The notes under the pieces: model-generated | Database searches by the model: none | The model's input: only the letters and a program-made list of their open reading frames with translations | What the model was told of the DNA's origin: nothing | Shown: positions 1-64,000 of the stretch, piece by piece | Position numbering within the stretch: the stretch's first letter is position 1 | Layout of the letters: every line of letters starts with the position of its first letter | Assembly: GCA_028284185.1 (NCBI GenBank) | Contig: JANQSG010000018.1 | Coordinates: 53,642-117,641 of the forward strand | Reading direction: 5' to 3' | From: Kangiella sp. | GTDB lineage: Bacteria; Pseudomonadota; Gammaproteobacteria; Enterobacterales; Kangiellaceae | DNA: 64,000 nucleotides | Made by a program: the position numbers and the translations under genes

Positions 1-620
1 AGACAAAATACCGCAAACCAGGCCACCCAGTATTGATAGTATTCAAATAAATGAAATAAAGTAAAAATAAATGATGACACCAAAATGGCGATTAATTTGC
101 CGTGGTGCTTATTCAAGCTGTCGAAAATCAAGCCTCGAAACAAATATTCTTCGAAAATAGGTGCCAATAAAATAGCCACAATCAGAATAATGCCTTTGCT
201 TAGCCAATTGCCTTTATAGGCCTGTTCAATGGTAAGTTGAATATTTTCCGGCGGTAGGAAAAAGTGTTGTGCAGCCAGAACCAACAAAGCAAAAGCTACT
301 GCGGTGCTTATGCAAACAAGCAGCCATTTAAGATTGGTGCCAAGCGCTGTTTTAAAGTGTTGTTGCCAGTAGTTTTTGCTTAGAGTAACTAACAAGCCAT
401 AACTCACCAATATGGAAAAAAGGACACTAATGGCAATGGTTTGGGGTTTTAACTCCAAATTCTGTACATTTTTGGAGTTAAAAACTTCGGGTTGTAGCGC
501 CAGGGTGGCTATAAGTGATGTCACAATCATGGCAACCAATACCATCAGAGCCAAACCAATGGCCTGGCCTGTTGGTGGAATGGTTCTGAATGATTCAATG
601 GAATCAAAAGAGTTTTGCAT
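1..620 (-). CDS. CPBP family intramembrane glutamic endopeptidase (CAAX protease/Abi-like); the C-terminus runs off the window
   Basis: My reverse-strand translation from the ATG at 620 gives MQNSFDSIESF..., a multi-TM protein with APIFEEYLFRG (EExxxR) and FTLFHL (FxxxH) motifs. The frame is open to base 1. It is missing from the ORF track because it has no in-window stop. Confidence 0.7.
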   Translation of the reverse strand, partial: MQNSFDSIESFRTIPPTGQAIGLALMVLVAMIVTSLIATLALQPEVFNSKNVQNLELKPQTIAISVLFSILVSYGLLVTLSKNYWQQHFKTALGTNLKWLLVCISTAVAFALLVLAAQHFFLPPENIQLTIEQAYKGNWLSKGIILIVAILLAPIFEEYLFRGLIFDSLNKHHGKLIAILVSSFIFTLFHLFEYYQYWVAWFAVFC

Positions 621-817
621 CTTTTTATAAAGATATACGCTAATAGATTGATTTTATAGATAAAACAACTCGATTTATAGGTTTATTCCACAAAAATTAA
701 GCACAAAAAGTTGTTCAAAAGATAGCCAAATATCGGTATGATCCCTGACCCTCGTAAAAGTCCAGAGTTAAGTGTGGATTTAAGCGATTATTAGTTTTAA
801 GTGTTTAGGTTAAATTG

Positions 818-2716
818 ATGCGTTATCCAGAAAGTTATTCGGTGATTATTGTTGGTGGTGGTCATGCTGGTACTGAAGCAGCTTTGGCTTCGGCACGTAT
901 GGGCGTTAAGACGCTATTATTGACCCACAACATCGAAACTTTAGGCCAAATGTCTTGTAACCCTGCCATTGGCGGGATTGGTAAAGGTCATCTAGTTAAA
1001 GAAATCGATGCTTTGGGTGGCGCTATGGCTAAGGCCATTGATTTAAGCGGTATCCAGTTTCGCACCCTGAATGCTTCCAAAGGCCCTGCGGTACGTGCTA
1101 CTCGTGCTCAGGCAGATCGTGCTTTATATAAAGCGGCTATTCGCTCAATGCTGGAAAGTCAGCAGAATCTACAGATCTTCCAAAATGCAGTAGTTGATCT
1201 GATCGTTGAAAAAGAGGGTGATCAGCAAAGAGTTGTTGGCGTTAAAACCCAGATGGGTCTGGATTTTTATGCGGATTCTGTGGTTTTAACGGTTGGTACC
1301 TTCCTCGGCGGTAAAATTCATATCGGGTTGGAAAACCATTCCGGTGGTCGTGCTGGTGATCCGCCTTCCATTGCACTGGCGGAGCGTCTTCGAGCTTTAC
1401 CTTTTAAAGTGGAGCGCTTGAAAACTGGCACTCCACCCAGAATTGATGCTAAATCCGTAGATTTTTCGGTGATGCAGGAGCAGCCGGGCGATACGCCAGT
1501 ACCAACTTTTTCTTTTATGGGTAAAGCGCAAGATCATCCCCAGCAAATCAGTTGCTGGATTACTCATACCAATGAACAGACTCATGAGATCATTCATAGC
1601 GGTCTGGATCGTTCGCCTATGTATTCTGGTGTGATTGAAGGTGTGGGGCCGCGCTATTGTCCGTCGATTGAAGATAAAATTGTCCGTTTTGCCGATAAAA
1701 GCAGCCACCAGATTTTTGTAGAACCCGAAGGTTTAAATAGTGACGAACTCTATCCGAATGGTATTTCTACCAGCTTGCCGTTTGATGTGCAGATGGAGCT
1801 GGTGCGTTCGATTAGAGGCTTTGAAAATGCGCATATTACTCGTCCAGGTTACGCTATTGAATATGATTTTTTCGATCCACGTGATTTAAAAGCTTCTTTA
1901 GAAACCAAATTTGTTAATGGCTTATTCTTTGCCGGACAGATTAATGGTACCACCGGTTACGAAGAAGCGGGCGCGCAGGGCTTAATCGCCGGTATGAATG
2001 CTGCGCTGCAAGCGCAAGGCAAAGATTCCTGGTCGCCGCGCAGAGATCAAGCTTATATTGGGGTTTTGATTGATGATTTGATTACTCGAGGCACTCAAGA
2101 ACCCTATCGCATGTTTACTTCACGTGCTGAATACCGTTTGATCTTGCGTGAAGATAATGCGGATGCGCGTTTAACTGAAAAAGGCCGTGAGCTTGGTTTA
2201 GTGGGTGATGAACGCTGGGCGGTTTTTTCTAATAAAATGGAAGCGATTGAACAGGAATCGAAGCGCTTGGCAGCTTTGGTGGTGCGCCCTGATAGTGAAG
2301 CGGCAAAAGCGCTGAATCAGCAACTACCGGATCCCATTAGCCGCGCTTATAAAGCACAAGAATTATTGCGTCGTCCGGATTTAAGTTATAAAACTCTGGT
2401 CAATTTGCCGGAGTTAGGCCCAGAAGTAGCCGATCCAAAAGTCGCGGAGCAGGTTGAAATTCGGGTTAAATATGCCGGTTATATTGATCGTCAACGAGAA
2501 GAAGTGGAACGCAATCTTCGCAATGAAAATACTGCTTTGCCCGCAGATCTGGATTATTCTCAAGTTAAGGGTTTATCCAATGAAGTGGCGCAAAAACTGG
2601 CGAATATTAAGCCGCAAACTATTGGTCAGGCCGGTCGGATTTCTGGAGTAACACCCGCGGCGATTTCATTATTGTTGGTGTATCTAAAAAAACGTAAACA
2701 CCTAAAAAGTGCTTAA
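818..2716 (+). CDS. mnmG: tRNA uridine 5-carboxymethylaminomethyl modification enzyme MnmG (GidA)
   Basis: [19 protein letters not shown] motif. [24 protein letters not shown] and [13 protein letters not shown] are nearly identical to E. coli MnmG. The ATG at 818 is preferred over the TTG at 815. Confidence 0.97.
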
Positions 2717-2733
2717 AAATAAAGGTTGTTTAA

Positions 2734-3375
2734 GTGGAGTCACAATTAATCTATCTACGCCAAAGTTTTATCAATAGATGTTCTGAATTAAATATAACTT
2801 TGACAGAAGTAGAAACGGATGCCTTATTGCACTACCTTTCTTTACTGCTCAAGTGGAACAAGGCTTTTAATTTAACCGCCATAACAGATCCCAGAGAGGC
2901 TTTGGATTTACACCTAATAGATTCGGTAGCAATATCGCCTTATATTGAACCATTCAATACTTTGCTGGATGTGGGAACTGGTGGCGGCCTGCCCGGAATT
3001 CCGCTGGCTATTTTAAATCCCGATAAGCAGTTTAGTCTGCTGGATACTAACTCAAAGAAAACCCGTTTTTTAAAACAAACGGTTTATGAGTTGGAATTAA
3101 AAAATGTTGAAGTGGTTAATTCAAGAGTGCAAGACTTTAACCAGGATTCAGGGTATGCTTGCATTCTTTCGCGTGCCTTTGCATCGATTGAGGATATGGT
3201 GGCGTGGACTCAGCACCTGCTGGCGGAACAAGGTCAATGGCTGGCTATGAAAGGAGTTTACCCTATAGAAGAGTTGGCAAAACTGCCAGCCCATATAGTC
3301 TTATCTAATAGTGAAACTATCCAGTTACCCAATCGAAGTGAAGAACGTCATTTAATCTATTTACAAAAACGATAA
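2734..3375 (+). CDS. rsmG: 16S rRNA (guanine527-N7)-methyltransferase RsmG (GidB)
   Basis: LLDVGTGGGLPGIPLAI SAM motif. Conserved position directly after mnmG. GTG start. Confidence 0.92.
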   Translation: MESQLIYLRQSFINRCSELNITLTEVETDALLHYLSLLLKWNKAFNLTAITDPREALDLHLIDSVAISPYIEPFNTLLDVGTGGGLPGIPLAILNPDKQFSLLDTNSKKTRFLKQTVYELELKNVEVVNSRVQDFNQDSGYACILSRAFASIEDMVAWTQHLLAEQGQWLAMKGVYPIEELAKLPAHIVLSNSETIQLPNRSEERHLIYLQKR

Positions 3376-3391
3376 ATCGCACGAGGTTATT

Positions 3392-4159
3392 GTGGCGCGA
3401 GCAAGAGTCATTTCAATTACCAATCAAAAAGGTGGGGTCGGTAAAACCACCACCAGCGTCAATTTGGCAGCATCAATGGCTCAGGAAAACAAAAGAGTCC
3501 TATTGGTTGACCTGGATCCGCAGGGTAATGCCACCATGGGAGTGGGTATCGAGAAAACCGAATTAGAAGTTTCGGTTTACGACGCCTTGATGGATCCCAG
3601 TGAAGCTAAAAGCCATATCACCATTTCAGAAGTTGCTGGTTTTGATGTGTTGCCATCCAATGCGGATTTGACCGCTGCCGAAGTGCACCTTTTGCAATTG
3701 GACGATAAAGAGCGCCGTCTTAAAAAGGTTTTAGCTGAAGTAAGTCATTACTATGATTATGTATTTATCGATTGCCCACCGTCTTTGAATATGCTGACTT
3801 TAAATGCTTTGGTGGCATCTGACTCGGTAATTATTCCGATGCAGTGTGAGTATTATGCACTGGAAGGCCTATCGGCTTTACTTAATACTATTAACCAGGT
3901 GCAGGCACATGTGAATGAAGATCTGGAAATTGAGGGAATTTTGCGTACCATGTATGATCCACGCAATCGCCTGTCGCTGGAAGTATCGCGTCAGTTGTTT
4001 AATCATTTTCCAGATAAGGTTTATCGTACCGTGATCCCAAGAAATGTGCGTTTGGCGGAGGCACCAAGTCATGGAGTTCCGGTATTATTGCACGATAAAC
4101 ACTCTTCCGGTTCGAAAGCCTATATGGCTTTGGCGGGTGAGATTATTCGAAAGCAGTAA
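3392..4159 (+). CDS. parA: chromosome partitioning ATPase ParA (Soj)
   Basis: Deviant Walker A NQKGGVGKTTT, VLLVDLDPQGNAT, and conserved gidB-parA-parB order. Confidence 0.93.
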   Translation: MARARVISITNQKGGVGKTTTSVNLAASMAQENKRVLLVDLDPQGNATMGVGIEKTELEVSVYDALMDPSEAKSHITISEVAGFDVLPSNADLTAAEVHLLQLDDKERRLKKVLAEVSHYYDYVFIDCPPSLNMLTLNALVASDSVIIPMQCEYYALEGLSALLNTINQVQAHVNEDLEIEGILRTMYDPRNRLSLEVSRQLFNHFPDKVYRTVIPRNVRLAEAPSHGVPVLLHDKHSSGSKAYMALAGEIIRKQ

Positions 4160-4179
4160 TTAGGTAAATTTAGCCTGAA

Positions 4180-4251
4180 ACTCCTGCGGAAGCAGGAGTC
4201 CAACAATAGAAATGTAACATGGTTAAGGTGGATCCCTGCTTTCGCAGGGAT
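4180..4251. repeat. Two REP-like hairpins (ACTCCTGC-GGAA-GCAGGAGT and ATCCCTGC-TTTC-GCAGGGAT) in the parA-parB spacer
   Basis: Perfect 8-bp stems read directly at 4180-4199 and 4232-4251. The second hairpin type recurs at 41400-41419, with a decayed copy near 49062-49085. Confidence 0.6.
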
Positions 4252-4275
4252 TTCAAAAACACATGAGATTTAAGT

Positions 4276-5157
4276 ATGAGTAAACCAGGATTAGGAAAAG
4301 GCTTAGACGCATTATTAGGCGGAGCCATTAGCAAGAAGCCTAAGGTGAGTAAAGAGGCTCAACAAGCCGAACAAAATGAGCTGCGTGAAATGCCGGTGGA
4401 GTTTTTGCAGCCAGGCCAATACCAGCCACGTCGGGTAATGACGGAGGAAGGTTTAGACGAATTGGCTGAGTCGATAAAGGCTCAGGGTATGATCCAGCCG
4501 ATTGTGATCCGTCAAATCGGTAAAGACAAATATGAGATTATTGCGGGTGAGCGTCGCTGGCGCGCAGCGCAACGGGCGGGTTTACATCAAATTCCGGTTT
4601 TGCTGAAAGAAGTTCCCGATGAAGCTGCTATTGCCATGGCGCTGATTGAAAATATTCAGCGGGAAGATCTGAATGCAATGGAGGAAGCCTACGCTTTGCA
4701 TCGTCTGATGGAAGAGTTTGCTCTCACGCAACAGCAAACGGCTGATGCGGTGGGTAAAAGTCGTACGACTGTTACAAACCTATTGAGATTATTACAACTT
4801 TCTGAGCACTGCAAAACATTACTCGAGCATGGTGATTTAGATATGGGTCATGCACGTGCTTTATTGTCCTTAGAGCCTTCTATGCAGACGGATACCGCTA
4901 AAGTGGTAGTCGCGAAAGGTTTAACCGTTCGGGAAACCGAAAAACTGGTGCGAAATATCAATGAACCTAAGCCAAAAAAGGCCAAAAAAGACAAAGATCA
5001 CCACATTTTGGCGTTAGAGCAACAATTAGCCGAAAAAATTGGTGCCAATGTGGTGATTGATCACGGCGTTAAGGGCAAAGGCAAAATGGTAATTAATTAT
5101 CACAGCCTGGATGAGCTGGATGGGATCTTACAACATTTAGGTATTTCCAGCGACTAG
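4276..5157 (+). CDS. parB: chromosome partitioning protein ParB (Spo0J)
   Basis: PVEFLQPGQYQPRR, IIAGERRWRAA and a helix-turn-helix segment QQQTADAVGKSRTTVTN. Confidence 0.95.
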   Translation: MSKPGLGKGLDALLGGAISKKPKVSKEAQQAEQNELREMPVEFLQPGQYQPRRVMTEEGLDELAESIKAQGMIQPIVIRQIGKDKYEIIAGERRWRAAQRAGLHQIPVLLKEVPDEAAIAMALIENIQREDLNAMEEAYALHRLMEEFALTQQQTADAVGKSRTTVTNLLRLLQLSEHCKTLLEHGDLDMGHARALLSLEPSMQTDTAKVVVAKGLTVRETEKLVRNINEPKPKKAKKDKDHHILALEQQLAEKIGANVVIDHGVKGKGKMVINYHSLDELDGILQHLGISSD

Positions 5158-5242
5158 AACACAAGGTTTAGTAGTATTAGAAAAACTAATCAATGCCAGC
5201 TAAACCGACTAGAAAAAAAACACCAATGTTACAGTCCTTTGG

Positions 5243-5271
5243 TTGATAAAAGTGTCTTAAATCTTTATACT
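5243..5271 (+). promoter_or_regulatory. Candidate sigma70 promoter for the atp operon (TTGATA-N17-TATACT)
   Basis: The -35 TTGATA at 5243-5248, an exact 17-nt spacer, and the -10 TATACT at 5266-5271, about 100 nt upstream of atpI. Motif match only. Confidence 0.45.
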
Positions 5272-5367
5272 TGCCGCCCGAATGAATGGTGAAAGGCTCT
5301 ATTTTGTGACGTTTTCTCAGAGTTTGGTTTCGATTACAAAAATTAGAGCATTAAGAAAAGGCAAGCT

Positions 5368-5751
5368 ATGAGTCAAACCATAGCCAAAAAGCAACGCCAG
5401 GCAGCCTATAAGATGGTTTTCGTGCAATTAGCCATCAGTGTCATGTTAGGTTTGATCGGATTGTTAATTTCGAAACAAATAGCCCTTTCTTTATCAGTTG
5501 GCGCCCTCATAGTAGTAGTGGCCAACTTTATTTTTGCCAGTATGGTTTTTCGTAAATCGGGAGCGCAAGCAGCAAGTGAAGTGAAAAAATACTTTGCTAT
5601 GGGTGAAAGCCTGAAATTGCTGTTAACCATTGGGCTCTTGATAGCTGTATTTATATTATTACCGGTGCACCCTGCGGCATTACTGATTGGCTACGTCATT
5701 ATAGTGCTATCGCAATGGTTTGCGCCTTGGGTGGTTAAGCCTGATTTGTAA
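5368..5751 (+). CDS. atpI: ATP synthase protein I
   Basis: Small four-TM protein directly upstream of atpB. Call rests on position and hydrophobic profile. Confidence 0.8.
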   Translation: MSQTIAKKQRQAAYKMVFVQLAISVMLGLIGLLISKQIALSLSVGALIVVVANFIFASMVFRKSGAQAASEVKKYFAMGESLKLLLTIGLLIAVFILLPVHPAALLIGYVIIVLSQWFAPWVVKPDL

Positions 5752-5777
5752 TAAGGCAAACAGGTTAAATTGATTAA

Positions 5778-6641
<864 letters not shown>

Positions 6642-6709
6642 TCACTGGTAACGGTTATTAGTAATTTAGGTTTTAGTTTTACTTTTTGTTTTTTACATTT
6701 AACTATTAA

Positions 6710-6997
<288 letters not shown>

Positions 6998-7055
6998 TTC
7001 GATAAAGTTTGGCAGGTTTAACTGTAATTTTGACTAACTAACGGAGGGGCGAAAA

Positions 7056-7526
7056 GTGAATATCAACTTTACCCTATTTATTAATATGATTTTCTTTGTG
7101 GGCTTTGTGTGGTTCTGCATGAAGTTCGTATGGCCACCAATTATGGCGGCTATCAAAGAACGTCAAGATAAAATCGCTGAAGGTTTAGCCGCTTCTGAAA
7201 GAAGTGCTAAAGATCTTGAGTTAGCGCAAGCTAAAGCAGCAGATATGTTACGTGATGCGAAAACTCAATCAGCGGAAATCGTAGATTCAGCAAAAAAACG
7301 TCATGCTGAAATCGTTGACTCTGCTAAGGACGATGCTCGTTCTGAAGCAGACAAGATTAAAAATGGCGCTATGGCTGAAATCGACCAAGAAGTTAATCGT
7401 GCACGCGAACAGCTTCGTTCTAAAGTAGCTACTTTAGCGGTGGCTGGTGCAGAGAAAGTGATTGAGCGTAACATTGACGAAGCAGCTAACAACGACTTGT
7501 TCGACAAGTTAGTGAAAGAGCTATAA
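7056..7526 (+). CDS. atpF: F0F1 ATP synthase subunit b
   Basis: N-terminal TM followed by a long charged Ala/Glu/Lys-rich helix; operon position; GTG start. Confidence 0.92.
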
Positions 7527-7535
7527 GGAATTATT

Positions 7536-8072
7536 ATGGCTGAGTTGACGACAATCGCACGACCATACGCTAAAGCAGCATTTGAATATGCGCTAGCTAA
7601 CAGCAATGTTGCTGATTGGGCTGACGCATTAGATTTTGCTGCGCAAGTCGCCAGCAATAAAGAAGTTACAGCTGTGATTAGTAACCCTGCCCTTTCTTCT
7701 GAAGAAAAAGGCAATGTGTTATTGAAAATCGGTGAAGGTAAAGTATCGGATAAAGTAGAAAACTTTATTAAGTTACTAGCCCGTAATCATCGTCTTGAAG
7801 CATTACCTGCCATTAAGCAGCGCTTTGAGGTTTTAAAGGCGGAGTATGAGAAGGCTGCGGAAGTTGAAGTTATCTCAGCCAATCCTTTAAGCGATGAGCA
7901 GCTAGCGCGTCTTAATGAAAAGTTGACGACGAAACTTGGTCGCAAAGTAAATATTGAAACTAGAATCGATGCGTCATTAATCGGCGGTTTGGTTATCCGA
8001 GCTAACGACATGGTGATTGACGGATCGGTACGCGGTAAGCTCGACAAGCTTTCCGAAAGTCTAAGAGCTTAA
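7536..8072 (+). CDS. atpH: F0F1 ATP synthase subunit delta
   Basis: [13 protein letters not shown]-terminus typical of OSCP/delta; operon position. Confidence 0.93.
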
Positions 8073-8086
8073 GTAGAGGAACAGGC

Positions 8087-9634
8087 ATGAGTGTGCAACT
8101 GAATCCATCTGAAATTAGTGAGCTGATTAAAGAGCGCATCGATTCGTTCGAAGTGGTTTCTGAAGCTCGCAACGAAGGTACTATCGTCAGCGTTTCTGAC
8201 GGTATTTTACGTATTCACGGTTTGGCCGACGTAATGGCTGGTGAGATGATTGAATTACCAGGCGGCAAATACGGTATGGCTTTGAACCTGGAGCGTGACT
8301 CTGTTGGTGCGGTAGTGTTAGGTGATTACACCGATATCGTAGAAGGTATGACCGCTAAATGTACTGGCCGTATCTTAGAAGTACCAGTAGGTCGTGGTCT
8401 TTTAGGTCGTGTGGTTGATGCATTGGGTAACCCAATTGATGGTAAAGGTCCCATTGATAACGACGGCTTCTCGCCAATCGAAAAAATCGCGCCAGGCGTT
8501 ATTGAGCGTCAATCAGTAGATCAACCGGTACAAACTGGTATCAAATCTATCGATGCAATGATTCCAGTAGGCCGTGGTCAGCGTGAGTTGATTATTGGTG
8601 ACCGCCAAACTGGTAAAACTGCTATCGCAATTGATGCAATCATCAACCAAAAAGGCACAGGCATTGTTTGTGTTTATGTAGCGGTTGGGCAAAAAGCGTC
8701 AACCATTGCTAACATTGTGCGTAAATTAGAAGAGCACGGCGCTATGGATCACACCATTGTGGTTTCAGCTTCGGCTTCTGATGCGGCGGCATTACAATTT
8801 ATCGCGCCTTTCTCGGGCTGTACCATGGGTGAATACTTCCGTGATCGCGGTGAAGATGGCTTAATCGTTTATGATGACTTGACTAAACAAGCTTGGGCTT
8901 ATCGTCAAATCTCGTTGTTGCTACGTCGTCCACCAGGTCGTGAAGCATATCCAGGTGACGTTTTCTATTTGCACTCACGTCTTTTAGAGCGTGCCTCACG
9001 TGTTAACGCTGACTATGTAGAAAAATTCACTGATGGCACAGTTAAAGGCCAAACTGGTTCTTTGACCGCATTGCCAATCATTGAAACTCAAGCGGGTGAC
9101 GTATCGGCTTTCGTACCAACTAACGTAATTTCGATTACCGATGGTCAGATTTTCCTGGAAACTGACTTATTCAACGCCGGTATCCGCCCTGCGGTTAACG
9201 CTGGTCTTTCGGTATCGCGGGTAGGTGGTGCAGCACAAACCAAGATCGTTAAGAAGCTTGGTGGTGGTGTTCGTTTGGCATTGGCTCAGTATCGTGAATT
9301 GGCGGCTTTCGCTCAGTTTGCATCTGATTTGGATGATGCAACTCGTGCCCAATTAGAGCATGGTCAACGGGTAACCGAATTAATGAAACAGAATCAATAT
9401 GCTCCATTATCGGTTGCTGAAATGGCGGTTTCTTTGTATGCAGCAGAGAAGGGTCATTTACAAGACGTTGAAATCTCTAAAGTTGGTGATTTTGAAGCTG
9501 CTTTGTTGGATTACTTCCGTAACCAACACGGCGATTTGATGAAAGAAGTCAACGACAAGTGTGATTACAACGACGAAGTTGCTGCTAAATTAGAAGAAGC
9601 AGTAACTAAGTTTAAAGCAACACAAACCTGGTAA
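8087..9634 (+). CDS. atpA: F0F1 ATP synthase subunit alpha
   Basis: Walker [10 protein letters not shown], and a conserved stretch from [19 protein letters not shown] onward. Confidence 0.98.
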
Positions 9635-9727
9635 TTTTTTTAAGATCAAGAGCGTTTTTTAAAAGCGTTCTTGGTGCTTAAAGAAAATACCGATTTGTTG
9701 AATTAACAAGACTAACTGGAAAAAAGT

Positions 9728-10588
9728 ATGTCAGGCGCTAAAGAAATTCGTACCAAAATTGGGTCGATTAAAAATACGCAAAAGATTACTTCTGCAATGG
9801 AAATGGTTGCAGCAAGTAAGATGCGTAAAGCGCAAGATCGCATGGCCTCTTCTCGCCCTTATGCTGAGAAGATCCGCAACGTGATCAAGCACATTGCACA
9901 AGGTACTCCAGAATATCGTCACGCTTATATCTCAGAGAGAGACATTAAGCGTGTGGGTTATATCGTTGTTTCAACGGATCGTGGTTTGTGTGGCGGTTTA
10001 AACATTAATTTGTTTAAACGAGCATTAACGGACATGCAAACCTGGTCTGAAAAAGACATCGAAATTGACTTGTGCTTAATCGGCAGCAAAGCAACCGCGT
10101 TCTTCCGTAAGTTCGGAGGTTCAGTAGTTGCGAAAACTTCAAATCTGGGCGATACGCCAGATATTGAAGATCTGATTGGTTCAGTAAAAGTAATGCTTGA
10201 TGCTTATGACGAAGGACGAATTGATCGTTTATTTGTAGTATCCAATGAATTTGTTAACTCTATGACCCAGGATCCAACGGTAGAGCAGTTGTTGCCGTTG
10301 CCCGTGGGCGAAGAAGAAGAGTTAAAGCATCATTGGGATTACATCTATGAGCCAGAAGCGAAGCCGCTTTTGGATAAATTGATGGTTCGTTTCATTGAGT
10401 CTCAAGTGTATCAGGCGGTGGTTGAGAATATTGCTTGTGAGCAAGCAGCGCGTATGGTGGCGATGAAAGCCGCTTCCGATAACGCTGGTGATTTGATTGA
10501 TGATCTTGAGTTGGTTTACAACAAAGCTCGTCAGGCAGCAATTACTCAAGAATTGGCAGAAATTAGTGCGGGTGCGGCAGCAGTATAG
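9728..10588 (+). CDS. atpG: F0F1 ATP synthase subunit gamma
   Basis: [37 protein letters not shown]-terminus and [14 protein letters not shown]-terminus. Confidence 0.97.
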
Positions 10589-10620
10589 CTTAATCCCCCT
10601 TTTGGCAATTGAATAGTTAA

Positions 10621-12036
<1,416 letters not shown>

Positions 12037-12091
12037 GCAACTCTTGTAAAAGAAGTTGTTCAGATAGATCCCATAAAGGGGATTTATAAAT

Positions 12092-12517
12092 ATGGCTATG
12101 ACAGTACATTTAGACATTGTTAGTGCAGAGAGTGAAATTTTCTCAGGTCGCGTAGAGCGTTTGATTGCTACCGGCGACCTGGGAGAGTTAGGTGTTGAGC
12201 CCGGTCATGCTCCCTTATTAACTTCGTTAAACCCTGGTCCAATTAAAGTAACTATGGCTGGTGGTGAAGAAGAGTTCTTCTACGTATCGGGTGGCATGTT
12301 GGAGGTGCAACCTCATCAAGTAACCGTATTAGCGGATACAGCGGTTCGCGCTGAAGATGTTGATGAAGTAAAGGCCATTGAGGCAGAAAAGCAGGCCCGC
12401 GAAGCTCTAGCCGATCAAAGTTCTGAAATTGAATATTCAAAAGCTGCAGCAGAACTGGCAGCAGCAGTTGCCCAGCTTAGAACCTTGCGTTCTATTAAGA
12501 AAAAAGCTGGTAAGTAA
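12092..12517 (+). CDS. atpC: F0F1 ATP synthase subunit epsilon
   Basis: Last gene of the operon, with a typical LDIVSAE...IFSG N-terminus. Confidence 0.95.
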
Positions 12518-12554
12518 CTGATTTTCAGTGAAAAAGCATGAAAATATTGATTTA

Positions 12555-12580
12555 AGGGTAGCTCTTGCTGCCCTTTTTTA
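12555..12580 (+). terminator. Candidate rho-independent terminator after atpC
   Basis: GGGTAGC-TCTT-GCTGCCC stem (one mismatch) followed by a T6 run. Confidence 0.5.
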
Positions 12581-12616
12581 TTATGGTTTAGGCAGTTTTA
12601 GTAAGGAAATTATTCA

Positions 12617-13993
12617 ATGGGGTTAAGTGTTGTTATTTTAGCTGCTGGTAAAGGTTCCCGGATGAAGTCGAGTATGCCTAAAGTGTTGCATCCGATTGCC
12701 GGCAAGCCGATGTTGCAGCATGTGATTGATGCTGCCAAGCAGTTAGCAGCAGAGCAAATTGTAGTAGTTGCAGGACACGGAATTGATCAAGTTCGAAGCT
12801 ATCTGGTCGCACAAAAGGTAGAGATTGCTGAGCAAGCCCAGCAGTTGGGTACCGGCCATGCGGTAGATCAGGCTTTACCGTTAGTTAATGCCGATAATGA
12901 TGTGTTGGTGCTTTATGGTGATGTGCCATTAATTCAAAAAGAAACTTTGTTTAATTTATGTCAGGAAATTCCAGCCAGCGGTATTAATTTATTAACGGTC
13001 AATTTGGGTAATCCGCAGGGTTATGGCCGCATTATTCGAGATCATAAAGATCAAGTGATGGCAATTGTAGAACAAAAAGATGCGGATCAGGATCAATTAC
13101 TGATTAATGAAGTGAATACCGGAATTTTGGCGGCTAAAGCTTCTGATCTATTAAGCTGGCTAAAAAACATTGATAATAATAATGCGCAAGGCGAATATTA
13201 TTTAACCGACACTATCGCCATGGCTGCTTCAGAAGGTGGTGTAGTGGCTAGTCAGCCAGCATCTGAGATTGAAGTAGAAGGTGTTAACAGTCGAATGCAA
13301 CTGGCTACTTTGGAGCGCACTTACCAGTTGTTACAAGCAGAACAATTGATGGCGCAAGGGGTGACCTTGATCGATCCAAACCGTTTGGATATTCGTGGTG
13401 AACTTGAGTGTGCCCATGATGTCTTAATTGACCTTAATGTGATTATTGAAGGTTTGGTGAAAATCGAAACCGGTGTCCAAATTGATGCTAACGTGATTTT
13501 AAAAGATTGTGTAATAGGACAAAACACTCACATCAAAGCTAATAGTATGGTTGATGGTGCGCTCATCGGCAAAGATTGTCAGGTAGGTCCTTTTGCTCGA
13601 ATTCGCCCGAATACGGAATTAAAGGATGAAGCTTTTATTGGCAATTTTGTGGAAACCAAAAAAACCACACTAGGTAAAGGTAGCAAAGCAAGCCATTTGG
13701 CTTATATCGGCGATGCCTCGGTGGGCGAAAACGTCAATATTGGCGCTGGTGTCATTACCTGTAATTATGATGGTGTTAATAAATTTAAAACCATTGTTGA
13801 GGATGGAGCTTTTATTGGCTCTGACTCACAATTGGTAGCGCCAGTCACCATTGGCAAAATGGCTACGGTTGGTGCTGGCACTACGGTGACCAAAGATGTA
13901 CCTGCCAATAATTTGGTGATTAGTCGGGTTAAGCAAAAGCATCTTAGTGATTGGCAAAGACCTGGCAAAATAAAAACAGAGGAAAAGCAGTAG
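12617..13993 (+). CDS. glmU: bifunctional UDP-N-acetylglucosamine pyrophosphorylase / glucosamine-1-phosphate N-acetyltransferase
   Basis: LAAGKGSRMKS nucleotidyltransferase motif plus C-terminal left-handed beta-helix hexapeptide repeats. Confidence 0.97.
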   Translation: MGLSVVILAAGKGSRMKSSMPKVLHPIAGKPMLQHVIDAAKQLAAEQIVVVAGHGIDQVRSYLVAQKVEIAEQAQQLGTGHAVDQALPLVNADNDVLVLYGDVPLIQKETLFNLCQEIPASGINLLTVNLGNPQGYGRIIRDHKDQVMAIVEQKDADQDQLLINEVNTGILAAKASDLLSWLKNIDNNNAQGEYYLTDTIAMAASEGGVVASQPASEIEVEGVNSRMQLATLERTYQLLQAEQLMAQGVTLIDPNRLDIRGELECAHDVLIDLNVIIEGLVKIETGVQIDANVILKDCVIGQNTHIKANSMVDGALIGKDCQVGPFARIRPNTELKDEAFIGNFVETKKTTLGKGSKASHLAYIGDASVGENVNIGAGVITCNYDGVNKFKTIVEDGAFIGSDSQLVAPVTIGKMATVGAGTTVTKDVPANNLVISRVKQKHLSDWQRPGKIKTEEKQ

Positions 13994-15829
13994 ATGTGTG
14001 GCATTGTTGGTGCTATTGCGCAACGTGATGTTAGCCAGATTTTGGTGGAAGGCTTAAAACGTCTGGAATATCGTGGTTACGATTCAGCCGGAGTGGCTTT
14101 ATACGATTCAGAACATAAAGCTATTCAGCGTATTCGTCGTTTAGGTAAAGTTTCTCAACTGGATACAGCTTTAACTGAAAATCCAATTCATGGCGGCTTG
14201 GGCATTGCTCATACTCGTTGGGCAACCCATGGCGAGCCCAGCGAGCGAAACGCCCATCCGCATATGTCGGAAAATAATATTGCTTTAGTGCATAACGGTA
14301 TTATTGAAAATCATGATGAATTACGCGATGAGCTAAAAACGTTAGGTTATCATTTCGATTCGGATACGGATACTGAAGTGATGGCCCATTTGTTGCATTA
14401 TGAAATGAAAAGCCATGATTCACTGTTATTGGCTTTGTTATCTGCTACCAAAAAACTGGAAGGCGCTTATGGCACGGTAGCGATAGATGCTAATCAGCCA
14501 GATAGAATGGTGGTGGCACGTTCAGGATCACCATTGGTTATTGGCAAAGGTATTGGTGAAAACTTTATTGCTTCTGATCAGCTTGCTTTACTTCCCGTTA
14601 CCCGAGAGTTTATTTATTTGGAAGAAGGTGAGGTTGCTGAAGTTAGACGGCATTCAGTGGTTATTCTCAACGCTGATGGTGAGCCAGTATCACGAGAGTT
14701 TGAAGTTTCTGACATTCAGCATGATGCAGTGGATAAAGGTCATTATCGCCACTTTATGTTGAAAGAGATCTATGAACAACCAAATGTGGTGACAGAATCT
14801 TTAGAAGGGCGCCTGGTTAATCATAAAATTTTTGTAGAAACTTTAGGCGAAAACGCCAATAAAGTTTTTGAGAAAACTGAAGCTTTACAAATCATTGCCT
14901 GCGGCACTTCTTATCATGCGGCAATGGTGGCTAAGTATTGGATAGAAGATCTGATCGGTATTCCTTGTCTGGTAGAAATTGCCAGTGAGTATCGTTATCG
15001 TAAAACAGCAGTTCTAGCAAACAGTTTGTTTATCACCATTTCGCAATCAGGTGAAACTGCGGATACTTTGGCGGCACTGAAAAAAGCCAAAACAGAAAAC
15101 TATTTAGCCAGTTTAACTATTTGTAATTCTCCTGCTTCGTCTATGGTGCGTGAGTCAGACTTTACTTTAATCACCAGAGCAGGTACCGAAATTGGGGTAG
15201 CCTCAACCAAAGCTTTTACCGCGCAACTGGTTTCTTTGTTGTTGTTGATGGTTTCTATTGCCAAAGCAAAAGGTTTATCAGAAGCAAAGGAAAAAGAAAT
15301 TGCCGTTGCTTTGGAGCATCTGCCTAACGAAATTCAGGATGCTTTAGAACAAGCCGAAGATATAGATCGGCTTTCCAAGCGCTTTGCAGAAAAACACCAT
15401 ACGCTGTTTTTAGGTCGTGGCCAGCAGTATCCGATAGCGATGGAAGGAGCCTTAAAACTTAAAGAAATTTCCTATATTCATGCCGAAGCTTATGCTGCCG
15501 GTGAATTAAAGCATGGGCCATTGGCGCTGATAGATAAAGACATGCCGATTGTGGTGGTAGCACCGAATGACAATTTATTGGAAAAGCTGAAATCGAATAT
15601 TGAAGAGGTGCGCTCGCGTGGTGGCAAACTATTCGTTTTTGCGGATGAGTCAGCTAAGATTCAGGAAAGCGATGGTATAACGGTTTTGTCAGTAAAAAGT
15701 AAATACGAGATTACCGCTGCCATAGTCTATACAATTCCATTACAATTGTTGTCCTACTATGTGGCGGTCATTAAGGGTACTGATGTGGATCAGCCTAGAA
15801 ATCTGGCTAAGTCAGTTACCGTAGAATAG
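13994..15829 (+). CDS. glmS: glutamine--fructose-6-phosphate aminotransferase
   Basis: MCGIVGAI Ntn-amidotransferase start, two SIS domains, and the C-terminal KSVTVE. Confidence 0.98.
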
Positions 15830-15856
15830 ACGCTATAAATAAGTTAAGAGGTCAAA

Positions 15857-16495
15857 ATGAAATTAAAAGCTATTTTAATTGCTGCAATGTCTGTGTTTGC
15901 ACTAATGCAGGTGGCTTGTGCGGAAACCAGCAAGGTACCAGCGGCTAAAGCTAGTAAATATAAAGAAGGCAGGGATTACACGGTAATTTCAGGGGTTAAG
16001 GGTATTAACAAGCCTCAGGTTATTGAGTTTTTCTCTTATACTTGCCCGCATTGTTACAATATGGAAGGTTTTTTGCACAATTGGCTTCCTAAAAAATCCA
16101 GTAATATTGAGTTTGTTCGAATTCCTGTATTTATGAGCCAGGTTCCACACTTAACACAGGGTTATTATACCGCTGAAGTGTTAGGCGTTTTGGACAAGGT
16201 TCATATGGATATTTTCAATCAATGGCATCGCGACAAACAAGTGATCCGTACCAAGCGCGATTTATACCCTATTTTTGAAAAAGCAGGTATTTCAAGTGCT
16301 GATTTTGAAAAGGCTTACAACTCTTTTGCGGTTGCCAGCAAAGTGCAATATGCCAAGAAAATGGTTAAGGATTTCAAAATTACCAGTTTTCCGCGATTAA
16401 TCGTAAATCAAAAATATGAAGTGAAATATGCAGTGAAAAATTACGAACACTTAGAAAATTTATTAAGTGAATTACCGCTCGAAAAAGCAAAATAA
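15857..16495 (+). CDS. dsbA: thiol:disulfide interchange protein DsbA
   Basis: Signal peptide, CPHC active site in FSYTCPHCYN, and a size of about 210 aa. Confidence 0.85.
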   Translation: MKLKAILIAAMSVFALMQVACAETSKVPAAKASKYKEGRDYTVISGVKGINKPQVIEFFSYTCPHCYNMEGFLHNWLPKKSSNIEFVRIPVFMSQVPHLTQGYYTAEVLGVLDKVHMDIFNQWHRDKQVIRTKRDLYPIFEKAGISSADFEKAYNSFAVASKVQYAKKMVKDFKITSFPRLIVNQKYEVKYAVKNYEHLENLLSELPLEKAK

Positions 16496-16511
16496 GAGTT
16501 ACTTTTAATAG

Positions 16512-16537
16512 AAATGCCAGCTAAGCTGGCATTTTTA
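16512..16537 (+). terminator. rho-independent terminator after dsbA
   Basis: AAATGCCAGC-TAA-GCTGGCATTT hairpin followed by T residues. Confidence 0.6.
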
Positions 16538-16559
16538 GTCTCTAAAAATTGTTAATCCA

Positions 16560-17462
16560 ATGAATAGCAAAGCCAGTCAATCTAAACCACTTAAAACGCG
16601 TTTGATTTGTACTGTGATTTGGATTTTTGCCAAACTACCTTTTTTTATCAGTAAACCCTTAATGAGTTTTTGTGCAAAGCTAGCCATTTTTTTTCAGAGT
16701 CGTTCCTACCAAACCACTAAAACCAATATTCTGCTTTGTTATCCCGATAAAACTGTAGCAAAACAAAAAGCACTGATAACAAAAAGCTTAAAACATACTT
16801 TCAGAATTGCTCCGGAAATTGCCAAAGCCTGGATAAATCCTTGTATTCAAGACTGGATTGGCAATGTATACGGTGAAGAAGCTATTAAACAGGATCTTAA
16901 AGACGATAGAAGTGTTTTGATTACTGGGGCCCATATAGGCAATTGGGAAGTGGCTTTGTTTTATTTGGGCAAAACCTTCGATTTTACCTGTATGTATCGC
17001 AAGCCACGTTATCAAGAGCTGGACAATGTTATTTGTCAGGGACGTTGTAAAAATGAAACTAAAATGGTGCCTGGTGATGCTCAAGGTTTGCGTCAATTTT
17101 TAACAGACTTAAAAAAATGCCGGGTTGCAGCTTTGCTATCGGATCAAGAACCCGGTGGGGATACGGGTGTGTTTGCTCCTTTTTTTGGTCACTCTGCCAA
17201 GACGATGGATCTGATCCAAAAGATCCAGAAGCGCTCCAAAGCCAAGCTTTATCAAATTGCGGCAATTCAAAATGCTGAGGGCTTGTATGATATACATTTA
17301 GGGCCAATCAATATTGATTTAGAGTTAGAGTCACAGCATTTTGCTGCTCAGCTCAATTTGGCTTTGGAAGCGATTATCCGACGTTATCCTGAGCAATATC
17401 AGTGGAGTTATAAACGCTTTAAAACTACAGAAGATGGTTCACCAAATCCTTATTCTAAATAA
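16560..17462 (+). CDS. lipid A biosynthesis (Kdo)2-lipid IVA acyltransferase family protein (LpxL/HtrB-like)
   Basis: N-terminal anchor, an acyltransferase HX4(D/E) motif in GAHIGNWE, and an RYPEQYQWSYKRFK C-terminus typical of LpxL/LpxM. Confidence 0.75.
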   Translation: MNSKASQSKPLKTRLICTVIWIFAKLPFFISKPLMSFCAKLAIFFQSRSYQTTKTNILLCYPDKTVAKQKALITKSLKHTFRIAPEIAKAWINPCIQDWIGNVYGEEAIKQDLKDDRSVLITGAHIGNWEVALFYLGKTFDFTCMYRKPRYQELDNVICQGRCKNETKMVPGDAQGLRQFLTDLKKCRVAALLSDQEPGGDTGVFAPFFGHSAKTMDLIQKIQKRSKAKLYQIAAIQNAEGLYDIHLGPINIDLELESQHFAAQLNLALEAIIRRYPEQYQWSYKRFKTTEDGSPNPYSK

Positions 17463-17875
17463 TCTTCGATAGTTTCAATGAAAAGTTTTATTTCATCACG
17501 TACTTTACGATAGCAATCCAGCTGTTTTTCTTCATTTTCAAAGGCTTTGGCTAGTTTGGGTGGATCCTCAAAACCCTGGTGAAGGACTTTGGTTTTGGCC
17601 AGAAAATAGGGGCAATGTTCATCTGCGTGACCACAAACGGTAATCACATAATCAAATTCCTGTACGGCTAGTTCATTAACCGTTTGTGATTCTTGACTGG
17701 AAATATCAACACCAGCTTCTGCCATTACTTTTATGGCATTAAGGTTTTGGCCGTGTTTTTCGATGCCAGCGGAATAAAAGTCAAAACTTTCTTTTTTTAG
17801 AGCTTTGCCCCAGCCTTCCGCCATTTGGCTGCGACAAGAATTACCCGTACATAAAAATAAAATATTTGGTTTCAT
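17450..17875 (-). CDS. arsC: arsenate reductase, LMW protein-tyrosine-phosphatase family (thioredoxin-coupled type)
   Basis: CTGNSCRSQMAEG P-loop (CX5R) plus a downstream Cys pair in VCGHADEHCP. Start set at MKPNILFLC (ATG at 17875) rather than the longer track ORF. The 3' end overlaps the lpxL-like gene by 13 nt (convergent genes). Confidence 0.75.
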   Translation of the reverse strand: MKPNILFLCTGNSCRSQMAEGWGKALKKESFDFYSAGIEKHGQNLNAIKVMAEAGVDISSQESQTVNELAVQEFDYVITVCGHADEHCPYFLAKTKVLHQGFEDPPKLAKAFENEEKQLDCYRKVRDEIKLFIETIEDYLE

Positions 17876-17888
17876 AAGCATTAAATAA

Positions 17889-18380
17889 TCAATGGTGGTG
17901 GTTTTTACAACTGTCGTGCTGATGCACATGACCATGTGAGATTTCTTCTTCGGTTGCCTGGCGCACTGATAAGACTTTAACTTCGACTTTGACCGATTGG
18001 CCGGCTAATGGATGATTAGCGTCAATGGTGACAAAGTCATCAGTAACTTTTTTAACGGTAACTGCGTGAACTCCATCTTGTCCTTCTGCGGCAAGGCGCA
18101 TACCTTCGGTTAGATTTTCCACTTGGGCAAAAGCTTCCATTGGTACCTGAGTGCATAAATCTTCCTCGTAAGGACCGTAGGCCTGTTCGGGTGACATTTC
18201 GATCTTAAGCTTCTGCCCAATCCCCTTGCCTTGTAGTTCCTCTTCCAGCCCAGGCATTAATTCTCCATAACCGTGAAGATAAACCCAGGGACCACCTTCG
18301 TCAGAAGATTCCCAAATCTTGTCGTTAAGATCCATTAATTTATAGTCGAGCTCAACGACCGAGTTATTTGTAATTTTCAT
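17889..18380 (-). CDS. slyD: FKBP-type peptidyl-prolyl cis-trans isomerase SlyD
   Basis: MKITNNSVVELDYKL aligns with the E. coli SlyD N-terminus. LAGQSVKVEVKVLSVRQATEEEISHGHVH and a His-rich tail are present. The ATG at 18380 is preferred. Confidence 0.9.
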   Translation of the reverse strand: MKITNNSVVELDYKLMDLNDKIWESSDEGGPWVYLHGYGELMPGLEEELQGKGIGQKLKIEMSPEQAYGPYEEDLCTQVPMEAFAQVENLTEGMRLAAEGQDGVHAVTVKKVTDDFVTIDANHPLAGQSVKVEVKVLSVRQATEEEISHGHVHQHDSCKNHHH

Positions 18381-18381
18381 C

Positions 18382-18813
18382 TTAAAGTTGGATTCCAAAT
18401 AAAATCTGGTTGACCAATATCAACCAAATAAAAAGTAACACAATAGCGCTTAATACAAAGGCAACAAAACGATGCATTACCTTATTATAACTGCAATGAA
18501 TAATTGAGTGGGTGGCGCGAAAGATTACATAGGCCCAGGCTAAAGCGACCAATAATCTGCTGTTGCAGTTGGTGATATAAATGGTGATGCAGGCCAAATA
18601 AAACAAGACCGGCATTTCAAATAAATTCAAATAATTATCAGAAGCACGGGTGTCAGTTAGCTGTTCTAAGGACTGAGTGCGAGTCTGTACCTTTTGCGGG
18701 TGGATGCGATGAGTTTTCATAAAGCCGATGCGATGAAGGTACATCCGAATGGCCACCAGTATGGTTAATAACACCATACCAAACATCGGATAGAGAATCT
18801 GTGTTTTATCCAT
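18382..18813 (-). CDS. MAPEG family membrane protein
   Basis: 143-aa, four-TM protein; the size and hydrophobic pattern are MAPEG-like. No catalytic motif was verified. Confidence 0.55.
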   Translation of the reverse strand: MDKTQILYPMFGMVLLTILVAIRMYLHRIGFMKTHRIHPQKVQTRTQSLEQLTDTRASDNYLNLFEMPVLFYLACITIYITNCNSRLLVALAWAYVIFRATHSIIHCSYNKVMHRFVAFVLSAIVLLFIWLILVNQILFGIQL

Positions 18814-18828
18814 TTTATACCTCCTGAG

Positions 18829-19596
18829 TTAGCCTTGAATTTTATCAATCGTTAATGCTGCCCAGGCTTGGCTGGTTGGCATTAACTCAATAGAATTGAT
18901 ATTAACATGCACTGGTTGTTCGGCTGCCCAAATTACCGCATTAGCAATATCGTTGGCGGTTAAAGCCTGGGTATTTTCATAAACCTTATCGGCTTTGGTT
19001 TTATCGCCGTGGAAACGAATCAGCGAAAATTCAGTCTCTGCCAGGCCCGGTTCGATATTGGTTACGCGAACTTGAGTACCTAACAAGTCGGCACGCAAAT
19101 TACGGCTGAACTGCTTAACAAAAGCTTTAGTAGCACCATAAGCATTTCCGCCAGGGTAAGCATAGTTGCCGGCAATAGAGCCAATATTAATGATATGGCC
19201 GTTTTTATGCTCTACCATCTTGGGTAAGATTTTTCGAGTCATTAAATACAAACCCTTGATATTGGTATCCACCATTTGATCCCAATCGGTCAGCTCTGCT
19301 TTGTGTGCAGGCTCTAAACCCAATGCCAATCCTGCGTTGTTAACCAGAATATCAATTTGTGCAAAATTCTCAGGCAGGCCATCAATCATGCGATTAATTT
19401 GCTCTTGCGAAGTTACATCCAAAGGCATTACATAAACTTGACCGCCAAATTCTGCTTGTAGTTTCTCCAAACGCTCACGCCGCCTAGCTGCAGCAATAAC
19501 CTTATAACCTTTATTGGCAAAACCTTTGGCTGTTGCCAGCCCAAAGCCGGAACTGGCACCTGTTACCATCACGGTTTTTTCAATGAAATTTGTCAT
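18829..19596 (-). CDS. NADP-dependent short-chain dehydrogenase/reductase (YdfG-like)
   Basis: TGASSGFG cofactor motif, NNAG, and a YGATKAF catalytic Tyr-x3-Lys. Confidence 0.85.
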   Translation of the reverse strand: MTNFIEKTVMVTGASSGFGLATAKGFANKGYKVIAAARRRERLEKLQAEFGGQVYVMPLDVTSQEQINRMIDGLPENFAQIDILVNNAGLALGLEPAHKAELTDWDQMVDTNIKGLYLMTRKILPKMVEHKNGHIINIGSIAGNYAYPGGNAYGATKAFVKQFSRNLRADLLGTQVRVTNIEPGLAETEFSLIRFHGDKTKADKVYENTQALTANDIANAVIWAAEQPVHVNINSIELMPTSQAWAALTIDKIQG

Positions 19597-19745
19597 TCTT
19601 AAACTTAAGTCTTTGATAATAGATTAAATAATATCATAGGCTTGCACCAAAGCCAGTTACATTAGATACTAACTTTAAAGAATAAAATATAGAGTCATCC
19701 AACATTCATAATTTTACTGTGTCGTAGAGAGGGACAGAAAGAAGC

Positions 19746-20120
19746 ATGAGTGAATATCAATTTCAAATTAAAGTCGCAACTCAGTATCTGGAAGATCAAT
19801 CTGAACCGGATAATGAACGTTATGCTTTTGCTTATACCATTCGTATTACCAATTCTGGTGAAACCGGTGCCAAGCTTAATGCCCGCCATTGGTTGATTAC
19901 GGATGCTAATGGTGAAGTGACGGAAGTTAAGGGGCAAGGTGTGGTGGGTGAACAACCCTATATTGAGCCTGGTAAAAGTTATGAATATTCCAGTGGCGCT
20001 GTCTTGACCACGCCAATTGGTTGTATGCATGGCTGTTACCAAATGCAGGGTGAAAATGGTGAGGAGTTTGAAGCGTCCATTCCGGTATTTAGTTTAAGTA
20101 TTCCAGGAGTGTTGCATTAA
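19746..20120 (+). CDS. apaG: ApaG protein (DUF525)
   Basis: 124 aa with RYAFAYTIRITN and RHWLITDANG; followed by apaH. Confidence 0.92.
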   Translation: MSEYQFQIKVATQYLEDQSEPDNERYAFAYTIRITNSGETGAKLNARHWLITDANGEVTEVKGQGVVGEQPYIEPGKSYEYSSGAVLTTPIGCMHGCYQMQGENGEEFEASIPVFSLSIPGVLH

Positions 20121-20142
20121 AATTAACAAGAATAAATTATAA

Positions 20143-20967
20143 ATGGCGACCTATGCGATAGGTGATATACAAGGCTGTTATCACGAACTAAAATTGTTAC
20201 TTAAAAAAATCCAGTTTGATCCCAACCGCGATCAACTTTGGTTGGCGGGCGATCTGGTGAGTCGTGGGCCCAAGTCATTAGAAGTTTTGCAATTGCTTTA
20301 TGATATTCAAGATTCCTGTATTGCTGTTTTGGGTAATCATGATCTGCACTTATTGGCTAACTATCATCTTGATGGTAAGTTCAATGCTAAAGATAAACTA
20401 AAAAAATTATTAAAATCCAGTGAGTTAGAGAGTTTATTGCATTGGTTGGCTTCTCAGCCAATGGCTTATTATGATCCTGACTTTAAGATGCTGATGTCTC
20501 ATGCTGGAGTTCCGCCTGGTTGGGATTTAGAGCAAACTCTGGCTTCCGCTTTTGAGTTGGAGATGGTCATCAGTGATCCTGAAAAAGCGAAAAAGTTTTA
20601 CCGTAAAATGTATGGCAATAAACCACAGCATTGGTCAGTGGATCTGAAAAAGCTGCAAAGACTCAGGTTCACCACCAATGCGCTGACCCGGATGAGGTTT
20701 TGCGATCTGAATGGCAATTTGGATCTGCTTCGAAAAGGGGCTCCTAGTAAGCGCTACAAAAAATATAAACCCTGGTATGAGTTTCAAACTAAACTATTAA
20801 AAAAAACCGGACTTATCTTTGGTCATTGGGCAGCACTAAATGGCGGGGTTAAAATACCGAATTTGTATGCACTGGATACAGGCTGTGTTTGGGGTAATAA
20901 ATTAACTGCCTTAAGGTTAGAGGATAAAAAGAGATTTCAGGTTAAAGCACTAAGGAAGTGGGCTTAA
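20143..20967 (+). CDS. apaH: bis(5'-nucleosyl)-tetraphosphatase (symmetrical)
   Basis: MATYAIGDIQGC, GDLVSRGP and GNHDLHLL metallophosphatase motifs. Confidence 0.93.
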   Translation: MATYAIGDIQGCYHELKLLLKKIQFDPNRDQLWLAGDLVSRGPKSLEVLQLLYDIQDSCIAVLGNHDLHLLANYHLDGKFNAKDKLKKLLKSSELESLLHWLASQPMAYYDPDFKMLMSHAGVPPGWDLEQTLASAFELEMVISDPEKAKKFYRKMYGNKPQHWSVDLKKLQRLRFTTNALTRMRFCDLNGNLDLLRKGAPSKRYKKYKPWYEFQTKLLKKTGLIFGHWAALNGGVKIPNLYALDTGCVWGNKLTALRLEDKKRFQVKALRKWA

Positions 20968-20986
20968 TGCTTTAATAGCCAAAGTT

Positions 20987-21970
20987 CTAGGTAGGTAGCG
21001 AATCAGCGTATGCAAATAATGATGGTGCTCCACCAGTATGCCAAAACAGTACTTTGTCTTTTTTGCTCAGTTTACCAGAACGGATCATATCAATTAATCC
21101 ACCCATAGCTCTGCCCGTATAAACAGGATCTAAAAGAATGCCTTCGTGTCTAGCAGTTAGTGCAATGGCTTCCTTTTCTCGCTGGCCAATAACGCCATAG
21201 CCATCACCAATATAGTCTTCATTAAGGATTAAATCTTTATCCGAAAATCTAATATCAGAATCTATAAAATGGCTGGTTTTGTTTGCTAGATTAATGATGG
21301 ATTTAGCAAAAGAATTGGCAGCGCTTTCGTCCTTGTCAATGTTTATACCAACCAGGCGGTACTTTTTATCGAATAAAGCTTTGCCAAGCATCAGCCCGGC
21401 ATGAGTGCCACCAGAGCTTGAAGCAAAGATAATGTGTGAAATTTCTTCGGTGTCCAGTTGTGTTTCCAGCTCTTGCAAAGCGCGCACAAAGCCGTAGGCT
21501 CCCAGTTCATTAGAACCACCATAGGGAACCACATAAGGCTGTTTTCCTTTAGCTTTTAACTGTTCAAAAATTTCAGGAATATCTTCACCTTTGCGGTTGC
21601 AGCCAGCCCAATGAATGGTTGAGCCCAAAAGGTTATCCAGTAATAAATTGCCATTGGCCACTTTAGGAGCCTGTCCACCAAGAACCAAGTGGCACTCTAG
21701 TTGTAGTTGCGCCGCTGCTGCTGCCGTTTGCCGACAGTGATTTGACTGGGCGGCACCAGCAGTAATAACCGTATCGCATTTTTTGGTTATGGCATCGCCC
21801 AATATAAGTTCTAACTTTCGAGTTTTATTGCCACCAAAAGCCAGCCCGGTAAGATCATCCCGTTTCATAAGAATTTTAGGCCCACCTAAAGCAGAACTAA
21901 GATGAGTTAGTTGAGTAATCGGCGTTGGGAAAAAGCCCAGATCAATTTTAGAAAGTGATTTAATTTTCAT
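20987..21970 (-). CDS. PLP-dependent D-cysteine desulfhydrase / ACC deaminase family protein
   Basis: GGNKTRKLE lysine motif, SSGGTHAG, and a length of 327 aa. Confidence 0.85.
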   Translation of the reverse strand: MKIKSLSKIDLGFFPTPITQLTHLSSALGGPKILMKRDDLTGLAFGGNKTRKLELILGDAITKKCDTVITAGAAQSNHCRQTAAAAAQLQLECHLVLGGQAPKVANGNLLLDNLLGSTIHWAGCNRKGEDIPEIFEQLKAKGKQPYVVPYGGSNELGAYGFVRALQELETQLDTEEISHIIFASSSGGTHAGLMLGKALFDKKYRLVGINIDKDESAANSFAKSIINLANKTSHFIDSDIRFSDKDLILNEDYIGDGYGVIGQREKEAIALTARHEGILLDPVYTGRAMGGLIDMIRSGKLSKKDKVLFWHTGGAPSLFAYADSLPT

Positions 21971-22710
21971 ATAAGCTATATTGGTATTTGTTTTATAAGT
22001 ATTATTGTAAAGGTTAGTTAGTGCTTATTAGTAGAGTAATTATGCTTTCTATTTTATTTAAAGTCCTCACTTACAGAAGTGAAATAGGCAAAAACTAACA
22101 TGGAACCATCAATTAGGCTAAGAGAGTGCGAAATAGTCGATTCCATAGGACTTAATACTGAAAACCCCATCAATAATTCTAGCGGTATATTTACAAGCAT
22201 TGTTATAAAAAATACAGTTCTAACAACTTTTATTCTAAACAATAGTCCTAGATTTATAAAACAATATAGAAAATACCTAAGGCGATAAAAGTGCCTGTAT
22301 CCATCAATAAAACTGAAGATGTGCCTGAATAAGACAAAATAAGTAGCTCATCTTCATTCAGCCACTTGTAATTAATTCAGGGCAGTATCCAGAAAAAAAT
22401 AGTTAATCCTAAACTGATTAAAACCAATAAATTAAATAGTTTTTTTACAAGGTTTTCTTTTTGAATTTCAGTTTTAATCTTAGGTGGTTGATACATCTCG
22501 CTAGTCCTTAACATTTTAATTTTATAAATTTTACTGATTGTAGCAATTATTCAATACAGTTAAAGAAATTAACATGGCACTTAGATCTCGCCATTTTTTA
22601 TAAAGATCGGTACAATTCAAGGTTCATGCCGAAAAAAATGGCTATAGCAAGGTAGCAAACAGTGTTCGGCGCTAACTTATTGATATTTAAAGATTTTATT
22701 AAGAGTACGC

Positions 22711-24212
<1,502 letters not shown>

Positions 24213-24305
24213 TAATAAATTGGCTGAAAAGTTTTAAAGTATTTTGGGTAGGAGTTGAGAAATCCGATGAAGGCCCAGATTTAAACACTGTAATAGAGGT
24301 AAATT

Positions 24306-24554
24306 ATGGCACGTGTAACGGTACAAGATGCAGTAGAAAAAGTAGGTAATCGTTTTGATTTGATTATGTTGGCAGCAAAGCGCGCCCGACAAATTGCGAC
24401 GGGTGGTCATGATCCAAAAGTAGATTGGGATAATGATAAACCGACAGTAGTTGCTTTGCGTGAAATTGAAGAAGGTATTACCGATAAATTAACGGTTGAA
24501 GCCGATGAGCGTATGGCGAAAGCAGAACAAGAGTCAGGTCCGGTATTGTTCTAA
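24306..24554 (+). CDS. rpoZ: DNA-directed RNA polymerase subunit omega
   Basis: [19 protein letters not shown]...AAKRARQ. Confidence 0.93.
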
Positions 24555-24590
24555 GTCAGATAATTTAACTTAGAATTTAACGGAATTCTT

Positions 24591-26702
24591 ATGGTTTATT
24601 TTGCAGGGTTAAGAGAAGTTTTAGATACTTATCTTGAGCCTGCTCAAGTTGCAGACATTGAGCGTGCTTATCAAGTGGCTAAGTCGGCACATGATGGTCA
24701 AATGCGCTCTAGCGGTGATCCTTATATCACTCATCCAGTGGCAGCCGCACGAATTCTGGCGGAATTACATCTTGATCATCAAACCATCATGGCGGCTTTA
24801 ATGCATGATGTGATTGAAGATACACAAGTCAGTCGCCAAGACTTAGCCGAGCAGTTTGGCGATCAGGTGGCAGAGCTGGTTGAGGGCGTCAGTAAATTGA
24901 CGCAAATTAATTTCCGTTCAAAAGAAGAAGCGCAAGCAGAAAACTTCCGTAAAATGATGATGGCTATGGTGCAGGATATTCGTGTGATCCTGATTAAACT
25001 GGCTGATCGTTTACATAATATGCAAACCTTAGGTTCATTAAGGCCTGATAAGCGCCGTCGCATTGCCCGTGAAACTTTAGAGATCTATGCCCCCATTGCC
25101 AATCGTCTGGGTATTTATAAATTAAAGGAGCAGCTGGAACTATTGGGCTTTGCCAATATGCATCCAATGCGTTACAAAATTCTAAAAGCTGCAGTAGATA
25201 AGGTTCGTGGTCGGCGGAAGAAAATTATTGAAGGTATTTCTGAGCAGCTAACTGAGCGACTCAAAGCTGCGCATATTAAAGGCATGGTATTGGGTCGCGA
25301 AAAAAGTGTTTACAGTATCTATAAAAAGATGCGCGATAAGGTTGGCACCTTTAACGAAGTGATGGATATTTATGCTTTTCGTGTGATTACGGATAGTGAA
25401 GATTCCTGTTACCGCGTATTAGGTCAGGTACATAATCTTTTCAAACCGATTCCCGGGCGCTTCAAAGATTATATCGCTATTCCCAAAACCAATGGCTATC
25501 AATCGTTGCATTCCATTTTGCGATCCAAAGATCAGGTAAGAATTGAAGTTCAGATCCGAACCGAACTTATGGATCAGATGGCGGAACATGGGGTAGCTGC
25601 GCATTGGTTGTATAAAACGGGTGACTCTCATCCGGCTGAAAACAAGGCGCGTGAATGGCTGCAGTCACTGCTTGAGTTACAACAAAGTGCAGATGATTCA
25701 TTGGAATTTATTGAAAACGTCAAAATTGATTTATTTCCTGATGAAGTTTACGTTTTTACACCGAAAGGTAAAATTATCCAGCTACCTAAAGGTTCAACGC
25801 CGGTAGATTTTGCCTATGCGATTCATACTGATGTGGGTAATACTTGTATTGCCTGCAAGATCGATAAGCAGTTTGCACCGCTGAGTACCAAAATTTCCAA
25901 CGGCATGACCATTGAAATCGTTACAGCACCAGGTTCCAAGCCTAATCCTGCCTGGCTGAGTTTTGCGGTGAGTGGTAAAGCGCGCGCCAATATTCGTAGT
26001 TTTGTAAAAAATATGCGTCGTGATGAGGCGGTTAACTTAGGCTATCGCTTACTGGAGCAGTCCTTATCGGCTAATCTTGATACTTATGAGGTTGAGGATT
26101 TAGAAAAAACCGCACAAGCGATTAATTATGATAGCTTTGAGGATTTACTCGCCTCTATTGGTTTAGGACGGATTGCCTCAGTATTGGTGGCCCATCGCCT
26201 AAAATATCAGATGGATGAAGAAGAGCTGCCTGCAGTGGAAGAAGTGACGGAGCAGGATGCTGATCCTATTGCAATTAAAGGTACTGAAGGCCTGGTGGTG
26301 AAATATGCCAAATGTTGTCGCCCAATTCCTTTTGATCCGATTGTAGCTTATGTTAGTGCAGGTAAAGGATTTACCATTCATCGTCAAACCTGCCCGAATG
26401 TGAAGCGCGCACATAAACAAAATGATCGCTATGTACCGGTGGAATGGTCGCCGGATGTACAGGGTGAATTCAGTTGCGATTTGGAACTTGAAGTTTTTAA
26501 TGGGCGCGGCGTTTTAGCGCAAATCACCAGTATTATTTCCAATCAGGATATTAATATCGTCAATGTCAGTATTGATGAATTGGATGGCAATATTAACCTG
26601 TTACACTTTGAAGTCAGGTTGCATAACCGTGCTCACCTGGCATCAATTATCAAAAAACTGCGTGTGGTACCTTTTGTCAATAAGGTTCAACGCCAAAACT
26701 AG
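24591..26702 (+). CDS. spoT: bifunctional (p)ppGpp synthetase/hydrolase
   Basis: HD hydrolase domain ([17 protein letters not shown]), RelA/SpoT synthetase domain, and TGS and ACT regions. Sits downstream of rpoZ. Confidence 0.94.
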
Positions 26703-26712
26703 AAGTAAGATT

Positions 26713-27096
26713 ATGACGAAAAAAACCATTCATACCGATAAAGCTCCAGCCGCCATTGGCACCTATTCGCAAGCGGTTCAGGCGGGCGATACTTTATATT
26801 TGTCAGGCCAAATTCCTTTGGTTCCGGAAACCATGGAGCTGGTGCAAGATTTTGAAGCGCAAGTGCATCGCGTATTTAAAAACTTAAATGCGGTTTGTGA
26901 AGCAGCGGATGCTACATTGCAAGATATTGTTAAGCTGAATATTTTTATGCTGGATTTGGCTAACTTTGCTACGGTAAATGAAATTATGGCGCAGTATTTT
27001 GAACAGCCTTACCCGGCTCGTGCAGCTATTGGGGTTAAAGAGTTACCCAAAGGTGCCGATATTGAAATGGATGCTGTGGTTTATTTAGGCAAATAG
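26713..27096 (+). CDS. ridA: RidA (YjgF/Endoribonuclease L-PSP) family reactive-intermediate deaminase
   Basis: [13 protein letters not shown] and [19 protein letters not shown]. Start set at the ATG at 26713, just after the spoT stop. Confidence 0.9.
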
Positions 27097-27101
27097 GGTT
27101 T

Positions 27102-27788
27102 ATGCAGGATCAAAAGCCGGAACGTTTAGAAAAAATTCTACAGCTGGTAGCTAATCGTCAGCCCGACTTAACGGTTTTTATGGAGGAGGTGCATAAACCG
27201 CACAATTTGGCAGCCATTGTGCGTACCGCCGATGCGGTTGGGATTGGTGAAGTGCATGCCACTTTTCCGGAAGATGTAAAATACACAGGTCATCATACTG
27301 CCAGCGGTTCCAAGCGTTGGGTCAAAACCCATCCTTATGAAAGTTTGCAGCTAGGCATTGCGCAGATTAAAAGCCAGGGTATGCAGCTTTTGTGCGCTCA
27401 CTTTTCCGATCAGGCAGTGGATTTTCGTAAGATTGATTACACTAAACCTACCTGCTTGTTGGTGGGTTCAGAATTGGTGGGCGTTTCGGAGCAGGCCGCT
27501 GAATTAGCCGATCAACATATAACCATTCCCATGCTAGGCATGGTGCAGTCGCTCAATGTTTCCGTAGCAACGGCTTTGATTCTTTATGAAGCACAACGGC
27601 AAAGAGCTGAACAAGATATGTATGGACAGTGCAAAATACCGCAGGCAGAAGTGGATTTGTTGATTTTTAAATCATTGCATCCAACGGTGAAAAGCTATTG
27701 TGATAAACATCAGATCCGCTATCCACGCTTGAATGAAGTGGGTGATATTGAGGATGAAGAATGGCACCAGCTACGAAAAATGCTATAG
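27102..27788 (+). CDS. trmH: tRNA (guanosine(18)-2'-O)-methyltransferase (SpoU family)
   Basis: SPOUT motifs NLAAIVRTADAVG, LLVGSELVGVS and SLNVSVATALILYE. Confidence 0.88.
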   Translation: MQDQKPERLEKILQLVANRQPDLTVFMEEVHKPHNLAAIVRTADAVGIGEVHATFPEDVKYTGHHTASGSKRWVKTHPYESLQLGIAQIKSQGMQLLCAHFSDQAVDFRKIDYTKPTCLLVGSELVGVSEQAAELADQHITIPMLGMVQSLNVSVATALILYEAQRQRAEQDMYGQCKIPQAEVDLLIFKSLHPTVKSYCDKHQIRYPRLNEVGDIEDEEWHQLRKML

Positions 27789-27821
27789 TGTGAAGATTGG
27801 CTGAATTAGGAGAAGCCTGTT

Positions 27822-28058
27822 ATGTCTGATTTTGAATTAAAAATGGAACCGTTGGATAAAAATTTGAGCGATGATCTGGCTGAGCAGGAAAAGCAAGCCA
27901 GACCTACTCGTCGTGAAAAGTTTCATGTGGATACTCGTTCTGGTAAAGAACGTCGTTCAGGTTTGGATCGTCGAAAATCGCTTCGATTTGAGCCGGATCG
28001 CCGTTCCGGCAAAGATCGCCGAGCCAGCCCCAGTGATCCTTGGGCGAAAAATATTTAA
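27822..28058 (+). CDS. small Arg-rich hypothetical protein with RSG-x-(D/E)RR repeats
   Basis: 78-aa ORF with TRSGKERRSGLDRRKS...PDRRSGKDRR. No family recognised. The overlapping ORF 27871..28074 is taken to be a shadow ORF. Confidence 0.45.
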   Translation: MSDFELKMEPLDKNLSDDLAEQEKQARPTRREKFHVDTRSGKERRSGLDRRKSLRFEPDRRSGKDRRASPSDPWAKNI

Positions 28059-28165
28059 TATTAACTCAGGTTAACAATAGCATTTTGTTACGATTTTTAT
28101 TTTGTCTGGCCGTGAGGGCTTAGGATATAGTTTACTAATAAAATTAGTAAGCATAGGGATAATTC

Positions 28166-29386
28166 GTGTCAGTTACACCAACCACTAATCGTTATCATTC
28201 TTTAGATCTAATCCGAGGTATTGCTATCTTGGGCATCCTGGTTATGAACATTGCAACTTTTGCTGATGTGAATGCCTTTTATATGAATCCCTATATTTAT
28301 GGTGAACCGAGTAGTACCAATTTAACCACTTGGCTGGTTACCCATTTTTTTGCCGATCAAAAGTTCTACACCATCTTCTCTATATTGTTCGGTGCTGGCA
28401 TTATGTTGATGGCGCAAAGAGCCAGTAGTAAAGGCTCAGCCCCTGGCCCAATTCATTATCGTCGCATGGGCTGGATGTTGTTTTTTGGTTTACTGCATGG
28501 CTTTTTTATCTGGTATGGCGATATTTTGGCCACCTACGCCTTAATGGGCATGTGGGTTTATTTACTGGCTTTAAACACTCAGGCCAAGACCAAAATTTAT
28601 ATTGGTGCCGCTCTTATCGGTCTGTTCTTTTTGTTGATGTATGGTTTTTCACAGCTGTTTCAGTGGCTACCAGAAGCCGATACCGCTGAAATGCAACAGG
28701 GCTTTTATCCGACTCAGGATATGATTAATGAAGAAATTGCTGCTTATAAAGGTGACTGGCTGGATAACCTGACGCACAGAGCAAAGTTTTATGGCATGGC
28801 CTTGATCAATATGATCACTATGGTAGGGCCGATGCGGATTGGTGGCGCCATGTTGATCGGCATGGCCTTGTATCAAAAGGGGATTTTAACTGCCCAACGA
28901 GATACAGGTTTTTATCTCAAGTTTACCCTGATTATGGCGTTACTGGGTTTTGGTTTACAGTGGCTGGATTATCGCGTCTTGACTCAGGGCGAATTTAGCT
29001 TTGATGCACTTTGGATGTCCTTTGGTGTTATCAATAGTGCTGCTGCCGTTTTTACCGCTTTGGCTTATATCGGTTTATTGTGCTTATGGATTAAGTCAGA
29101 TGCTTTAGCCTGGTTCCGCCGAAAATTTGAAGCGGTTGGTCAAATGGCTTTCACTAACTACATTATGCAATCGATTATTTGCACTACTCTTTTTTATGGC
29201 TTCGGACTTGGTTGGTTTGCGGATCTAGAGCGTTATCAACTTTATTATGTAGTTGGAGCCATTTATCTCGCACAATTGGTTTGGTCAGAGCTTTGGCTGA
29301 AAAAATTCTACTTTGGGCCACTCGAATGGCTATGGCGCAGCTTAACCTATGGCAAAACCCAGCCCTTCTCTCGCGCTCACTCTTGA
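28166..29386 (+). CDS. DUF418 (YeiB-like) membrane protein
   Basis: DLIRGIAILGILVMNI N-terminus, many TM segments, and a GPLEWLWRSLTYG C-terminus. GTG start. Confidence 0.75.
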   Translation: MSVTPTTNRYHSLDLIRGIAILGILVMNIATFADVNAFYMNPYIYGEPSSTNLTTWLVTHFFADQKFYTIFSILFGAGIMLMAQRASSKGSAPGPIHYRRMGWMLFFGLLHGFFIWYGDILATYALMGMWVYLLALNTQAKTKIYIGAALIGLFFLLMYGFSQLFQWLPEADTAEMQQGFYPTQDMINEEIAAYKGDWLDNLTHRAKFYGMALINMITMVGPMRIGGAMLIGMALYQKGILTAQRDTGFYLKFTLIMALLGFGLQWLDYRVLTQGEFSFDALWMSFGVINSAAAVFTALAYIGLLCLWIKSDALAWFRRKFEAVGQMAFTNYIMQSIICTTLFYGFGLGWFADLERYQLYYVVGAIYLAQLVWSELWLKKFYFGPLEWLWRSLTYGKTQPFSRAHS

Positions 29387-30215
29387 GTCCATTGGCAAAG
29401 AACAAACGCCACTGATAGATTTACGATCTGCTACAGAATTTGTAGCAGCTCATCCACCTGGTGCTAGCAGTATTCCATTCGAGCAACTCGATCGGGCTTG
29501 GCATGAACTTCCGCCAAAAGGCGCTCAGTTGGATTTATTGATGAATCGCCATCAATCAAAATCGGTACAAGCGATTTTCGAGCAACAAAGCTATCCCATT
29601 CGGAAACTATTATTGGCCGAAGAAGCGGAGCAATCACAATGGCAAGCGGATAATCTAAGTCAACGCTTATGGCGAGCCAATCCTTTGCTGGAAAACCATA
29701 TCGATCTGATCAAACAAGCACTGGATTGGGAAGATGGCAAAAAGCCATTGGCTTTTGATATTGGCTGTGGTTCTGGTCGCGACTCGTTATTTCTGGCGCT
29801 ACATGGTTTTGAGGTATTGGCTTTAGATAATAATAAGCATGCCCTTGAGCGGCTGAGACAGTTTGACCAGCGTTGGCAAACGGGTGTCAAATCCCTCAAA
29901 TTTGATTTGCAGAATCAAGCAGCAGATTTCCAAAAATTACTCCGGAAGCAAGCGCCACAACTTATTATGCAGGCTCGTTATCTGCATCGACCTTTGCTGG
30001 CAGATTATCGAAATTTATTACCATCGGGTACAGTGGTTGCCATTCATACCTTTTTGGAAGCGGCTGCGCGTTATGGCAAACCGAAAAACCCTAATTATTT
30101 ACTTAAAAATCAAGAGCTTGAAAAGTTTTATGCAAGCTGGAATATTCTTCTAAACCAACAACACCGGCTTGAGGATGGTCGTCCTTTATCCTTATTTTTA
30201 GCTCAAAAGCGATAA
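29349..30215 (+). CDS. SAM-dependent methyltransferase, TehB-like, with a short rhodanese-like N-terminal segment
   Basis: FDIGCGSGRDSLFLALHGFEVLALD motif I. The C-terminal layout resembles E. coli TehB. The N-terminal LIDLRSATEFVAAHPPGASSIP is rhodanese-like, but I saw no catalytic Cys loop. Overlaps the previous gene by 38 nt. Confidence 0.6.
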   Translation: MAKPSPSLALTLESIGKEQTPLIDLRSATEFVAAHPPGASSIPFEQLDRAWHELPPKGAQLDLLMNRHQSKSVQAIFEQQSYPIRKLLLAEEAEQSQWQADNLSQRLWRANPLLENHIDLIKQALDWEDGKKPLAFDIGCGSGRDSLFLALHGFEVLALDNNKHALERLRQFDQRWQTGVKSLKFDLQNQAADFQKLLRKQAPQLIMQARYLHRPLLADYRNLLPSGTVVAIHTFLEAAARYGKPKNPNYLLKNQELEKFYASWNILLNQQHRLEDGRPLSLFLAQKR

Positions 30216-30232
30216 CTGTTTATATATTAAAA

Positions 30233-30847
30233 CTATATACAAGAATCTACTTCTATAACCTTACTTTGGTTATTTGTTTGGTAGCACTTATCTAATAATG
30301 AACAATAACAAGCACTTATTTTTAAATGCCAGCGTTCTTTATTTAGCTTCTCCCATTGTTCTTTGTTCCAATCATTTTTATTTAAAGCTAAAACATTGAT
30401 TTTTCCACCAGGTATAATGATCTTATTTGATGTTGTACTGGTTAATAGTCTGGCTTCGTCTAATAGTCTGGCTTCGGCATGATGTTTTTCCAAAGCTTCT
30501 TTGAGGTGCTCATAATATTCTTGCTGGCTAAAACAGCAAGCCTTTAGGAAAGCAAAAATTGTTTTATAAGGCTGATTTTTGTATTCATATCTCATGGTTT
30601 TGATTAAAGCAGGCCCCGCTCCAGAATTATTTACTGAAATCGTAATACTCTTAGTTTTGTTAATAGGGTCATAATTACCATGGTTAAATTCTAACCAGGG
30701 CCATGTTTCTGCTTTAACCTGCCTTTCAGCAGCATCTGCTTGCAGGTAGGTAGCATAAAAAGAGGCCAATGATATTAAAATGGCGCAAATTGCTAAAATA
30801 AAATTCAGCTTCTCGCTATTCATATTTCCAAACGTTTCTTTAGACAT
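30233..30847 (-). CDS. hypothetical single-pass membrane protein (AT-rich orphan)
   Basis: 204-aa ORF with an N-terminal TM (LNFILAICAILISLASFYA), several Cys residues, and an internal EARLLD/EARLLT duplication. No recognised family. Confidence 0.5.
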   Translation of the reverse strand: MSKETFGNMNSEKLNFILAICAILISLASFYATYLQADAAERQVKAETWPWLEFNHGNYDPINKTKSITISVNNSGAGPALIKTMRYEYKNQPYKTIFAFLKACCFSQQEYYEHLKEALEKHHAEARLLDEARLLTSTTSNKIIIPGGKINVLALNKNDWNKEQWEKLNKERWHLKISACYCSLLDKCYQTNNQSKVIEVDSCI

Positions 30848-31052
30848 GGCTTTAAAACCTATTATTAAAATTACAATGCGGCTTTTTTGGACAAAATTAT
30901 TGTGATTCTAGTTATATAGTTAGATGTTGATTACGGACTTATAGTTTAAATTATGTCTGTAACTTTTATTCAGCTTACAAGTCAAATTATCAATCTTTAA
31001 TTATAGATAGAAAAGAACTATTATTAACCAATAATATAGAGAGGAAATAATA

Positions 31053-31967
31053 ATGACTCTAACTGAATTCCGATACATTGTAGCAGTGGCACGTGAACAG
31101 CATTTTGGTCGTGCTGCGGAGGCTTGTTTTGTTAGTCAGCCAACTTTGAGTGTAGGTGTAAAAAAATTGGAAGAGCAGTTAGGGGTGGTGCTTTTTGAGC
31201 GCAGCAAATCGGATGTTAAGGTTACGCCACAGGGATTACGCATCGTAGAGCAGGCGCAGCGTATTTTGGAGCAGGTAGATCAACTAAAGTTGGAAGCTGC
31301 ACAAAATGCCAATCAATTGGAAGGCGCTATTCGCTTGGGTGCTATTTTCACTATTGGTCCTTATTTATTACCAAGCATAGTACCTGAGCTAAGCCGGATT
31401 GCACCGAAAATGCCGCTACATATTGATGAAGACTATACGCATAAACTAAAGACTAAACTTCGAAATGGCGATGTGGATGCAATTTTTGTCGCTTTGCCAT
31501 TTGATGAAGCGGAAATTGATACCATTCCTCTGTATGAAGAAGAATTTATGGCTTTATTACCGCCCAAACATCCCTGGGTGAAGAAAGATAAACTTTATTT
31601 AGCAGATATTGCTGATGAAGTGATGATTATGCTGGGGGCTGGTCATTGTTTTCGCGATCAGGTGTTAGAGGCTTGTCCGCAGTGCCGCGATAATAGTTTA
31701 AATCCACAAAAAGACTGGATCACCGGCAGTTCGATTGAAACCATTCGACATATGGTGGCCAGCGGCCTGGGGGTCAGTATAGTGCCCGCTTCGGCTGCTG
31801 AGTTTCAGAATGAAAAGTTGGGTTTAGTAGTGAAATCCTTTGCCGATCCAATACCCAGTCGCAAAGTCGCTTTGGCCTATCGTCGCAGCTTTCCGCGAAA
31901 AGAAGCCTTGCAGGTGATCCAAAAAGCACTTAACAGGATCAGGCTGGCCGGTACCAAGCCGTTATAA
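31053..31967 (+). CDS. oxyR: LysR-family hydrogen peroxide-inducible activator OxyR
   Basis: HFGRAAEACFVSQPTLS helix-turn-helix. GAGHCFRDQVLEACPQC aligns with the E. coli OxyR redox Cys199/Cys208 region. Sits directly upstream of recG. Confidence 0.82.
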   Translation: MTLTEFRYIVAVAREQHFGRAAEACFVSQPTLSVGVKKLEEQLGVVLFERSKSDVKVTPQGLRIVEQAQRILEQVDQLKLEAAQNANQLEGAIRLGAIFTIGPYLLPSIVPELSRIAPKMPLHIDEDYTHKLKTKLRNGDVDAIFVALPFDEAEIDTIPLYEEEFMALLPPKHPWVKKDKLYLADIADEVMIMLGAGHCFRDQVLEACPQCRDNSLNPQKDWITGSSIETIRHMVASGLGVSIVPASAAEFQNEKLGLVVKSFADPIPSRKVALAYRRSFPRKEALQVIQKALNRIRLAGTKPL

Positions 31968-31980
31968 TTATTGATAGCAG

Positions 31981-34068
31981 ATGCCTTTGGATAAGTCATT
32001 AGAGCAGATTGGGGTTGAAAGCCTGAAAGGGGTTGGCCCTAAATTAAAAGAAAAATTAGCCAAGTTGCAGATCCATAATCTTTTGGATCTGTTATTTCAT
32101 TTGCCCCACCGTTATGAAGATCGCACTCAAGTTAAACCATTGATAGAAACTCAGGATGGTGAAAGGTGCATGATTCGGGTTATGGTGGAGCACAGCCAAA
32201 TCCAGTATGGCAAAAGACGTTCTTTAATTTGCCGGGCTTCCGATCAAACTGCCAGTATTGACTTTCGTTTTTTTCACTTTATGAGCAGCCAAAAACAACG
32301 TTTACAGGCGGGAACTGAGTTGTATGCTTTTGGCGAGATCCGCCGTTTTGGTCGCTCTTTGCAAATGATCCACCCTGAAATTAGTTATATTAAAGTTGGT
32401 GAATCGGCACCTTTGCTGGAATCCTTAACACCAGTCTATCCAACTACGGAAGGGCTGCATCAAGCCAGTTGGCGCAATTTGCAAAAACAGGCCGTAGCAT
32501 TACTAAAACAAAAGCCTACAGAAGATTTATTGCCATCGGAATTACAGCAAAAGTGGCAATTGATGGATATTAATCAAGCGCTTATTTGGCTCCATCAACC
32601 ACCTAAAAATACCCCCATAGAACAGCTTAATAGTGAAGATTCACCAGCGATTAAGCGCTTGATTTATGAAGAATTATTATCGCAACAATTGAGTTTATTA
32701 ATCAGGCGAAAACATAACCAAAAAGCCAATGCCTTTATTATGCGCAATCAAGGCCAGCTAAAAAATAACTTATTGCAATTATTGCCCTACCAGCCGACTC
32801 ATGCACAAATTCGTGTTAGTCAGCAAATCCAACAGGATTTGGAGTCCAGTCGCCCTATGCTACGTTTATTGCAGGGTGACGTAGGGGCTGGTAAGACGCT
32901 GGTTGCAGCTATGGCGGCGTTTCATGCCACCGAATCGGGCTTTCAGGTGGTGATTATGGCACCGACAGAGATTTTAGCCGAACAACATTATTTGGCTTTT
33001 AGTGACTGGTGTCAGTCATTGGACGTGAAAGCAGCATTTTTGGTCAGTAAATTAAAAACTAAAGAAAAGCGTGAGACCTTAGAATCAATCGCCAATGGTG
33101 AGGCTCAGTTAATTATTGGCACTCATGCAGTCTTTCAGGAAGAAGTACAATATGCCCAGTTGGGTTTGGCGATTATTGATGAGCAGCATCGTTTTGGGGT
33201 CAATCAGCGCTTGGCTTTGCGCAATAAGGCACCGCAGGGAAAGCAGCTTCATCAGTTGATGATGACAGCAACGCCGATCCCGCGAACATTGGCCATGACT
33301 GCTTATGCCGATATGGATTTATCGGTTATTGACGAATTGCCACCTGGTCGAACGCCAGTGCAAACTATGGCTATTTCTGAACAAAAACGCGATCAAGTGA
33401 TCAAGCGAATCGAGTGGGCTTGTCATGAAGAAAAACGTCAGGTTTACTGGGTCTGTACTTTAATTGAAGAATCGGAAGAAGTTCAGTCTCAAGCAGCAGA
33501 AACTACCGCTAATTTATTGGCAGAGCAGTTACCGACTTGTTCTATTGGTTTAGTGCATGGCAGATTAAAACCTGAGCAAAAACAAATGGTTATGCAACAA
33601 TTTAAAGCGGGCCATTTGGATGTGCTGGTGGCGACTACGGTGATTGAGGTTGGGGTGGATGTGCCCAATGCCAGTTTAATGATTATCGAAAATCCAGAAC
33701 GCTTAGGTTTGGCGCAATTGCACCAATTGCGAGGCCGTGTGGGGCGTGGCTCTATAGAAAGCCATTGTCTGTTGCTCTATACGCAGCCTTTGTCCGATAA
33801 CGCCAAGGCGCGTATTCAGGTTATGCGCGAAACCAATGATGGTTTTGTTATTGCCGAAGAGGATTTGAAGCTTCGTGGCCCAGGTGAATTTCTAGGGACT
33901 CGCCAGACTGGTGAAATGGCCTTGCAGTTTGCTGATATTGTGAAAAATGCAACTTTGATCCCAGAAATTCAACAGACAGCAAAGGAATTGATTAAGAACA
34001 ATCCTAAACTGGCAGAAGCTATTTGTCAGCGCTGGTTAGGTTATCGTCAAGAATTTGCAGAAGTTTAA
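31981..34068 (+). CDS. recG: ATP-dependent DNA helicase RecG
   Basis: Wedge domain, Walker A GDVGAGKT, DEQHRFG, TATPIPRT and QLHQLRGRVGRG. Confidence 0.96.
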   Translation: MPLDKSLEQIGVESLKGVGPKLKEKLAKLQIHNLLDLLFHLPHRYEDRTQVKPLIETQDGERCMIRVMVEHSQIQYGKRRSLICRASDQTASIDFRFFHFMSSQKQRLQAGTELYAFGEIRRFGRSLQMIHPEISYIKVGESAPLLESLTPVYPTTEGLHQASWRNLQKQAVALLKQKPTEDLLPSELQQKWQLMDINQALIWLHQPPKNTPIEQLNSEDSPAIKRLIYEELLSQQLSLLIRRKHNQKANAFIMRNQGQLKNNLLQLLPYQPTHAQIRVSQQIQQDLESSRPMLRLLQGDVGAGKTLVAAMAAFHATESGFQVVIMAPTEILAEQHYLAFSDWCQSLDVKAAFLVSKLKTKEKRETLESIANGEAQLIIGTHAVFQEEVQYAQLGLAIIDEQHRFGVNQRLALRNKAPQGKQLHQLMMTATPIPRTLAMTAYADMDLSVIDELPPGRTPVQTMAISEQKRDQVIKRIEWACHEEKRQVYWVCTLIEESEEVQSQAAETTANLLAEQLPTCSIGLVHGRLKPEQKQMVMQQFKAGHLDVLVATTVIEVGVDVPNASLMIIENPERLGLAQLHQLRGRVGRGSIESHCLLLYTQPLSDNAKARIQVMRETNDGFVIAEEDLKLRGPGEFLGTRQTGEMALQFADIVKNATLIPEIQQTAKELIKNNPKLAEAICQRWLGYRQEFAEV

Positions 34069-34079
34069 GGAAATACACT

Positions 34080-34982
34080 ATGAGTTGGAAAATTTTTGTA
34101 TCCCTTTTATTTTGGATAAGTTTAGTTGTAATAACCAAATTAGCTTGGCCATATAAAAAAGTAGGGCCCCATTTTCAAGAAGTTATAAAAAAAGCACATC
34201 CGTATGATATAGAAGTAAATGTTGTCCTTAATGGATTTTCACAGCTCACTGATAAGCTTCTGTACAAAAAATATGAGCAGAATAAGGGCACATTATCAGT
34301 AAACGCTCGCATTAAAACACCTGCTAATATCTATACTTCCAATTATCTTAAGCAAAAGCATTTCACTCCTGAAATGAGCTTAAAAGACTGTAAACGAAAC
34401 TCCCCGAGCCAATTGGCACAATATTGCTCCTCTGGAGCTTTACAAGCATTTGAAAAACAATACACTGGCGATGATAAATCTTTCGATATATGGAGCGTTT
34501 CCCATGTCATCGCTCAAAAAACTCCTGCAACAAATTTTAGCGATATAAGTTATTCATACAAATTTGAGCTTTGTAAGACGGAAATGCAATGCCAACTATT
34601 TCAGGAAAGCGGTCAATTAGTACATTCACAAGTAAGCACATGGTATTCGCCTATTTTTGGGCATTTCAATGATCATGCATTAGTAATACCCTTTTTAGTC
34701 CTTATCATCATATTATTAGTGATTTCACTTTTTGGGTTAGTTAAGTCTATCAAATCTAAGAAACAAGCTAAGCAATGGTTGTCTGCTGTATCATTATCTC
34801 TGGTATTAAGCCCTTTATGTGCAGCACTTTTAGCATGGCTATTTACTTTAGGAACTACTGAATTTGAAGGAACAAGAGGATTCGGAATGCTCTATCTCTT
34901 TGTTTTTCTTACACCTATTCTATTCGTTATTTTTTTATTGGCGTTTAAAATATTCTATGCAGAAAAGAAAACACAAAAATGA
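34080..34982 (+). CDS. hypothetical membrane protein (AT-rich orphan)
   Basis: Start set at MSWKIFVSLLFW (ATG at 34080), after the recG stop. N-terminal TM, a Cys-containing extracytoplasmic segment of about 200 aa, and three C-terminal TMs. No recognised family. Confidence 0.5.
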   Translation: MSWKIFVSLLFWISLVVITKLAWPYKKVGPHFQEVIKKAHPYDIEVNVVLNGFSQLTDKLLYKKYEQNKGTLSVNARIKTPANIYTSNYLKQKHFTPEMSLKDCKRNSPSQLAQYCSSGALQAFEKQYTGDDKSFDIWSVSHVIAQKTPATNFSDISYSYKFELCKTEMQCQLFQESGQLVHSQVSTWYSPIFGHFNDHALVIPFLVLIIILLVISLFGLVKSIKSKKQAKQWLSAVSLSLVLSPLCAALLAWLFTLGTTEFEGTRGFGMLYLFVFLTPILFVIFLLAFKIFYAEKKTQK

Positions 34983-35085
34983 TAGCTACCTTATGCGAAG
35001 AAACTCTACAGGCATAGGATTTAGGTGTTAATTATGATAAAGTTGCGCCCTATTTTTGTTATCTCCAACGATTGAGGATTCAGGA

Positions 35086-36063
35086 ATGAAACAACCTGTT
35101 CGCGTTACAGTTACCGGTGCTGCCGGCCAAATTTGTTACTCATTATTATTCCGTATTGCCAGCGGTGAAATGCTGGGCAATGATCAGCCAGTAATTCTAA
35201 ACCTATTAGAAATTACGCCAGCTTTAAAAGTGTGTGAAGCGGTGGCGATGGAACTCAACGATTGTGCTTTCCCTTTGGTAAAAGATATCGTAGTAACTGA
35301 CGATCCTGCGGTTGCTTTTAAAGATGCACAAATTGGTTTGATGGTGGGCGCCAAGCCGCGTGGACCAGGTATGGAGCGTAAAGATTTGATTGCTGACAAC
35401 GGCAAAATCTTTAGTTCATTAGGGAAAGTGATTGATCAGGTTGCTGATAAAAATATCAAAATTTGTGTCGTGGGCAATCCAGCAAATACTAATGCCTTTA
35501 TCTTGGCGGCAAATGCTCCAAGCATCAATCAGCGTAACATTACTGCCCTAACTCGCCTTGATCACAATCGTGCTTTATATCAATTAGCTGAAAAGTCAGG
35601 TTCTGATATTGCTGATATCAAAAAAATGATCATCTGGGGTAACCACTCTGTTACTCAGGTTCCTGATATTGCATTTGCAACGGTTGCTGGCGATGCAGCA
35701 GCAGGCAAAGTTGATGCTGCCTGGGCCAAAGATGACTTTATGCCAACGGTTGCCAAGCGTGGCGCAGCGGTAATTGCAGCGCGTGGTTCTTCTTCAGCCG
35801 CTTCAGCCGCTAATGCAGTGTTAGATCATATGCGCGACTGGTGCTTAGGTTCAGAAGAAGGCGATTGGGTATCAATGGCGGTTCCATCCGATGGCAGCTA
35901 TGGTGTAGAAAAAGGTTTAATCTACTCATATCCTATTGTCTGCAAAGATGGTGATTACCAAATCGTTCAAGGCCTGGAAGTTTCAGATTTTATCAAAGGC
36001 AAGATGGATGAATCTGAGCAAGAACTTAAAGAAGAAAAAGCTACCGTAGCCGATTTAATTTAA
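35086..36063 (+). CDS. mdh: malate dehydrogenase (LDH-like type 2, about 325 aa)
   Basis: [40 protein letters not shown] and IWGNHS. Start set at the ATG at 35086. Confidence 0.95.
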
Positions 36064-36087
36064 TAAGTTACGACTTTCTGATAGATT

Positions 36088-36118
36088 AAAAGCCCAGCAT
36101 TTGCTGGGCTTTTTTATT
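36088..36118 (+). terminator. rho-independent terminator after mdh
   Basis: AGCCCAGC-ATTT-GCTGGGCT hairpin followed by TTTTTT. Confidence 0.8.
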
Positions 36119-36340
36119 TTTAAAGTAAATTGAATTTTTTTGCATCTAAATTGAGAACATTATGACTCTCATAGATAAACCAATATTATTTATAAATGCT
36201 GGTTTCTTATTGGTTTGGAAACTTAATTGTTACAAAGATTAATCAATAGACTTGATCAAGTTGGAATGAGACTTTCAGACAGAAGAGATAATGAGCGATG
36301 GCTTTGGCTATCAACTCTTCTGATCAAAAGGCTTTTACTA
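36110..36340 (+). repeat. Direct repeat A, copy 1 (about 230 bp, includes a hairpin indel of about 40 nt)
   Basis: Aligns by eye with 38051-38238. Shared strings are TTTTTATTTTTAAAGTAAATTGAATTTTTTGCATCTAAATTGA, AAACTTAATTGTTAC, ATTAATCAATAGACTTGATCAAG.TGGAATGAGACTTTCAGACAGAAG.GATAATGAGC.ATGGCTTTGGCTATCA.CTCTT.TGATCAAAA.GCTTTTA. Confidence 0.85.
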
Positions 36341-36386
36341 TTAAAATATTTAAAAATTAATACATACTAAGAAAGGAAGGCTAAGC

Positions 36387-37628
36387 ATGAAAATAAAAAT
36401 TCTACAACTAATTGCACTATTCTTTTTACAGGGCTTTTTTAGCAATGCTTATGGACAAACATCATTATGCAAAGACAATAGGAACTGGGAGACAATTCGG
36501 GATGAATATAAAGCTAAAATCTCCTCATTCGTAAAAAATAATGATCATAGAGGTTTGGGAGATTACCTGATTAATCAAACACGATATTTTTATTGTGCAG
36601 TACCGAGAAAACAAAGACTCCCTTTTTTGGATGATTTCATAAAAAACACCCCTCAAATAGATTATCTTTTGGGGCTTCATCAAAGTGAAGTAGCAGCTAC
36701 TAAAGAACCCTATGGTAAAGTAGGGCCAAAGCTTTACGGTAGGGCGATATGGCACCTTAATATTGCAGGAAGTAAAGGAATTAAAGAGGCGTATAAACAT
36801 ATAGGCGATATTATCCTGAAAGCACCTAGCATAGGCTATCCACGCTATAATGATTATGCCTATGTTTATGATATTATGAAATCTTTGGACTGGAGTGCTT
36901 ATAAGTTTGAAGATGAAGAAGAAAAGAAAGCGGCAGCTTATAGTTATTACATTTTCTACAAGCAATCCGGCTGGCCTGCTGATTATTATTCAACCGTAGC
37001 AGGCTCAAAATGGAAAAGCCTGGATCAGAAAGTCCAAAAACAATCGGTGGAAATGCAGCTTAAAGCTTATGAAGTCGGTAAAAAGCCAAAAGCTCTGTTT
37101 TTGGCAGCTGCGTCATTATACGCGGCTGTAACAAAAGATGCTGCAAATAAAAAAGAAAGATTATTGCAGTGGGTAAAAGAACTGGATAGTTTAAATTATG
37201 ACAAAACATACATTAAACATTTTATACCATTTTTAAATCGCTTTTACCCGAACGATTCAGTGCTGACAAAATGGAAAGAAAAAAGAAAAGCAGAGTTGGA
37301 GAATGTATCCGAAGGAGATAAACTGATTTTTCTTAACGGCTTTCATTTCCCGCAAAATAGTGACCATACCTGGAGAAAAGATTATAAAGGGCTATATGAA
37401 AGCAGTCTCTATGCTATTGTTGAGTTTGTTAACCCTAAAAACGGTAAGTTTAAAGTCAGAATCGAAGGAGATATGGGTATTGATGACGATAACATTCCCC
37501 GCTTATATAGCGTAGACAGTGCCGGAGCCAACAAGAAAGGATGGGACAGTTACAATGACCAGCATATTTATGACCCCTATATCTGGGTATCGCCCAACGA
37601 CCTGCGTTGGTGGAAGTCTGAGGAGTGA
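36387..37628 (+). CDS. hypothetical secreted protein (413 aa)
   Basis: Signal peptide MKIKILQLIALFFLQGFFSNAYG. Lys/Tyr-rich and AT-rich coding. No recognised domain. Lies between the two copies of repeat A. Confidence 0.6.
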   Translation: MKIKILQLIALFFLQGFFSNAYGQTSLCKDNRNWETIRDEYKAKISSFVKNNDHRGLGDYLINQTRYFYCAVPRKQRLPFLDDFIKNTPQIDYLLGLHQSEVAATKEPYGKVGPKLYGRAIWHLNIAGSKGIKEAYKHIGDIILKAPSIGYPRYNDYAYVYDIMKSLDWSAYKFEDEEEKKAAAYSYYIFYKQSGWPADYYSTVAGSKWKSLDQKVQKQSVEMQLKAYEVGKKPKALFLAAASLYAAVTKDAANKKERLLQWVKELDSLNYDKTYIKHFIPFLNRFYPNDSVLTKWKEKRKAELENVSEGDKLIFLNGFHFPQNSDHTWRKDYKGLYESSLYAIVEFVNPKNGKFKVRIEGDMGIDDDNIPRLYSVDSAGANKKGWDSYNDQHIYDPYIWVSPNDLRWWKSEE

Positions 37629-37694
37629 GCATATTATATAGAATTGAGTTGTGTATAATTTAAGAAAACTCATGAATCAAACCAAAACAGCGAT

Positions 37695-37948
37695 GGGCAA
37701 TTTGGATAATCAAGACTACAAAAATTGTTAACATTCCAAATACGCCAAACAGCCCCGTTAAATTATCTCCCGGTAAGGACAGTATTGCTGGGATAAATAA
37801 TACTGAAATCACCTTCCTATCACAATCATCAACACCATCGAGGCAAAAAATCCAAATGTCGTCAAAGTGGGCCGGAAAAATAACGACAACATAATCATAT
37901 AACCTGCTGAGTGAATCTTGCCAGCCTTTATCAACTAAATTGTAACAA
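37695..37948 (+). pseudogene. Decayed 3' relic of a beta-lactamase-fold serine hydrolase gene (paralog of the 44835..48770 C-terminus)
   Basis: The stop-ridden plus-strand frame reads ..NQDYKNC*..KYAKQPR*..GQYCW....NVVKVGRKNNDNIII*..ILPAFIN*. The intact gene reads NQGYGYFWW..SYFAASAQGGGGQYII..MVVVTAHDNDN..ILPAFIN*. The last 36 nt plus the downstream tail match at the DNA level. Confidence 0.45.
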
Positions 37949-38008
37949 TAATAAACAAGCTGCTACCAAACATTATGAAAATCTAAACAATGAGAAAATA
38001 TGTTTTAT
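37913..38008 (+). repeat. Tail repeat, copy 1 (last codons of the hydrolase gene plus about 60 nt downstream)
   Basis: ATCTTGCCAGCCTTTATCAACTAAATTGTAACAATAATAAACAAGCTGCTACCAAACATTATGAAAATCTAAACAATGAGAAAATATGTTTTAT matches 48747-48840 at most positions, as judged by eye. Confidence 0.7.
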
Positions 38009-38050
38009 TTAAATAAAATAATATTTTGTTAGAAAGCTGATTTTTATCGG

Positions 38051-38238
38051 TTTTTTTATTTTTAAAGTAAATTGAATTTTTTGCATCTAAATTGAAACTA
38101 TTGTGACTCTTATAAGAAACTTAATTGTTACGAATATTAATCAATAGACTTGATCAAGCTGGAATGAGACTTTCAGACAGAAGTGATAATGAGCTATGGC
38201 TTTGGCTATCAGCTCTTTTGATCAAAAAGCTTTTATAC
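38051..38238 (+). repeat. Direct repeat A, copy 2
   Basis: See copy 1. By my estimate about nine in ten positions are identical outside the indel. Confidence 0.85.
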
Positions 38239-38459
38239 TGATTATTGACCGCTATCAGTCTATGAACAGGCAGTTATTAACATTAATTAGCATGGCAGTT
38301 GATAGTTTTATATGGAGTAGAGCAGTATCAGGAAGGTGCTCGTTACTATCGAAGAATCTGAACTAACGCAAACACTTTAAAAAGACTGTTTTAAACATAA
38401 GCGCCCGTGTTTTTCAGTCAATAATATTAAATAGGGTGATTAGATTAAAGGTAATAAAA

Positions 38460-38870
38460 ATGAAAAAGATTATTCTTATAGCATTGGTTGTTTCTGTTTT
38501 GTCGGCTTGTCAGTTTCTGCCTCAGGGTGATTACATTAGACCTTCTGATATATTGGCTGATAGAGATAAATTAATGGGCACGGTTGTAAACGTTACTGGT
38601 TTTGTAGTTTGTAATGGTGATTTTTGTCAAGTGTATGAGAAGAAATCAAGAATAGGAATACCGGAAGGGGCTAGAGTAGGCCTAAAAATAGATAAACTTC
38701 CCCATGCAGATAAAAAGTTTTTTATGAATGACTGTACCATGTCTGCAAAGGATATGTGTACTTTGAAGTTGACAGGACAATTAAAAAAAGGGGCTCTTCC
38801 ATCTACTCCTGATATTCAAGTAACAGCTATTCAGAAACTGGGAGTTACTGGTTTATTAGGTTCATTCTAA
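38460..38870 (+). CDS. hypothetical lipoprotein (136 aa)
   Basis: Lipobox in MKKIILIALVVSVLSAC. Start set at the ATG at 38460 rather than the GTG at 38436. Several Cys residues. No recognised family. Confidence 0.6.
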   Translation: MKKIILIALVVSVLSACQFLPQGDYIRPSDILADRDKLMGTVVNVTGFVVCNGDFCQVYEKKSRIGIPEGARVGLKIDKLPHADKKFFMNDCTMSAKDMCTLKLTGQLKKGALPSTPDIQVTAIQKLGVTGLLGSF

Positions 38871-38998
38871 ACAATTAGAATTATAGGTGGGTGAAAACCT
38901 CTAATATCATCCTTATGATTATAAGTTTTAAACCATTCTATTTTTAATATGTAAAGAGGATTAGTTAGTGAATGTGGGGTGTGCCTAGTTAACACTCC

Positions 38999-39042
38999 AC
39001 TGGCTTTTACTATTAAAAAATATTCCCTTAGAAAAAATTAAT
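38999..39042 (+). repeat. Partial third copy of the 3' end of repeat A, upstream of the CPBP gene
   Basis: GGCTTTTACTATTAAAA is a 17-nt exact match to 36330-36346. It is followed by related TATT..AAAAATTAAT. Confidence 0.5.
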
Positions 39043-39112
39043 CTCAATAACGGAAAAATAAGAATAGCAAGAAAATTACCTGTTCTTTATTCGTACAGAC
39101 AAGAAGCTCTAC

Positions 39113-39823
39113 ATGGCGACAAAAGATAGTAGATCAAGATTGTATAAAATAAAAATATTGGCTGAAATTTTATTGGTGTTGACAGTCGTTTTTGGTATTA
39201 AATGGATTACAGATTATTTTAAAATTATTGGCGCTGGATCAATAGCAATTTGGTTTGGAATAATTACCGCCACCTTTTTTATGAAGCAAAGAAAGATTCG
39301 TTGGTATGATTTTGGACTTATGTGGCCAAAAGGAAGAAAACAATGGCTTATTCAAATAGGGTTGGGTTTTGTTGCAATTATTTCTATAATTTTTATCACA
39401 GCATTAATACTTTTTGTGATAGAGCCCATTTTTGGAATAGAACGAGCTCCAGATGCTGCCGATCGTTTCAACTTCTTTTTGGGAAAGCCTATAGTATTTA
39501 TAACTTATCTGGTAACTATTGTCTGGTTTGGTGCTGGTCTAGGAGAAGAGCTACTTATGAGAGGATTCGTGTTAAATCAATTAAAATGCTTTATAGGAAA
39601 TTATAAACTAGGATGGGTAGTAGCTATTATTCTACATTCTATCCTATTTGGATACATGCATAGCTATCAAGGATCTGCTGGCATGATTATTACAGGATTT
39701 ATTAGTTTTTTCTTTGGTTTAATTTATTTATTTTCCGGACGGAAACTTTTTCCAGTAGTTTTTGCCCATATTATTTTTGATACTACTACCATGCTAGCTT
39801 TCTACCTTAATAATGGAGCATAA
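39113..39823 (+). CDS. CPBP family intramembrane glutamic endopeptidase (CAAX protease/Abi-like)
   Basis: GLGEELLMRGF (EExxxR), FGYMHSY (FxxxH) and FAHIIFD (HxxxD/N) in a multi-TM protein. Confidence 0.8.
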   Translation: MATKDSRSRLYKIKILAEILLVLTVVFGIKWITDYFKIIGAGSIAIWFGIITATFFMKQRKIRWYDFGLMWPKGRKQWLIQIGLGFVAIISIIFITALILFVIEPIFGIERAPDAADRFNFFLGKPIVFITYLVTIVWFGAGLGEELLMRGFVLNQLKCFIGNYKLGWVVAIILHSILFGYMHSYQGSAGMIITGFISFFFGLIYLFSGRKLFPVVFAHIIFDTTTMLAFYLNNGA

Positions 39824-39906
39824 GAATAATTTCTATTCTTTTAAGTCAGAAATATTTAAGCCAAACAGATCACTAAAGTACTATAATTATTTTAAAGGAG
39901 TTCACT

Positions 39907-41349
39907 ATGAACAAGCTAATAATTTCATTGCTTATTGTTTTATTATTAACAACACAAGTGGGAGCGGACGAAAAGAAAGAAAAAGAAACAAAAGAAAAAC
40001 CAGCAGTTATTTTTTCTACCTATTATGGAGGTGCCGGTACTGATGACTGCGATGCAATCGCTGTAGACCTTGTCGGGAATTCATACCTAGGTTGTCATTC
40101 AAATACGCTGCGCCTGCCCGGCGGAAGTGAGCAGGCATACAAGTTTGGCGGCAAAATGGATGCGTTTGTTGTAAAACTGAACAAACAAGGCAATAAGGTA
40201 AATTACCTGACTCATTTGAGGGGTTCCAAGTGGGAAGCTGTACAAGGATTGGCCACAGACTCAGCGGGTAACCTCTACGCAGTGGGGACCACTTACTCAC
40301 ATGATTTTCCTGTAAGTGCTGGTGCATTTCAAACCACTTTCGGAGGCAAAAGCGATGCGTTTGTAGTGAAACTTAACCCTGATGGAAAAGTGGCATGGTC
40401 AACATTTTTGGGGGGAAGTGCTGACGAGGATGGTCGAGATATTTCTATTGATCAACAAGGCAGAGTGCATATTGTAGGGCGCACAAAATCAAGCAATTTC
40501 CCAACCAAGAATGCACTGCAGATTCAATCGGGAGGGGGAATTGACGTATTTTTTGCAACGCTTGATGCTGACGGGAAAATGATTGCCGCCTCCTACTTAG
40601 GCGGCATCGGTGATGATATTGGTGCTGCAATCAAACTAGACAAAACTGGACGAAGATACCTTAGTGGCACTACTGATTCTTCAGATTTCCCTGTAAAGAA
40701 CGCATTACAAGCTAAACATCAAGGTGATGATGATTTATTTGTAGCGGTAATCAATGAAGCAGGTTCGATTCTTGAATTTGCCAGTTACCTGGGGGGAAGC
40801 GGAACCGATAAAGGGTATGATATTGGTTTAATGCCTTCTGGTGATTTGTTGGTTATGGGAGGCACCAAGTCAGAGAACTTTCCAACCACAGAGGGTGCTT
40901 TTCAGAAAATACTATCCGGTGAAAGTGACATCTTTGTTGCTCGGGTTAACCTGCAGGAACCGCATCTTGTCTACTCGACTTTTGTGGGGGGAGAGAAAGG
41001 CGAGGAACCTAAAAGACTTGTCGTTGATCATAATGGCAGGGGCTATGTCGTTGGTAAAACCGCCTCGCACAATTTCCCTACGACTAATGGTTTACAAATA
41101 AAGTTGCAGGGAAGAGCCGACGCATTTGTTACGGTACTCGACCCTACGGGAACAAGTCTTGCCTACTCCAATCTTTTTGGCGGAGGAGGTTTAGACGTCT
41201 TTGAAGATGTTGCTATCGGTGCTGATACTACTTTAACCATGTCAGGTTTATCAAACTCTACGAATTTCCCATTGCTAAATCCTCTACAGAGTACCTTCAA
41301 GGGGGGACGATTTGACATAATAGTAACGCGTATTACGATTCCCTATTAA
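39907..41349 (+). CDS. secreted SBBP-type beta-propeller repeat protein (seven blades)
   Basis: Signal peptide, then seven units of about 58 aa each. Each unit has (S/T)(Y/F)LGG...D.G..I..D..G..Y..G.T.S.(N/D)FP....A.Q.....G..DAFV.KL. Confidence 0.8.
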   Translation: MNKLIISLLIVLLLTTQVGADEKKEKETKEKPAVIFSTYYGGAGTDDCDAIAVDLVGNSYLGCHSNTLRLPGGSEQAYKFGGKMDAFVVKLNKQGNKVNYLTHLRGSKWEAVQGLATDSAGNLYAVGTTYSHDFPVSAGAFQTTFGGKSDAFVVKLNPDGKVAWSTFLGGSADEDGRDISIDQQGRVHIVGRTKSSNFPTKNALQIQSGGGIDVFFATLDADGKMIAASYLGGIGDDIGAAIKLDKTGRRYLSGTTDSSDFPVKNALQAKHQGDDDLFVAVINEAGSILEFASYLGGSGTDKGYDIGLMPSGDLLVMGGTKSENFPTTEGAFQKILSGESDIFVARVNLQEPHLVYSTFVGGEKGEEPKRLVVDHNGRGYVVGKTASHNFPTTNGLQIKLQGRADAFVTVLDPTGTSLAYSNLFGGGGLDVFEDVAIGADTTLTMSGLSNSTNFPLLNPLQSTFKGGRFDIIVTRITIPY

Positions 41350-41399
41350 GAGAGTAAATGTTAACGCAAAGATTAACTCTTGCCTGATTTTTAAATTTG

Positions 41400-41453
41400 A
41401 TCCCTGCTTACGCAGGGATGATAACCAATCTTAGATTCCAACTTTCATTGGAA
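41400..41453. repeat. REP-like hairpins (ATCCCTGC-TTAC-GCAGGGAT and TTCCAA-CTTTCA-TTGGAA)
   Basis: Stems read directly at 41400-41419 and 41436-41453. The first is the same family as 4232-4251. Confidence 0.55.
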
Positions 41454-41462
41454 CGATATTTG

Positions 41463-41570
41463 ATATTAAATGAACCAATCTCCTTTTTGCTTCGTCTTGT
41501 TAGTAAAGGCATAAAATAAACAGTATGAAAACGAGTCGCGAAGAGTTTTCAGCACAAGCAGGCAATGAAG
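41463..41570 (+). repeat. Duplicate of the ECF sigma promoter and first ~15 codons (copy 1, orphan)
   Basis: Matches 49106-49217 and carries a 9-nt deletion relative to it. Similarity ends abruptly after GGCAATGAAG. Confidence 0.85.
41471..41496 (+). promoter_or_regulatory. ECF-type promoter motif TGAACC-N16-CGTC (orphan copy)
   Basis: TGAACC at 41471-41476, a 16-nt spacer, then CGTC at 41493-41496. Both hexamer-like elements are identical to the copy at 49114-49139, while the spacer differs. Confidence 0.4.
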
Positions 41571-41620
41571 CTATTTCCACGAGCTGGATGGCAACAAGCA
41601 AATGTGCTTTGTATAGTTGA
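41525..41620 (+). pseudogene. Truncated 31-codon stub of the ECF sigma gene
   Basis: MKTSREEFSAQAGNEAISTSWMATSKCALYS* compared with the intact MKTSREELLVISAQAGNEVALA... Confidence 0.6.
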
Positions 41621-41684
41621 ATAAAGCCTATTCACAAGATTTTGGGTCATTGGGTTCAGAATTTTTAATTGATGTTTATAGATA

Positions 41685-43820
41685 TTATTGACTGACAGTC
41701 AATTCCACCACTTCTTTTTTAGCGGCCACTTGTTTGGTTATTAACAGTTGGGTTTGATTGACATCGGTCAGGTAATCGACGTCTTCACGCACCGCCCCCA
41801 ATACAGTAAACGTTTCACTGTCCAGATCATAGGACCACAATTGGTGATTGCTGTTGATGGCGTATATCGTATTGTTTCGTATCACGAAGGTGGCGGCCCG
41901 GTCTCCTTGATTGTTTAAGGCTGTAATGGGTTGCGGTTCAGCGGGCCCAGGTTGCCAAAATTGATCCAACTGATCCTTGTAAATCAAGCGGCCATCGGCG
42001 GTTTTCAGCGCCCATTGGATGGATTCATCGGTGATCACTCTGAAGGTTGATTGGATCAAATCGTATTCAACGAATTGGATGATGCCTCGTATGCGTACCA
42101 GTAATAAGGCTTGCTTGTTCTCACTGTCCCACTGGAACAGTTGCACCACAGAATGTGGCATTGGAAAATCTTGTTGCTTACCGTCCAGATGAACTTGGGT
42201 GAGTACGCCATTGGCGTTGACCAACAGGCTTTGGCCGTCTTTCGCCCAATCAATGCCACGGATATAGGTGTCGGTAGGAAAGTGGGTGAGTTGTCGTGGT
42301 GTTTGGCCATTGCTGACCCACAGTTGCTGTTCGCCAGATCGTTTTGACCAGAAAGCAATCAACTCGCCATCGGGTTGGAACATTGCATAATCCTCACCAA
42401 GGATGGAACGCTCAAAAGGTGTGTATGTCTCAGTCGCTGCCATTTGATTGCTTGCGTCGTCGGTCAATGTATCCAAAGGCATTAACACAATGTCACTGTC
42501 ATACGCCCCTTTGATCATGAGCAAACGGTTGCCTTCAGGGTGAAACACGGGTTGAATCATCTGGTCGGTAAAGGGCAGGTTAATTTTATCGATTTGACCA
42601 TCGTATGAAAGAGTGAACAGTTGTCTGCCAGTGCTGAAGATCAGTTGGTCATTCAACGGGTCAAAATTCGGACGGATGCGACGAAATTTGGCAATCTCTG
42701 GCGGCTGCTTGATCAAGTGACTGGATAACAGGCTGCCGTCAGGTTTGAGCATTTCGATGTATTGCTGACCATCGCTGTGGATGCGGTTCACCGCAAGCAA
42801 ATCTTTTTGCGCAGAATAAGCATAGTCGATGAGGGTGCCGTCGGTTGGGTTGTACAGGTCGGTGCTGGTGTTGTTACTGATTGAATAGTTAATCAGCCTC
42901 CAGCGCTTGGTTTGCCTTTGTAACAGGGCTATGTTGTCATCGCCGATCCATTGGGGTTTGACGGTTTTGTATTTTTTGCATTGCAGCAGCACGTTCGGCT
43001 GCTGTGGGTTTTGTAAGGCTTCGGTAAAATCCAAAGACACCAAATCAAAGCAATCCGTTTGGGTCACCGGTTCATCACAGGCTTCGGTGGCAAAAAACAC
43101 CAGTTGCTGACCATCCGGTGAAAAGTCATGACTGCCATAAGCACCCCAATCTTTGGTCAGTTGGATCTCTTGTTGGGTCTCGATGTGTTTGGCCCAAACC
43201 TTATTGATGCACAACTTACCTAAATACCGATGGAATACAATGTATTGACCGTCCGGTGAATAGCTTGCATCAAACTCCTTGTCGTCAGTGGCGGTCAGTG
43301 AGCGTAAGGTATCAAAAGTGATTGTGGATGATGGTTCAGGTGCCAGGAACTTGGCCCCCAATACCCCCAACAGCAAAATGGCAGCAGCAACAACCATCGG
43401 TTTATATGCTGACCTTGAAGTTTGAGGCTGATTGGCTTTCTCAGAGCTGCTGTCATCAAGACCATGACTGTCTAAAGTGTTGGGTCCGCTCGGGTCGGTA
43501 TGATCATGCCACCTGACATCGCACTCCAGGCTGTAACCTCGTTTGGCATGGGTTTTGATGTAGGCTTGGCCTTTGCCATCATCGCCAAGCGCCCGTCGCA
43601 GTTGGGCGATGCTTCGTTGTAAGGTATTGGGTGAAACGATGGTGTCTGGCCAGACCTGGGCCAACAAATCATCTTGACTGACCACCTGGCCTTGATTTTC
43701 CGCCAGACAGGTCAGTACCGCCAGTGCTTTGGGTGCCAGAGTTTGGGTTTGTTGGTTTTGGGTGATTTGATTTCTGGATAAATCAATATAAAAACCACCG
43801 ATCCAATACTGTTTTGTCAT
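41685..43820 (-). CDS. CadC/ToxR-like membrane-bound transcriptional regulator with a periplasmic TolB-like (PD40) beta-propeller domain
   Basis: N-terminal OmpR/PhoB-type winged helix (LAPKALAVLTCLAENQGQVVSQDDLLAQVWPD...LQRSIAQLRRALGDD...GYSLE). One TM (MVVAAAILLLGVLGAKFLA). PD40 motifs YSPDGQYIVF, FSPDGQQLVF and FQPDGELIAF. Start set at MTKQYWIGGFYIDL (ATG at 43820). Confidence 0.8.
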   Translation of the reverse strand: MTKQYWIGGFYIDLSRNQITQNQQTQTLAPKALAVLTCLAENQGQVVSQDDLLAQVWPDTIVSPNTLQRSIAQLRRALGDDGKGQAYIKTHAKRGYSLECDVRWHDHTDPSGPNTLDSHGLDDSSSEKANQPQTSRSAYKPMVVAAAILLLGVLGAKFLAPEPSSTITFDTLRSLTATDDKEFDASYSPDGQYIVFHRYLGKLCINKVWAKHIETQQEIQLTKDWGAYGSHDFSPDGQQLVFFATEACDEPVTQTDCFDLVSLDFTEALQNPQQPNVLLQCKKYKTVKPQWIGDDNIALLQRQTKRWRLINYSISNNTSTDLYNPTDGTLIDYAYSAQKDLLAVNRIHSDGQQYIEMLKPDGSLLSSHLIKQPPEIAKFRRIRPNFDPLNDQLIFSTGRQLFTLSYDGQIDKINLPFTDQMIQPVFHPEGNRLLMIKGAYDSDIVLMPLDTLTDDASNQMAATETYTPFERSILGEDYAMFQPDGELIAFWSKRSGEQQLWVSNGQTPRQLTHFPTDTYIRGIDWAKDGQSLLVNANGVLTQVHLDGKQQDFPMPHSVVQLFQWDSENKQALLLVRIRGIIQFVEYDLIQSTFRVITDESIQWALKTADGRLIYKDQLDQFWQPGPAEPQPITALNNQGDRAATFVIRNNTIYAINSNHQLWSYDLDSETFTVLGAVREDVDYLTDVNQTQLLITKQVAAKKEVVELTVSQ

Positions 43821-43977
43821 AGGTGAATCTATTTGAGCATTGGTCTCAATTGTAACTAAATTAACAATAGCTACCAAAATAATATTTCAGTATCAGCCAA
43901 AAATCAGCAGAACTTCAGGTATTTTTAATTGTGTGCCACTTAATATTGGTGGCTTAATAAGTGAGCACCTGAATCCG

Positions 43978-44838
43978 ATGAAGAAAAAATTATTCATAGT
44001 ATTTTTATTTTTGCAGCCCTTAATCGGCCTTGCTGCCAGCGAGCGAACAGCTTATGAAATGCCCAGAACACACGTTATTCCAATCCATGATTCAACGTCA
44101 GACAAACAGTACGAACTGTACATCAAGCTACCAGAAAACTATGTTGCAGAAGAAGACAGTGTCTATCTCGTGATCTATTTCACTGATGCCGCGTGGCAGA
44201 TCGAAATGTTATCTGCTACCACGGCATTCATGATGGAAAACGCCATTTTGGTTGGTATATCCTGGCAAAAAGACCTGGATGAAGCAATCATTAAGGAGGT
44301 GGGTGAACATGCCAGTCGCTTCAGCGATTATTCCATCCGGACATCCAATGACCCAGACCGTCAAGCCAAGTATCATTTTGGTCAAGCCAAAAACCACCTG
44401 ACTTTTATCCGCAACGACGTGATCAAGTACGTGGAAAACAACTACCGAACCGATCCTGCCAACCGCACTTATTTTGGTTATTCCTTGGGCGGATTATTTG
44501 GTGCTTACGTCCTGGCAGCGCAACCGAACACCTTCAAAAATTACATCCTTGGCAGCCCATCTCTGAAGCGCGATAACCCTACGCTTGCAGCACTTAAACC
44601 AGATCCGGCAACCATTGATGGTGGTCTGAAGGCCCATGTTTATATTTCCTATGGCAGTTTGGAACAGGAAAGGGCTGCGCCGATTAAGGCATTTACCGAC
44701 CTGATGAAAAGCAGATACGGTCAGCGCCTGTCGGTCACGCCTGCCGTGATTGAAGGCAGCCATCAGACCGCTTTTCCGTTGACTGCGGTGAACAGTGTGA
44801 AATGGCTGGTCAACTTGACGCCAGGAGAACAACAATGA
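43978..44838 (+). CDS. secreted alpha/beta hydrolase, putative esterase family (IroE/Fes-like fold)
   Basis: Signal peptide MKKKLFIVFLFLQPLIGLAA and a nucleophile elbow FGYSLGG. Start set at the ATG at 43978. Its stop overlaps the next start (ATGA). Confidence 0.7.
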   Translation: MKKKLFIVFLFLQPLIGLAASERTAYEMPRTHVIPIHDSTSDKQYELYIKLPENYVAEEDSVYLVIYFTDAAWQIEMLSATTAFMMENAILVGISWQKDLDEAIIKEVGEHASRFSDYSIRTSNDPDRQAKYHFGQAKNHLTFIRNDVIKYVENNYRTDPANRTYFGYSLGGLFGAYVLAAQPNTFKNYILGSPSLKRDNPTLAALKPDPATIDGGLKAHVYISYGSLEQERAAPIKAFTDLMKSRYGQRLSVTPAVIEGSHQTAFPLTAVNSVKWLVNLTPGEQQ

Positions 44839-47800
44839 AACTCCAATTGATTTTTGTGGTACTGCTTATGGTGTATTCGACCAACAGCCACAGTGATACA
44901 CAAAGAGAATTTCCAGTCCTCAAAGGCCCCCTTATGGGACAAAAGCCACCAGGCATGGTGGCGGAACCTTTTGCCCCTGGCATCATCTCCAAAGCGGGCT
45001 GGGAGCTTGAGGGCGTGTTTGCTCCTGGCATGCAAGAGTTTTACTTCACTACACGCAACGGTAACGGCAAATCCAGTATGGTGGTCGGCTTACGCCAGCA
45101 CAATAATGTCTGGAAGAAATACATTGAATTCAAACGTCGTGGAGAAGTTACGTTTTCACCAGATGGCAAACGCATGCACATGGCCCAAGGGTATAAAGAT
45201 CGCATCGGTGATGGCTGGTCAAAGTTAAAAAGTCTTGGTTCCCCGTTTGAAGACTTCCGCATCATGCGCCTGACGGCTTCGTCAAAAGGAACCTATGTAT
45301 TTGATGAAGCAACTAGAGATGGAAATGGTGTTATTCGCTATTCACGCCTGATAAACGGTAAGCGTGAAGCACCGAGGCCTTTTAGTAAAGAGATAAACAC
45401 GGGTAAATGGAGCGCTCATCCCTTCATTGCTCCAGATGAGTCTTACATTATTTGGGACAGTGAGAGAGAGGGCGGATATGGTGATAGTGATCTGTATATT
45501 AGTTTTCGACAACAAGATGGTTCATGGGGATCTGCCATCAATATGGGTGAGCAAGTTAACTCTCCCCAGTGGGATGCCTATGCAACCGTCACGCCAGACG
45601 GCAAGTACATCCTTTTTAATAGAGGCATTGATGACAACAATGAGAACGTAGACATCTACTGGGTGGATGCACAAATTATTGAGACCCTCAGGGCTAAAGA
45701 TAAAGGGTGTTGTTTCGAAGAAAATAATGGCCCCGCACCGGAGGCAACAGCCGCCCAAGCCAAGCGCTCGTTCAGGGATATTCCTGATCTCAAAGAAGCC
45801 TTTATCGATGCAGCGCCAACGCATAGAAAAGACGGTATATCCGTTGGTGAGTTGGGTGTCGATGGTGGCAATAAAACGATGATTGTCAAGCTGGCTGAGG
45901 AAATCGCTGACAACAAGCATGGTAACTACGACAGCCTGCTCATCGCCCACAAGGGCAAGCTCTTATTTGAATCCTATTATTTACGCGGCCGCATCAACCT
46001 GCCCCATTTCCAAGCGTCAGCGACTAAAGCCTACACCAGCTTGGCACTCGGCCGTGCTATCCAGTTGGGTTATCTGACCATGGCCGATTTGGACAAGCCA
46101 TTGGTGAGTTTTCTCAAAGATCTGGACCCAACAAAATTTGTCGAGGGTGTAGAAAAGATCACCCTCCACAAAGCGATGACAATGAGTTCGGGACTTAGCA
46201 TTACGGAAGAACAGCTTAACGAATTCAGGAAAAATCCTGATCAGTTAAAAGGCCAGGGCCAAGTTCAAGTTTATCTTGAGCGCAGTGCGCCTGTTAGTTC
46301 AGAGTCTCAGAAATTTGACTATAAAGGAACTGATCCAGACATGGTGATGCAAGTCATTGAGGCCGTCGTGCCAGGCACCGCCCAGGATTTCATCAAAAAT
46401 GAAATTCTCGACAAAATGGGCATCATGAATTATGGCTGGCGGACTAATGTTAGTGGCCTGCCAGAAGCGGGTGCTCGTGCGAAAATGACTTCGCGCGATA
46501 TGGTCAAATGGGGAACCTTGGTCAACAACAAAGGTAAATGGAATGGTGAACAGCTTATTTCAGCAGATTTTCTAGCGAAGGCCACCAGTGGAATTACTCA
46601 GCCTACAGAAGATTGGCAGCCCGAAACCTATCGCTACGGTTATTTTTGGTATCAAACGAATATAATAGTCGGCGATAAAAGCTATCAGGCCAATTTAGCT
46701 TGGGGTGGAGGCGGGCAGCACATCATAGTGCTTGAAGAGCTTGACTTAATTATTGCGATCACTGGTCATGACAGGGAAGATACCATAATGACTCAGGTTT
46801 CAAAAAACATCATACCTGCGTTTGCTAAAGATAAATTCCCAGTCCTGGAAGGCCCTTATATTGGGCAAAAGCCTCCTGGGTTAACACCTAAAGTTTTTGC
46901 TCCTGCTATTGCCTCGACAGAATATCGTGACTGGGGCGGTAGCTTCACGCCGGACATGAAAGAGTACTACTTTACGAGGAGAAATAACAAAACAGGAAAG
47001 TCATCGAAATATGTTTTTAAATCCGAGAATAATCGGTGGTACGAGTCAGCAGTGGATTGGGGGGGCTTTATCTCGCCTGATGGTAAAACTATGTATTCCA
47101 AAAAGAAGTATAGAGAGCGCACAGATGACGGTTGGTCAGAGTTAAAAAGTCTTGGGCCCTTGTTTGAAGAATTCCACATCATGCGCCTGACGGCTTCGTT
47201 AAAAGGAACCTATGTTTTTGATGAAAGAGATGAAATCGGCACCATTCGATATTCTCGAATAATAGATGGTAAGCGTGAAGAACCGAAAAAATTTGGTAAA
47301 GAAATTAACACTGGTAAATGGACCGCTCACCCCTTCATTGCTCCAGATGAGTCTTACATTATTTGGGACAGTGAAAGAGAAGGCGGATATGGTGATAGTG
47401 ATATGTATATCAGTTTTCGACAGCCAGATGACTCATGGGGTGCCGCCATTAATTTCGGGGATAAAATAAACACAGATGGCGAAGACGGTGGGGGGTACGT
47501 CACGCCAGACGGAAAATATCTTTTCTATTGTCGCCGTTGTAGCCCACCAGATTTTGAAATCATGTGGGTGGATGCGCAGATTATCGAGAGCCTTAGGCCT
47601 AAAGAGAGCAGTTTCAGCAGCTTTATTGCGGCAAATGTCGAAGAAAATAATGGCCCCGCACCGGAGGCAACAGCCGCCGAAGTCAAGCTCTCATTTAGGG
47701 ATATCCCTGATCTCAAAGAAGCTTTTATCGATGCAGCGCCAACGGATAAAAAAGACGGTATTCCCGTGGGTGAATTGGACGTTGATGGTGGCAATAAAGA

Positions 47801-48770
47801 CATGATTGTCCAGCTGGCCAAGGAGATCGCTGAAGGTAAGCACGGAGAGTTCGACAGCCTGCTCATAGCCCATAAGGGCAAGCTCTTATTTGAATCCTAT
47901 TATTTGCGCGGCCGCATCAACTTACCTCATTTCCAAGCGTCAGCGACTAAATCCTACACCGGTTTGGCACTCGGCCGTGCTATTCAGTTGGGTTATCTGA
48001 CCATGGCCGATTTGGACAAGCCATTGATCAGCTTTCTGAAAGATCTGGATCCAACAAAATTTGCGGAGGGCGCAGAAAAAATCACCTTGCATCAAGCATT
48101 GACCATGACCACGGGTATTCGCATCAGTGATGAAAACTGGAAAAAAATGCAGAAAAACCCAAGAAGGTTAAAAGGTCAGGGACAAGTTCAGGCACTTTTT
48201 GAGTATAGCACTCCTATTACTGCAGAGGCACAGGTGTTTCGTTACAGCGCCGGACCTCAATTAGTGATGCAAGTGATTGATGCTGTCGTACCGGGGACGG
48301 CTAAAGATTTTATAAAAAATGAATTCCTCGGCAAAATGGGCATCACGAACTATGATTGGCAGACTGCCGTTAGCGGACTACCAGAATCTGGTTGGAAGGT
48401 AAGCGTAACATCACGAGATATGGCCAAAATTGGAACATTGGCCATGAACAAAGGTCGATGGAAGGGTGAACAGCTGATTCCAGAAGCCTTCATCACTCAA
48501 GCGATCAGCAGGATCAACTATTCTGGTGATGAGGATATTTTCGGCGGTGGCAAAGATGTCTCTAATCAGGGGTATGGTTATTTCTGGTGGAGCGGAGATT
48601 TGAGAGTCGGCAATAAAAGTTATTTCGCCGCATCGGCTCAGGGTGGTGGCGGTCAGTACATTATTCTGATCGAGGAGCTTGACCTGATGGTTGTGGTTAC
48701 TGCTCATGACAACGATAACCGTACCCTGCAAATAATCGCAGAGAGGATCTTACCAGCTTTCATCAATTAA
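44835..48770 (+). CDS. exported 1311-aa protein with two tandem [TolB-like PD40 domain + beta-lactamase-fold serine hydrolase] modules
   Basis: Signal peptide MKLQLIFVVLLMVYSTNSHS. PD40-like FSPDGKRMH/VTPDGKYILF and ISPDGKTMY/VTPDGKYLFY. SxxK nucleophile motifs HFQASATKAYT and HFQASATKSYT, each followed by a WGGGGQH / QGGGGQY box. Start set at the ATG at 44835. Confidence 0.85.
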   Translation: MKLQLIFVVLLMVYSTNSHSDTQREFPVLKGPLMGQKPPGMVAEPFAPGIISKAGWELEGVFAPGMQEFYFTTRNGNGKSSMVVGLRQHNNVWKKYIEFKRRGEVTFSPDGKRMHMAQGYKDRIGDGWSKLKSLGSPFEDFRIMRLTASSKGTYVFDEATRDGNGVIRYSRLINGKREAPRPFSKEINTGKWSAHPFIAPDESYIIWDSEREGGYGDSDLYISFRQQDGSWGSAINMGEQVNSPQWDAYATVTPDGKYILFNRGIDDNNENVDIYWVDAQIIETLRAKDKGCCFEENNGPAPEATAAQAKRSFRDIPDLKEAFIDAAPTHRKDGISVGELGVDGGNKTMIVKLAEEIADNKHGNYDSLLIAHKGKLLFESYYLRGRINLPHFQASATKAYTSLALGRAIQLGYLTMADLDKPLVSFLKDLDPTKFVEGVEKITLHKAMTMSSGLSITEEQLNEFRKNPDQLKGQGQVQVYLERSAPVSSESQKFDYKGTDPDMVMQVIEAVVPGTAQDFIKNEILDKMGIMNYGWRTNVSGLPEAGARAKMTSRDMVKWGTLVNNKGKWNGEQLISADFLAKATSGITQPTEDWQPETYRYGYFWYQTNIIVGDKSYQANLAWGGGGQHIIVLEELDLIIAITGHDREDTIMTQVSKNIIPAFAKDKFPVLEGPYIGQKPPGLTPKVFAPAIASTEYRDWGGSFTPDMKEYYFTRRNNKTGKSSKYVFKSENNRWYESAVDWGGFISPDGKTMYSKKKYRERTDDGWSELKSLGPLFEEFHIMRLTASLKGTYVFDERDEIGTIRYSRIIDGKREEPKKFGKEINTGKWTAHPFIAPDESYIIWDSEREGGYGDSDMYISFRQPDDSWGAAINFGDKINTDGEDGGGYVTPDGKYLFYCRRCSPPDFEIMWVDAQIIESLRPKESSFSSFIAANVEENNGPAPEATAAEVKLSFRDIPDLKEAFIDAAPTDKKDGIPVGELDVDGGNKDMIVQLAKEIAEGKHGEFDSLLIAHKGKLLFESYYLRGRINLPHFQASATKSYTGLALGRAIQLGYLTMADLDKPLISFLKDLDPTKFAEGAEKITLHQALTMTTGIRISDENWKKMQKNPRRLKGQGQVQALFEYSTPITAEAQVFRYSAGPQLVMQVIDAVVPGTAKDFIKNEFLGKMGITNYDWQTAVSGLPESGWKVSVTSRDMAKIGTLAMNKGRWKGEQLIPEAFITQAISRINYSGDEDIFGGGKDVSNQGYGYFWWSGDLRVGNKSYFAASAQGGGGQYIILIEELDLMVVVTAHDNDNRTLQIIAERILPAFIN
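44908..46830 (+). repeat. Intragenic tandem duplication, module 1 (about 1.9 kb)
   Basis: Starts at FPVLKGPLMGQKPPG. It stays in register with module 2 at offsets of 1911-1926 nt. Confidence 0.85.
46834..48767 (+). repeat. Intragenic tandem duplication, module 2
   Basis: Starts at FPVLEGPYIGQKPPG. Several patches are near-identical to module 1, for example 47332-47425 against 45421-45514. Confidence 0.85.
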
Positions 48771-48840
48771 ACTGTAAAAGTAATAAATAAGCCGTTACCA
48801 AATATTATGAAAATTTAAACAATGAGAAAACATATTTTAT
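48747..48840 (+). repeat. Tail repeat, copy 2
   Basis: ATCTTACCAGCTTTCATCAATTAAACTGTAAAAGTAATAAATAAGCCGTTACCAAATATTATGAAAATTTAAACAATGAGAAAACATATTTTAT matches 37913-38008. Confidence 0.7.
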
Positions 48841-48979
48841 AAGGTAAATTCACCCGACGCTAAAAAGCGAACTGATTAACGATGTTATATTTAATTCAGT
48901 AAGTGTAGGTTGAGGTGAAGCATGAACCCCAACAAAAAGGTTTTCTTTGTATCGTCGGGGTTCACGGGCTCATCATTGA

Positions 48980-49085
48980 CCTACGTCATTTCCGCGTAGG
49001 CGAGCGACCAAAGGAAGTGCCCATAGTGAATCTATAGCCAGCCCAATTCTATCTATTAGATGGATTCGCGCTTTCGTGGGATGAC
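48980..49085. repeat. Degenerate REP-like elements
   Basis: CCTACG-N9-CGTAGG at 48980-49000. GGATTCGCGCTTTCGTGGGATGAC at 49062-49085 resembles a decayed GATCCCTGC-TTTC-GCAGGGAT unit. Confidence 0.4.
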
Positions 49086-49105
49086 AACGGTACGTTAAAA
49101 CGTAT

Positions 49106-49217
49106 AAATTAAATGAACCTCTTTTAATTTTCCTACGTCTTGTTAGTAAAGACATAAAATAAATGGTATGAAAACGAGTCGTGAGGAGTTATTGGTGATT
49201 TCAGCACAAGCTGGCAA
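49106..49217 (+). repeat. ECF sigma promoter and 5' end (copy 2, attached to the intact gene)
   Basis: See 41463-41570. Confidence 0.85.
49114..49139 (+). promoter_or_regulatory. ECF-type, probably autoregulated promoter TGAACC-N16-CGTC
   Basis: TGAACC at 49114-49119, a 16-nt spacer, then CGTC at 49136-49139, about 30 nt upstream of the sigma start. It fits the general AAC-N16/17-CGT pattern of ECF promoters. Confidence 0.55.
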
Positions 49218-49671
49218 TGAAGTTGCTCTTGCTGAACTCTATCAAAACTTTTATCAGCCATTAGTCAAATTTGCTTATAAGCTTTGCGGTCATCACGACT
49301 GGGCACAGGATGCAGTGCAAGATGTTTGGTTGGATGCGGCCAGGAAGCTACGCAAACTTAATGATCCAAAAGCTTTTCGGAGTTGGATGTTTCGTGCAGT
49401 GCGCTGGCGCTGTATCGATTTAGCCAGAAAAGCAGGCAAAAGTCAGCAACTTAATGGTGAAGAAAATATCGCTCAAGAAATGCAAACGCAAGATTTTGGT
49501 CTGCTGAAATTGATCGATGAGTTACCAGAAGTCGAACGTCAGGCAATCTATTTGTTTTATCTGGAAGAAATGTCACTTGCCGAAATATCAATTGTGTTAG
49601 AGGTACCACAGGGCACAATAAAGTCACGATTAAATCGAGCAAGAAATCATTTAAAAGAATTACTAACCTAA
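49168..49671 (+). CDS. RNA polymerase sigma-70 family, ECF subfamily
   Basis: 167 aa. Region 2 is DWAQDAVQDVWLDAARKL. Region 4 helix-turn-helix is MSLAEISIVLEVPQGTIKSRLNRARNHLKE. Confidence 0.9.
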   Translation: MKTSREELLVISAQAGNEVALAELYQNFYQPLVKFAYKLCGHHDWAQDAVQDVWLDAARKLRKLNDPKAFRSWMFRAVRWRCIDLARKAGKSQQLNGEENIAQEMQTQDFGLLKLIDELPEVERQAIYLFYLEEMSLAEISIVLEVPQGTIKSRLNRARNHLKELLT

Positions 49672-49672
49672 G

Positions 49673-50068
49673 ATGAGTAAAGAGGTAATAGCTATGAAAA
49701 TTGATGAACGAATTAAACAAGAATTGGAAACTGAGTCAGCTCAACTGGATAAAATTTTAGCCGAAGAACCTGGTTTATTTGGTCAGGTAGCTGGAATTTT
49801 TAAAGGCGGTCTTAAATTCTGGGTTATTGTGGTCAATATTTTTGTGATGTTATTTACAGTAATCATGATTTGGTCAGGCTATGAATTTTTTGTGGCAGAT
49901 AATATTGATAACCGTATATTTTGGGGCGTTATAGTTTTAGCATCACTGAAGGCTCAAGTATCTTTAAAGGAATGGTTGTTTAGTGAAATGCGTCGAAGTT
50001 CTTTAATGCGAGAAATTAAGCGGCTGGAATTATCCGTTGAGTATTTGCAGCAGAAAATTGAAAGTTAA
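49673..50068 (+). CDS. small two-TM protein; candidate anti-sigma or sigma-associated membrane protein
   Basis: Starts 1 nt after the sigma stop. Has a cytoplasmic N-terminal helix, two TMs and a C-terminal coiled segment. No HxxxCxxC zinc anti-sigma motif is present. The role is inferred from position only. Confidence 0.4.
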   Translation: MSKEVIAMKIDERIKQELETESAQLDKILAEEPGLFGQVAGIFKGGLKFWVIVVNIFVMLFTVIMIWSGYEFFVADNIDNRIFWGVIVLASLKAQVSLKEWLFSEMRRSSLMREIKRLELSVEYLQQKIES

Positions 50069-50167
50069 TTTAAGAGTGAGTTCGAAGGTGGTGTTTTAAA
50101 GAATAGAGTTTGACTGTTTCTTGAAATCGGTTATGGTTGCGGTATTGTTTTTTACTGGCCTATAAAC

Positions 50168-50905
50168 ATGAACCAAACTCAAGTTGCTCAAAAATCAACA
50201 CCTAAAATTGCTCTATTATTGCGCAGGTTAACTAATTATTTAACTCTGGACTTTTTAGGTGGTCCCAGACTCTGGAAATTTTCCTGGGTAATTAATTTTC
50301 AAAAAGCGGGTACTTTTTTCTTTTTAGGTTTTTTGATTTGGTATTATCAAAACACCTCTAGCGCAGCTTGGGTTTATCTAGCAATGCATGGCAGTTATGG
50401 CATTGTTTGGATCATTAAAGATTTGGCTTTTCCCGATGCCAATTGGCAAAAAAGAATTACTATTGGCGGCGGCTTGGTTGCTTTTTTTGGTGTTCTATTT
50501 TGGTACTGGGTTTTTGGCTGGTTACTAATTTCAGGAACGGTTAAACCTGATTATCCGCTTCCCCACTTTATCTGGTATTGTTTGTGTATTTCATTATGCA
50601 TTATCGGTTCAGTTATTATGATTGCTGCAGATGCACAAAAGTTTTTTACTTTACGAGTACAAAAAGGCCTAATTACTGATGGCATGCATAGATATATTCG
50701 TCATCCCAATTACTTAGGTGAGATGATGATTTATGGTAGCTTTGCTTTAATGGTATGGCACTGGTTACCGGTAGTGATTTTGGCTTATGTTTGGCTCTGT
50801 GTTTTTGCGGTTAATATGGTGCTAAAAGAAGCCAGTATGTCACGTTACCCTGAGTGGGCAGTTTATAAAAAAAACAGTTGGTGGTTAATCCCCTGGGTTT
50901 TCTAA
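50168..50905 (+). CDS. DUF1295 / isoprenylcysteine carboxyl methyltransferase-like membrane protein
   Basis: Multi-TM protein with HRYIRHPNYLGEMMIYGSF, the signature shared by the ICMT, PEMT and DUF1295 families. Confidence 0.7.
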   Translation: MNQTQVAQKSTPKIALLLRRLTNYLTLDFLGGPRLWKFSWVINFQKAGTFFFLGFLIWYYQNTSSAAWVYLAMHGSYGIVWIIKDLAFPDANWQKRITIGGGLVAFFGVLFWYWVFGWLLISGTVKPDYPLPHFIWYCLCISLCIIGSVIMIAADAQKFFTLRVQKGLITDGMHRYIRHPNYLGEMMIYGSFALMVWHWLPVVILAYVWLCVFAVNMVLKEASMSRYPEWAVYKKNSWWLIPWVF

Positions 50906-50906
50906 A

Positions 50907-51398
50907 TTAGTGTTTTCTAGGATTTTTCCGGCGCCATTTCCAGGGTTCAATTCTTTGATTCTCCTCTAATGCCCAGAGTCCTTTTTTATCTTTGCGTGCC
51001 TGGCCTTGTAGCCACTGTAGCTTTAGATTATCGCTATAGCGCCAAACCCAGGCGTGGCCCGTTTCAATCATGGTTTTGTTAACGGATATCTCCTTTTCTT
51101 TACTTTTTATAATGATATCCACCAGTTGACGGCCATAGCGATCTTTATCTTTTCCTATAAGCTGCAAGGACTTATCGGCAATCAGCTGTTTTAAAAACTG
51201 CCGTGATTCCTGAGCAAAAGGCTGGTGTTTTTCGGGAGCATCAATATCCTTGAGTCTAACGATAAAAGTCTTACTTTTTTTATTGCAACACAGAATGACG
51301 CTATCACCGTCTTGTACATATTCAAGTCGATATTCTCCGCTGACTCTTTCACAACCAATCAGCAGAAAAATTAAAATAATAATTAAACTGGACTTCAT
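50907..51398 (-). CDS. thermonuclease (staphylococcal nuclease-like) lipoprotein
   Basis: Lipobox LLIGC. SNase motifs DGDSV, VRLKDIDAPE, YGRQLVDI and GHAWVWRYS. Confidence 0.85.
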   Translation of the reverse strand: MKSSLIIILIFLLIGCERVSGEYRLEYVQDGDSVILCCNKKSKTFIVRLKDIDAPEKHQPFAQESRQFLKQLIADKSLQLIGKDKDRYGRQLVDIIIKSKEKEISVNKTMIETGHAWVWRYSDNLKLQWLQGQARKDKKGLWALEENQRIEPWKWRRKNPRKH

Positions 51399-52669
51399 TT
51401 TTTTTGCTTAGGTTTTGGCAAAGTGGCAATTGAAGAAATCAATAAACCAGTTACTAAAGAGATACCAATAATGATCATATTAAAAGCAGTTTCAATACCA
51501 CCAATAATGTCATGATCCAAAATAGCAGTAAGGCTTTTAAAGCCAACACTGCCAGGAACTAAAACAATAAAACCTGGCATCATAATCGCAGCGGTAGGTA
51601 CTTTTTTGATGAGGTATGCCAGATTAGCAAACAAACCAATGGATAAAGCACCTAAGAAAGCTCCGGTGGCAGGTCCCATTGTGGTCACGCCCCAACGGGA
51701 AATGTAGAAAGCGGCAAAGGTTGTGATCAGGATCCAGGGAAATTCTTTCCAGCGAGTCTGGAATAAAATAGTAAGAGACCAGGAGGTAGTTAAAAGGGCT
51801 ATCCACAAGGTCCAATCAGGAAGTGAGCTAAATCCGGCCAATGGCATTGCAGGAAACAGGTAGTTCGCCAATTGACTGCCAATGGCCACACCAAAAGTCA
51901 TTTGAATGAAGATCATGCCAGCCCCAAGTAAGCGTGAGGTTCCTGACACCAGGTTTTGTGTGGCTAATTCGGCCATTGCTATGGTTAACATTAAACCTGG
52001 AACCAGTACAATAATTCCTGCCACGATGGGAATATAGGTTGAATGCAGGCCTAGCCATTTATTAAAAGTGAAGGAGATTAAAGACGCTAAAAAAGCACAT
52101 AATGCGGGCATTAAACTGGATACAGACTGGATACGTGGACTGTTATTAATCAATAATCCAACTACAAAGCCGATAGTGGCGGCAGTAACGACCTCGTGCC
52201 AACCGCCATTGAAAATTCTGGCGATAGAAGCCGAAACTAAGCTGAAACAAAACACCATCCAATATTTATTATGTACGGGTTTGGCTTTGGTGATTTCTAA
52301 TAATTCTTGAGCGCCCTCTTCGGCATCCATTTCCTTATGAATAACCGCATTAGCGACATCCATTGTGCGGCGCAATTTTTCCACATTAACTTCGCCCGAA
52401 TTGGAGCGGATAACATAAGTTTGGGGATTATCTTCCTGCTGCATGAAGGTCATGGTAATGCTGGTGGGTACGGCGATAATCTGTACCCCATAATCAAGCT
52501 GATTGGCAACTTTTGCCATCAGGCGTTCCAATTCATAGGTAGGTACGCCATAGGTATGCAAAGCTTTAACCAGACGCAGCATAAAACCAATCGGTTTATG
52601 GCGTTCAGGAAAGTTGGGTACCTTATCCAATCGACGTTCAGCGATGGAGCTTGGAACCTTATTACTCAT
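51395..52669 (-). CDS. threonine/serine exporter (ThrE) family membrane protein (DUF1212+DUF3815 type)
   Basis: The N-terminal soluble part has LRLVKALHTYGVPTYELERLM, followed by about 10 TMs. Its stop overlaps the nuclease start (ATGA). Confidence 0.78.
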   Translation of the reverse strand: MSNKVPSSIAERRLDKVPNFPERHKPIGFMLRLVKALHTYGVPTYELERLMAKVANQLDYGVQIIAVPTSITMTFMQQEDNPQTYVIRSNSGEVNVEKLRRTMDVANAVIHKEMDAEEGAQELLEITKAKPVHNKYWMVFCFSLVSASIARIFNGGWHEVVTAATIGFVVGLLINNSPRIQSVSSLMPALCAFLASLISFTFNKWLGLHSTYIPIVAGIIVLVPGLMLTIAMAELATQNLVSGTSRLLGAGMIFIQMTFGVAIGSQLANYLFPAMPLAGFSSLPDWTLWIALLTTSWSLTILFQTRWKEFPWILITTFAAFYISRWGVTTMGPATGAFLGALSIGLFANLAYLIKKVPTAAIMMPGFIVLVPGSVGFKSLTAILDHDIIGGIETAFNMIIIGISLVTGLLISSIATLPKPKQKK

Positions 52670-52812
52670 CTTATTTAGATCCTCTAATTTTTCGGTTTAA
52701 TGCTACCTTTTCTGGACAGTTTTTGTAACAATTATTTACCGATTACTCAAGTAGAAGGTTTGAGTTTATGCTCGTTTAAGTTTATGATCTGTCGGCTTAA
52801 TTGGAGATTAGT

Positions 52813-53085
52813 ATGAGCAAACTATTTAGATCCGGCTTATTTATGCTGGCCCTTTGGGCACTGGCATTGTCGGCTGTTGCTCACGTTAATGCACCATACC
52901 ACGATTCTGCTGAGTGTACCTTTTGTCTTTATCAGCCCAACACGGATCTGCAAAGCTCGGCTAATGAATTAATCATTGCTGAATTTACCAGTATTTCCGA
53001 ACGGTTTGCAATACGCTCAGTTCCTTTTTATGTTGCTCAACGCATCAGCCCTTTTTTTGGTCGCGCCCCACCATTTTTTACTTAA
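52813..53085 (+). CDS. small exported CxxC protein (DUF2946-like?) upstream of the TonB-dependent receptor
   Basis: Signal peptide MSKLFRSGLFMLALWALALSAVAHV, a CTFC motif, and a C-terminal GRAPP. The family assignment is from memory and tentative. ATG at 52813. Confidence 0.4.
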   Translation: MSKLFRSGLFMLALWALALSAVAHVNAPYHDSAECTFCLYQPNTDLQSSANELIIAEFTSISERFAIRSVPFYVAQRISPFFGRAPPFFT

Positions 53086-53171
53086 TTTCAAATAATACAT
53101 CGTTATAAATTTTATTCATACAGCAGCTCACGGTGGCGGTATGAAATTTGCATATATTAGGAATTTTAAGC

Positions 53172-55529
53172 ATGAACAAAAAATATTTTAAGCAGTCGAT
53201 GGTGACTCTTTTAATGGCTGGTTTATTTACTGGTCCTTTAATGGCTGAAGCCAAGAATTTAACAGGTGTGGTGCTCGATGATAAAGGTGCCCCTATTGCA
53301 AATGCCGAGGTGCATTTACGCGCTTTAAACAAAAAAGTGGTGACTGACGACAATGGCAAATTTACCTTTGAGGCTTTAGATGAAGGACGTTATGTGCTTG
53401 ATATTGAAGCAGCAAAGATTGGTCATATTAATCAATCGGTGCGTCATGATGGTAGCCCGTTAAGCTTAACGGTAACGCATGACAATGCAAAAACTATCGT
53501 GGTTACTGGTAATCCTTTGGAGCATTCCAGTCTGGAAATGGCTTCGCCTGCGGTGGTGATTGCCGGCGATCAACTGGTAAAAAACCGAGGTACTAACATT
53601 GGTGAAACCCTGGCAGAAGTACCTGGAATTAACTTGTCCAGTTTTGGGGTTGGTGCTGGTCGTCCTGTGATCCGTGGTCAACAGGGTAATCGGGTGACAG
53701 TTTTAAGTAATAACACTTCTACTCAGGATGCCTCTAATGCCAGTCCTGATCACTGGATTGCTGCAGAGCCATTGTTGGCCAAACGAATTGAAGTTTTAAA
53801 AGGTCCTGCAACTTTGCTTTATGGTGGTGGTGCGGTCGGTGGTGCGGTTAATGTAGTGGATAATAAAATCCCTACCGAAACACCTGATGGTATTGATGGT
53901 GGTCTTGAGGTGCGACTGGGTGATTCGGCTACTGGTGAGCGTTCAGTTGTCGGCACTTTGACCTCTGCAGTTGAGTTAGATAGCGGTTCCCTTGCTTTTC
54001 ATATTGATGCTTTTGACTCAAAGACTGATCCAATAGAAATTCCGGGTTTTGCTGAGTCTCTGAGATTACGAGAACTGGAAGAAGCTGAAGGTGAAGCCGG
54101 ACATGGTGAAGAAGAGCATGAAGAAGGCTTTGGTGTATTAGAGAATAGCGATACTGACACACAAGGTGGCAATATTGGCTTTTCCTATATTACCGATAAC
54201 GGCTACTGGGGGCTGTCATATACTAAATTTGATCGAAACTATGGTTTACCTGGTCATGCACATGAAGAGGAAGAAGAAATGCATGGAGCTGGAGAGGAGG
54301 AGCACGGAGAAGAGACCATTCGCTTGGATTTAGAACAGAAACGTTGGGATCTTAAAGGCCAATGGAACAATCCTTTTGAGGGTTTTCAAAACTTAAAAAT
54401 GAGCTTTGTCAACACTGATTATCAGCATCAGGAACTTGAAGGAGAGGAAATTGGTACCACTTTTATTAATGATGCCAATGAGTTGCGACTAGAGTTGGTG
54501 CATGAAGCCTGGTCTGGTTGGCAAGGTGCTTTTGGCTTGCAGTATAGCGATGGCGATTTTGCGGCTATCGGTGATGAGGGCTTTATTCCAATGTCTAACA
54601 CCAAGAAGCTTGGTCTTTTCTGGTTGGAAGAAAGGGATTTGGGTAATTGGCATACGGAATTAGGCTTGCGCTTTGACCGTCAAGAGCTTGATGCAGGGTC
54701 TTTTGGTTCACGCGATGATACTGCTTTTAGTTTTGCGGCAGGACTGGTCTGGCATATAGATGGTAATTGGTCATTACCGATGAATTTTGCTCGAGCCCAA
54801 CGTTTGCCACAAGTTGAGGAGCTGTTATCTAATGCTGGTAATAGTGAAGATAACTATGTGCCTCACCTTGCTACTCTAACTATAGATGTCGGTAATCCGA
54901 ATCTGGATAAGGAAACGGCTAATAATCTGGACATAGGTTTACGCTATCATACGGATAATCTGCATGCTTCTGTTGCGGTATTCCATAATCGAGTGAATGA
55001 CTTTATTTATCAGGAGTTGCTGGAAGAAGATCACGCCGCAGATCCAGATCATGAGCATGAATTGCCCATCTTGCAGTTTGCTCAACAAGACGCAGTTTTT
55101 GAAGGTGTTGAAGCTGAAATTGATTGGGTTTTTGCGGAAATGGATAGCGGTTACTGGAAAGCAGGATTATTTGGTGACTATACTCATGCAGAGTTTGATA
55201 ATCCCACTGGTGCTTATATTCCACGTCAACCTGCCAAGCGTTTTGGTGCCTCGTTAGGTTTTGAGCGCGGTGATTTTTCAGCCAATCTTAAAGCAATTAA
55301 AGTAGCCAAACAAGACAAGCTAGCACATGAAGAATTAGCAACGGATGGCTATGATTTACTGAATTTGGATCTTGGTTATAATCTTTATTTTGATAATGCA
55401 GAAGCGTTACTGTTTTTGCGTGGCCAAAATCTGTTAGACGAAGAAATTCGGGATCATGCATCTTTCTTAAAGGATAGAGCGCCTCGTGCCGGTCGTTCTA
55501 TTACCGCCGGTATCCGAGTTCTCTTTTAA
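53172..55529 (+). CDS. TonB-dependent outer-membrane receptor with His/Glu-rich loops (probable metal uptake, ZnuD/OprC-like)
   Basis: Signal peptide. CarboxypepD_reg-like LTGVVLDDKGAPIANAEVHL. TonB-box-like KTIVVTGNP. Plug motifs and a terminal Phe (GIRVLF). Acidic/His loops EEAEGEAGHGEEEHEEG, HAHEEEEEMHGAGEEEHGEE and HAADPDHEHE. Confidence 0.88.
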   Translation: MNKKYFKQSMVTLLMAGLFTGPLMAEAKNLTGVVLDDKGAPIANAEVHLRALNKKVVTDDNGKFTFEALDEGRYVLDIEAAKIGHINQSVRHDGSPLSLTVTHDNAKTIVVTGNPLEHSSLEMASPAVVIAGDQLVKNRGTNIGETLAEVPGINLSSFGVGAGRPVIRGQQGNRVTVLSNNTSTQDASNASPDHWIAAEPLLAKRIEVLKGPATLLYGGGAVGGAVNVVDNKIPTETPDGIDGGLEVRLGDSATGERSVVGTLTSAVELDSGSLAFHIDAFDSKTDPIEIPGFAESLRLRELEEAEGEAGHGEEEHEEGFGVLENSDTDTQGGNIGFSYITDNGYWGLSYTKFDRNYGLPGHAHEEEEEMHGAGEEEHGEETIRLDLEQKRWDLKGQWNNPFEGFQNLKMSFVNTDYQHQELEGEEIGTTFINDANELRLELVHEAWSGWQGAFGLQYSDGDFAAIGDEGFIPMSNTKKLGLFWLEERDLGNWHTELGLRFDRQELDAGSFGSRDDTAFSFAAGLVWHIDGNWSLPMNFARAQRLPQVEELLSNAGNSEDNYVPHLATLTIDVGNPNLDKETANNLDIGLRYHTDNLHASVAVFHNRVNDFIYQELLEEDHAADPDHEHELPILQFAQQDAVFEGVEAEIDWVFAEMDSGYWKAGLFGDYTHAEFDNPTGAYIPRQPAKRFGASLGFERGDFSANLKAIKVAKQDKLAHEELATDGYDLLNLDLGYNLYFDNAEALLFLRGQNLLDEEIRDHASFLKDRAPRAGRSITAGIRVLF

Positions 55530-55551
55530 GACAAAGCGATACTTTGACATT

Positions 55552-55591
55552 AAAAGCTTGTGCGCTATGCTTGGTGCACAAGCTTTTTTTG
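55552..55591 (+). terminator. rho-independent terminator after the TonB-dependent receptor gene
   Basis: AAAAGCTTGTGC-N12-GCACAAGCTTTT followed by a T run. Confidence 0.65.
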
Positions 55592-55602
55592 TTGAGGCTT
55601 TT

Positions 55603-56856
55603 GTGCCGAAAAAAACCTTAAAACTTCCTATTAATATTGTCGCTGCCAAAGGCGGCTATTGTGTGCAAATGGAGATCGGTAGTCAGCAGGTAAAAGTTAA
55701 TTTATTGCTGGATACAGGAAGCAGCACCTTAGCCGTTGAGTGCAAAAAATATAATCCGCAAAAAGATTTTTATTTAAGAAGTACCGTTTTTGCCCAAGCG
55801 ATTATTTATGGTTCCGGTGGCTGGGCCGGCCCATTAGTAAAAACTAATCTACAGTTTGAAACCGAAGAACGTAAAATGACCTTAAAAAAAGGTCGGGTAG
55901 CCATTATTGAAAGTGAACAGCAGGATAATTTTTATGGTGCTGACGGAATTTTGGGTCTGGCTTATCGACAGCTTAATCGAGCCTATAATCTGACCAACTA
56001 TTTTGTAGAAAGAGATTACTATCCTGAAAAAACCTTTCCATGGCCTTTTAAGGTAGAGGAAAATAAAAAAGCAGTAAGAGTCTTTAAGAAATTTTTACGC
56101 AATTATCCTTCAAAGAAACCCTGTGCTTTTTTTACTGAACTGGAAGAACATAAGATCTGTAGAAACAAATTTTCACTCTACTGTAAACGCGCTTTGGTTC
56201 ATGTTGCTGACAATGACTTGACTCAAGAACAATTAGAAGCTGATCCTTTAAATCAAGGCTGGATAATTTTAGGCTCTGGTGAAGAGCATCGGGAATTATA
56301 CGATGGCAGCTTGAAAACCATTGATGTGGTGCACGATGCTTATTACAACACTCAGCTGCTAGCTATGCAGGTTGCTGACGGTGAAAAAATAATCGTACCA
56401 GAAGCAACAAGAAGGGAAAATAAACCGCGTTATTCAAACTCGATTATTGATTGCGGCAGTAGCTTTATTGTATTGCAGGAAGAATTGTATCAAGAGCTAT
56501 TGGATCAATTATTGGAACTCAATATTAACTTTATCAAGCAGATTGATAATTTCCAAAATGCGGGACAAGAGGGTTATTATCCAGACGATCTGGATTTGTC
56601 AGTTTGGCCCGATATTCATTTTTATTTTAAGGGTGAGAATAACAACGATGTCACTAAAGTAAGCTGTACACCGGATAATTATTGGCAACTCAATGCTTTA
56701 AATAAAGGTCGAGCCTGGTTTATGATTATGCCGGAACTCGCCAATATTCCGAATATGTCAATTATGGGATTGCCTTTAATTTCCGATTACTTTGTGATTT
56801 TTGATCGCGAAGAAGATCAAAATGGTGTTATTAAAGTAGGTAAAATTCAACTTTAA
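55603..56856 (+). CDS. pepsin-like (MEROPS A1) aspartic protease, with no obvious signal peptide or propeptide
   Basis: YCVQMEIGSQQVKVNLLLDTGSSTLAV (first DTG), flap YGSGG, and ADGILGLAY (near-invariant in pepsins). Also FSLY, a second site IIDCGSSFIVL, and a C-terminal IMGLPLISDYFVIFDRE. The GTG at 55603 was chosen because upstream in-frame starts lie inside the receptor gene or its terminator; the start remains uncertain. Confidence 0.82.
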   Translation: MPKKTLKLPINIVAAKGGYCVQMEIGSQQVKVNLLLDTGSSTLAVECKKYNPQKDFYLRSTVFAQAIIYGSGGWAGPLVKTNLQFETEERKMTLKKGRVAIIESEQQDNFYGADGILGLAYRQLNRAYNLTNYFVERDYYPEKTFPWPFKVEENKKAVRVFKKFLRNYPSKKPCAFFTELEEHKICRNKFSLYCKRALVHVADNDLTQEQLEADPLNQGWIILGSGEEHRELYDGSLKTIDVVHDAYYNTQLLAMQVADGEKIIVPEATRRENKPRYSNSIIDCGSSFIVLQEELYQELLDQLLELNINFIKQIDNFQNAGQEGYYPDDLDLSVWPDIHFYFKGENNNDVTKVSCTPDNYWQLNALNKGRAWFMIMPELANIPNMSIMGLPLISDYFVIFDREEDQNGVIKVGKIQL

Positions 56857-56988
56857 GAAAATGTTAGAGGCTAATCAATGAGCTATTGTGATACAGCTTC
56901 ATTTGGTAAGTGACAGGAATATGAGGTAATCGTGGAGTTACTCAGGTGTGGCTTTGCTTATGTAAGTTAATGTTTGAAGCGGGCTTTA

Positions 56989-57870
56989 TTAATTTTGTTG
57001 ATAAGAGTTTTTTTTCAAGCGCCCAAGAGTATAAACCCCCAGCCCTGCCCATATTAGGGCAAAGGTTATCAGCAAATCACGATTGAACTCTTCACCAAAG
57101 AAAAAGACCGCTAGAATAAAAGTTAAACTGGGCGCTATGTATTGTAAAAAACCTACCGTATTCAAGGGTAATAAGCGTGCACCGGCTGAGAACAGGGCCA
57201 GCGGTATGGTAGTAATGATCCCGCCCGCCAGCAGTAACCAATCAATAGAGGCGGAGGTGTGTAAAAAAGCGCCTTGCTCGGTGATTGCTAAATAAATGAT
57301 ATAGCCTGCGGTTAATGGCAGGACTATCAGGGTTTCAACCAATAGTCCTTGCAGCGCTCCTATATCAACTTGCTTGCGCAACAGGCCATAAAAACCGAAA
57401 GAAAGGGCTAACCACAATGAAATCCAGGGTAAACTGCCCAGGGCGTAAACTCGATATAAGACTCCGCTAATGGCCAGTGCCAGTGCGATTTTGCTCCAGA
57501 TATCGAGTCGTTCTTTTAAAATTAAAACGCCCAGGGCTACGCTGATCAAAGGGTTGATAAAATAGCCCAGGCTGGTGTCCAGAACTTTTTCATTGGTGAC
57601 AGCCCAGGTAAAAATCAGCCAATTGCCGGAAATCAAAAAGGCAGTGAGAAATAAAACGCCCAGAGTTTTTTTGTCCTGAAAAATGTTTTTCGGAAAAGGC
57701 CTTTTAATGATGAGCATAATAATGATGATTACAGGCACCGACCAAGCAACCCGGTGAGCTAAAATTTCTAGCGCGGAAACCTTTTCGAGGGCTTTAAAAT
57801 AGATCGGTGCCAGCCCCCAAATGATAAAGGCCAAGCTACCATAGATTAAACCTGCACGTTGCTTGCTCAT
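56989..57870 (-). CDS. rarD: EamA/DMT family transporter RarD
   Basis: GLIYGSLAFIIWGLAPIYFKAL...EILAHRVAWS N-terminus typical of RarD; 10 TMs. Confidence 0.82.
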   Translation of the reverse strand: MSKQRAGLIYGSLAFIIWGLAPIYFKALEKVSALEILAHRVAWSVPVIIIIMLIIKRPFPKNIFQDKKTLGVLFLTAFLISGNWLIFTWAVTNEKVLDTSLGYFINPLISVALGVLILKERLDIWSKIALALAISGVLYRVYALGSLPWISLWLALSFGFYGLLRKQVDIGALQGLLVETLIVLPLTAGYIIYLAITEQGAFLHTSASIDWLLLAGGIITTIPLALFSAGARLLPLNTVGFLQYIAPSLTFILAVFFFGEEFNRDLLITFALIWAGLGVYTLGRLKKNSYQQN

Positions 57871-57912
57871 TAGATTCTCTTTATTGGTATTGTTATAAAA
57901 ACCAGCCGTTAA

Positions 57913-58374
57913 TTAACCCACCAGGTAAGTGCCAGTGGCAACGGCGATTTGCATTTCCTGCTCATTGACCAGCTCCATGCGAACGACTGCTATTTTGCTG
58001 CCGGTTCTTAACAGGCGAGCTTTGGCATAAAACATCTTGCCTTTACCGGGCCTTAAATAATCCACTCGAATATCAATGGTGCTCAGTTTGCTCAATTTAT
58101 TTTTGAGCTTGCTAATATGGGTTGCTGGATTATCGTTAAGCACTCCTACTGCTGCCATAGTGCCGCCAACCATATCAAGTGCTGCAGAAATCACGCCGCC
58201 GTGCAAAATTCCTTGAAAATAATTACCTACCAATTCAGGCTTCATGGCAAAGTGGATGATACAAAGATCATCGCTAACACTGTCAAATTCAAACCCTAAG
58301 TGGTGATTAAAAGGGATTTTATTGACCATCAACTCGCCAATGGCAGCTAAGGCCTTTGTTTTTAAAAAGCCCAT
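57913..58374 (-). CDS. hotdog-fold acyl-CoA thioesterase (PaaI family)
   Basis: GILHGGVISAALDMVGG motif; 153 aa. Confidence 0.72.
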   Translation of the reverse strand: MGFLKTKALAAIGELMVNKIPFNHHLGFEFDSVSDDLCIIHFAMKPELVGNYFQGILHGGVISAALDMVGGTMAAVGVLNDNPATHISKLKNKLSKLSTIDIRVDYLRPGKGKMFYAKARLLRTGSKIAVVRMELVNEQEMQIAVATGTYLVG

Positions 58375-58579
58375 AAGTCTCTGTCTGGTTGCTTGCTAGG
58401 CATAATGGCCAAAGTGTGCCTGATCTAGATCAAAAAAGGTATCATTAATTGCTGGATTTCCAGGATCCAGGCCAATTGGCTATTTAACCGCAGGGTGAAT
58501 GCCGTTATAATGCTTCCGCGTAAGAAGATTCATTGACTTGTGGAAGGCTTTTAACTTTCCCAATATTGAGAGACCGAAG

Positions 58580-59017
58580 ATGAAAACAATTAAATTAATT
58601 GGTATTTTTACCTTGAGCCTAGTGATCGCTGCTTTTGCTGGCGATGCTGCTGCAACCCATTTAAGCAAAAAGAAAGTTGATAGCCGCATCAAGCCTGTTT
58701 ATAAAGTTTATGTTGAAGGTGATAAAGTTCCACAGGTGGCTAATGAATTGCCTAAAGCGGCAAAACCAGCTGGCCCACGCTCAGCTGAAGATATCTACAA
58801 TACCTATTGTACCGCCTGTCATGGTACAGGCGTCGCAGGCGCTCCCAAGTTAGGTGATGCTGCTGCTTGGTCAGAGCATTTAGCTAAAGGTATCGATGCG
58901 GTTTATGCCAATGCCATTAATGGCCTTAATGCTATGCCAGCTAAAGGTACTTGTGCCGATTGTTCTGATGATGAAATCAAACAAGTGGTTGATTATCTTG
59001 TAGAAAACAGCAAGTAA
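58580..59017 (+). CDS. cytochrome c5 family protein
   Basis: Signal anchor, heme site CTACHG, AMPAKGTCADCSDDE and a distal Met. ATG at 58580. Confidence 0.8.
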   Translation: MKTIKLIGIFTLSLVIAAFAGDAAATHLSKKKVDSRIKPVYKVYVEGDKVPQVANELPKAAKPAGPRSAEDIYNTYCTACHGTGVAGAPKLGDAAAWSEHLAKGIDAVYANAINGLNAMPAKGTCADCSDDEIKQVVDYLVENSK

Positions 59018-59030
59018 TTATTAAATAATT

Positions 59031-59069
59031 AAAGCCGATGCTGTTATAGTGACCGCATCGGCTTTTTTA
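59031..59069 (+). terminator. rho-independent terminator
   Basis: AAAGCCGATGC-N13-GCATCGGCTTT followed by TTT. Confidence 0.7.
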
Positions 59070-59079
59070 TGTTTGAAAT

Positions 59080-59538
59080 ATGGAATTAAGAGAAGCAAAT
59101 AAGGCAGATTGTTTATTATTAATGAGTTGGTTTGAAGATAAAGCTGCTCTTCAGATCTGGTCAGGGCCTAATGTTCGATATCCATTGAACCAAGAATCTT
59201 TCACAGAAGATATTCAGCTTGCCAAGTTAGATTCTTATATTCTTGAAGATGAAGATAACAATTTAGTGGCTTTCGGCCAATTTTACGAGCGTTTGGGGCG
59301 TTGCCATTTAGGACGTTTAGTGGTCAATCCAATTTATCGACGTCAGGGTTTTGGAGAGTTGCTTATTAAAAAGCTTGGTCAGAAAGGACAAAGTACTTTA
59401 GGACTGAAGGGATTGTCTTTATTTGTGCTGAAAACTAATAAAGTAGCATTGGCTTTATACCGAAAGATGGATTTTGAAATTACCGATTACCCAGAACCGT
59501 TGGCAATTGATGGTTGTTTATATTTGATAAAGGTTTAA
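59080..59538 (+). CDS. GNAT family N-acetyltransferase
   Basis: The RLVVNPIYRRQGFGELLI acetyl-CoA binding pattern (Q/RxxGxG/A), 152 aa. Confidence 0.7.
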   Translation: MELREANKADCLLLMSWFEDKAALQIWSGPNVRYPLNQESFTEDIQLAKLDSYILEDEDNNLVAFGQFYERLGRCHLGRLVVNPIYRRQGFGELLIKKLGQKGQSTLGLKGLSLFVLKTNKVALALYRKMDFEITDYPEPLAIDGCLYLIKV

Positions 59539-59540
59539 AT

Positions 59541-59852
59541 ATGAAAAGGGCTCTACTCGTTGTTTTGTTATCTGGGGCTTTGGTTGCTTGTAATCAGACG
59601 CCGCAAGAACGTGATGGCGAGACGATATACAACCAATCTTGTTTTAGTTGTCATGAGCGCGGTCACGGCGGCGCGCCTGTTCGTGGCGATCTGGAAGAGT
59701 GGCAGCCGCGTTTAGCCAAAGGAAAGGATGTTCTGCTGAAAAACCTGAAAGAGGGTTATAACGGCATGCCACCAAAAGGAGCCTGTTTTGATTGCAATGA
59801 TCAAGAATTACAAAAAGTGTTAGCCTTTATACTGGACCCCAATAATCAATAA
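59541..59852 (+). CDS. c-type cytochrome (c5-like) lipoprotein
   Basis: Lipobox LVAC, heme site CFSCHE, and GMPPKGACFDCNDQE parallel to the first cytochrome. ATG at 59541. Confidence 0.75.
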   Translation: MKRALLVVLLSGALVACNQTPQERDGETIYNQSCFSCHERGHGGAPVRGDLEEWQPRLAKGKDVLLKNLKEGYNGMPPKGACFDCNDQELQKVLAFILDPNNQ

Positions 59853-60039
59853 GCTATAAAAGCATCTATTTAAAACCACAGGGCTTGATATAGTATCGTG
59901 ATATTGGGCAAGATTTGTTCATTTTGTCACAAAACTTAATCAAAAAAATACAATTAAATTGATAAGGGATTAGTAATATCCAATACTTTTATATCAACAA
60001 TCAATACCATTATTTTTAACCCTTTAATACGGAGACTTT

Positions 60040-60897
60040 ATGAAAAAACTAACCTGTTTATTATCCATAGTGGCAATAACAGCACCATTGGGTGTTGCTG
60101 CAAAATCCAATAATGCCAAGCCTGTTGCCGATAAGGTTATTGCTGAGCAACGAGCAAAGCTGGCAAAAAACACTGAAAAGCAAGGATTTGGCCCACAATC
60201 ACCGCGTAATATTGATTCTACTGCTGGCAGTAACCGAATCGTATTTAGCGCTGCTCCTGCTTACAGCCAGATGAATTTATGTAATATCCATTTCCATAAG
60301 AATGCCGAACATGCTGGTGGACAGTTTACAAAATATGCGGGCAATGGCGATGGTCATGGGTATAAAACAGGTTATTTATATTCGGGGAAATTAAGCAAAA
60401 AGGAAAAGAGGCCGATTAGAAAAGCCGCTTGCCCCAGCAAAAAAAGCAAACTACAAACAGGTGACACTATCGAAGTCCATTATGTCCATAGCTCAGCACA
60501 AATAAAACCAGGCCCAACCTTGGGCGCCTGTCTTAGCGACTCCATTAAAAATCCTCAACTTCGAGTAGAAGCACAAGTATATGTTTTAGTTAATGATAAT
60601 GATGCGCTAGATTTTGCTGAGTTAACTCAATTTGCGCAAAAAGACGGTTTTTATCAAGCGCTAAAGATCCCAAATAGTACTGGTACGCCAGTTGTTTATG
60701 CCGGTTCAACTACTGGGCCTAACTATAACGAAGCAGGTTCACCCTTTCAGGTTACCTGGAGTGTACGTCCTGAGGTGGCTAAGGTTGATATAAAAACGGT
60801 TGCCAAATGGTGTCAAGGTAATGACTTCAATGAAGATCATGCTCATGGTGTAAGAAATCTGGTGGTTAATCCGGATCTGCTTTCGACTATAAAATAA
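60040..60897 (+). CDS. secreted protein with a carbonic-anhydrase-like His pattern (possible delta-class-like CA)
   Basis: Signal peptide. CNIHFHKNAEHAGG followed by IEVHYVHS recalls the alpha-CA pattern FHFHWG..SEH...LHLVHW, but the spacing is far longer. The ORF itself is solid; the function is tentative. Confidence 0.45.
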   Translation: MKKLTCLLSIVAITAPLGVAAKSNNAKPVADKVIAEQRAKLAKNTEKQGFGPQSPRNIDSTAGSNRIVFSAAPAYSQMNLCNIHFHKNAEHAGGQFTKYAGNGDGHGYKTGYLYSGKLSKKEKRPIRKAACPSKKSKLQTGDTIEVHYVHSSAQIKPGPTLGACLSDSIKNPQLRVEAQVYVLVNDNDALDFAELTQFAQKDGFYQALKIPNSTGTPVVYAGSTTGPNYNEAGSPFQVTWSVRPEVAKVDIKTVAKWCQGNDFNEDHAHGVRNLVVNPDLLSTIK

Positions 60898-60918
60898 GCG
60901 TGCTACTGCAATCAATAT

Positions 60919-60944
60919 AGCCGGCGATAACAGCCGGCTTTTTA
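60919..60944 (+). terminator. rho-independent terminator
   Basis: AGCCGGC-N7-GCCGGCT followed by TTTTT. Confidence 0.7.
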
Positions 60945-61109
60945 TCTTTATCTAAATCAGATAGCAGAAAAATCAGCTTGCTTCTTTAGCAAACAAACTT
61001 CCTTACAATTTTCCAAGATCAATATCCGGTCATTTTTTTGCCAATTGGCTCCAACCTAACTATATTGCTAAATTAGGGTTAATCTATTCGGGATCAATAA
61101 GAGCTAATA

Positions 61110-64000
61110 ATGAATATATATTCTTTTAAGAAAATCGCACTGTTATCAGGTTTATTAATCGCTTCTTCGGGTTTGGCTGTTCAGGCCAAAGAGAAAAAAG
61201 ACGATCAAAAATGGGATGTGAACAAAGCGCCAGGTAAAGCGGTTTTTGCGGACATTAAGGTGGATGAAGGTACCTGGATGAATCTGGACGTCAGTCCGGA
61301 CGGCAAAACCATCGCTTTTGATCTGTTAGGCGATATCTATACTATCCCGATCGGCGGGGGTGAAGCCAAGAATATCACTAATTCGATGGCGTGGGATATG
61401 CAGCCACGTTTTTCACCAGACGGTGGTCAATTGTCTTTTACTTCTGATCAAGGTGGTGGCGATAATATTTGGGTGATGGATATCGATGGTTCGGATGCTT
61501 ATCAAGTGACAAAAGAAAAATTCCGTTTATTGAACAATGCGGTTTGGAGTCCTGATGGCAATTATCTGGCTGCACGTAAACACTTTACCGGAACCCGCTC
61601 TTTAGGCGCCGGTGAAATTTGGTTGTATCACAAATCAGGCGGCAATGGCATTAAGCTCAATAAAAGACCGAATGAACAAAAAGATCTGGGTGAACCAGCA
61701 TTTACTCCAGATGGCCAATATGTTTTGTTCTCACGTGATTCGACATCAGGACGCTATTTTGAATATAGTAAAAATTCTAATGAACAAATCTACGAAGTTT
61801 TTGCCATTGATCGCAATACGGGTGAGATCGAAACCTGGATTTCGGGTCAGGGCGGTGCCGTTCGACCTACCCCGTCCCCCAATGGTAAATACATAGCTTT
61901 TGTGCGTCGCATTCGTGAGAAAAGTACGCTTTATTTGCAGGATCGCGAGACCGGTGAAGAGTTTCCCATTTACAAAGGCCTTGAGAGAGATATGCAAGAA
62001 ACCTGGGCCATTCACGGGGTTTATCCTAATTTCGCCTGGACACCTGACAGCAAAAATATTGTGTTTTGGGCTAAAGGCAAAATTCATACCATTGATATAG
62101 AATCAAAAGAAGTCACTAATATTCCCTTTTCAGTGATTGACCGTCGCGAGATGCGTGAAGTTGTTAGTAATATTAATCAGGCAGCACCGAAAGACTTTGA
62201 TGTCAAAATGCTACGCTGGTTGCAGGTGGCACCGAATGGAAAAACTGCTATTTTCCAAGCGCTAGGCCATATTTATAAAATGAGTTTACCCAATGGCAAG
62301 CCACACCGAATCACTAATCAAAATGATCATTTTGAATTTTATCCACGTTTCTCTCCTAACGGTGGCAGCATTATTTATACCACCTGGAGTGATAAGGATT
62401 TAGGTACGGTGCGTATTCATTCATTGTTTGGTGGCGGGCAAAGGATCATTAGTCAAAAACCAGGACATTACACTAATCCATCACTAAGCTCCGATGGTCG
62501 CACCGCAGTATTCCAGGCTATTTCCGGCGGTTATTTGACCAGCCCGCTCTATTCCAAAGAGCGAGGCATTATCGTTGTAGATTTGAAATCTCAGCAACAG
62601 AAACGCATCAGCAAATCAGGTTCCCGTCCTTTCTTTAACCGTGATCCAGAGCGAATTTATTTCTCAGAATCTAAAGCGGATGGTGAAGTTCGTTCGCAAA
62701 AGTTAGTCAGTGTGGATTTATCCGGTAATGATAAGCGAGAGCACTATCAGGGCAACTGGATCAGTGATTTTGCCATTTCTCCAGATAGCCAGTGGCTTGC
62801 TTTTACCCAGCGTTATCAGGTCTATGTCACACCATTTGTAGCGGGCGGAAAAGTTATTAGCACTGGCCCGAAAGCATCAAATTTACCAGTGAAACGTTTT
62901 TCAAAATTTTCCGGTGCTAACCTATCCTGGTCATCGGATAGTCAAAATCTGAATTGGTCAATGGGGCCGAATTTATACCAGCAAAAATTGGGTGATAAGT
63001 TTGGTTTTTTAAATGTTGACGGTGAAGCGCCTGAAGATGCGGAAGCAAATGTGATTCATATTCAATTACCGACTAAAGCTGATGTGCCAAAAGGGTTAAT
63101 TGCTTTAACTGGCGCTAAGATTATCAGCATGAAAGGCGATGAGGTGATTGAGAACGGCACTATTTTGGTGGAAAACAATCGTATCAAGACGGTGGGTAAA
63201 ACTGATGAGGTGACGGTTCCATCTAAAGCACAACGCTTTGATGTAACAGGAAAAACCATAATTCCAGGCTTGATCGATTTCCATTGGCATGGTCCTTATG
63301 CTAACGATCAGATACAGCCGCAAACCAACTGGAATGCACTGGCGTCTTTAGCCTTTGGTGTGACCACGACCCACAATCCATCAGCTAATACTGAAGCAGT
63401 TTTTTCCGCTTCGGAGATGCAAAAAACAGGTCAAATTGTCGCACCGCGCTTATTTTCAACTGGCACTATCCTATACGGCGCCAATCACTATATTACCGCT
63501 GACGTAAACAGTCTGGATGATGCTATTGGTCATTTGGAGCGCATGAAAGCGGTGGGTGCTTTTTCAGTCAAAAGCTACAATCAACCACGTCGTGATCAGC
63601 GTCAGCAAGTATTAGAAGCAGCGCGCAAAACAGGCCTGATGGTAGTGCCAGAAGGTGGCTCTTTATTTCAGCATAATATGACTATGGTGATCGATGGCCA
63701 TACCACAATTGAGCATTCTTTGCCGGTGGCAAATGTGTATGCGGATGTGAAGCAGTTAATGGGTCAGGCTGATACTGCCTATGTACCAACTATGGGCGTA
63801 GCCTATGGCGGTATTTTTGGTGAGCGTTACTGGTATGAAAAAACCGATGTCTGGAAGCATCCTATCTTGTCAAAATATGTGCCCAGACAGATTTTGGAAG
63901 CACGTTCCGTGCGTCGTTATAAGGCTCCAGAAGAAGATTATAATCATATTAACGTAGCGCGCGGTGCGGCTCAGTTGCAAGACGAGGGAGTAAAAGTTTT
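61110..64000 (+). CDS. periplasmic TolB-like (PD40) propeller fused to an amidohydrolase domain; the C-terminus runs off the window
   Basis: My translation from the ATG at 61110 gives MNIYSFKKIALLSGLLIASSGLAVQA (signal peptide), then VSPDGKTIAF, FSPDGGQLSF, WSPDGNYLAA, FTPDGQYVLF and PSPNGKYIAF. After about residue 700 the metal-binding GLIDFHWHG (HxH) motif appears. The frame is open to base 64000, so it is absent from the ORF track. Confidence 0.85.
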   Translation, partial: MNIYSFKKIALLSGLLIASSGLAVQAKEKKDDQKWDVNKAPGKAVFADIKVDEGTWMNLDVSPDGKTIAFDLLGDIYTIPIGGGEAKNITNSMAWDMQPRFSPDGGQLSFTSDQGGGDNIWVMDIDGSDAYQVTKEKFRLLNNAVWSPDGNYLAARKHFTGTRSLGAGEIWLYHKSGGNGIKLNKRPNEQKDLGEPAFTPDGQYVLFSRDSTSGRYFEYSKNSNEQIYEVFAIDRNTGEIETWISGQGGAVRPTPSPNGKYIAFVRRIREKSTLYLQDRETGEEFPIYKGLERDMQETWAIHGVYPNFAWTPDSKNIVFWAKGKIHTIDIESKEVTNIPFSVIDRREMREVVSNINQAAPKDFDVKMLRWLQVAPNGKTAIFQALGHIYKMSLPNGKPHRITNQNDHFEFYPRFSPNGGSIIYTTWSDKDLGTVRIHSLFGGGQRIISQKPGHYTNPSLSSDGRTAVFQAISGGYLTSPLYSKERGIIVVDLKSQQQKRISKSGSRPFFNRDPERIYFSESKADGEVRSQKLVSVDLSGNDKREHYQGNWISDFAISPDSQWLAFTQRYQVYVTPFVAGGKVISTGPKASNLPVKRFSKFSGANLSWSSDSQNLNWSMGPNLYQQKLGDKFGFLNVDGEAPEDAEANVIHIQLPTKADVPKGLIALTGAKIISMKGDEVIENGTILVENNRIKTVGKTDEVTVPSKAQRFDVTGKTIIPGLIDFHWHGPYANDQIQPQTNWNALASLAFGVTTTHNPSANTEAVFSASEMQKTGQIVAPRLFSTGTILYGANHYITADVNSLDDAIGHLERMKAVGAFSVKSYNQPRRDQRQQVLEAARKTGLMVVPEGGSLFQHNMTMVIDGHTTIEHSLPVANVYADVKQLMGQADTAYVPTMGVAYGGIFGERYWYEKTDVWKHPILSKYVPRQILEARSVRRYKAPEEDYNHINVARGAAQLQDEGVKV

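What the first reader, a model, noticed from the sequence alone, without database searches (positions are those of the whole stretch)
41428..49217. A ~7.5-kb gene block bracketed by a direct duplication of an ECF sigma promoter plus its first codons
Bases ~41463-41570 and ~49106-49217 are same-orientation copies. They share ATTAAATGAACC, then CGTCTTGTTAGTAAAG(G/A)CATAAAATAAA, then ATGAAAACGAGTCG.GA.GAGTT..TTCAGCACAAGC.GGCAATGAAG. Weaker similarity runs left across a REP-like element in both copies. Copy 2 continues into an intact 167-aa ECF sigma gene. Copy 1 has a 9-nt deletion, loses similarity right after GGCAATGAAG, and ends as a 31-codon stub. The block between them holds the CadC-like regulator, the esterase and the double hydrolase, and looks more GC-rich by eye than the AT-rich genes to its left. 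I found no integrase, transposase or tRNA. A repeat of more than 100 bp is too long for a classical target-site duplication. It looks like an integration or recombination event that rebuilt the 5' end of its target gene by a mechanism the sequence does not reveal.
Basis: seen in the sequence. Interest (0 to 1): 0.72.

Follow-up and report, generated by a model that had tools for sequence, protein, structure and literature searches.

The report
Recombination scar duplicating a sigma-factor promoter
A 108-base copy of a stress sigma-factor gene's promoter and first ~16 codons sits 7.6 kb upstream of the real gene; it is most likely a scar from imprecise recombination that stacked two diverged versions of a highly variable Kangiella locus, not the footprint of a new kind of mobile element.

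Summary
The repeat is real. Bases 41465-41572 and 49108-49224 are direct copies, 86% identical, with one in-frame 9-nt gap. Each holds an intact ECF promoter (TGAACC-N16-CGTCTT), the leader and the first codons. Copy 2 runs into the intact sigma gene; copy 1 is a 31-codon stub.

The window is Kangiella-like. Nine relatives have mdh, about 1 kb, then sigma, with no stub. Here that interval is 13 kb.

The block between the copies is a three-gene cassette also found in an unrelated genome. Its GC3 is 0.47-0.53, against a core of 0.38.

The sigma repeat is one of four repeat pairs in the 64-kb window, and all four lie in this interval. One is a 3' stub of the cassette's own hydrolase gene, 3.5 kb left of copy 1. 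Another is a duplicated stretch of mdh-downstream sequence.

The copies are as diverged as orthologues of different species. Their differences fall at synonymous and otherwise unconstrained sites. This favours two alleles that diverged as working genes and were then joined illegitimately at sigma codon ~16-20.

No integrase, transposase or tRNA gene is present.

It is an ordinary kind of event, but well resolved. The intact stub promoter faces the cassette's regulator gene; any effect is untested.

The parts
35056..36063 (+). malate dehydrogenase gene (mdh), the conserved left border of the variable interval
   Evidence: Pfam Ldh_1_N and Ldh_1_C. It is 93-96% aa identical to L001-L004. It lies immediately upstream of the variable interval in every relative whose contig reaches that far.
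36100..36337 (+). repeat m: sequence just after the mdh terminator, left copy
   Evidence: Self-BLAST gives 36218-36337 vs 38116-38235 at 93% and 36100-36173 vs 38042-38114 at 86%. The alignment has a 43-nt indel.
36387..37628 (+). 413-aa ORF of unknown function, bracketed together with stub 'a' by m and m'
   Evidence: No Pfam or NCBIfam hit. No counterpart in the relatives.
37906..38008 (+). stub 'a': the last 11 codons of a hydrolase gene (reads AE*ILPAFIN*) plus 70 nt of downstream sequence
   Evidence: 83.5% identical to 48738-48840, E = 2e-25. Codon comparison shows 5 synonymous changes and one nonsense codon.
38042..38235 (+). repeat m': second copy of the mdh-downstream sequence
38436..41349 (+). 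cargo X: 144-aa putative lipoprotein, CAAX (Rce1-like) protease and SBBP beta-propeller protein
   Evidence: Pfam hits. GC3 is 0.26, 0.24 and 0.37. The nearest named SBBP relatives are Flavobacteriaceae at 51-57%.
41400..41419 (.). REP-like perfect palindrome ATCCCTGCTTACGCAGGGAT
   Evidence: -14.5 kcal/mol, z = -5.6. Similar palindromes lie at 4180-4199 and 4232-4251.
41465..41572 (+). copy 1 (h): sigma promoter (-35 TGAACC at 41471-41476, -10 CGTCTT at 41493-41498), leader, and 16 codons that correspond to sigma codons 1-19 with a 9-nt in-frame deletion
41525..41620 (+). 31-codon stub ORF that starts at the duplicated sigma ATG
   Evidence: Profile homology fades between 41572 and 41585.
41685..43877 (-). 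wHTH + PD40 (CadC-like) regulator, convergent with the stub promoter. The likely true start is at 43821.
   Evidence: Pfam Trans_reg_C and PD40. Best homologues are 74%, 71% and 67% identical (the last from Marinicella). The BLASTN match to L024 covers exactly 43821-41685.
43840..44838 (+). esterase gene (likely start at 43978)
   Evidence: Pfam Esterase. Collinear with the 286-aa esterase of L023.
44802..48770 (+). 1322-aa hydrolase made of two fused PD40 + beta-lactamase-fold units. The internal repeat is 45191-46773 vs 47108-48711.
   Evidence: Pfam. Internal repeat at 74-77% nt identity. L023 has a single 661-aa unit.
48738..48840 (+). a': the intact hydrolase 3' end plus 70 nt, partner of stub 'a'
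48841..49107 (.). spacer Y, with palindromic REP-like units and no detectable relative
   Evidence: No significant similarity to m, m' or the sequence upstream of copy 1. No match in the relatives or in plasmids.
49108..49224 (+). copy 2 (h'): the functional sigma promoter (-35 at 49114-49119, -10 at 49136-49141), leader and first 19 codons
49168..50068 (+). ECF sigma gene (167 aa) and a downstream DUF6768 gene, presumably its anti-sigma factor. This is the conserved right border of the variable interval.
   Evidence: Pfam. 77-84% aa identical to the Kangiella orthologues.

Best explanation
The mdh-to-sigma intergenic interval is a recombination hot spot in this Kangiella lineage. The window holds two diverged versions of the stretch 'hydrolase 3' end to sigma 5' end', stacked head to tail. 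Version A (37.9-41.6 kb) is truncated at both ends. It runs: hydrolase 3' stub, mdh-flank copy m', cargo X, sigma promoter, then about 16 sigma codons. Version B (41.6-49.7 kb) is intact. It runs: regulator, esterase, hydrolase, spacer Y, promoter, sigma. The two were joined by one illegitimate junction, between sigma codon ~16-20 and the 3' flank of the regulator gene (41572-41585). The other side of the exchange used ordinary homology. Two routes give this result. One is homology-facilitated illegitimate recombination of linear DNA. The other is a single crossover of a recircularised fragment that carried only the promoter and 5' end. No dedicated mobile-element enzyme is needed. Shown here: the anatomy, the absence of the block from relatives, the foreign composition of the cassette, and the substitution pattern. 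Inferred: that A and B came from different lineages, the order of events, and the enzymology. A by-product is that copy 1 is still a complete ECF promoter. It should fire when the sigma factor is active, transcribing a 31-codon ORF and running antisense into the regulator gene. That effect is untested.
For: All four repeat pairs in the 64-kb window lie within 36.1-49.2 kb. They are m/m', a/a', h/h' and the internal hydrolase duplication. Nine relatives have mdh, then 0.9-1.3 kb of variable small ORFs, then sigma. None has a stub, and only the two ends of the interval are conserved. The cassette is a conserved three-gene module in an unrelated 4-Mb contig, with homology limited to the genes, and it is GC3-rich here. 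Copy 1 vs copy 2 identity (86%) is no higher than each copy vs the L004 orthologue (88-89%). Differences fall in columns that also vary among orthologues: 13 of 45 variable columns differ against 2 of 63 invariant ones, Fisher p = 3e-4. The probability of so few differences in invariant columns is 0.022 if the stub had decayed neutrally in place. Polarised changes are 4 in copy 1 and 4 in copy 2. In the coding parts of both stubs there are 8 synonymous and 3 non-synonymous nucleotide differences (P = 0.013 under in-place decay; 4e-4 under full neutrality). Homology to the sigma profile stops at 41572-41585, and no other sigma fragment exists in the window. No integrase, transposase or tRNA gene was found. 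Experimental precedent: in E. coli, single crossover of recircularised fragments produced 109-950-bp duplications of the homologous locus, and rarer true HFIR events were also seen (PMC3240628).
Against: Only one genome carries this arrangement, so neither parental allele has been observed. The statistical support for divergence under constraint rests on about 100-nt segments, with P values of only 0.01-0.02. At least one further event is needed to explain the loss of most of version A's cassette, and the origin of spacer Y is unexplained. No clear microhomology could be assigned at the junction. Whether Kangiella is naturally competent was not examined.
Confidence: 0.5

Rival explanations
1. 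In-place tandem duplication. An ancestor with mdh-m-413aa-cassette-a-m'-X-promoter-sigma duplicated the segment from the regulator's 3' flank to sigma codon ~16-20. Most of the left cassette copy and the right copy of m'-X were later deleted, and the copies then diverged by about 15% in the same genome.
For: It needs the same number of events as the best explanation and no second lineage. The h|regulator junction is exactly what a tandem-duplication joint would look like. The hydrolase gene itself contains an internal tandem duplication, so duplication does occur here.
Against: A stub that has been non-functional since the duplication should carry changes at constrained sites. Only 2 of 15 differences lie in ortholog-invariant columns (P = 0.022), and copy 1 has no more derived changes than the functional copy (4 vs 4). 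Coding differences are mostly synonymous. Spacer Y shows no homology to any part of 38009-41433, so a simple deletion cannot produce it. The three repeat pairs differ in divergence (93%, 83.5%, 86%). Large tandem duplications are normally unstable (established knowledge).
Confidence: 0.2
2. Remnant of a site-specific integrative element. An island or prophage carrying a replacement promoter and 5' end integrated inside the sigma gene, as Rac does at the 5' end of ttcA and e14 does in icd, leaving the displaced native 5' end as copy 1. The integrase and the rest of the element were later lost.
For: The topology matches attL and attR around foreign cargo with a restored target gene. Element-borne replacement segments are typically diverged at silent sites, as seen here. 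Precedents are the 163-bp icd' left by e14 and Rac at the 5' end of ttcA (PMC6379469).
Against: The 10 largest ORFs from 39.1 to 52.7 kb, which include the block's three genes, carry no recombinase domain. ORFs of 25 aa or more in spacer Y were listed but not searched for relics. The block consists only of a chromosomal-type cassette that is collinear with one in an unrelated genome. A stub of that same cassette's hydrolase lies outside the supposed element. There are no plasmid matches to the cassette's right border, and the regulator matches only large replicons of over 1 Mb. The longest exact stretch shared by the copies is 16 nt and lies in the promoter, not at the junction end.
Confidence: 0.08
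3. A duplicated promoter kept by selection. Whatever its origin, copy 1 is maintained because it places the acquired cassette under the ECF sigma factor, either by antisense transcription into the regulator gene, by read-through into the esterase and hydrolase genes, or through the 31-aa peptide.
For: The -35 element, the -10 element and the 16-nt spacing are intact while the spacer sequence has diverged. The same motif is conserved upstream of orthologues in other genera. No terminator is predicted between the stub and the convergent regulator gene.
Against: No second genome is available to test conservation. The predicted transcript has no unusual structure (z = +0.87). The intact motifs are equally explained by recent truncation of a working gene. 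Reaching the esterase gene would need 2.2 kb of untranslated antisense read-through, which Rho would probably stop (inference).
Confidence: 0.1

Closest known systems
Orphan or displaced module arrays left by sequential displacement (T6SS effector-immunity arrays in Vibrio cholerae; Rhs/CDI orphan toxin arrays)
   Same: New modules enter by recombination anchored in a conserved flank. Older versions are pushed aside and remain as truncated stubs that repeat the conserved sequence. [quoted passage not shown] HFIR has been proposed as the mechanism (PMC5361080).
   Different: Here the cargo is an ordinary regulator/esterase/hydrolase cassette, not a toxin-immunity pair. The repeated anchor is a sigma-factor promoter and 5' end. 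Only two layers are present, and only one genome shows them.
Homology-facilitated illegitimate recombination, and single-crossover integration of recircularised fragments
   Same: One homologous and one illegitimate joint, with no recombinase gene. In E. coli, single-crossover events gave 109-950-bp direct duplications of the homologous locus flanking the insert (PMC3240628). That matches the 108-nt repeat around a 7.5-kb insert.
   Different: Those are laboratory events with near-identical homology. Here the repeats are 14% diverged. The process is inferred from a single end product.
Prophage integration that restores the target gene (e14 and phage 21 in icd; Rac at the 5' end of ttcA)
   Same: A direct duplication of a gene end brackets foreign DNA. 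The gene stays intact, and the displaced end remains as a stub that differs mostly at silent sites (PMC6379469).
   Different: There is no integrase, no phage genes and no evidence of excision. A relic of the inserted cassette lies outside the bracket.
Autoregulated ECF sigma promoters
   Same: Copy 1 has the full GAAC(-35)-N16-CGTC(-10) architecture, which is conserved upstream of this sigma/DUF6768 operon across genera.
   Different: Copy 1 is not followed by a sigma gene. It faces the 3' end of a convergent regulator gene.

Membership tests
Transposase target-site duplication | Short (about 2-14 bp) exact direct repeats immediately flanking an element that has terminal inverted repeats and a transposase gene | tested here: not met
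   The repeat is 108 nt and 86% identical. There is no transposase domain. No inverted repeat lies at the block ends.
Site-specific integrative island or prophage (attL/attR) | An integrase or recombinase gene inside or next to the element | tested here: not met
   Pfam scan of the 10 largest ORFs from 39.1 to 52.7 kb found no recombinase. Further Pfam and NCBIfam scans of flanking ORFs found none either.
Site-specific integrative island or prophage (attL/attR) | Direct repeats at both ends that share an exact core at the crossover point | tested here: inconclusive
   Direct repeats are present. The stretch nearest the junction, TTTCAGCACAAGC(A/T)GGCAATGAAG, has one mismatch, and the longest exact run (16 nt) lies in the promoter.
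Site-specific integrative island or prophage (attL/attR) | An empty site in relatives that differs only by lacking the element and one repeat copy | tested here: not met
   All nine relatives lack the block, but they also lack the whole 13-kb interval content, including the left flank.
Site-specific integrative island or prophage (attL/attR) | All element DNA lies inside the bracket | tested here: not met
   A 3' stub of the cassette's hydrolase gene lies 3.5 kb outside the bracket at 37906-38008.
HFIR or single-crossover (Campbell-type) recombination product | The insert is flanked on one side by a duplicated segment of the homologous anchor, and homology is lost abruptly at an illegitimate joint | tested here: met
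   Profile homology to sigma ends at 41572-41585 and is followed directly by the regulator's 3' flank. The duplicated anchor is 108 nt, at the low end of the 109-950-bp range reported experimentally.
HFIR or single-crossover (Campbell-type) recombination product | 3-10 bp of microhomology at the illegitimate joint (usual, not obligatory) | tested here: inconclusive
   The joint can only be placed within 41572-41585, because similarity decays gradually there.
HFIR or single-crossover (Campbell-type) recombination product | The donor is a related lineage that shares the anchor sequence | tested here: inconclusive
   Interspecies-level divergence and a constraint-like substitution pattern support this, but no donor genome was found.
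HFIR or single-crossover (Campbell-type) recombination product | The host takes up DNA by natural competence or conjugation | not tested
   Competence genes were not looked for. The window gives no information on this.
Autoregulated ECF sigma promoter | -35 GAAC and -10 CGT(C) motifs 16-17 nt apart, conserved upstream of the sigma/anti-sigma operon | tested here: met
   TGAACC-N16-CGTCTT is present in both copies. It is conserved in 7 Kangiella orthologues and in the Alteromonadaceae, Pseudoalteromonas and Thalassotalea loci.
Autoregulated ECF sigma promoter | Sigma-dependent transcription initiation | not testable with these tools
   This needs 5'-RACE or RNA-seq.

The most novel reading that the evidence does not exclude
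The conserved borders of the mdh-sigma hot spot (the mdh-downstream sequence and the sigma promoter with its 5' end) serve repeatedly as landing pads for recombinase-independent stacking of gene cassettes exchanged between Kangiella lineages. Each round leaves a live ECF promoter copy. Here that copy wires the newly stacked cassette into the stress sigma regulon, by antisense control of the CadC-like regulator and possibly by read-through into the esterase and hydrolase genes.
Probability: 0.1. Interest if true: 0.55.

Novelty: new member of a known kind. Interest (0 to 1): 0.3.

Why it matters
This locus is a clear natural example of how ordinary gene cassettes can accumulate at a chromosomal hot spot without integrases or transposases. 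They leave gene-end stubs of the kind otherwise described mainly for toxin-immunity arrays and tRNA-linked islands. It is also a caution for annotation. A long direct repeat around foreign genes does not by itself indicate a mobile element, and a promoter-bearing stub can create new, possibly regulatory, transcription. The finding does not open a new mechanism or settle an open question.

Tried and rejected
- **Closer relatives or parental alleles.** The genome-collection scan, two metagenome scans, a homologue search on sigma and contig look-ups were run. Only the same strain (L020 and L022, 100% identical) and relatives at 84% aa identity or less were found. No empty site with the SBBP gene next to sigma, and no second stub, turned up.
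- **SBBP neighbourhood elsewhere.** The best hit, P0002, sits in an unrelated Bacteroidota-like context.
- **Leftward extension of the repeat.** It is not significant. The hairpins near the -35 are weak, -4 to -6 kcal/mol, and not better than shuffles.
- **Stub transcript as a structured sRNA.** Rejected: z = +0.87, no Rfam hit.
- **Plasmid or phage origin of the cassette.** The regulator matches only large replicons of over 1 Mb, and the right border matches nothing.
- **Spacer Y as a degenerate copy of m/m' or of the sequence upstream of copy 1.** Rejected.
- **CAAX protease as an ancestral neighbour of the regulator (seen in L024).** Similarity is at family level only, 29% over 90 aa.
- **Further sigma fragments in the window.** None.
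- **Flanking repeats around the two other AT-rich lineage-specific inserts (30.2-30.8 kb and 34.1-35.0 kb).** None.
- **Assembly artefact.** Considered unlikely. An independent Logan assembly of the same run spans the stub-regulator junction (L022), and the copies share no exact run long enough to mislead a k-mer assembler. It uses the same reads, however.


Full report
**1. Observation**

The two segments are true direct repeats. Copy 1 is 41465-41572 and copy 2 is 49108-49224. They share 88 of 102 aligned bases and differ by one 9-nt gap. Whole-window self-BLAST gives E = 1.6e-23. A nucleotide profile built from eight orthologous sigma genes matches copy 1 at 41465-41585 with E = 4e-29. The profile finds no other sigma-like fragment in the window.

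Copy 2 leads into a 167-aa ECF sigma gene followed by a DUF6768 gene, presumably its anti-sigma factor. Copy 1 opens a 31-codon ORF at 41525-41620. In it the codons for LLVI are replaced by a single F codon, an in-frame 9-nt deletion.

The claimed weaker similarity to the left is not significant (z = 1.9).

**2. What the repeat contains**

Alignment with seven Kangiella orthologues, and with orthologous loci from Alteromonadaceae, Pseudoalteromonas denitrificans and Thalassotalea, shows a conserved TGAACC-N16-CGTCTT motif. This has the form of an autoregulated ECF promoter. That reading rests on general knowledge of ECF promoters, which have GAAC at -35 and CGT at -10.

- Conservation between species starts exactly at the -35 element. 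This is why the repeat's left edge falls there.
- The motif occurs only twice in the window, once in each copy.
- Copy 1 therefore keeps a complete promoter, leader, ribosome-binding region and start codon.

**3. Genomic context**

The window is Kangiella-like; its sigma protein is 77-84% identical to sigma proteins of Kangiella genomes. The surrounding gene order is conserved in the relatives whose contigs extend far enough: relA/spoT, RidA, SpoU, DUF418, TehB, LysR, recG, mdh, then a variable interval, then sigma, DUF6768, a second variable spot, SNase, ThrE and a TonB-dependent receptor.

In nine relatives the mdh-sigma interval is 0.9-1.3 kb and holds one or two small ORFs that differ between species. 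Only its first ~60 nt and last ~60 nt are conserved. In the window this interval is 13.1 kb. None of the relatives has a second promoter or a stub. The exact arrangement was found only in this one strain.

**4. The block between the copies**

The block holds three genes:
- a wHTH+PD40 (CadC-like) regulator on the minus strand;
- an esterase, divergently transcribed from the regulator;
- a 1322-aa protein made of two fused PD40/beta-lactamase-fold units.

The same regulator/esterase/hydrolase module, with a single 661-aa hydrolase, is collinear in an unrelated 4-Mb contig (L023). Homology there stops at the gene borders. The closest regulator homologues are 74%, 71% and 67% identical, the last from Marinicella; none is from Kangiella.

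GC3 of the three genes is 0.53, 0.48 and 0.47, against 0.377 +/- 0.053 for the syntenic core. The genes to the left are AT-rich (144-aa ORF 0.26, CAAX protease 0.24) or typical (SBBP 0.37). The SBBP gene's nearest named relatives are Flavobacteriaceae at 51-57%. The 13 kb is therefore a mosaic of at least three compositional classes.

No integrase, transposase, tRNA gene or Rfam family was found.

**5. The finding that changes the picture**

A sensitive self-comparison finds four repeat pairs in the whole 64-kb window. All four lie inside this interval.
- The sigma repeat h/h'.
- The internal duplication of the hydrolase gene, 45191-46773 vs 47108-48711.
- m/m': 36100-36337 vs 38042-38235, 86-93% identical with a 43-nt indel. 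This is the sequence that follows the mdh terminator, so the left conserved border of the hot spot is duplicated as well.
- a/a': 37906-38008 vs 48738-48840, 83.5% identical. This is the last 11 codons of the hydrolase gene plus 70 nt downstream. The left copy reads AE*ILPAFIN*.

The layout is: mdh | m | 413-aa ORF | a | m' | X (144-aa ORF, CAAX, SBBP) | h | regulator-esterase-hydrolase(a') | Y | h' | sigma.

So 37.9-41.6 kb is a second, doubly truncated version of the stretch 'hydrolase 3' end to sigma 5' end'. The intact version follows it. That is hard to reconcile with a single island entering a naive site.

**6. Age and origin of the copies**

Copy 1 vs copy 2 is 86% identical. That is no closer than copy 1 vs the L004 orthologue (89%) or copy 2 vs L004 (88%).

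- Of 15 differences, 13 lie in the 45 columns that vary among seven orthologues, and 2 lie in the 63 invariant columns (Fisher p = 3e-4).
- If copy 1 had been a neutral stub since an in-place duplication, about 41% of differences should fall in invariant columns. The probability of seeing 2 or fewer is 0.022.
- Changes that can be polarised are 4 in copy 1 and 4 in copy 2.
- In the coding parts of both stubs there are 8 synonymous and 3 non-synonymous nucleotide differences. P is 0.013 under in-place decay and 4e-4 under full neutrality.

I infer that most of the divergence arose while both versions were working genes. That points to separate lineages, with truncation relatively recent. The segments are short and the P values modest, so this conclusion is favoured but not proven.

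**7. Mechanism**

The best-supported reading is homology-anchored but imprecise recombination between two diverged alleles of the hot spot.
- One illegitimate joint lies at sigma codon ~16-20, next to the regulator's 3' flank (41572-41585).
- The other side used a homologous exchange. It could be HFIR of linear DNA, or a single crossover of a recircularised fragment that carried only the promoter and 5' end.
- In E. coli the second route was the main outcome and produced 109-950-bp duplications of the homologous locus (PMC3240628).
- The result resembles the orphan stubs left by sequential displacement in T6SS effector-immunity and Rhs arrays. [quoted passage not shown]

The m/m' bracket around the 413-aa ORF and stub 'a' suggests an earlier event of the same type. 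At least one extra deletion is needed to remove most of version A's cassette. Spacer Y remains unexplained.

**8. Rivals**

- In-place tandem duplication followed by deletions needs as many events as the best explanation. The substitution pattern, the lack of homology of Y, and the unequal divergence of the three repeat pairs disfavour it.
- A decayed integrative element matches the topology, as with e14/icd' and Rac/ttcA (PMC6379469). It lacks any recombinase and any phage or plasmid link, and the external hydrolase stub contradicts it.
- A selected regulatory role for copy 1 cannot be excluded. The promoter is intact, and no terminator is predicted before the convergent regulator gene. There is no comparative support, and the transcript has no special structure.

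**9. Verdict**

It is a new example of a known kind of event at a well-defined hot spot, of moderate-to-low interest. The one aspect worth an experiment is whether the live stub promoter affects the cassette's regulator.

Noticed in passing
window 45191-46773 vs 47108-48711: The 1322-aa hydrolase is an in-frame fusion of two PD40 + beta-lactamase-fold units that are 74-77% nt and about 60% aa identical. The homologous cassette in L023 has a single 661-aa unit. This is another head-to-tail stacking of diverged homologues at the same locus.
   Followed up: partly
window 36100-36337 vs 38042-38235: The sequence just downstream of the mdh terminator is duplicated (86-93% identical, with a 43-nt indel). 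The two copies bracket a 413-aa ORF of unknown function and the hydrolase 3' stub. The better-conserved part could encode a peptide of about 38 aa.
   Followed up: partly
window 37906-38008: A hydrolase 3' stub (AE*ILPAFIN*) plus 70 nt of downstream sequence, 10.8 kb upstream of its intact partner. The difference between the two is 5 synonymous changes and one nonsense codon.
   Followed up: yes
window 30233-30847 (-) and about 34100-34982 (+): Two further AT-rich stretches (GC 0.34, GC3 0.28-0.29) sit between TehB and LysR and between recG and mdh. Relatives have only about 100-140 nt at these positions. Neither has a confident Pfam hit or flanking repeats.
   Followed up: partly
window 4180-4199, 4232-4251, 41400-41419: A small family of REP-like perfect palindromes, (A/G)(T/C)(C/T)CCTGC-loop-GCAGG(G/A)(A/G)T. 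Two occur as an oppositely oriented pair near 4.2 kb, and one lies just upstream of copy 1.
   Followed up: partly
window 39907-41349: The closest named relatives of the SBBP beta-propeller gene are in Flavobacteriaceae (51-57% aa), and none is in Kangiella. This suggests cross-phylum transfer, although its GC3 is typical of the host.
   Followed up: partly
window 50168-50905; L025 11021-12697; L037 11631-12851: The site just downstream of the sigma/DUF6768 operon is also variable between species. It holds a DUF1295 gene here and in L001 and L002, a tannase-like gene in L025, a LysR-type gene in L037, and unrelated ORFs of about 205 aa elsewhere.
   Followed up: no
L005 691-760, L006 9940-10010, L007 about 9968-10010: The TGAACC-N16-CGTCTT promoter upstream of this sigma/DUF6768 operon is conserved across several gammaproteobacterial genera. 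It could be used to predict the regulon of this uncharacterised ECF group.
   Followed up: no

Follow-up and report, generated by a model that had tools for sequence, protein, structure and literature searches.

A ToxR/CadC-type regulator with a predicted propeller sensor and a direct-repeat array adjoin an exported hydrolase operon in Kangiella sp.

The 64,000-nucleotide stretch of Kangiella sp. DNA analyzed here (the window) probably carries a self-contained cell-envelope module for sensing and hydrolysis, in which a membrane regulator with a repeat-array operator likely activates a hydrolase operon. The regulator gene (41685–43820, minus strand, 711 aa) is separated by 157 bp (43821–43977) from the gene of an exported esterase (43978–44838, plus strand, 286 aa), which is followed by a large fused hydrolase gene (44835–48770, plus strand, 1311 aa); a first-pass annotation of the same DNA had given the length of the divergent region exactly. 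Our best guess is that the inducing ligand and the substrates are small ester- or amide-linked molecules, for example oligopeptides, depsipeptides or other natural products. Like the first-pass annotation, we found no characterized system of this regulator and exported-hydrolase composition in the literature, and the locus is an unstudied subtype within the familiar class of ToxR-like regulators.

From sequence and structural model, the regulator is predicted to be a transmembrane one-component transcription factor of the ToxR/CadC type with a periplasmic propeller sensor. A cytoplasmic winged helix of the OmpR/PhoB type (residues 1–105, nt 43506–43820) is followed by a disordered linker (residues 106–138), a single transmembrane helix (residues 139–161, nt 43338–43406) and predicted periplasmic tandem beta-propellers (residues 165–711, nt 41688–43328), all encoded on the minus strand. 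Pfam searches returned Trans_reg_C (E = 1e-17) and PD40 (E = 2e-10), the best solved match to the DNA-binding domain was CadC (5ju7, E = 1.6e-14), and one hydrophobic segment was present (residues 137–162), which bears out the one-component membrane topology proposed earlier. The AlphaFold model (pLDDT 79) has a helix at 139–159 and two all-beta domains at 168–450 and 470–711. Foldseek retrieved tandem-propeller proteins with the sensor, the propeller matches being generic only. The signal is presumably perceived in the periplasm, where four cysteines (C204, C248, C257 and C281) are invariant in the homologue comparison. The DNA-binding domain is almost invariant among homologous regulators, which fits one operator common to the family. 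Translation starts at the ATG at 43820; as the homologues begin at the Met of this ATG, the TTG at 43877, which would lengthen the protein, is unlikely to be the start. The protein scored 40.8 bits against a cutoff of 343 bits for TolB, which rules out this identity, and 58.6 bits for the CadC equivalog, whose cutoff is 400.

The esterase has an N-terminal signal peptide, matches Esterase PF00756 (Pfam, E = 1.9e-11), a family of alpha/beta hydrolases, and contains the nucleophile motif GYSLG at residues 167–171. Among solved structures it comes closest to BesA, a bacillibactin esterase (2qm0, E = 7.9e-15), and to the IroE-like/PfeE siderophore esterases, and its more than 1000 homologues are named generically only. 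The translational coupling described in the first-pass annotation was confirmed from the sequence: the stop/start overlap ATGA lies exactly at 44835–44838, and an AGGAG Shine-Dalgarno sequence within the end of the esterase gene (coupling site 44823–44838, plus strand) is found 7 nt upstream of the ATG at 44835, which opens the signal peptide of the large hydrolase. Comparable overlaps of 1–4 nt occur at two other loci (L002 and L009).

In the large hydrolase, two paralogous units have been fused in a lineage-specific manner. Unit 1 (44835–46829, plus strand) comprises a signal peptide, a PD40 propeller (residues ∼25–290) and a serine beta-lactamase-fold domain (∼340–665) with SATK at 395–398. 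Unit 2 (46830–48770, plus strand) comprises a second PD40 propeller and beta-lactamase-fold domain with SATK at 1036–1039; it has no signal peptide of its own and is joined in frame where ...PAFAK meets DKFPVLEGP.... The units share 62% identity in protein and 74% in DNA, their beta-lactamase domains fall into two separate sequence subtypes, and among the loci compared such modules are separate genes elsewhere, the four-domain fusion being found here only. Pfam matched Beta-lactamase PF00144 in two stretches (E = 8.6e-29) and PD40 (E = 4e-19), so that the earlier calls of Trans_reg_C, PD40, PF00756 and PF00144 are all backed by these searches. The AlphaFold model has a pLDDT of 83 and a pTM of 0.56, so its inter-domain geometry is uncertain. 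Foldseek and sequence searches placed Lsa45 (8dc1), PIB-1, NylB and family VIII esterases nearest to unit 1. Ser395, Lys398 and Tyr496 are invariant among 28 homologues, and the PD40/beta-lactamase-fold enzymes keep the catalytic Ser-Lys-Tyr. It had also been suggested that the sensor and enzyme propellers recognize the same ligand class; profile-profile comparison gave this no specific support, as only one PD40 repeat aligned (42 columns, 80% probability). The fusion nature of the double hydrolase had escaped the first-pass annotation.

The pairing of regulator and hydrolases recurs in many marine bacteria. Seven genome loci carried a related regulator, and each of them had esterase, PD40 and/or beta-lactamase-fold genes in divergent orientation to it. 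Of 68 distinct regulators in loci from genomes and metagenomes with 1.5 kb or more of upstream sequence, 59 had an esterase, PD40 or beta-lactamase-fold gene among the first two divergent genes, and co-occurrence, which had been named as the check on the proposed module, was thus found. The pairing was also recovered in Thalassotalea and Pseudoalteromonas genomes found by starting from the enzymes. Even four relatives with ∼25% (25–26%) sensor identity have hydrolase genes as neighbors, either for exported esterases (PF00756 esterase-TPR genes) or for a hydrolase of the metallo-beta-lactamase fold. Since the pairing is conserved across the regulator family, down to this sensor identity, the functional link postulated between regulator and hydrolases holds. 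Nine regulators lacked the usual partners among the first two divergent genes; these exceptions include a divergent acyltransferase and LanC-like gene (L046), a metallo-beta-lactamase-fold hydrolase (L036 (8521) and L091 (2461)) and an esterase placed downstream (L068). Neighborhood comparison revealed no other gene family conserved around related regulators. Across the family, the esterase is the steadiest partner together with small standalone PD40 proteins, rather than the beta-lactamase-fold domain, an observation absent from the first-pass annotation; signal peptides are found on the enzymes and on the standalone PD40 proteins.

The divergent region contains a predicted operator of CTGA-N7 direct repeats (43887–43918, minus strand, same direction as the regulator gene), which had previously gone unnoticed. 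Three exact repeats with an 11-bp period occupy 43893–43918 (CTGAAGTTCTGCTGATTTTTGGCTGA), and a fourth CTGA lies off register at 43887–43890. The array is the sole match in the 64 kb at no more than one mismatch (0.12 expected). Among 78 non-redundant regions upstream of homologous regulators, 65 reached a repeat score of at least 11/12, as compared with 1 of 1560 shuffles. Sequence comparison thus points to three or four CTGA-N7 direct repeats with an 11-bp period as the conserved cis element of the family. The array lies on the strand of the regulator and directly upstream of it, except at L096, where it precedes a downstream esterase gene instead. It is found beside relatives with ∼25% sensor identity, accompanies the hydrolase gene where this lies downstream, and at L015 and L016 further arrays of equal geometry precede extra esterase genes. 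Alignment of 66 loci on the proximal repeat gave TCAgGTnTTTt, 21 nt and a conserved −10 box TAaaTT (also written TAnATT). In the window, the predicted −10 box of the hydrolase operon (TAATAT, 43941–43946, plus strand) begins 22 nt past the promoter-proximal TCAG (43915–43918), compared with the 21 nt of the consensus. A −35 consensus is absent from this promoter, and the operon-proximal repeat occupies the position expected for a −35 box.

Two palindromes had earlier been put forward as operators in the same region. Both sequences exist, but their positions are slightly shifted from those first given: ATTGT-N10-ACAAT lies at 43849–43868 and GCCAC-N9-GTGGC at 43935–43953. The 157 bp contain eight perfect inverted repeats with 5-bp arms and gaps of 0–20, whereas shuffled versions contain 4.7 ± 2.8; at least eight occur in 15% of shuffles, and 14% of 157-bp tiles across the window reach eight. 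In the upstream regions compared, the palindromes are lost outside the closest relatives, and the hairpin of the second is not unusually stable (z = −1.2). The first overlaps the −10 box and spacer of the sigma-70 promoter predicted for the regulator gene by promoter scan (TTGGTA-N17-TACAAT, 43849–43877, minus strand); the two loci most closely related (L002 and L003) have kept TACAATTG but not the other palindrome arm. The second flanks the −10 box of the hydrolase operon on both sides, and L002 and L003 have GCC-TAAGAT-GGC at the equivalent position. Because they occur at chance level, are not conserved beyond the closest relatives and overlap the divergent −10 boxes, the palindromes were rejected as operators.

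We propose that the winged helix would remain in the cytoplasm, tethered by the disordered linker and one membrane helix, with the two periplasmic beta-propellers serving as the sensor. Once the sensor is engaged, regulator molecules would fill the three or four CTGA-N7 repeats, whose 11-bp period corresponds to one helical turn; binding of the regulator to this array is what we infer. The operon-proximal repeat would stand in at the −35 position of a promoter with a conserved −10 box and no −35 box, where the regulator would recruit RNA polymerase. The operon would yield periplasmic serine hydrolases, an IroE/BesA-like esterase coupled to PD40-propeller/beta-lactamase-fold enzymes. Pho boxes are direct repeats of 11-bp period that replace the −35 box of an otherwise −35-less promoter, and PhoB acting there resembles the predicted system in repeat period, −35 replacement and DNA-binding fold; however, the regulator described here has no receiver domain or phosphorylation, is membrane-tethered and has a different repeat sequence. 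By this analogy, and because a repeat takes the −35 position where the promoter has a conserved −10 but no −35 box, the regulator is most likely an activator of the hydrolase operon, in the manner of the PhoB/OmpR type. What favors activation over repression is the missing −35 box and family precedent only, and an operator across the −35 position could equally repress.

An unlikely alternative to this sensing and hydrolysis module is inducible detoxification or quenching, in which the sensor detects a harmful or signaling small molecule made by a neighbor (for example a beta-lactam, an antibiotic of the lactone or depsipeptide type, or an acyl-homoserine lactone) and the hydrolases destroy it, with a logic analogous to divergent ampR-ampC or BlaR1-BlaZ. 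The family partners without exception fall into the lactamase/esterase category (serine beta-lactamase fold, metallo-beta-lactamase fold, alpha/beta esterases), the enzymes are predicted from their signal peptides to be exported, and the nearest structures include PIB-1 and Lsa45, a penicillin-binding protein with esterase activity. Horizontal spread is moreover suggested by the varying genomic context of the module and by the presence of a regulator with 59% identity in an acidobacterium (Sulfidibacter). However, true class C enzymes typically have a KTG box and the Asn of YxN, both of which are missing from the beta-lactamase-fold domains; the fold is equally close to esterases and amidases, and no efflux or target-protection genes were linked in the neighborhood comparison. 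Chance adjacency, with the targets of the regulator elsewhere and the hydrolase genes mere neighbors in this genome, would be the default only for one genome seen alone and has nothing specific in its favor; it is highly improbable given the pairing in 59 of 68 regulators and at ∼25% sensor identity, and given that the operator array moves together with the hydrolase promoters.

More doubtful than detoxification is the processing of foreign siderophores, with the esterase cutting ester-backbone catecholate siderophores in the periplasm like IroE, PfeE or BesA and the regulator sensing the ferric siderophore, in parallel to the PfeS/PfeR-pfeA-pfeE system. The esterase, with its closeness to BesA, IroE-like hydrolases and PfeE, is the most widely kept partner, distant relatives included, and at L046, one of the exceptions, the divergent operon contains a TonB-dependent receptor. 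Yet the module has no conserved neighbor that is a TonB-dependent receptor, ABC importer or iron-regulation gene, the receptor in the window being 4.4 kb off and outside the conserved unit; PF00756 is broad and the likeness to BesA confined to the common fold, and the PD40 and beta-lactamase-fold partners are left unexplained. Slightly less probable again is a role in cell-wall turnover or envelope stress, the sensor detecting peptidoglycan fragments or envelope damage and the beta-lactamase-fold units acting on muropeptides like DD-peptidases or D-aminopeptidases. Both these enzyme types belong to PF00144/S12, fold matches include R61 and a Pyrococcus "CubicO" enzyme, some sources label the homologues "CubicO group peptidase", and PD40 repeats are the type found in TolB and in the gating propellers of peptidases. 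Against this, many loci have the esterase and PD40 only, making the beta-lactamase-fold domain dispensable, the regulator is not TolB, and the neighborhoods compared contained no linked murein or tol-pal genes.

The proposed module resembles several known systems in part. The ampR and ampC genes are divergently transcribed, and the inducers of this system and of PfeS/PfeR-pfeE are known. In both, as here, a sensor-regulator lies beside the gene of an exported beta-lactamase-fold or IroE-like hydrolase, but their regulators come from unrelated classes (LysR type, two-component system) and homology is not implied. With CadC of Escherichia coli and ToxR of Vibrio cholerae, the regulator shares the N-terminal OmpR/PhoB-type winged helix without receiver domain, conserved periplasmic cysteines and, by prediction, one membrane helix, a periplasmic C-terminal sensor and several binding sites upstream of the target promoter. 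The cytoplasmic linker of CadC is likewise disordered (PMC5430869). In contrast, the sensor is a tandem beta-propeller of ∼545 residues, unlike the periplasmic domain of CadC or ToxR, the predicted targets are exported hydrolases, and no ToxS-, TcpH- or LysP-like partner gene was conserved near the related regulators compared. Whereas the Cad1 site of CadC is head-to-head, quasi-palindromic and far upstream (PMC5430869), the repeats of the predicted operator run head to tail and directly adjoin the −10 box. WmpR of Pseudoalteromonas tunicata, a ToxR-like regulator of antifouling compounds (PMC12153261, PMC10269533), belongs to a marine gammaproteobacterial genus that also carries the propeller-regulator family; likened by description, it is a lead only, and the regulon reported for it (pigments, pili, iron uptake) is unlike the hydrolase targets proposed here. 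Among the enzymes, Lsa45 of Leptospira, family VIII carboxylesterases and NylB have no N-terminal PD40 propeller and a sequence identity of only 12–24%, but as the nearest solved kin of the beta-lactamase-fold domains they share the SxxK nucleophile, with E = 9e-18 for the Lsa45 group by sequence and E = 1e-17 by Foldseek (TM 0.71 on target).

The regulator gene (711 aa, 41685-43820, minus strand) is separated by a divergent intergenic region of 157 bp from an operon encoding an esterase (286 aa, 43978-44838, plus strand) and a large fused hydrolase (1311 aa, 44835-48770, plus strand). The first-pass annotation had proposed that these genes form one module, a proposal that a lack of co-occurrence elsewhere would have refuted, and the pairing was found to recur. 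Each of the seven genome loci that hold a related regulator also has divergent esterase, PD40 and/or beta-lactamase-fold genes, and a search from the enzyme side recovered the same divergent regulator, at 32% identity, in Thalassotalea euphylliae and Pseudoalteromonas sp. A25. When 80 metagenome loci and the genome loci were pooled, the distinct full-length regulators with 1.5 kb or more of upstream sequence numbered 68, and 59 of them had hydrolase modules among the first two divergent genes, the partner types in this set being PD40 (48), esterase (41) and beta-lactamase fold (19). The loci L022 and L023 are no exceptions, since a divergent PF00756 esterase-TPR gene is present at both. Nine regulators were without the usual partners; two of them (loci L036 and L091) pair with a metallo-beta-lactamase-fold hydrolase, and a third (L068) has an esterase gene just downstream. 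Four sensor relatives of ∼25% identity have hydrolase genes as neighbours in each case, namely esterase-TPR genes (three in tandem for one relative, a single one for another), a metallo-beta-lactamase-fold gene and a downstream esterase gene. Clustering of ORFs of at least 120 aa from 90 loci revealed no other gene family conserved around the pair, including any ToxS/TcpH-type partner gene. By its sequence, the window resembles DNA of a marine gammaproteobacterium near Marinicella. The best genome match of the regulator is found in a Marinicella MAG (71% identity), and even there the flanking genes are unlike those of the window. We conclude that the module is real and widespread.

At four loci (L091, L092, L036 and L026), two or three paralogous propeller-sensor regulators lie close together, with three in 14 kb at L091. 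Each of these paralogues is divergent from its own hydrolase, which has a metallo-beta-lactamase fold, a beta-lactamase fold or a PD40-beta-lactamase arrangement. A regulator from Sulfidibacter corallicola (Acidobacteriota), P0179, is 59% identical to that of the window over its full length, and the module region of the window (42001-48000) has a GC content of 46-48% compared with ∼42% for the window, following a stretch of 32-35% at 36-40 kb. Both the acidobacterial relative and the GC contrast are hints that the module has been transferred horizontally.

The regulator gene was assigned the ATG at 43820, the start of its homologues, which do not use an upstream TTG. Both domains ascribed to its product in the first-pass annotation are backed by Pfam, with PD40 repeats and a Trans_reg_C winged helix at residues 26-98 (E = 1e-17); there is no receiver domain and no further cytoplasmic domain. 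The DNA-binding domain is of the OmpR/PhoB type, and its closest solved relative is CadC (5ju7, E = 1.6e-14), with ToxR also among the top matches. The sole hydrophobic segment (residues 137-162) coincides with a helix at 139-159 in the AlphaFold model (pLDDT 79), which further comprises the winged helix, a disordered linker (106-140) and, in the ∼545 residues after the helix, two beta-propellers (∼168-450 and 470-711). The protein thus probably carries a single transmembrane helix between its DNA-binding domain and a C-terminal periplasmic domain, an architecture that places it among the ToxR-like transmembrane regulators. Orthology with CadC was rejected, as NF007540 reached 58.6 bits where 400 are required and aligned with residues 7-131 only. 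Identity with TolB was likewise rejected (TIGR02800, 40.8 bits where 343 are required), the PD40 repeats alone being in common, and no tol-pal genes were found near the regulator in the window or at related loci.

The sensor domain constitutes a family of its own, which comprises 139 clusters at 50% identity (E ≤ 1e-30) and whose members are nearly all 680-760 aa long with the same layout, and the tandem beta-propeller sensor is almost confined to this ToxR-like architecture. A Foldseek search with the propellers returned generic tandem propellers only, such as LRP6 and EML-like ciliary proteins, which gave no functional clue. To our knowledge, no transmembrane signalling device is simpler than a membrane-tethered regulator of the ToxR-like class, and we are aware of few such regulators that have been studied, mostly from enteric pathogens and vibrios.

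Two palindromes in the intergenic region had been put forward as operators. Both exist (43849-43868 and 43935-43953), but as operators they were rejected, because such repeats occur at chance frequency (eight 5-bp inverted repeats in the region vs. 4.7 ± 2.8 in shuffled sequences), are not conserved and overlap −10 boxes. The first overlaps both the −10 box and the spacer of the promoter directed toward the regulator (TTGGTA-N17-TACAAT), the only sigma-70-like promoter that a promoter scan identified in the region, and even the closest loci do not preserve the other arm of this palindrome. The second brackets the predicted −10 box of the operon, like GCC-TAAGAT-GGC at the related loci L002 and L003. 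As an RNA hairpin it is not unusually stable, and no Rfam element was detected in 41000-49500 at E ≤ 1.

Alignment of homologous upstream regions revealed three or four direct repeats with the consensus aCCTGAcGTnnnnCTGAnTTnTnnCTGAn and a period of 11 bp, oriented on the regulator's strand in every case. In the window this CTGA array lies at 43893-43918 on the regulator's strand (CTGAAGTTCTGCTGATTTTTGGCTGA) and is the sole match in 64 kb, where 0.12 would be expected. Among non-redundant upstream regions, 65 of 78 contained an array scoring at least 11/12, vs. 1 of 1560 shuffled sequences. In the direction of the operon, a conserved TAaaTT comes 21 nt after the last repeat (TCAGGTnTTTT), which therefore stands where the −35 element would be in a promoter lacking a −35 consensus. 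The corresponding −10 box of the window, TAATAT at 43941-43946, follows the last repeat after a gap of 22 nt and lies 32 nt before the esterase ATG. The array is retained in the relatives of ∼25% identity, and loci L015 and L016 have additional arrays of the same geometry ahead of extra esterase genes; at locus L096, it precedes the esterase gene downstream of the regulator and not the regulator itself. The winged helix is nearly invariant across the family, which fits a shared operator. This strong comparative evidence predicts that the repeats are binding sites at hydrolase promoters, and on sequence grounds the conserved direct-repeat array supersedes the palindromes as the putative operator.

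Further elements were observed in the leaders of the regulator genes. Most of those at loci L013-L092 (e.g., L048, L040 and L053) have a conserved leader ∼30-45 nt before the start codon, in which an extended −10-like TGCTAAGAT is followed by a short palindrome, ACTCAnTTTTGAGT, ∼35 nt before the ATG; it is absent from the window. The arms of this palindrome seem to covary in some loci (GCTCA...TGAGC, GATTTAA...TTAATC), and it could be a 5′-UTR hairpin or a second operator. A second conserved motif, ATTATCAnnnGGTTACAAAG, also absent from the window, follows the CTGA array and precedes the regulator promoter at most of the metagenome loci of this range, ∼110 nt ahead of the regulator's ATG. At locus L043, an 11-nt unit (TTTAGGTTTTAG...) is expanded to about five copies ∼60-110 nt upstream of the regulator ATG, and locus L042 has common flanking upstream sequence without the expansion.

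The esterase was confirmed as a PF00756 protein (E = 1.9e-11; 44.7 bits against a cutoff of 22), with the GxSxG nucleophile motif present as GYSLG at residues 167-171. At L015 (∼8900-10204) and L016 (4075-5253), an esterase-TPR paralogue with its own CTGA array upstream has the nucleophile Ser replaced by Glu (FGWELGAY vs. FGYSLGG), and, judged by this substitution, may be a non-catalytic binding protein.

The ATGA overlap between the esterase stop and the start of the large gene is present at 44835-44838, as described before; the signal peptide MKLQLIFVVLLMVYSTNSHS opens at the ATG at 44835, and AGGAG lies 7 nt upstream. The large protein consists of two halves (units 1 and 2), each with a PD40 propeller and a serine beta-lactamase-fold domain, and the earlier assignments to PF00144 (E = 8.6e-29 in two stretches; 101 bits against a cutoff of 27) and PD40 (E = 4e-19) are both supported by Pfam. 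The SxxK motif is kept as SATK in both units (395-398 and 1036-1039), and 28 homologues show no variation at the Ser, Lys and Tyr (Y496) of the fold. The YxN motif lacks its Asn (YKG in unit 1, YSA in unit 2) and the KTG box is replaced by WGGGGQ and AQGGGGQ, respectively, which rules out an AmpC-like class C beta-lactamase proper. Since SATK and Tyr are kept, the KTG box and Asn are lost, and the fold neighbours are Lsa45, PIB-1, NylB and family VIII esterases, the two domains are best described as active-looking serine ester/amide hydrolases and not as bona fide AmpC enzymes.

The two units share 62% identity in protein and 74% in DNA sequence, and unit 2 has lost its signal peptide at an in-frame junction (...PAFAK|DKFPVLEGP). 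A recent tandem duplication was rejected given these identities, the two different sequence subtypes of the beta-lactamase domains and their occurrence as separate genes in other loci; the large gene, as its sequence indicates, arose by fusion. Units of this kind also occur singly, as proteins of ∼660 aa that make up a large unnamed family across marine Gammaproteobacteria, Flavobacteriia and Alphaproteobacteria, and in related loci PD40 and beta-lactamase modules are found as separate genes, in either domain order, with up to four consecutive standalone PD40 proteins of ∼290 aa with a signal peptide. The four-domain fusion was seen in the window only among the loci compared. A sequence search found no solved relative of the PD40 module, and 55 modules conserve mostly Gly, Pro, Trp and other aromatics, with no nucleophile set evident. 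The idea that sensor and enzyme propellers recognize the same ligand class is not supported, because no more than one PD40 repeat aligns between them.

In the flavobacterium Aquimarina (locus L012, 2281-8956), a homologous beta-lactamase-PD40 hydrolase gene and two standalone PD40 genes lie by two LytTR/His_kinase two-component pairs, which take the place of the ToxR-like regulator, and in Pseudoalteromonas sp. A25 (locus L010, 10509-13200) a PF00144 gene adjoins such a pair. In other phyla, the same enzymes may answer to a different sensor.

The best-supported reading is that of a membrane-tethered ToxR/CadC-type activator whose propellers would sense a periplasmic signal. The activator would bind head-to-tail repeats, one per helical turn, and activate the −35-less promoter in the manner of PhoB, thereby driving expression of the translationally coupled exported hydrolases. 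The architecture, the gene pairing and the cis element are shown by sequence comparison, and from these we infer DNA binding, the direction of control and the membrane topology.

As for the substrates, cleavage of foreign-siderophore esters is one hypothetical role of the module. The closest solved relatives of the esterase are the bacillibactin esterase BesA (2qm0, E = 7.9e-15) and IroE/PfeE-like siderophore esterases, but among the neighbours of the module at the loci compared, no conserved TonB-dependent receptor, ABC importer or synthesis gene was found. Detoxification or quenching of natural products and processing of muropeptides are further hypotheses, and the gene context favours none of the three. 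A broader reading, which we consider rather improbable, holds that the propeller-sensor regulators are an unrecognized, horizontally mobile family of periplasmic receptors for small molecules, in which each paralogue would couple a different foreign natural product (for instance an antibiotic, a signal, or an ester or amide resembling a siderophore) to a matched exported hydrolase. If this were true, marine surface bacteria would carry an inducible, modular "chemical defence/quenching" repertoire that could be read from genomes via the common CTGA operator.

Within the ToxR-like class, the sensor domain, the operator layout and the regulon of this module are new. The mapped Cad1 site of CadC is head-to-head, quasi-palindromic and far upstream (PMC5430869), whereas the sites predicted for this family are head-to-tail and at the promoter. 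A table of characterized transmembrane regulators in a 2023 survey contains no system of this kind (PMC10269533). A literature search for the domain combinations found nothing relevant, with most subscription journals outside its coverage, and the description of the module as uncharacterized is accordingly provisional. Homologue names were not informative, being generic labels throughout ("winged helix-turn-helix domain-containing protein," "serine hydrolase," "alpha/beta hydrolase"), and WmpR of Pseudoalteromonas tunicata is a tentative lead only. The family brings a new sensor type, the tandem beta-propeller, to the ToxR-like regulators, and its clean, conserved operator/promoter layout makes the regulatory model directly testable. 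Its output is defined, consisting of exported esterases and hydrolases of the beta-lactamase fold, which marine bacteria carry in abundance. With the ligand identified, several large families of the "hypothetical hydrolase" kind would gain a function together, and a simple ligand-inducible expression switch could also result.

Finally, the neighbours of the module in the window deserve mention. Convergent to the regulator, at 39113-41349, are genes for a CAAX-type (Rce1-like) membrane protease and an exported, LipL53-like SBBP beta-propeller repeat protein of 480 aa, which are present in the identical contig L001 and not in related loci. Just downstream of the hydrolase operon lie two genes with a 1-nt overlap, one for an ECF sigma factor (49168-49671) and one for a DUF6768 membrane protein (49673-50068); they probably encode a sigma/anti-sigma pair and are not retained next to the module at other loci.

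Follow-up and report, generated by a model that had tools for sequence, protein, structure and literature searches.

The window analysed, a 64-kb stretch of DNA from a marine Kangiella-type bacterium, carries on its forward strand a gene for a homologue of the family A1 (pepsin-like) peptidases, situated between a transcription unit encoding a ZnuD-like receptor and an EamA transporter gene (Table 1). The motifs LLLDTGSS, IIYGSGG, ADGILGLAY, FSLY, IIDCGSS and IMGLP...YFVIFDRE were all found in its translation, so that each of the pepsin hallmarks listed by an earlier sequence-only reading of this DNA is present. Residue L390, directly after G389 of the second psi-loop, occupies the position of pepsin Asp303, as it does in the shewasins of Shewanella.

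Table 1. Features of the peptidase gene and its upstream neighbourhood, in positions of the window.
Feature	Position	Strand	Evidence and remarks
90-aa secreted protein upstream of the receptor, weak DUF2946 match	52813..53085	+	PF11162, E=0.0049, below cut-off
TonB-dependent receptor, ZnuD-like, His/Glu-rich loops	53172..55529	+	plug and beta-barrel domains; start as called in locus L081
Promoter-like TTGACA-16-TATGCT	55544..55571	+	consensus match only, 10/12; -10 hexamer in terminator loop
Intrinsic terminator ending the receptor transcription unit	55552..55593	+	terminator scan; 16-bp stem, hairpin 55552-55587, T-run 55584-55590
Shine-Dalgarno GAGG	55594..55597	+	from sequence; 5 nt before GTG 55603
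CDS, 417-aa family A1 (pepsin-like) peptidase homologue	55603..56856	+	ORF and translation; GTG start, TAA stop
First catalytic triplet D37-T38-G39 (pepsin D32-T33-G34)	55711..55719	+	aligned to BACE1 DTG; D37 codon 55711-55713
Flap tyrosine Y69 (pepsin Tyr75)	55807..55809	+	aligned to BACE1 flap Tyr; Y69 codon 55807-55809
First psi-loop, hydrophobic-hydrophobic-Gly, I116-L117-G118	55948..55956	+	sequence; hallmark definition PMC4079213; G118 codon 55954-55956
Second catalytic triplet D283-C284-G285 (pepsin D215-T216-G217)	56449..56457	+	codons GAT TGC GGC
Second psi-loop, hydrophobic-hydrophobic-Gly, I387-M388-G389	56761..56769	+	sequence; G389 codon 56767-56769

The GTG start codon was supported because a GAGG lies five nucleotides upstream of it, because a terminator hairpin comes just before, and because the aligned starts of the orthologues (11 of 11) are ATG codons at this place, reading MP(K/R/S)(K/D)T. 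None of the orthologue ORFs could be extended upstream of the aligned start. Two longer versions of the gene, the longest ORF from GTG 55486 and the automatic start call at ATG 55567 (429 aa, P0001), were rejected, as both run through the 3' end of the receptor gene and the terminator hairpin. In the peptidase the conserved fold starts as early as residue 5-6, and neither a signal peptide nor a propeptide fits in front of it; the earlier claim that both are lacking was thus borne out, by the fold boundary and by the orthologues alike. The GC content of the gene (0.36-0.39) is a little below that of the neighbouring genes (0.41-0.45), a difference that does not clearly point to transfer.

The same reading had drawn attention to an adjoining metal receptor. 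The neighbour is indeed a TonB-dependent receptor of the metal type, which matched the ZnuD model NF038289 over its full length (E=1.2e-138) at 463.7 bits, short of the cut-off of 950, and which on its sequence is best described as ZnuD-like. The adjacency itself reflects synteny at the level of the clade, with a terminator between the two genes, and no functional link emerged from it. Throughout the clade the receptor gene comes before that of the peptidase, with a DUF2165 gene between them in the K. aquimarina group, and the DUF2946-like gene is conserved in nine clade loci. The peptidase gene starts 15 nt past the terminator of the receptor unit, both here and in the closest relatives of the window. 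Hairpins are present at this place in 11 of 11 orthologous loci, their stems differing yet remaining complementary, and the loop keeps TAT(G/T)CT in five of these loci (L001-L005). Promoter-like matches around this region were no commoner than in shuffled sequence. No RNA gene was identified in the window by Rfam and tRNA scans.

That the gene encodes a bacterial pepsin homologue, as first proposed from its sequence, was confirmed by several approaches. The profile search with Pfam PF00026 was significant (60.1 bits against a cut-off of 19.9, E=3.2e-16), and weak Pfam matches to TAXi_N and TAXi_C overlap the PF00026 match and are weaker than it. Human BACE1 (memapsin 2) was the best match among PDB sequences by phmmer (E=2e-12, both lobes). 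In this alignment LLLDTGSS pairs with ILVDTGSS, Y69 with the flap Tyr and IIDCGSS with IVDSGTT, in keeping with the earlier assignment of D-C-G to the second catalytic loop. The AlphaFold2 model of the peptidase has a pepsin fold (pLDDT 90.3, pTM 0.90), and a Foldseek search with it returned 553 PDB matches at E<=0.001, with BACE1 in first place (E=3.6e-23, TM 0.69-0.74). BACE1 is therefore the closest solved structure, alike in its bilobal pepsin fold and in catalytic loops and flap that align residue by residue, whereas the two proteins are about 20% identical and lobe 2 of BACE1 has D-S-G. In addition, BACE1 is a membrane-anchored zymogen of the secreted pathway with disulfides.

In the alignment of homologues, D37, G39, S40, Y69, G118, D283, G285 and G389 are invariant columns common to the peptidase and 36 homologues; L390 and P391 are also invariant, and T38 is nearly so (37 homologues). 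The flap Tyr was found in 105 of 110 representative homologues. Of the five A1 hallmarks defined in PMC4079213, the peptidase has D32[TS]G, Tyr75, hydrophobic-hydrophobic-Gly122 and hydrophobic-hydrophobic-Gly302. It departs from the fifth, D215[TS]G, of which the Asp and Gly are present and the middle residue is Cys.

The view that only a few bacterial homologues of pepsin exist proved to be outdated, as we found 796 database matches, relatives in at least 212 bacterial genomes at the species level, and 294 clusters when sequences were grouped at 50% identity. By its sequence, the Kangiella peptidase is placed within the bacterial A1 clade that holds cluster-encoded peptidases of the shewasin/SamP type. 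Shewasin A (Sama_0787) and shewasin D (Sden_0804) of Shewanella belong to this same lineage, and the Kangiella peptidase is 36-41% identical to the Shewanella homologues. The name SamP is now used for shewasin A, which serves as leader peptidase in a borosin RiPP pathway, a role that the sequence-only reading did not take into account; it cleaves its methylated precursor and needs an alpha-N-methylated leader to do so (bioRxiv 10.1101/2024.01.09.574750). Shewasin D is cytoplasmic and pepstatin-sensitive (PMC4814920). The shewasins and the Kangiella peptidase have in common the lack of a signal peptide and propeptide, the D-T-G of lobe 1, the flap Tyr, both psi-loops and the Leu at the Asp303 position, a replacement described for the Shewanella and Colwellia homologues (PMC2761423). 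They differ in lobe 2, where the shewasins have D-T-G-A-S, with Ala at the position of pepsin Thr218 (PMC2761423, PMC4814920), and the Kangiella peptidase has D-C-G-S-S, with Ser286 at that position. Given this Ser, the pH behaviour of the Kangiella enzyme may differ from that of the shewasins. The two also differ in gene context, the shewasins being encoded in borosin clusters and the Kangiella gene having no borosin neighbours. Across the wider family, a borosin methyltransferase, a GNAT protein and an acidic precursor are encoded beside the peptidase in 43-45 of 79 homologue loci.

The Cys of D-C-G was found in 12 of the 12 closest relatives (59-100% identity), which are from Kangiella or Kangiellaceae and include K. 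koreensis (WP_228638648.1), K. aquimarina and K. profundi; the more distant homologues in the same list of relatives have DTG or DSG (108 of 108). It is kept in all 11 orthologous loci, is encoded across the clade by both TGC and TGT, and pairwise dN/dS within the D-C-G Kangiella clade is 0.03-0.08. Together, these comparisons of sequence indicated that the Cys is not an error and that the substitution is under strong purifying selection. The Kangiella D-C-G clade was monophyletic in 40 of 40 neighbor-joining bootstraps and is nested among the bacterial homologues, with a Marinicella/Alcanivoracaceae group as its sister. Because this sister group has DSG with TCN codons, the Cys would derive from an ancestral Ser. 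Besides C284, only five internal sites are both conserved within the clade and unlike the residue that predominates in other homologues, and the alignment thus points to little remodelling that is specific to the clade. No second conserved Cys occurs in the motifs packing against C284, and the other cysteines of the clade vary. We take C284 to be at the "fireman's grip" position, that of pepsin Thr/Ser216, which is normally buried in the network between the lobes.

A natural D-C-G was otherwise seen, in the A1 relatives that were examined, in four Corallincola species only, as NSIFDCGSS (e.g., the annotated WP_114336791.1 of C. holothuriorum), in peptidases that are 41-44% identical to those of the Kangiella clade. 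Unlike the Kangiella gene, that of C. holothuriorum lies in a complete borosin cluster consisting of the A1 peptidase, a PF13302 GNAT, a TP_methylase, an 86-aa acidic precursor and a GGDEF protein. A D-C-G peptidase within such a cluster is hard to reconcile with a dead enzyme. Since Corallincola and Kangiella were jointly monophyletic in just 4 of 40 neighbor-joining bootstraps, the Cys may have arisen twice. A common ancestry of the two loci, which adjacent EamA genes could have indicated, was rejected as the two EamA proteins are unrelated.

The explanation that we favor, and consider fairly probable, is that the Kangiella gene encodes a catalytically competent, cytoplasmic and zymogen-free endopeptidase with a pepsin fold, of the shewasin/SamP lineage but standing alone, with Cys in place of Ser in the fireman's grip. 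From the chemistry of the family, we infer that catalysis would take the usual two-aspartate path, in which D37 and D283 together hold the nucleophilic water, with Y69 on the flap over the cleft. The side chain of C284, if placed as in other family members, would be in the hydrogen-bond network of the fireman's grip between the lobes and not in the substrate-facing cleft. There its thiol would replace the hydroxyl of the ancestral Ser through a single TCY to TGY change. Such a replacement would be tolerated because the lobes are covalently linked and Thr38 of the first lobe is intact. A precedent may be found in HIV-1 protease, for which Strisovsky et al. reportedly found in 2000 that the T26C mutant has near wild-type activity and that T26A loses activity. 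This, too, is a Cys in the fireman's grip of an aspartic protease with D-T-G, and activity is reportedly retained; it differs in having been made in the laboratory, and in a homodimer of family A2, whereas the Kangiella enzyme is natural. The Kangiella peptidase would probably act on a specific substrate, either a peptide or a protein, that has bulky, hydrophobic residues at P1/P2, as for the shewasins. The sequence-only reading had suggested that the Cys could alter activity or confer redox sensitivity, for which we found no support: the fireman's-grip position, the intact Thr of lobe 1, the purifying selection and the intact Corallincola cluster argue for a tolerated replacement and not a switch.

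In this explanation the gene stands alone and not in a borosin RiPP cluster, unlike those of most relatives. It is possible, although we think it improbable, that the peptidase is a SamP-like borosin maturation protease that works in trans, the gene for its alpha-N-methylated precursor lying at another place in the Kangiella genome. The frequency of borosin genes beside its relatives would suit such a role, as would the 56 peptidases that the borosin study found encoded apart from the cluster in the same organism (bioRxiv 10.1101/2024.01.09.574750), the Corallincola D-C-G enzyme inside a cluster, and the small number of residues that set the Kangiella clade apart from the cluster-linked enzymes. 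Some members of the Marinicella/Alcanivoracaceae sister group also have an adjacent GNAT and methyltransferase. However, the methyltransferase, GNAT and precursor proteins of other loci had no tblastn match in the 64-kb window, and no ORF like any of the three was found in the 11 orthologous loci of 8-15 kb. Neither the window nor these loci gave a match to a precursor HMM or to a cleavage-site regex, the regex being so strict that it also missed the Corallincola control. A search with a Kangiellaceae/Marinicella methyltransferase profile identified Aliikangiella, Pleionea and others among the best 120 of at least 7,992 matches, and these 120 included no named Kangiella and no match on the known Kangiella chromosomes, which weighs weakly against a maturase acting in trans. 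The literature search returned no paper linking Kangiella with borosins or pepsins.

We judge it unlikely that the protein is a pseudo-protease, in which the change from Ser to Cys weakens the catalytic center and the protein is kept for binding or regulation, in the manner of TAXI-I and the pregnancy-associated glycoproteins, which are A1 homologues that lack activity. Inactive A1 homologues usually decay at several catalytic hallmarks, and in the Kangiella peptidase every other one is invariant. The low dN/dS, the retention of D-C-G in the intact Corallincola biosynthetic cluster and the reported T26C precedent all point in the opposite direction, and the TAXi signal, which could hint at such a protein, is the weaker of two overlapping matches. 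There remains the use of D215[TS]G as mandatory for function in family surveys, whose standard filters treat A1 homologues lacking it as non-functional (PMC4079213); they would reject the Kangiella peptidase, which counts against the functional reading. The literature search on D-C-G returned one paper only, in which DCG in a retrotransposon protease was regarded as inactivating (PMC554778).

A more adventurous idea, to which we give little credence, is that the D-C-G enzymes of Kangiella once served as RiPP leader peptidases and were then freed from borosin biosynthesis for a new cytoplasmic task, with the thiol as a functional adaptation, for example in stability between the lobes, in the pKa of Asp283 or in metal or redox sensing with the ZnuD-like unit. 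If so, a functional Asp-Cys-Gly center would be seen in them for the first time among natural aspartic proteases.

Finally, a regulatory thiol, an extension of the redox idea in the sequence-only reading, by which oxidation of C284 or its binding of Zn or Cu would switch a protease whose expression is coupled to the metal-uptake unit by terminator read-through, is very improbable: the short distance from the terminator, the conserved order of receptor and peptidase and the strict conservation of the Cys would fit it, but a Zur-box consensus (not specific to Kangiella) had no match in the window with up to three mismatches, the DUF2165 gene parts receptor from peptidase in the K. aquimarina group, Corallincola has D-C-G without such a receptor neighbor, position 216 is normally buried, no second conserved Cys packs against C284, and the cytoplasm is reducing.

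For the favored stand-alone endopeptidase, the wider importance lies in the Asp-Thr/Ser-Gly triplet, which serves as a yes/no test for functional enzymes of the pepsin family, such that surveys drop homologues without it. Asp-Cys-Gly has been kept in two bacterial lineages under strong purifying selection, in one of them within an intact biosynthetic cluster. If the D-C-G enzymes are active, the D215[TS]G filter is too strict, and they would be a natural counterpart of the fireman's-grip experiment, which up to now has been performed on HIV protease alone, by mutagenesis. As the examined flanking DNA holds no borosin genes, the Kangiella enzymes would also provide a handle on the functions of this rare family of bacterial pepsins outside RiPP maturation. 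The Kangiella peptidase varies a known enzyme family in a way that is real yet modest, and the practical stakes are modest, as the family, the fold and the general chemistry are already known; the name of the Kangiella proteins at NCBI is already "pepsin-like aspartic protease".

The translation contained every pepsin hallmark listed in the sequence-only reading (LLLDTGSS, IIYGSGG, ADGILGLAY, FSLY, IIDCGSS and IMGLP...YFVIFDRE), and the Pfam profile PF00026 (eukaryotic aspartyl protease) scored 60.1 bits (gathering threshold 19.9; E = 3.2e-16). A phmmer search of all PDB sequences returned BACE1 as the top match (E = 2e-12); in that alignment LLLDTGSS lies opposite ILVDTGSS, Y69 opposite the flap Tyr and IIDCGSS opposite IVDSGTT. 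The AlphaFold2 model, whose input alignment held 37 homologues, had a pLDDT of 90.3 (~93 across residues 281-290) and a pTM of 0.90. Foldseek gave 553 PDB matches at E<=0.001, the best 50 of which were all BACE1 (best match E = 3.6e-23, TM 0.69-0.74). Together, these analyses indicated that the protein has the pepsin fold and that D283-C284-G285 is its second catalytic triplet, as had been read from IIDCGSS. Apart from the Cys position, the catalytic hallmarks were invariant in the homologue alignment.

Features of the peptidase gene, its surroundings and selected borosin loci
Feature	Position	Strand	Basis or remark
A1 peptidase ORF, 417 codons	55603-56856	+	ORF call and translation
Second catalytic triplet D283-C284-G285, codons GAT TGC GGC	56449-56457	+	alignment to BACE1
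Intrinsic terminator after upstream receptor stop	stem 55552-55587, T-run to 55590		terminator scan
GAGG	55594-55597	+	5 nt upstream of GTG 55603
Possible metal-uptake module	52813-55529		
Region of terminator hairpin with -10-like TATGCT in its loop	55544-55594		TTGACA 16 nt upstream (consensus match only)
Cytochrome-GNAT-cytochrome genes	58538-59852		downstream of thioesterase
L014 (Shewanella waksmanii) peptidase/methyltransferase gene set	899-2575, 3345-4166, 7001-8356, 12011-12802		
L046, example borosin cluster	6983-11762		
L080, example borosin cluster	8001-12922		

D-C-G was present in exactly the 12 closest (59-100% identity) of the best 120 database relatives, the remaining 108 having DTG or DSG. 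The D-C-G clade covered 11 species-level genomes, all Kangiella or Kangiellaceae. Cultured species (K. koreensis, K. aquimarina and K. profundi) are among the cluster members, and NCBI already names their proteins "pepsin-like aspartic protease". The Cys codon was TGC in four and TGT in eight, pairwise dN/dS was 0.03-0.08 for pairs with unsaturated dS, and only five other clade-conserved internal positions differed from the predominant residue of other homologues. The clade was monophyletic in 40/40 NJ bootstraps, and in 36/40 was sister to a Marinicella/Alcanivoracaceae/Lysobacterales set having D-S-G-(S/C)-S; the Ser codons of that set are TCN, so Cys is reachable by one C-to-G change.

When 1.84 billion representative proteins were scanned in full, no more than 294 clusters proved to be related to the window protein. 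Among 150 listed clusters, 115 had an alignment over the triplet, which read DSG in 82, DTG in 30, and DCG, DFG and DTA in one each. The single DCG was from Corallincola holothuriorum, which shares NSIFDCGSS with three more Corallincola species. Its peptidase gene belongs to a complete cluster, together with those for a PF13302 acetyltransferase, a TP_methylase, an 86-aa acidic peptide and a GGDEF protein. Corallincola and Kangiella were jointly monophyletic in just 4/40 NJ bootstraps, and either one or two origins of D-C-G are possible. Many bacterial A1 homologues (e.g., database proteins P0034, P0043, P0048, P0051 and P0057; loci including L019, L021, L043, L045, L048 and L052) have a Cys at +3 from the second catalytic Asp (D-S/T-G-C-S), at the pepsin Thr218 position thought to tune pH optimum, and one Kangiella-clade member has D-C-G-C-S.

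The proposed lack of signal peptide and propeptide was borne out, since the conserved fold begins at residue 5-6. ATG stood at the position aligned to the window GTG in 11/11 orthologues (N-terminus MP(K/R/S)(K/D)T), and the K. aquimarina ORF cannot be extended upstream. The shewasins likewise lack both leaders. The automatic 429-aa call (P0001, 55567-56856) starts at an ATG within the terminator hairpin and is probably too long; RefSeq starts are also inconsistent within the clade (413 and 418 aa).

The notion that bacterial homologues are few goes back to 2009 and the seven genomes then available (PMC2761423), and is outdated: relatives occur in at least 212 species-representative genomes, among them Shewanella, Colwellia, Marinicella, Lysobacterales, Bacteroidota, Acidobacteriota, Planctomycetota and Actinomycetota. 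In 43-45 of 79 fetched loci the peptidase was accompanied by a GNAT, a TP_methylase-type methyltransferase (45-67% identity between genera), a peptide of ~85-100 aa whose acidic tail follows a C(I/L/M)(L/F)xPAEDE-like site, and a large sensor/GGDEF protein. These genes make up the borosin cluster in which SamP (shewasin A) cuts the alpha-N-methylated precursor SamA1 at Phe53/Pro54 (bioRxiv 10.1101/2024.01.09.574750). A GGDEF or large sensor gene was nearly always present in the A1-peptidase clusters (L012-L079, L080; 45 loci), and their precursors shared an MSN(V/I)IxLLExxG N-terminus and a C-x-x-x-P-A-E-D-E junction. L014 carried two A1 peptidase and two borosin methyltransferase genes inside one 15-kb stretch.

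No homologues of the borosin methyltransferase, GNAT or precursor were found in the 64-kb window or the eleven orthologous loci. Adjacent partners were also absent from part of the D-S-G sister group (Marinicella L013, L038, L043, L045, L048 and L052), and thus detachment from the cluster is not unique to Kangiella. We consider it probable, judging from sequence, that the window gene encodes a stand-alone endopeptidase of the SamP type, active and cytoplasmic, with a thiol in place of the grip hydroxyl. That it instead matures a borosin in trans is unlikely, if the most credible alternative. Of 441 surveyed peptidases, 267 were in clusters, 56 had a cluster elsewhere in the organism and 34 bacterial ones had no borosin association (bioRxiv 10.1101/2024.01.09.574750). 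Shewasin D is cytoplasmic and pepstatin-sensitive (PMC4814920).

For the stand-alone endopeptidase, the C284 thiol would substitute for the hydroxyl of pepsin Thr216. Position 284 is equivalent to Thr216, whose hydroxyl joins Thr33 in making the inter-lobe "fireman's grip". Strisovsky et al. reportedly found in 2000 that HIV-1 protease T26C was still active whereas T26A was not, and that grip mutations were tolerated in single-chain linked dimers. The grip has been described for retropepsins (PMC7072860). Family surveys demand D215[TS]G and discard other homologues as non-functional (PMC4079213), and DCG was taken as inactivating in one retrotransposon protease (PMC554778), from which a pseudo-protease might be suspected. 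However, strict conservation of the Cys despite synonymous codon turnover, strong purifying selection, the intact remaining hallmarks and retention of the Corallincola D-C-G inside an intact biosynthetic cluster point against inactivation, and we regard a pseudo-protease as improbable. The redox sensitivity earlier suggested for the Cys, or a metal switch, is very improbable; Cys is common at D-S/T-G-C-S in these enzymes, so thiols near the active site are unremarkable in them. Family, fold, missing leaders and general chemistry were already known; the apparent novelties are the natural conservation of an Asp-Cys-Gly centre within family A1 (one or two lineages) and a bacterial pepsin clade whose flanking DNA, as far as examined, holds no borosin genes.

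All Kangiella-clade loci shared the order ThrE exporter, DUF2946-like small protein, ZnuD-like receptor, A1 peptidase, EamA transporter, thioesterase and cytochromes c. The metal receptor is a genuine neighbour, but nothing pointed to a functional link: every locus has a terminator ahead of the peptidase gene, a DUF2165 membrane-protein gene intervenes in the K. aquimarina group (which also has a CitMHS/TrkA-C transporter gene downstream), and no Zur-box-like site occurred in the window at <=3 mismatches to an E. coli-type consensus that may not suit Kangiella. Adjacency is thus clade-level synteny. In the possible metal-uptake module, the gene for a 90-aa secreted protein with a weak DUF2946 match and a conserved H-D-S-A-E-C-x-x-C motif is followed by that for the ZnuD-like TonB-dependent receptor. 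The N-domain of the receptor is carboxypeptidase-regulatory-like, and two of its loops, HGEEEHEEG and HAHEEEEEMHGAGEEEHGEE, are rich in His/Glu. In the orthologous loci L001-L005 (~6930-7000) the terminator stems have diverged yet remain complementary, and the loop retains TAT(G/T)CT. Just ~12-15 nt separate T-run and start codon, which suggests that expression depends either on read-through or on a promoter lying within the terminator. The cytochrome-GNAT-cytochrome order, with two small c-type cytochrome genes flanking the acetyltransferase gene, is kept in Kangiella loci.
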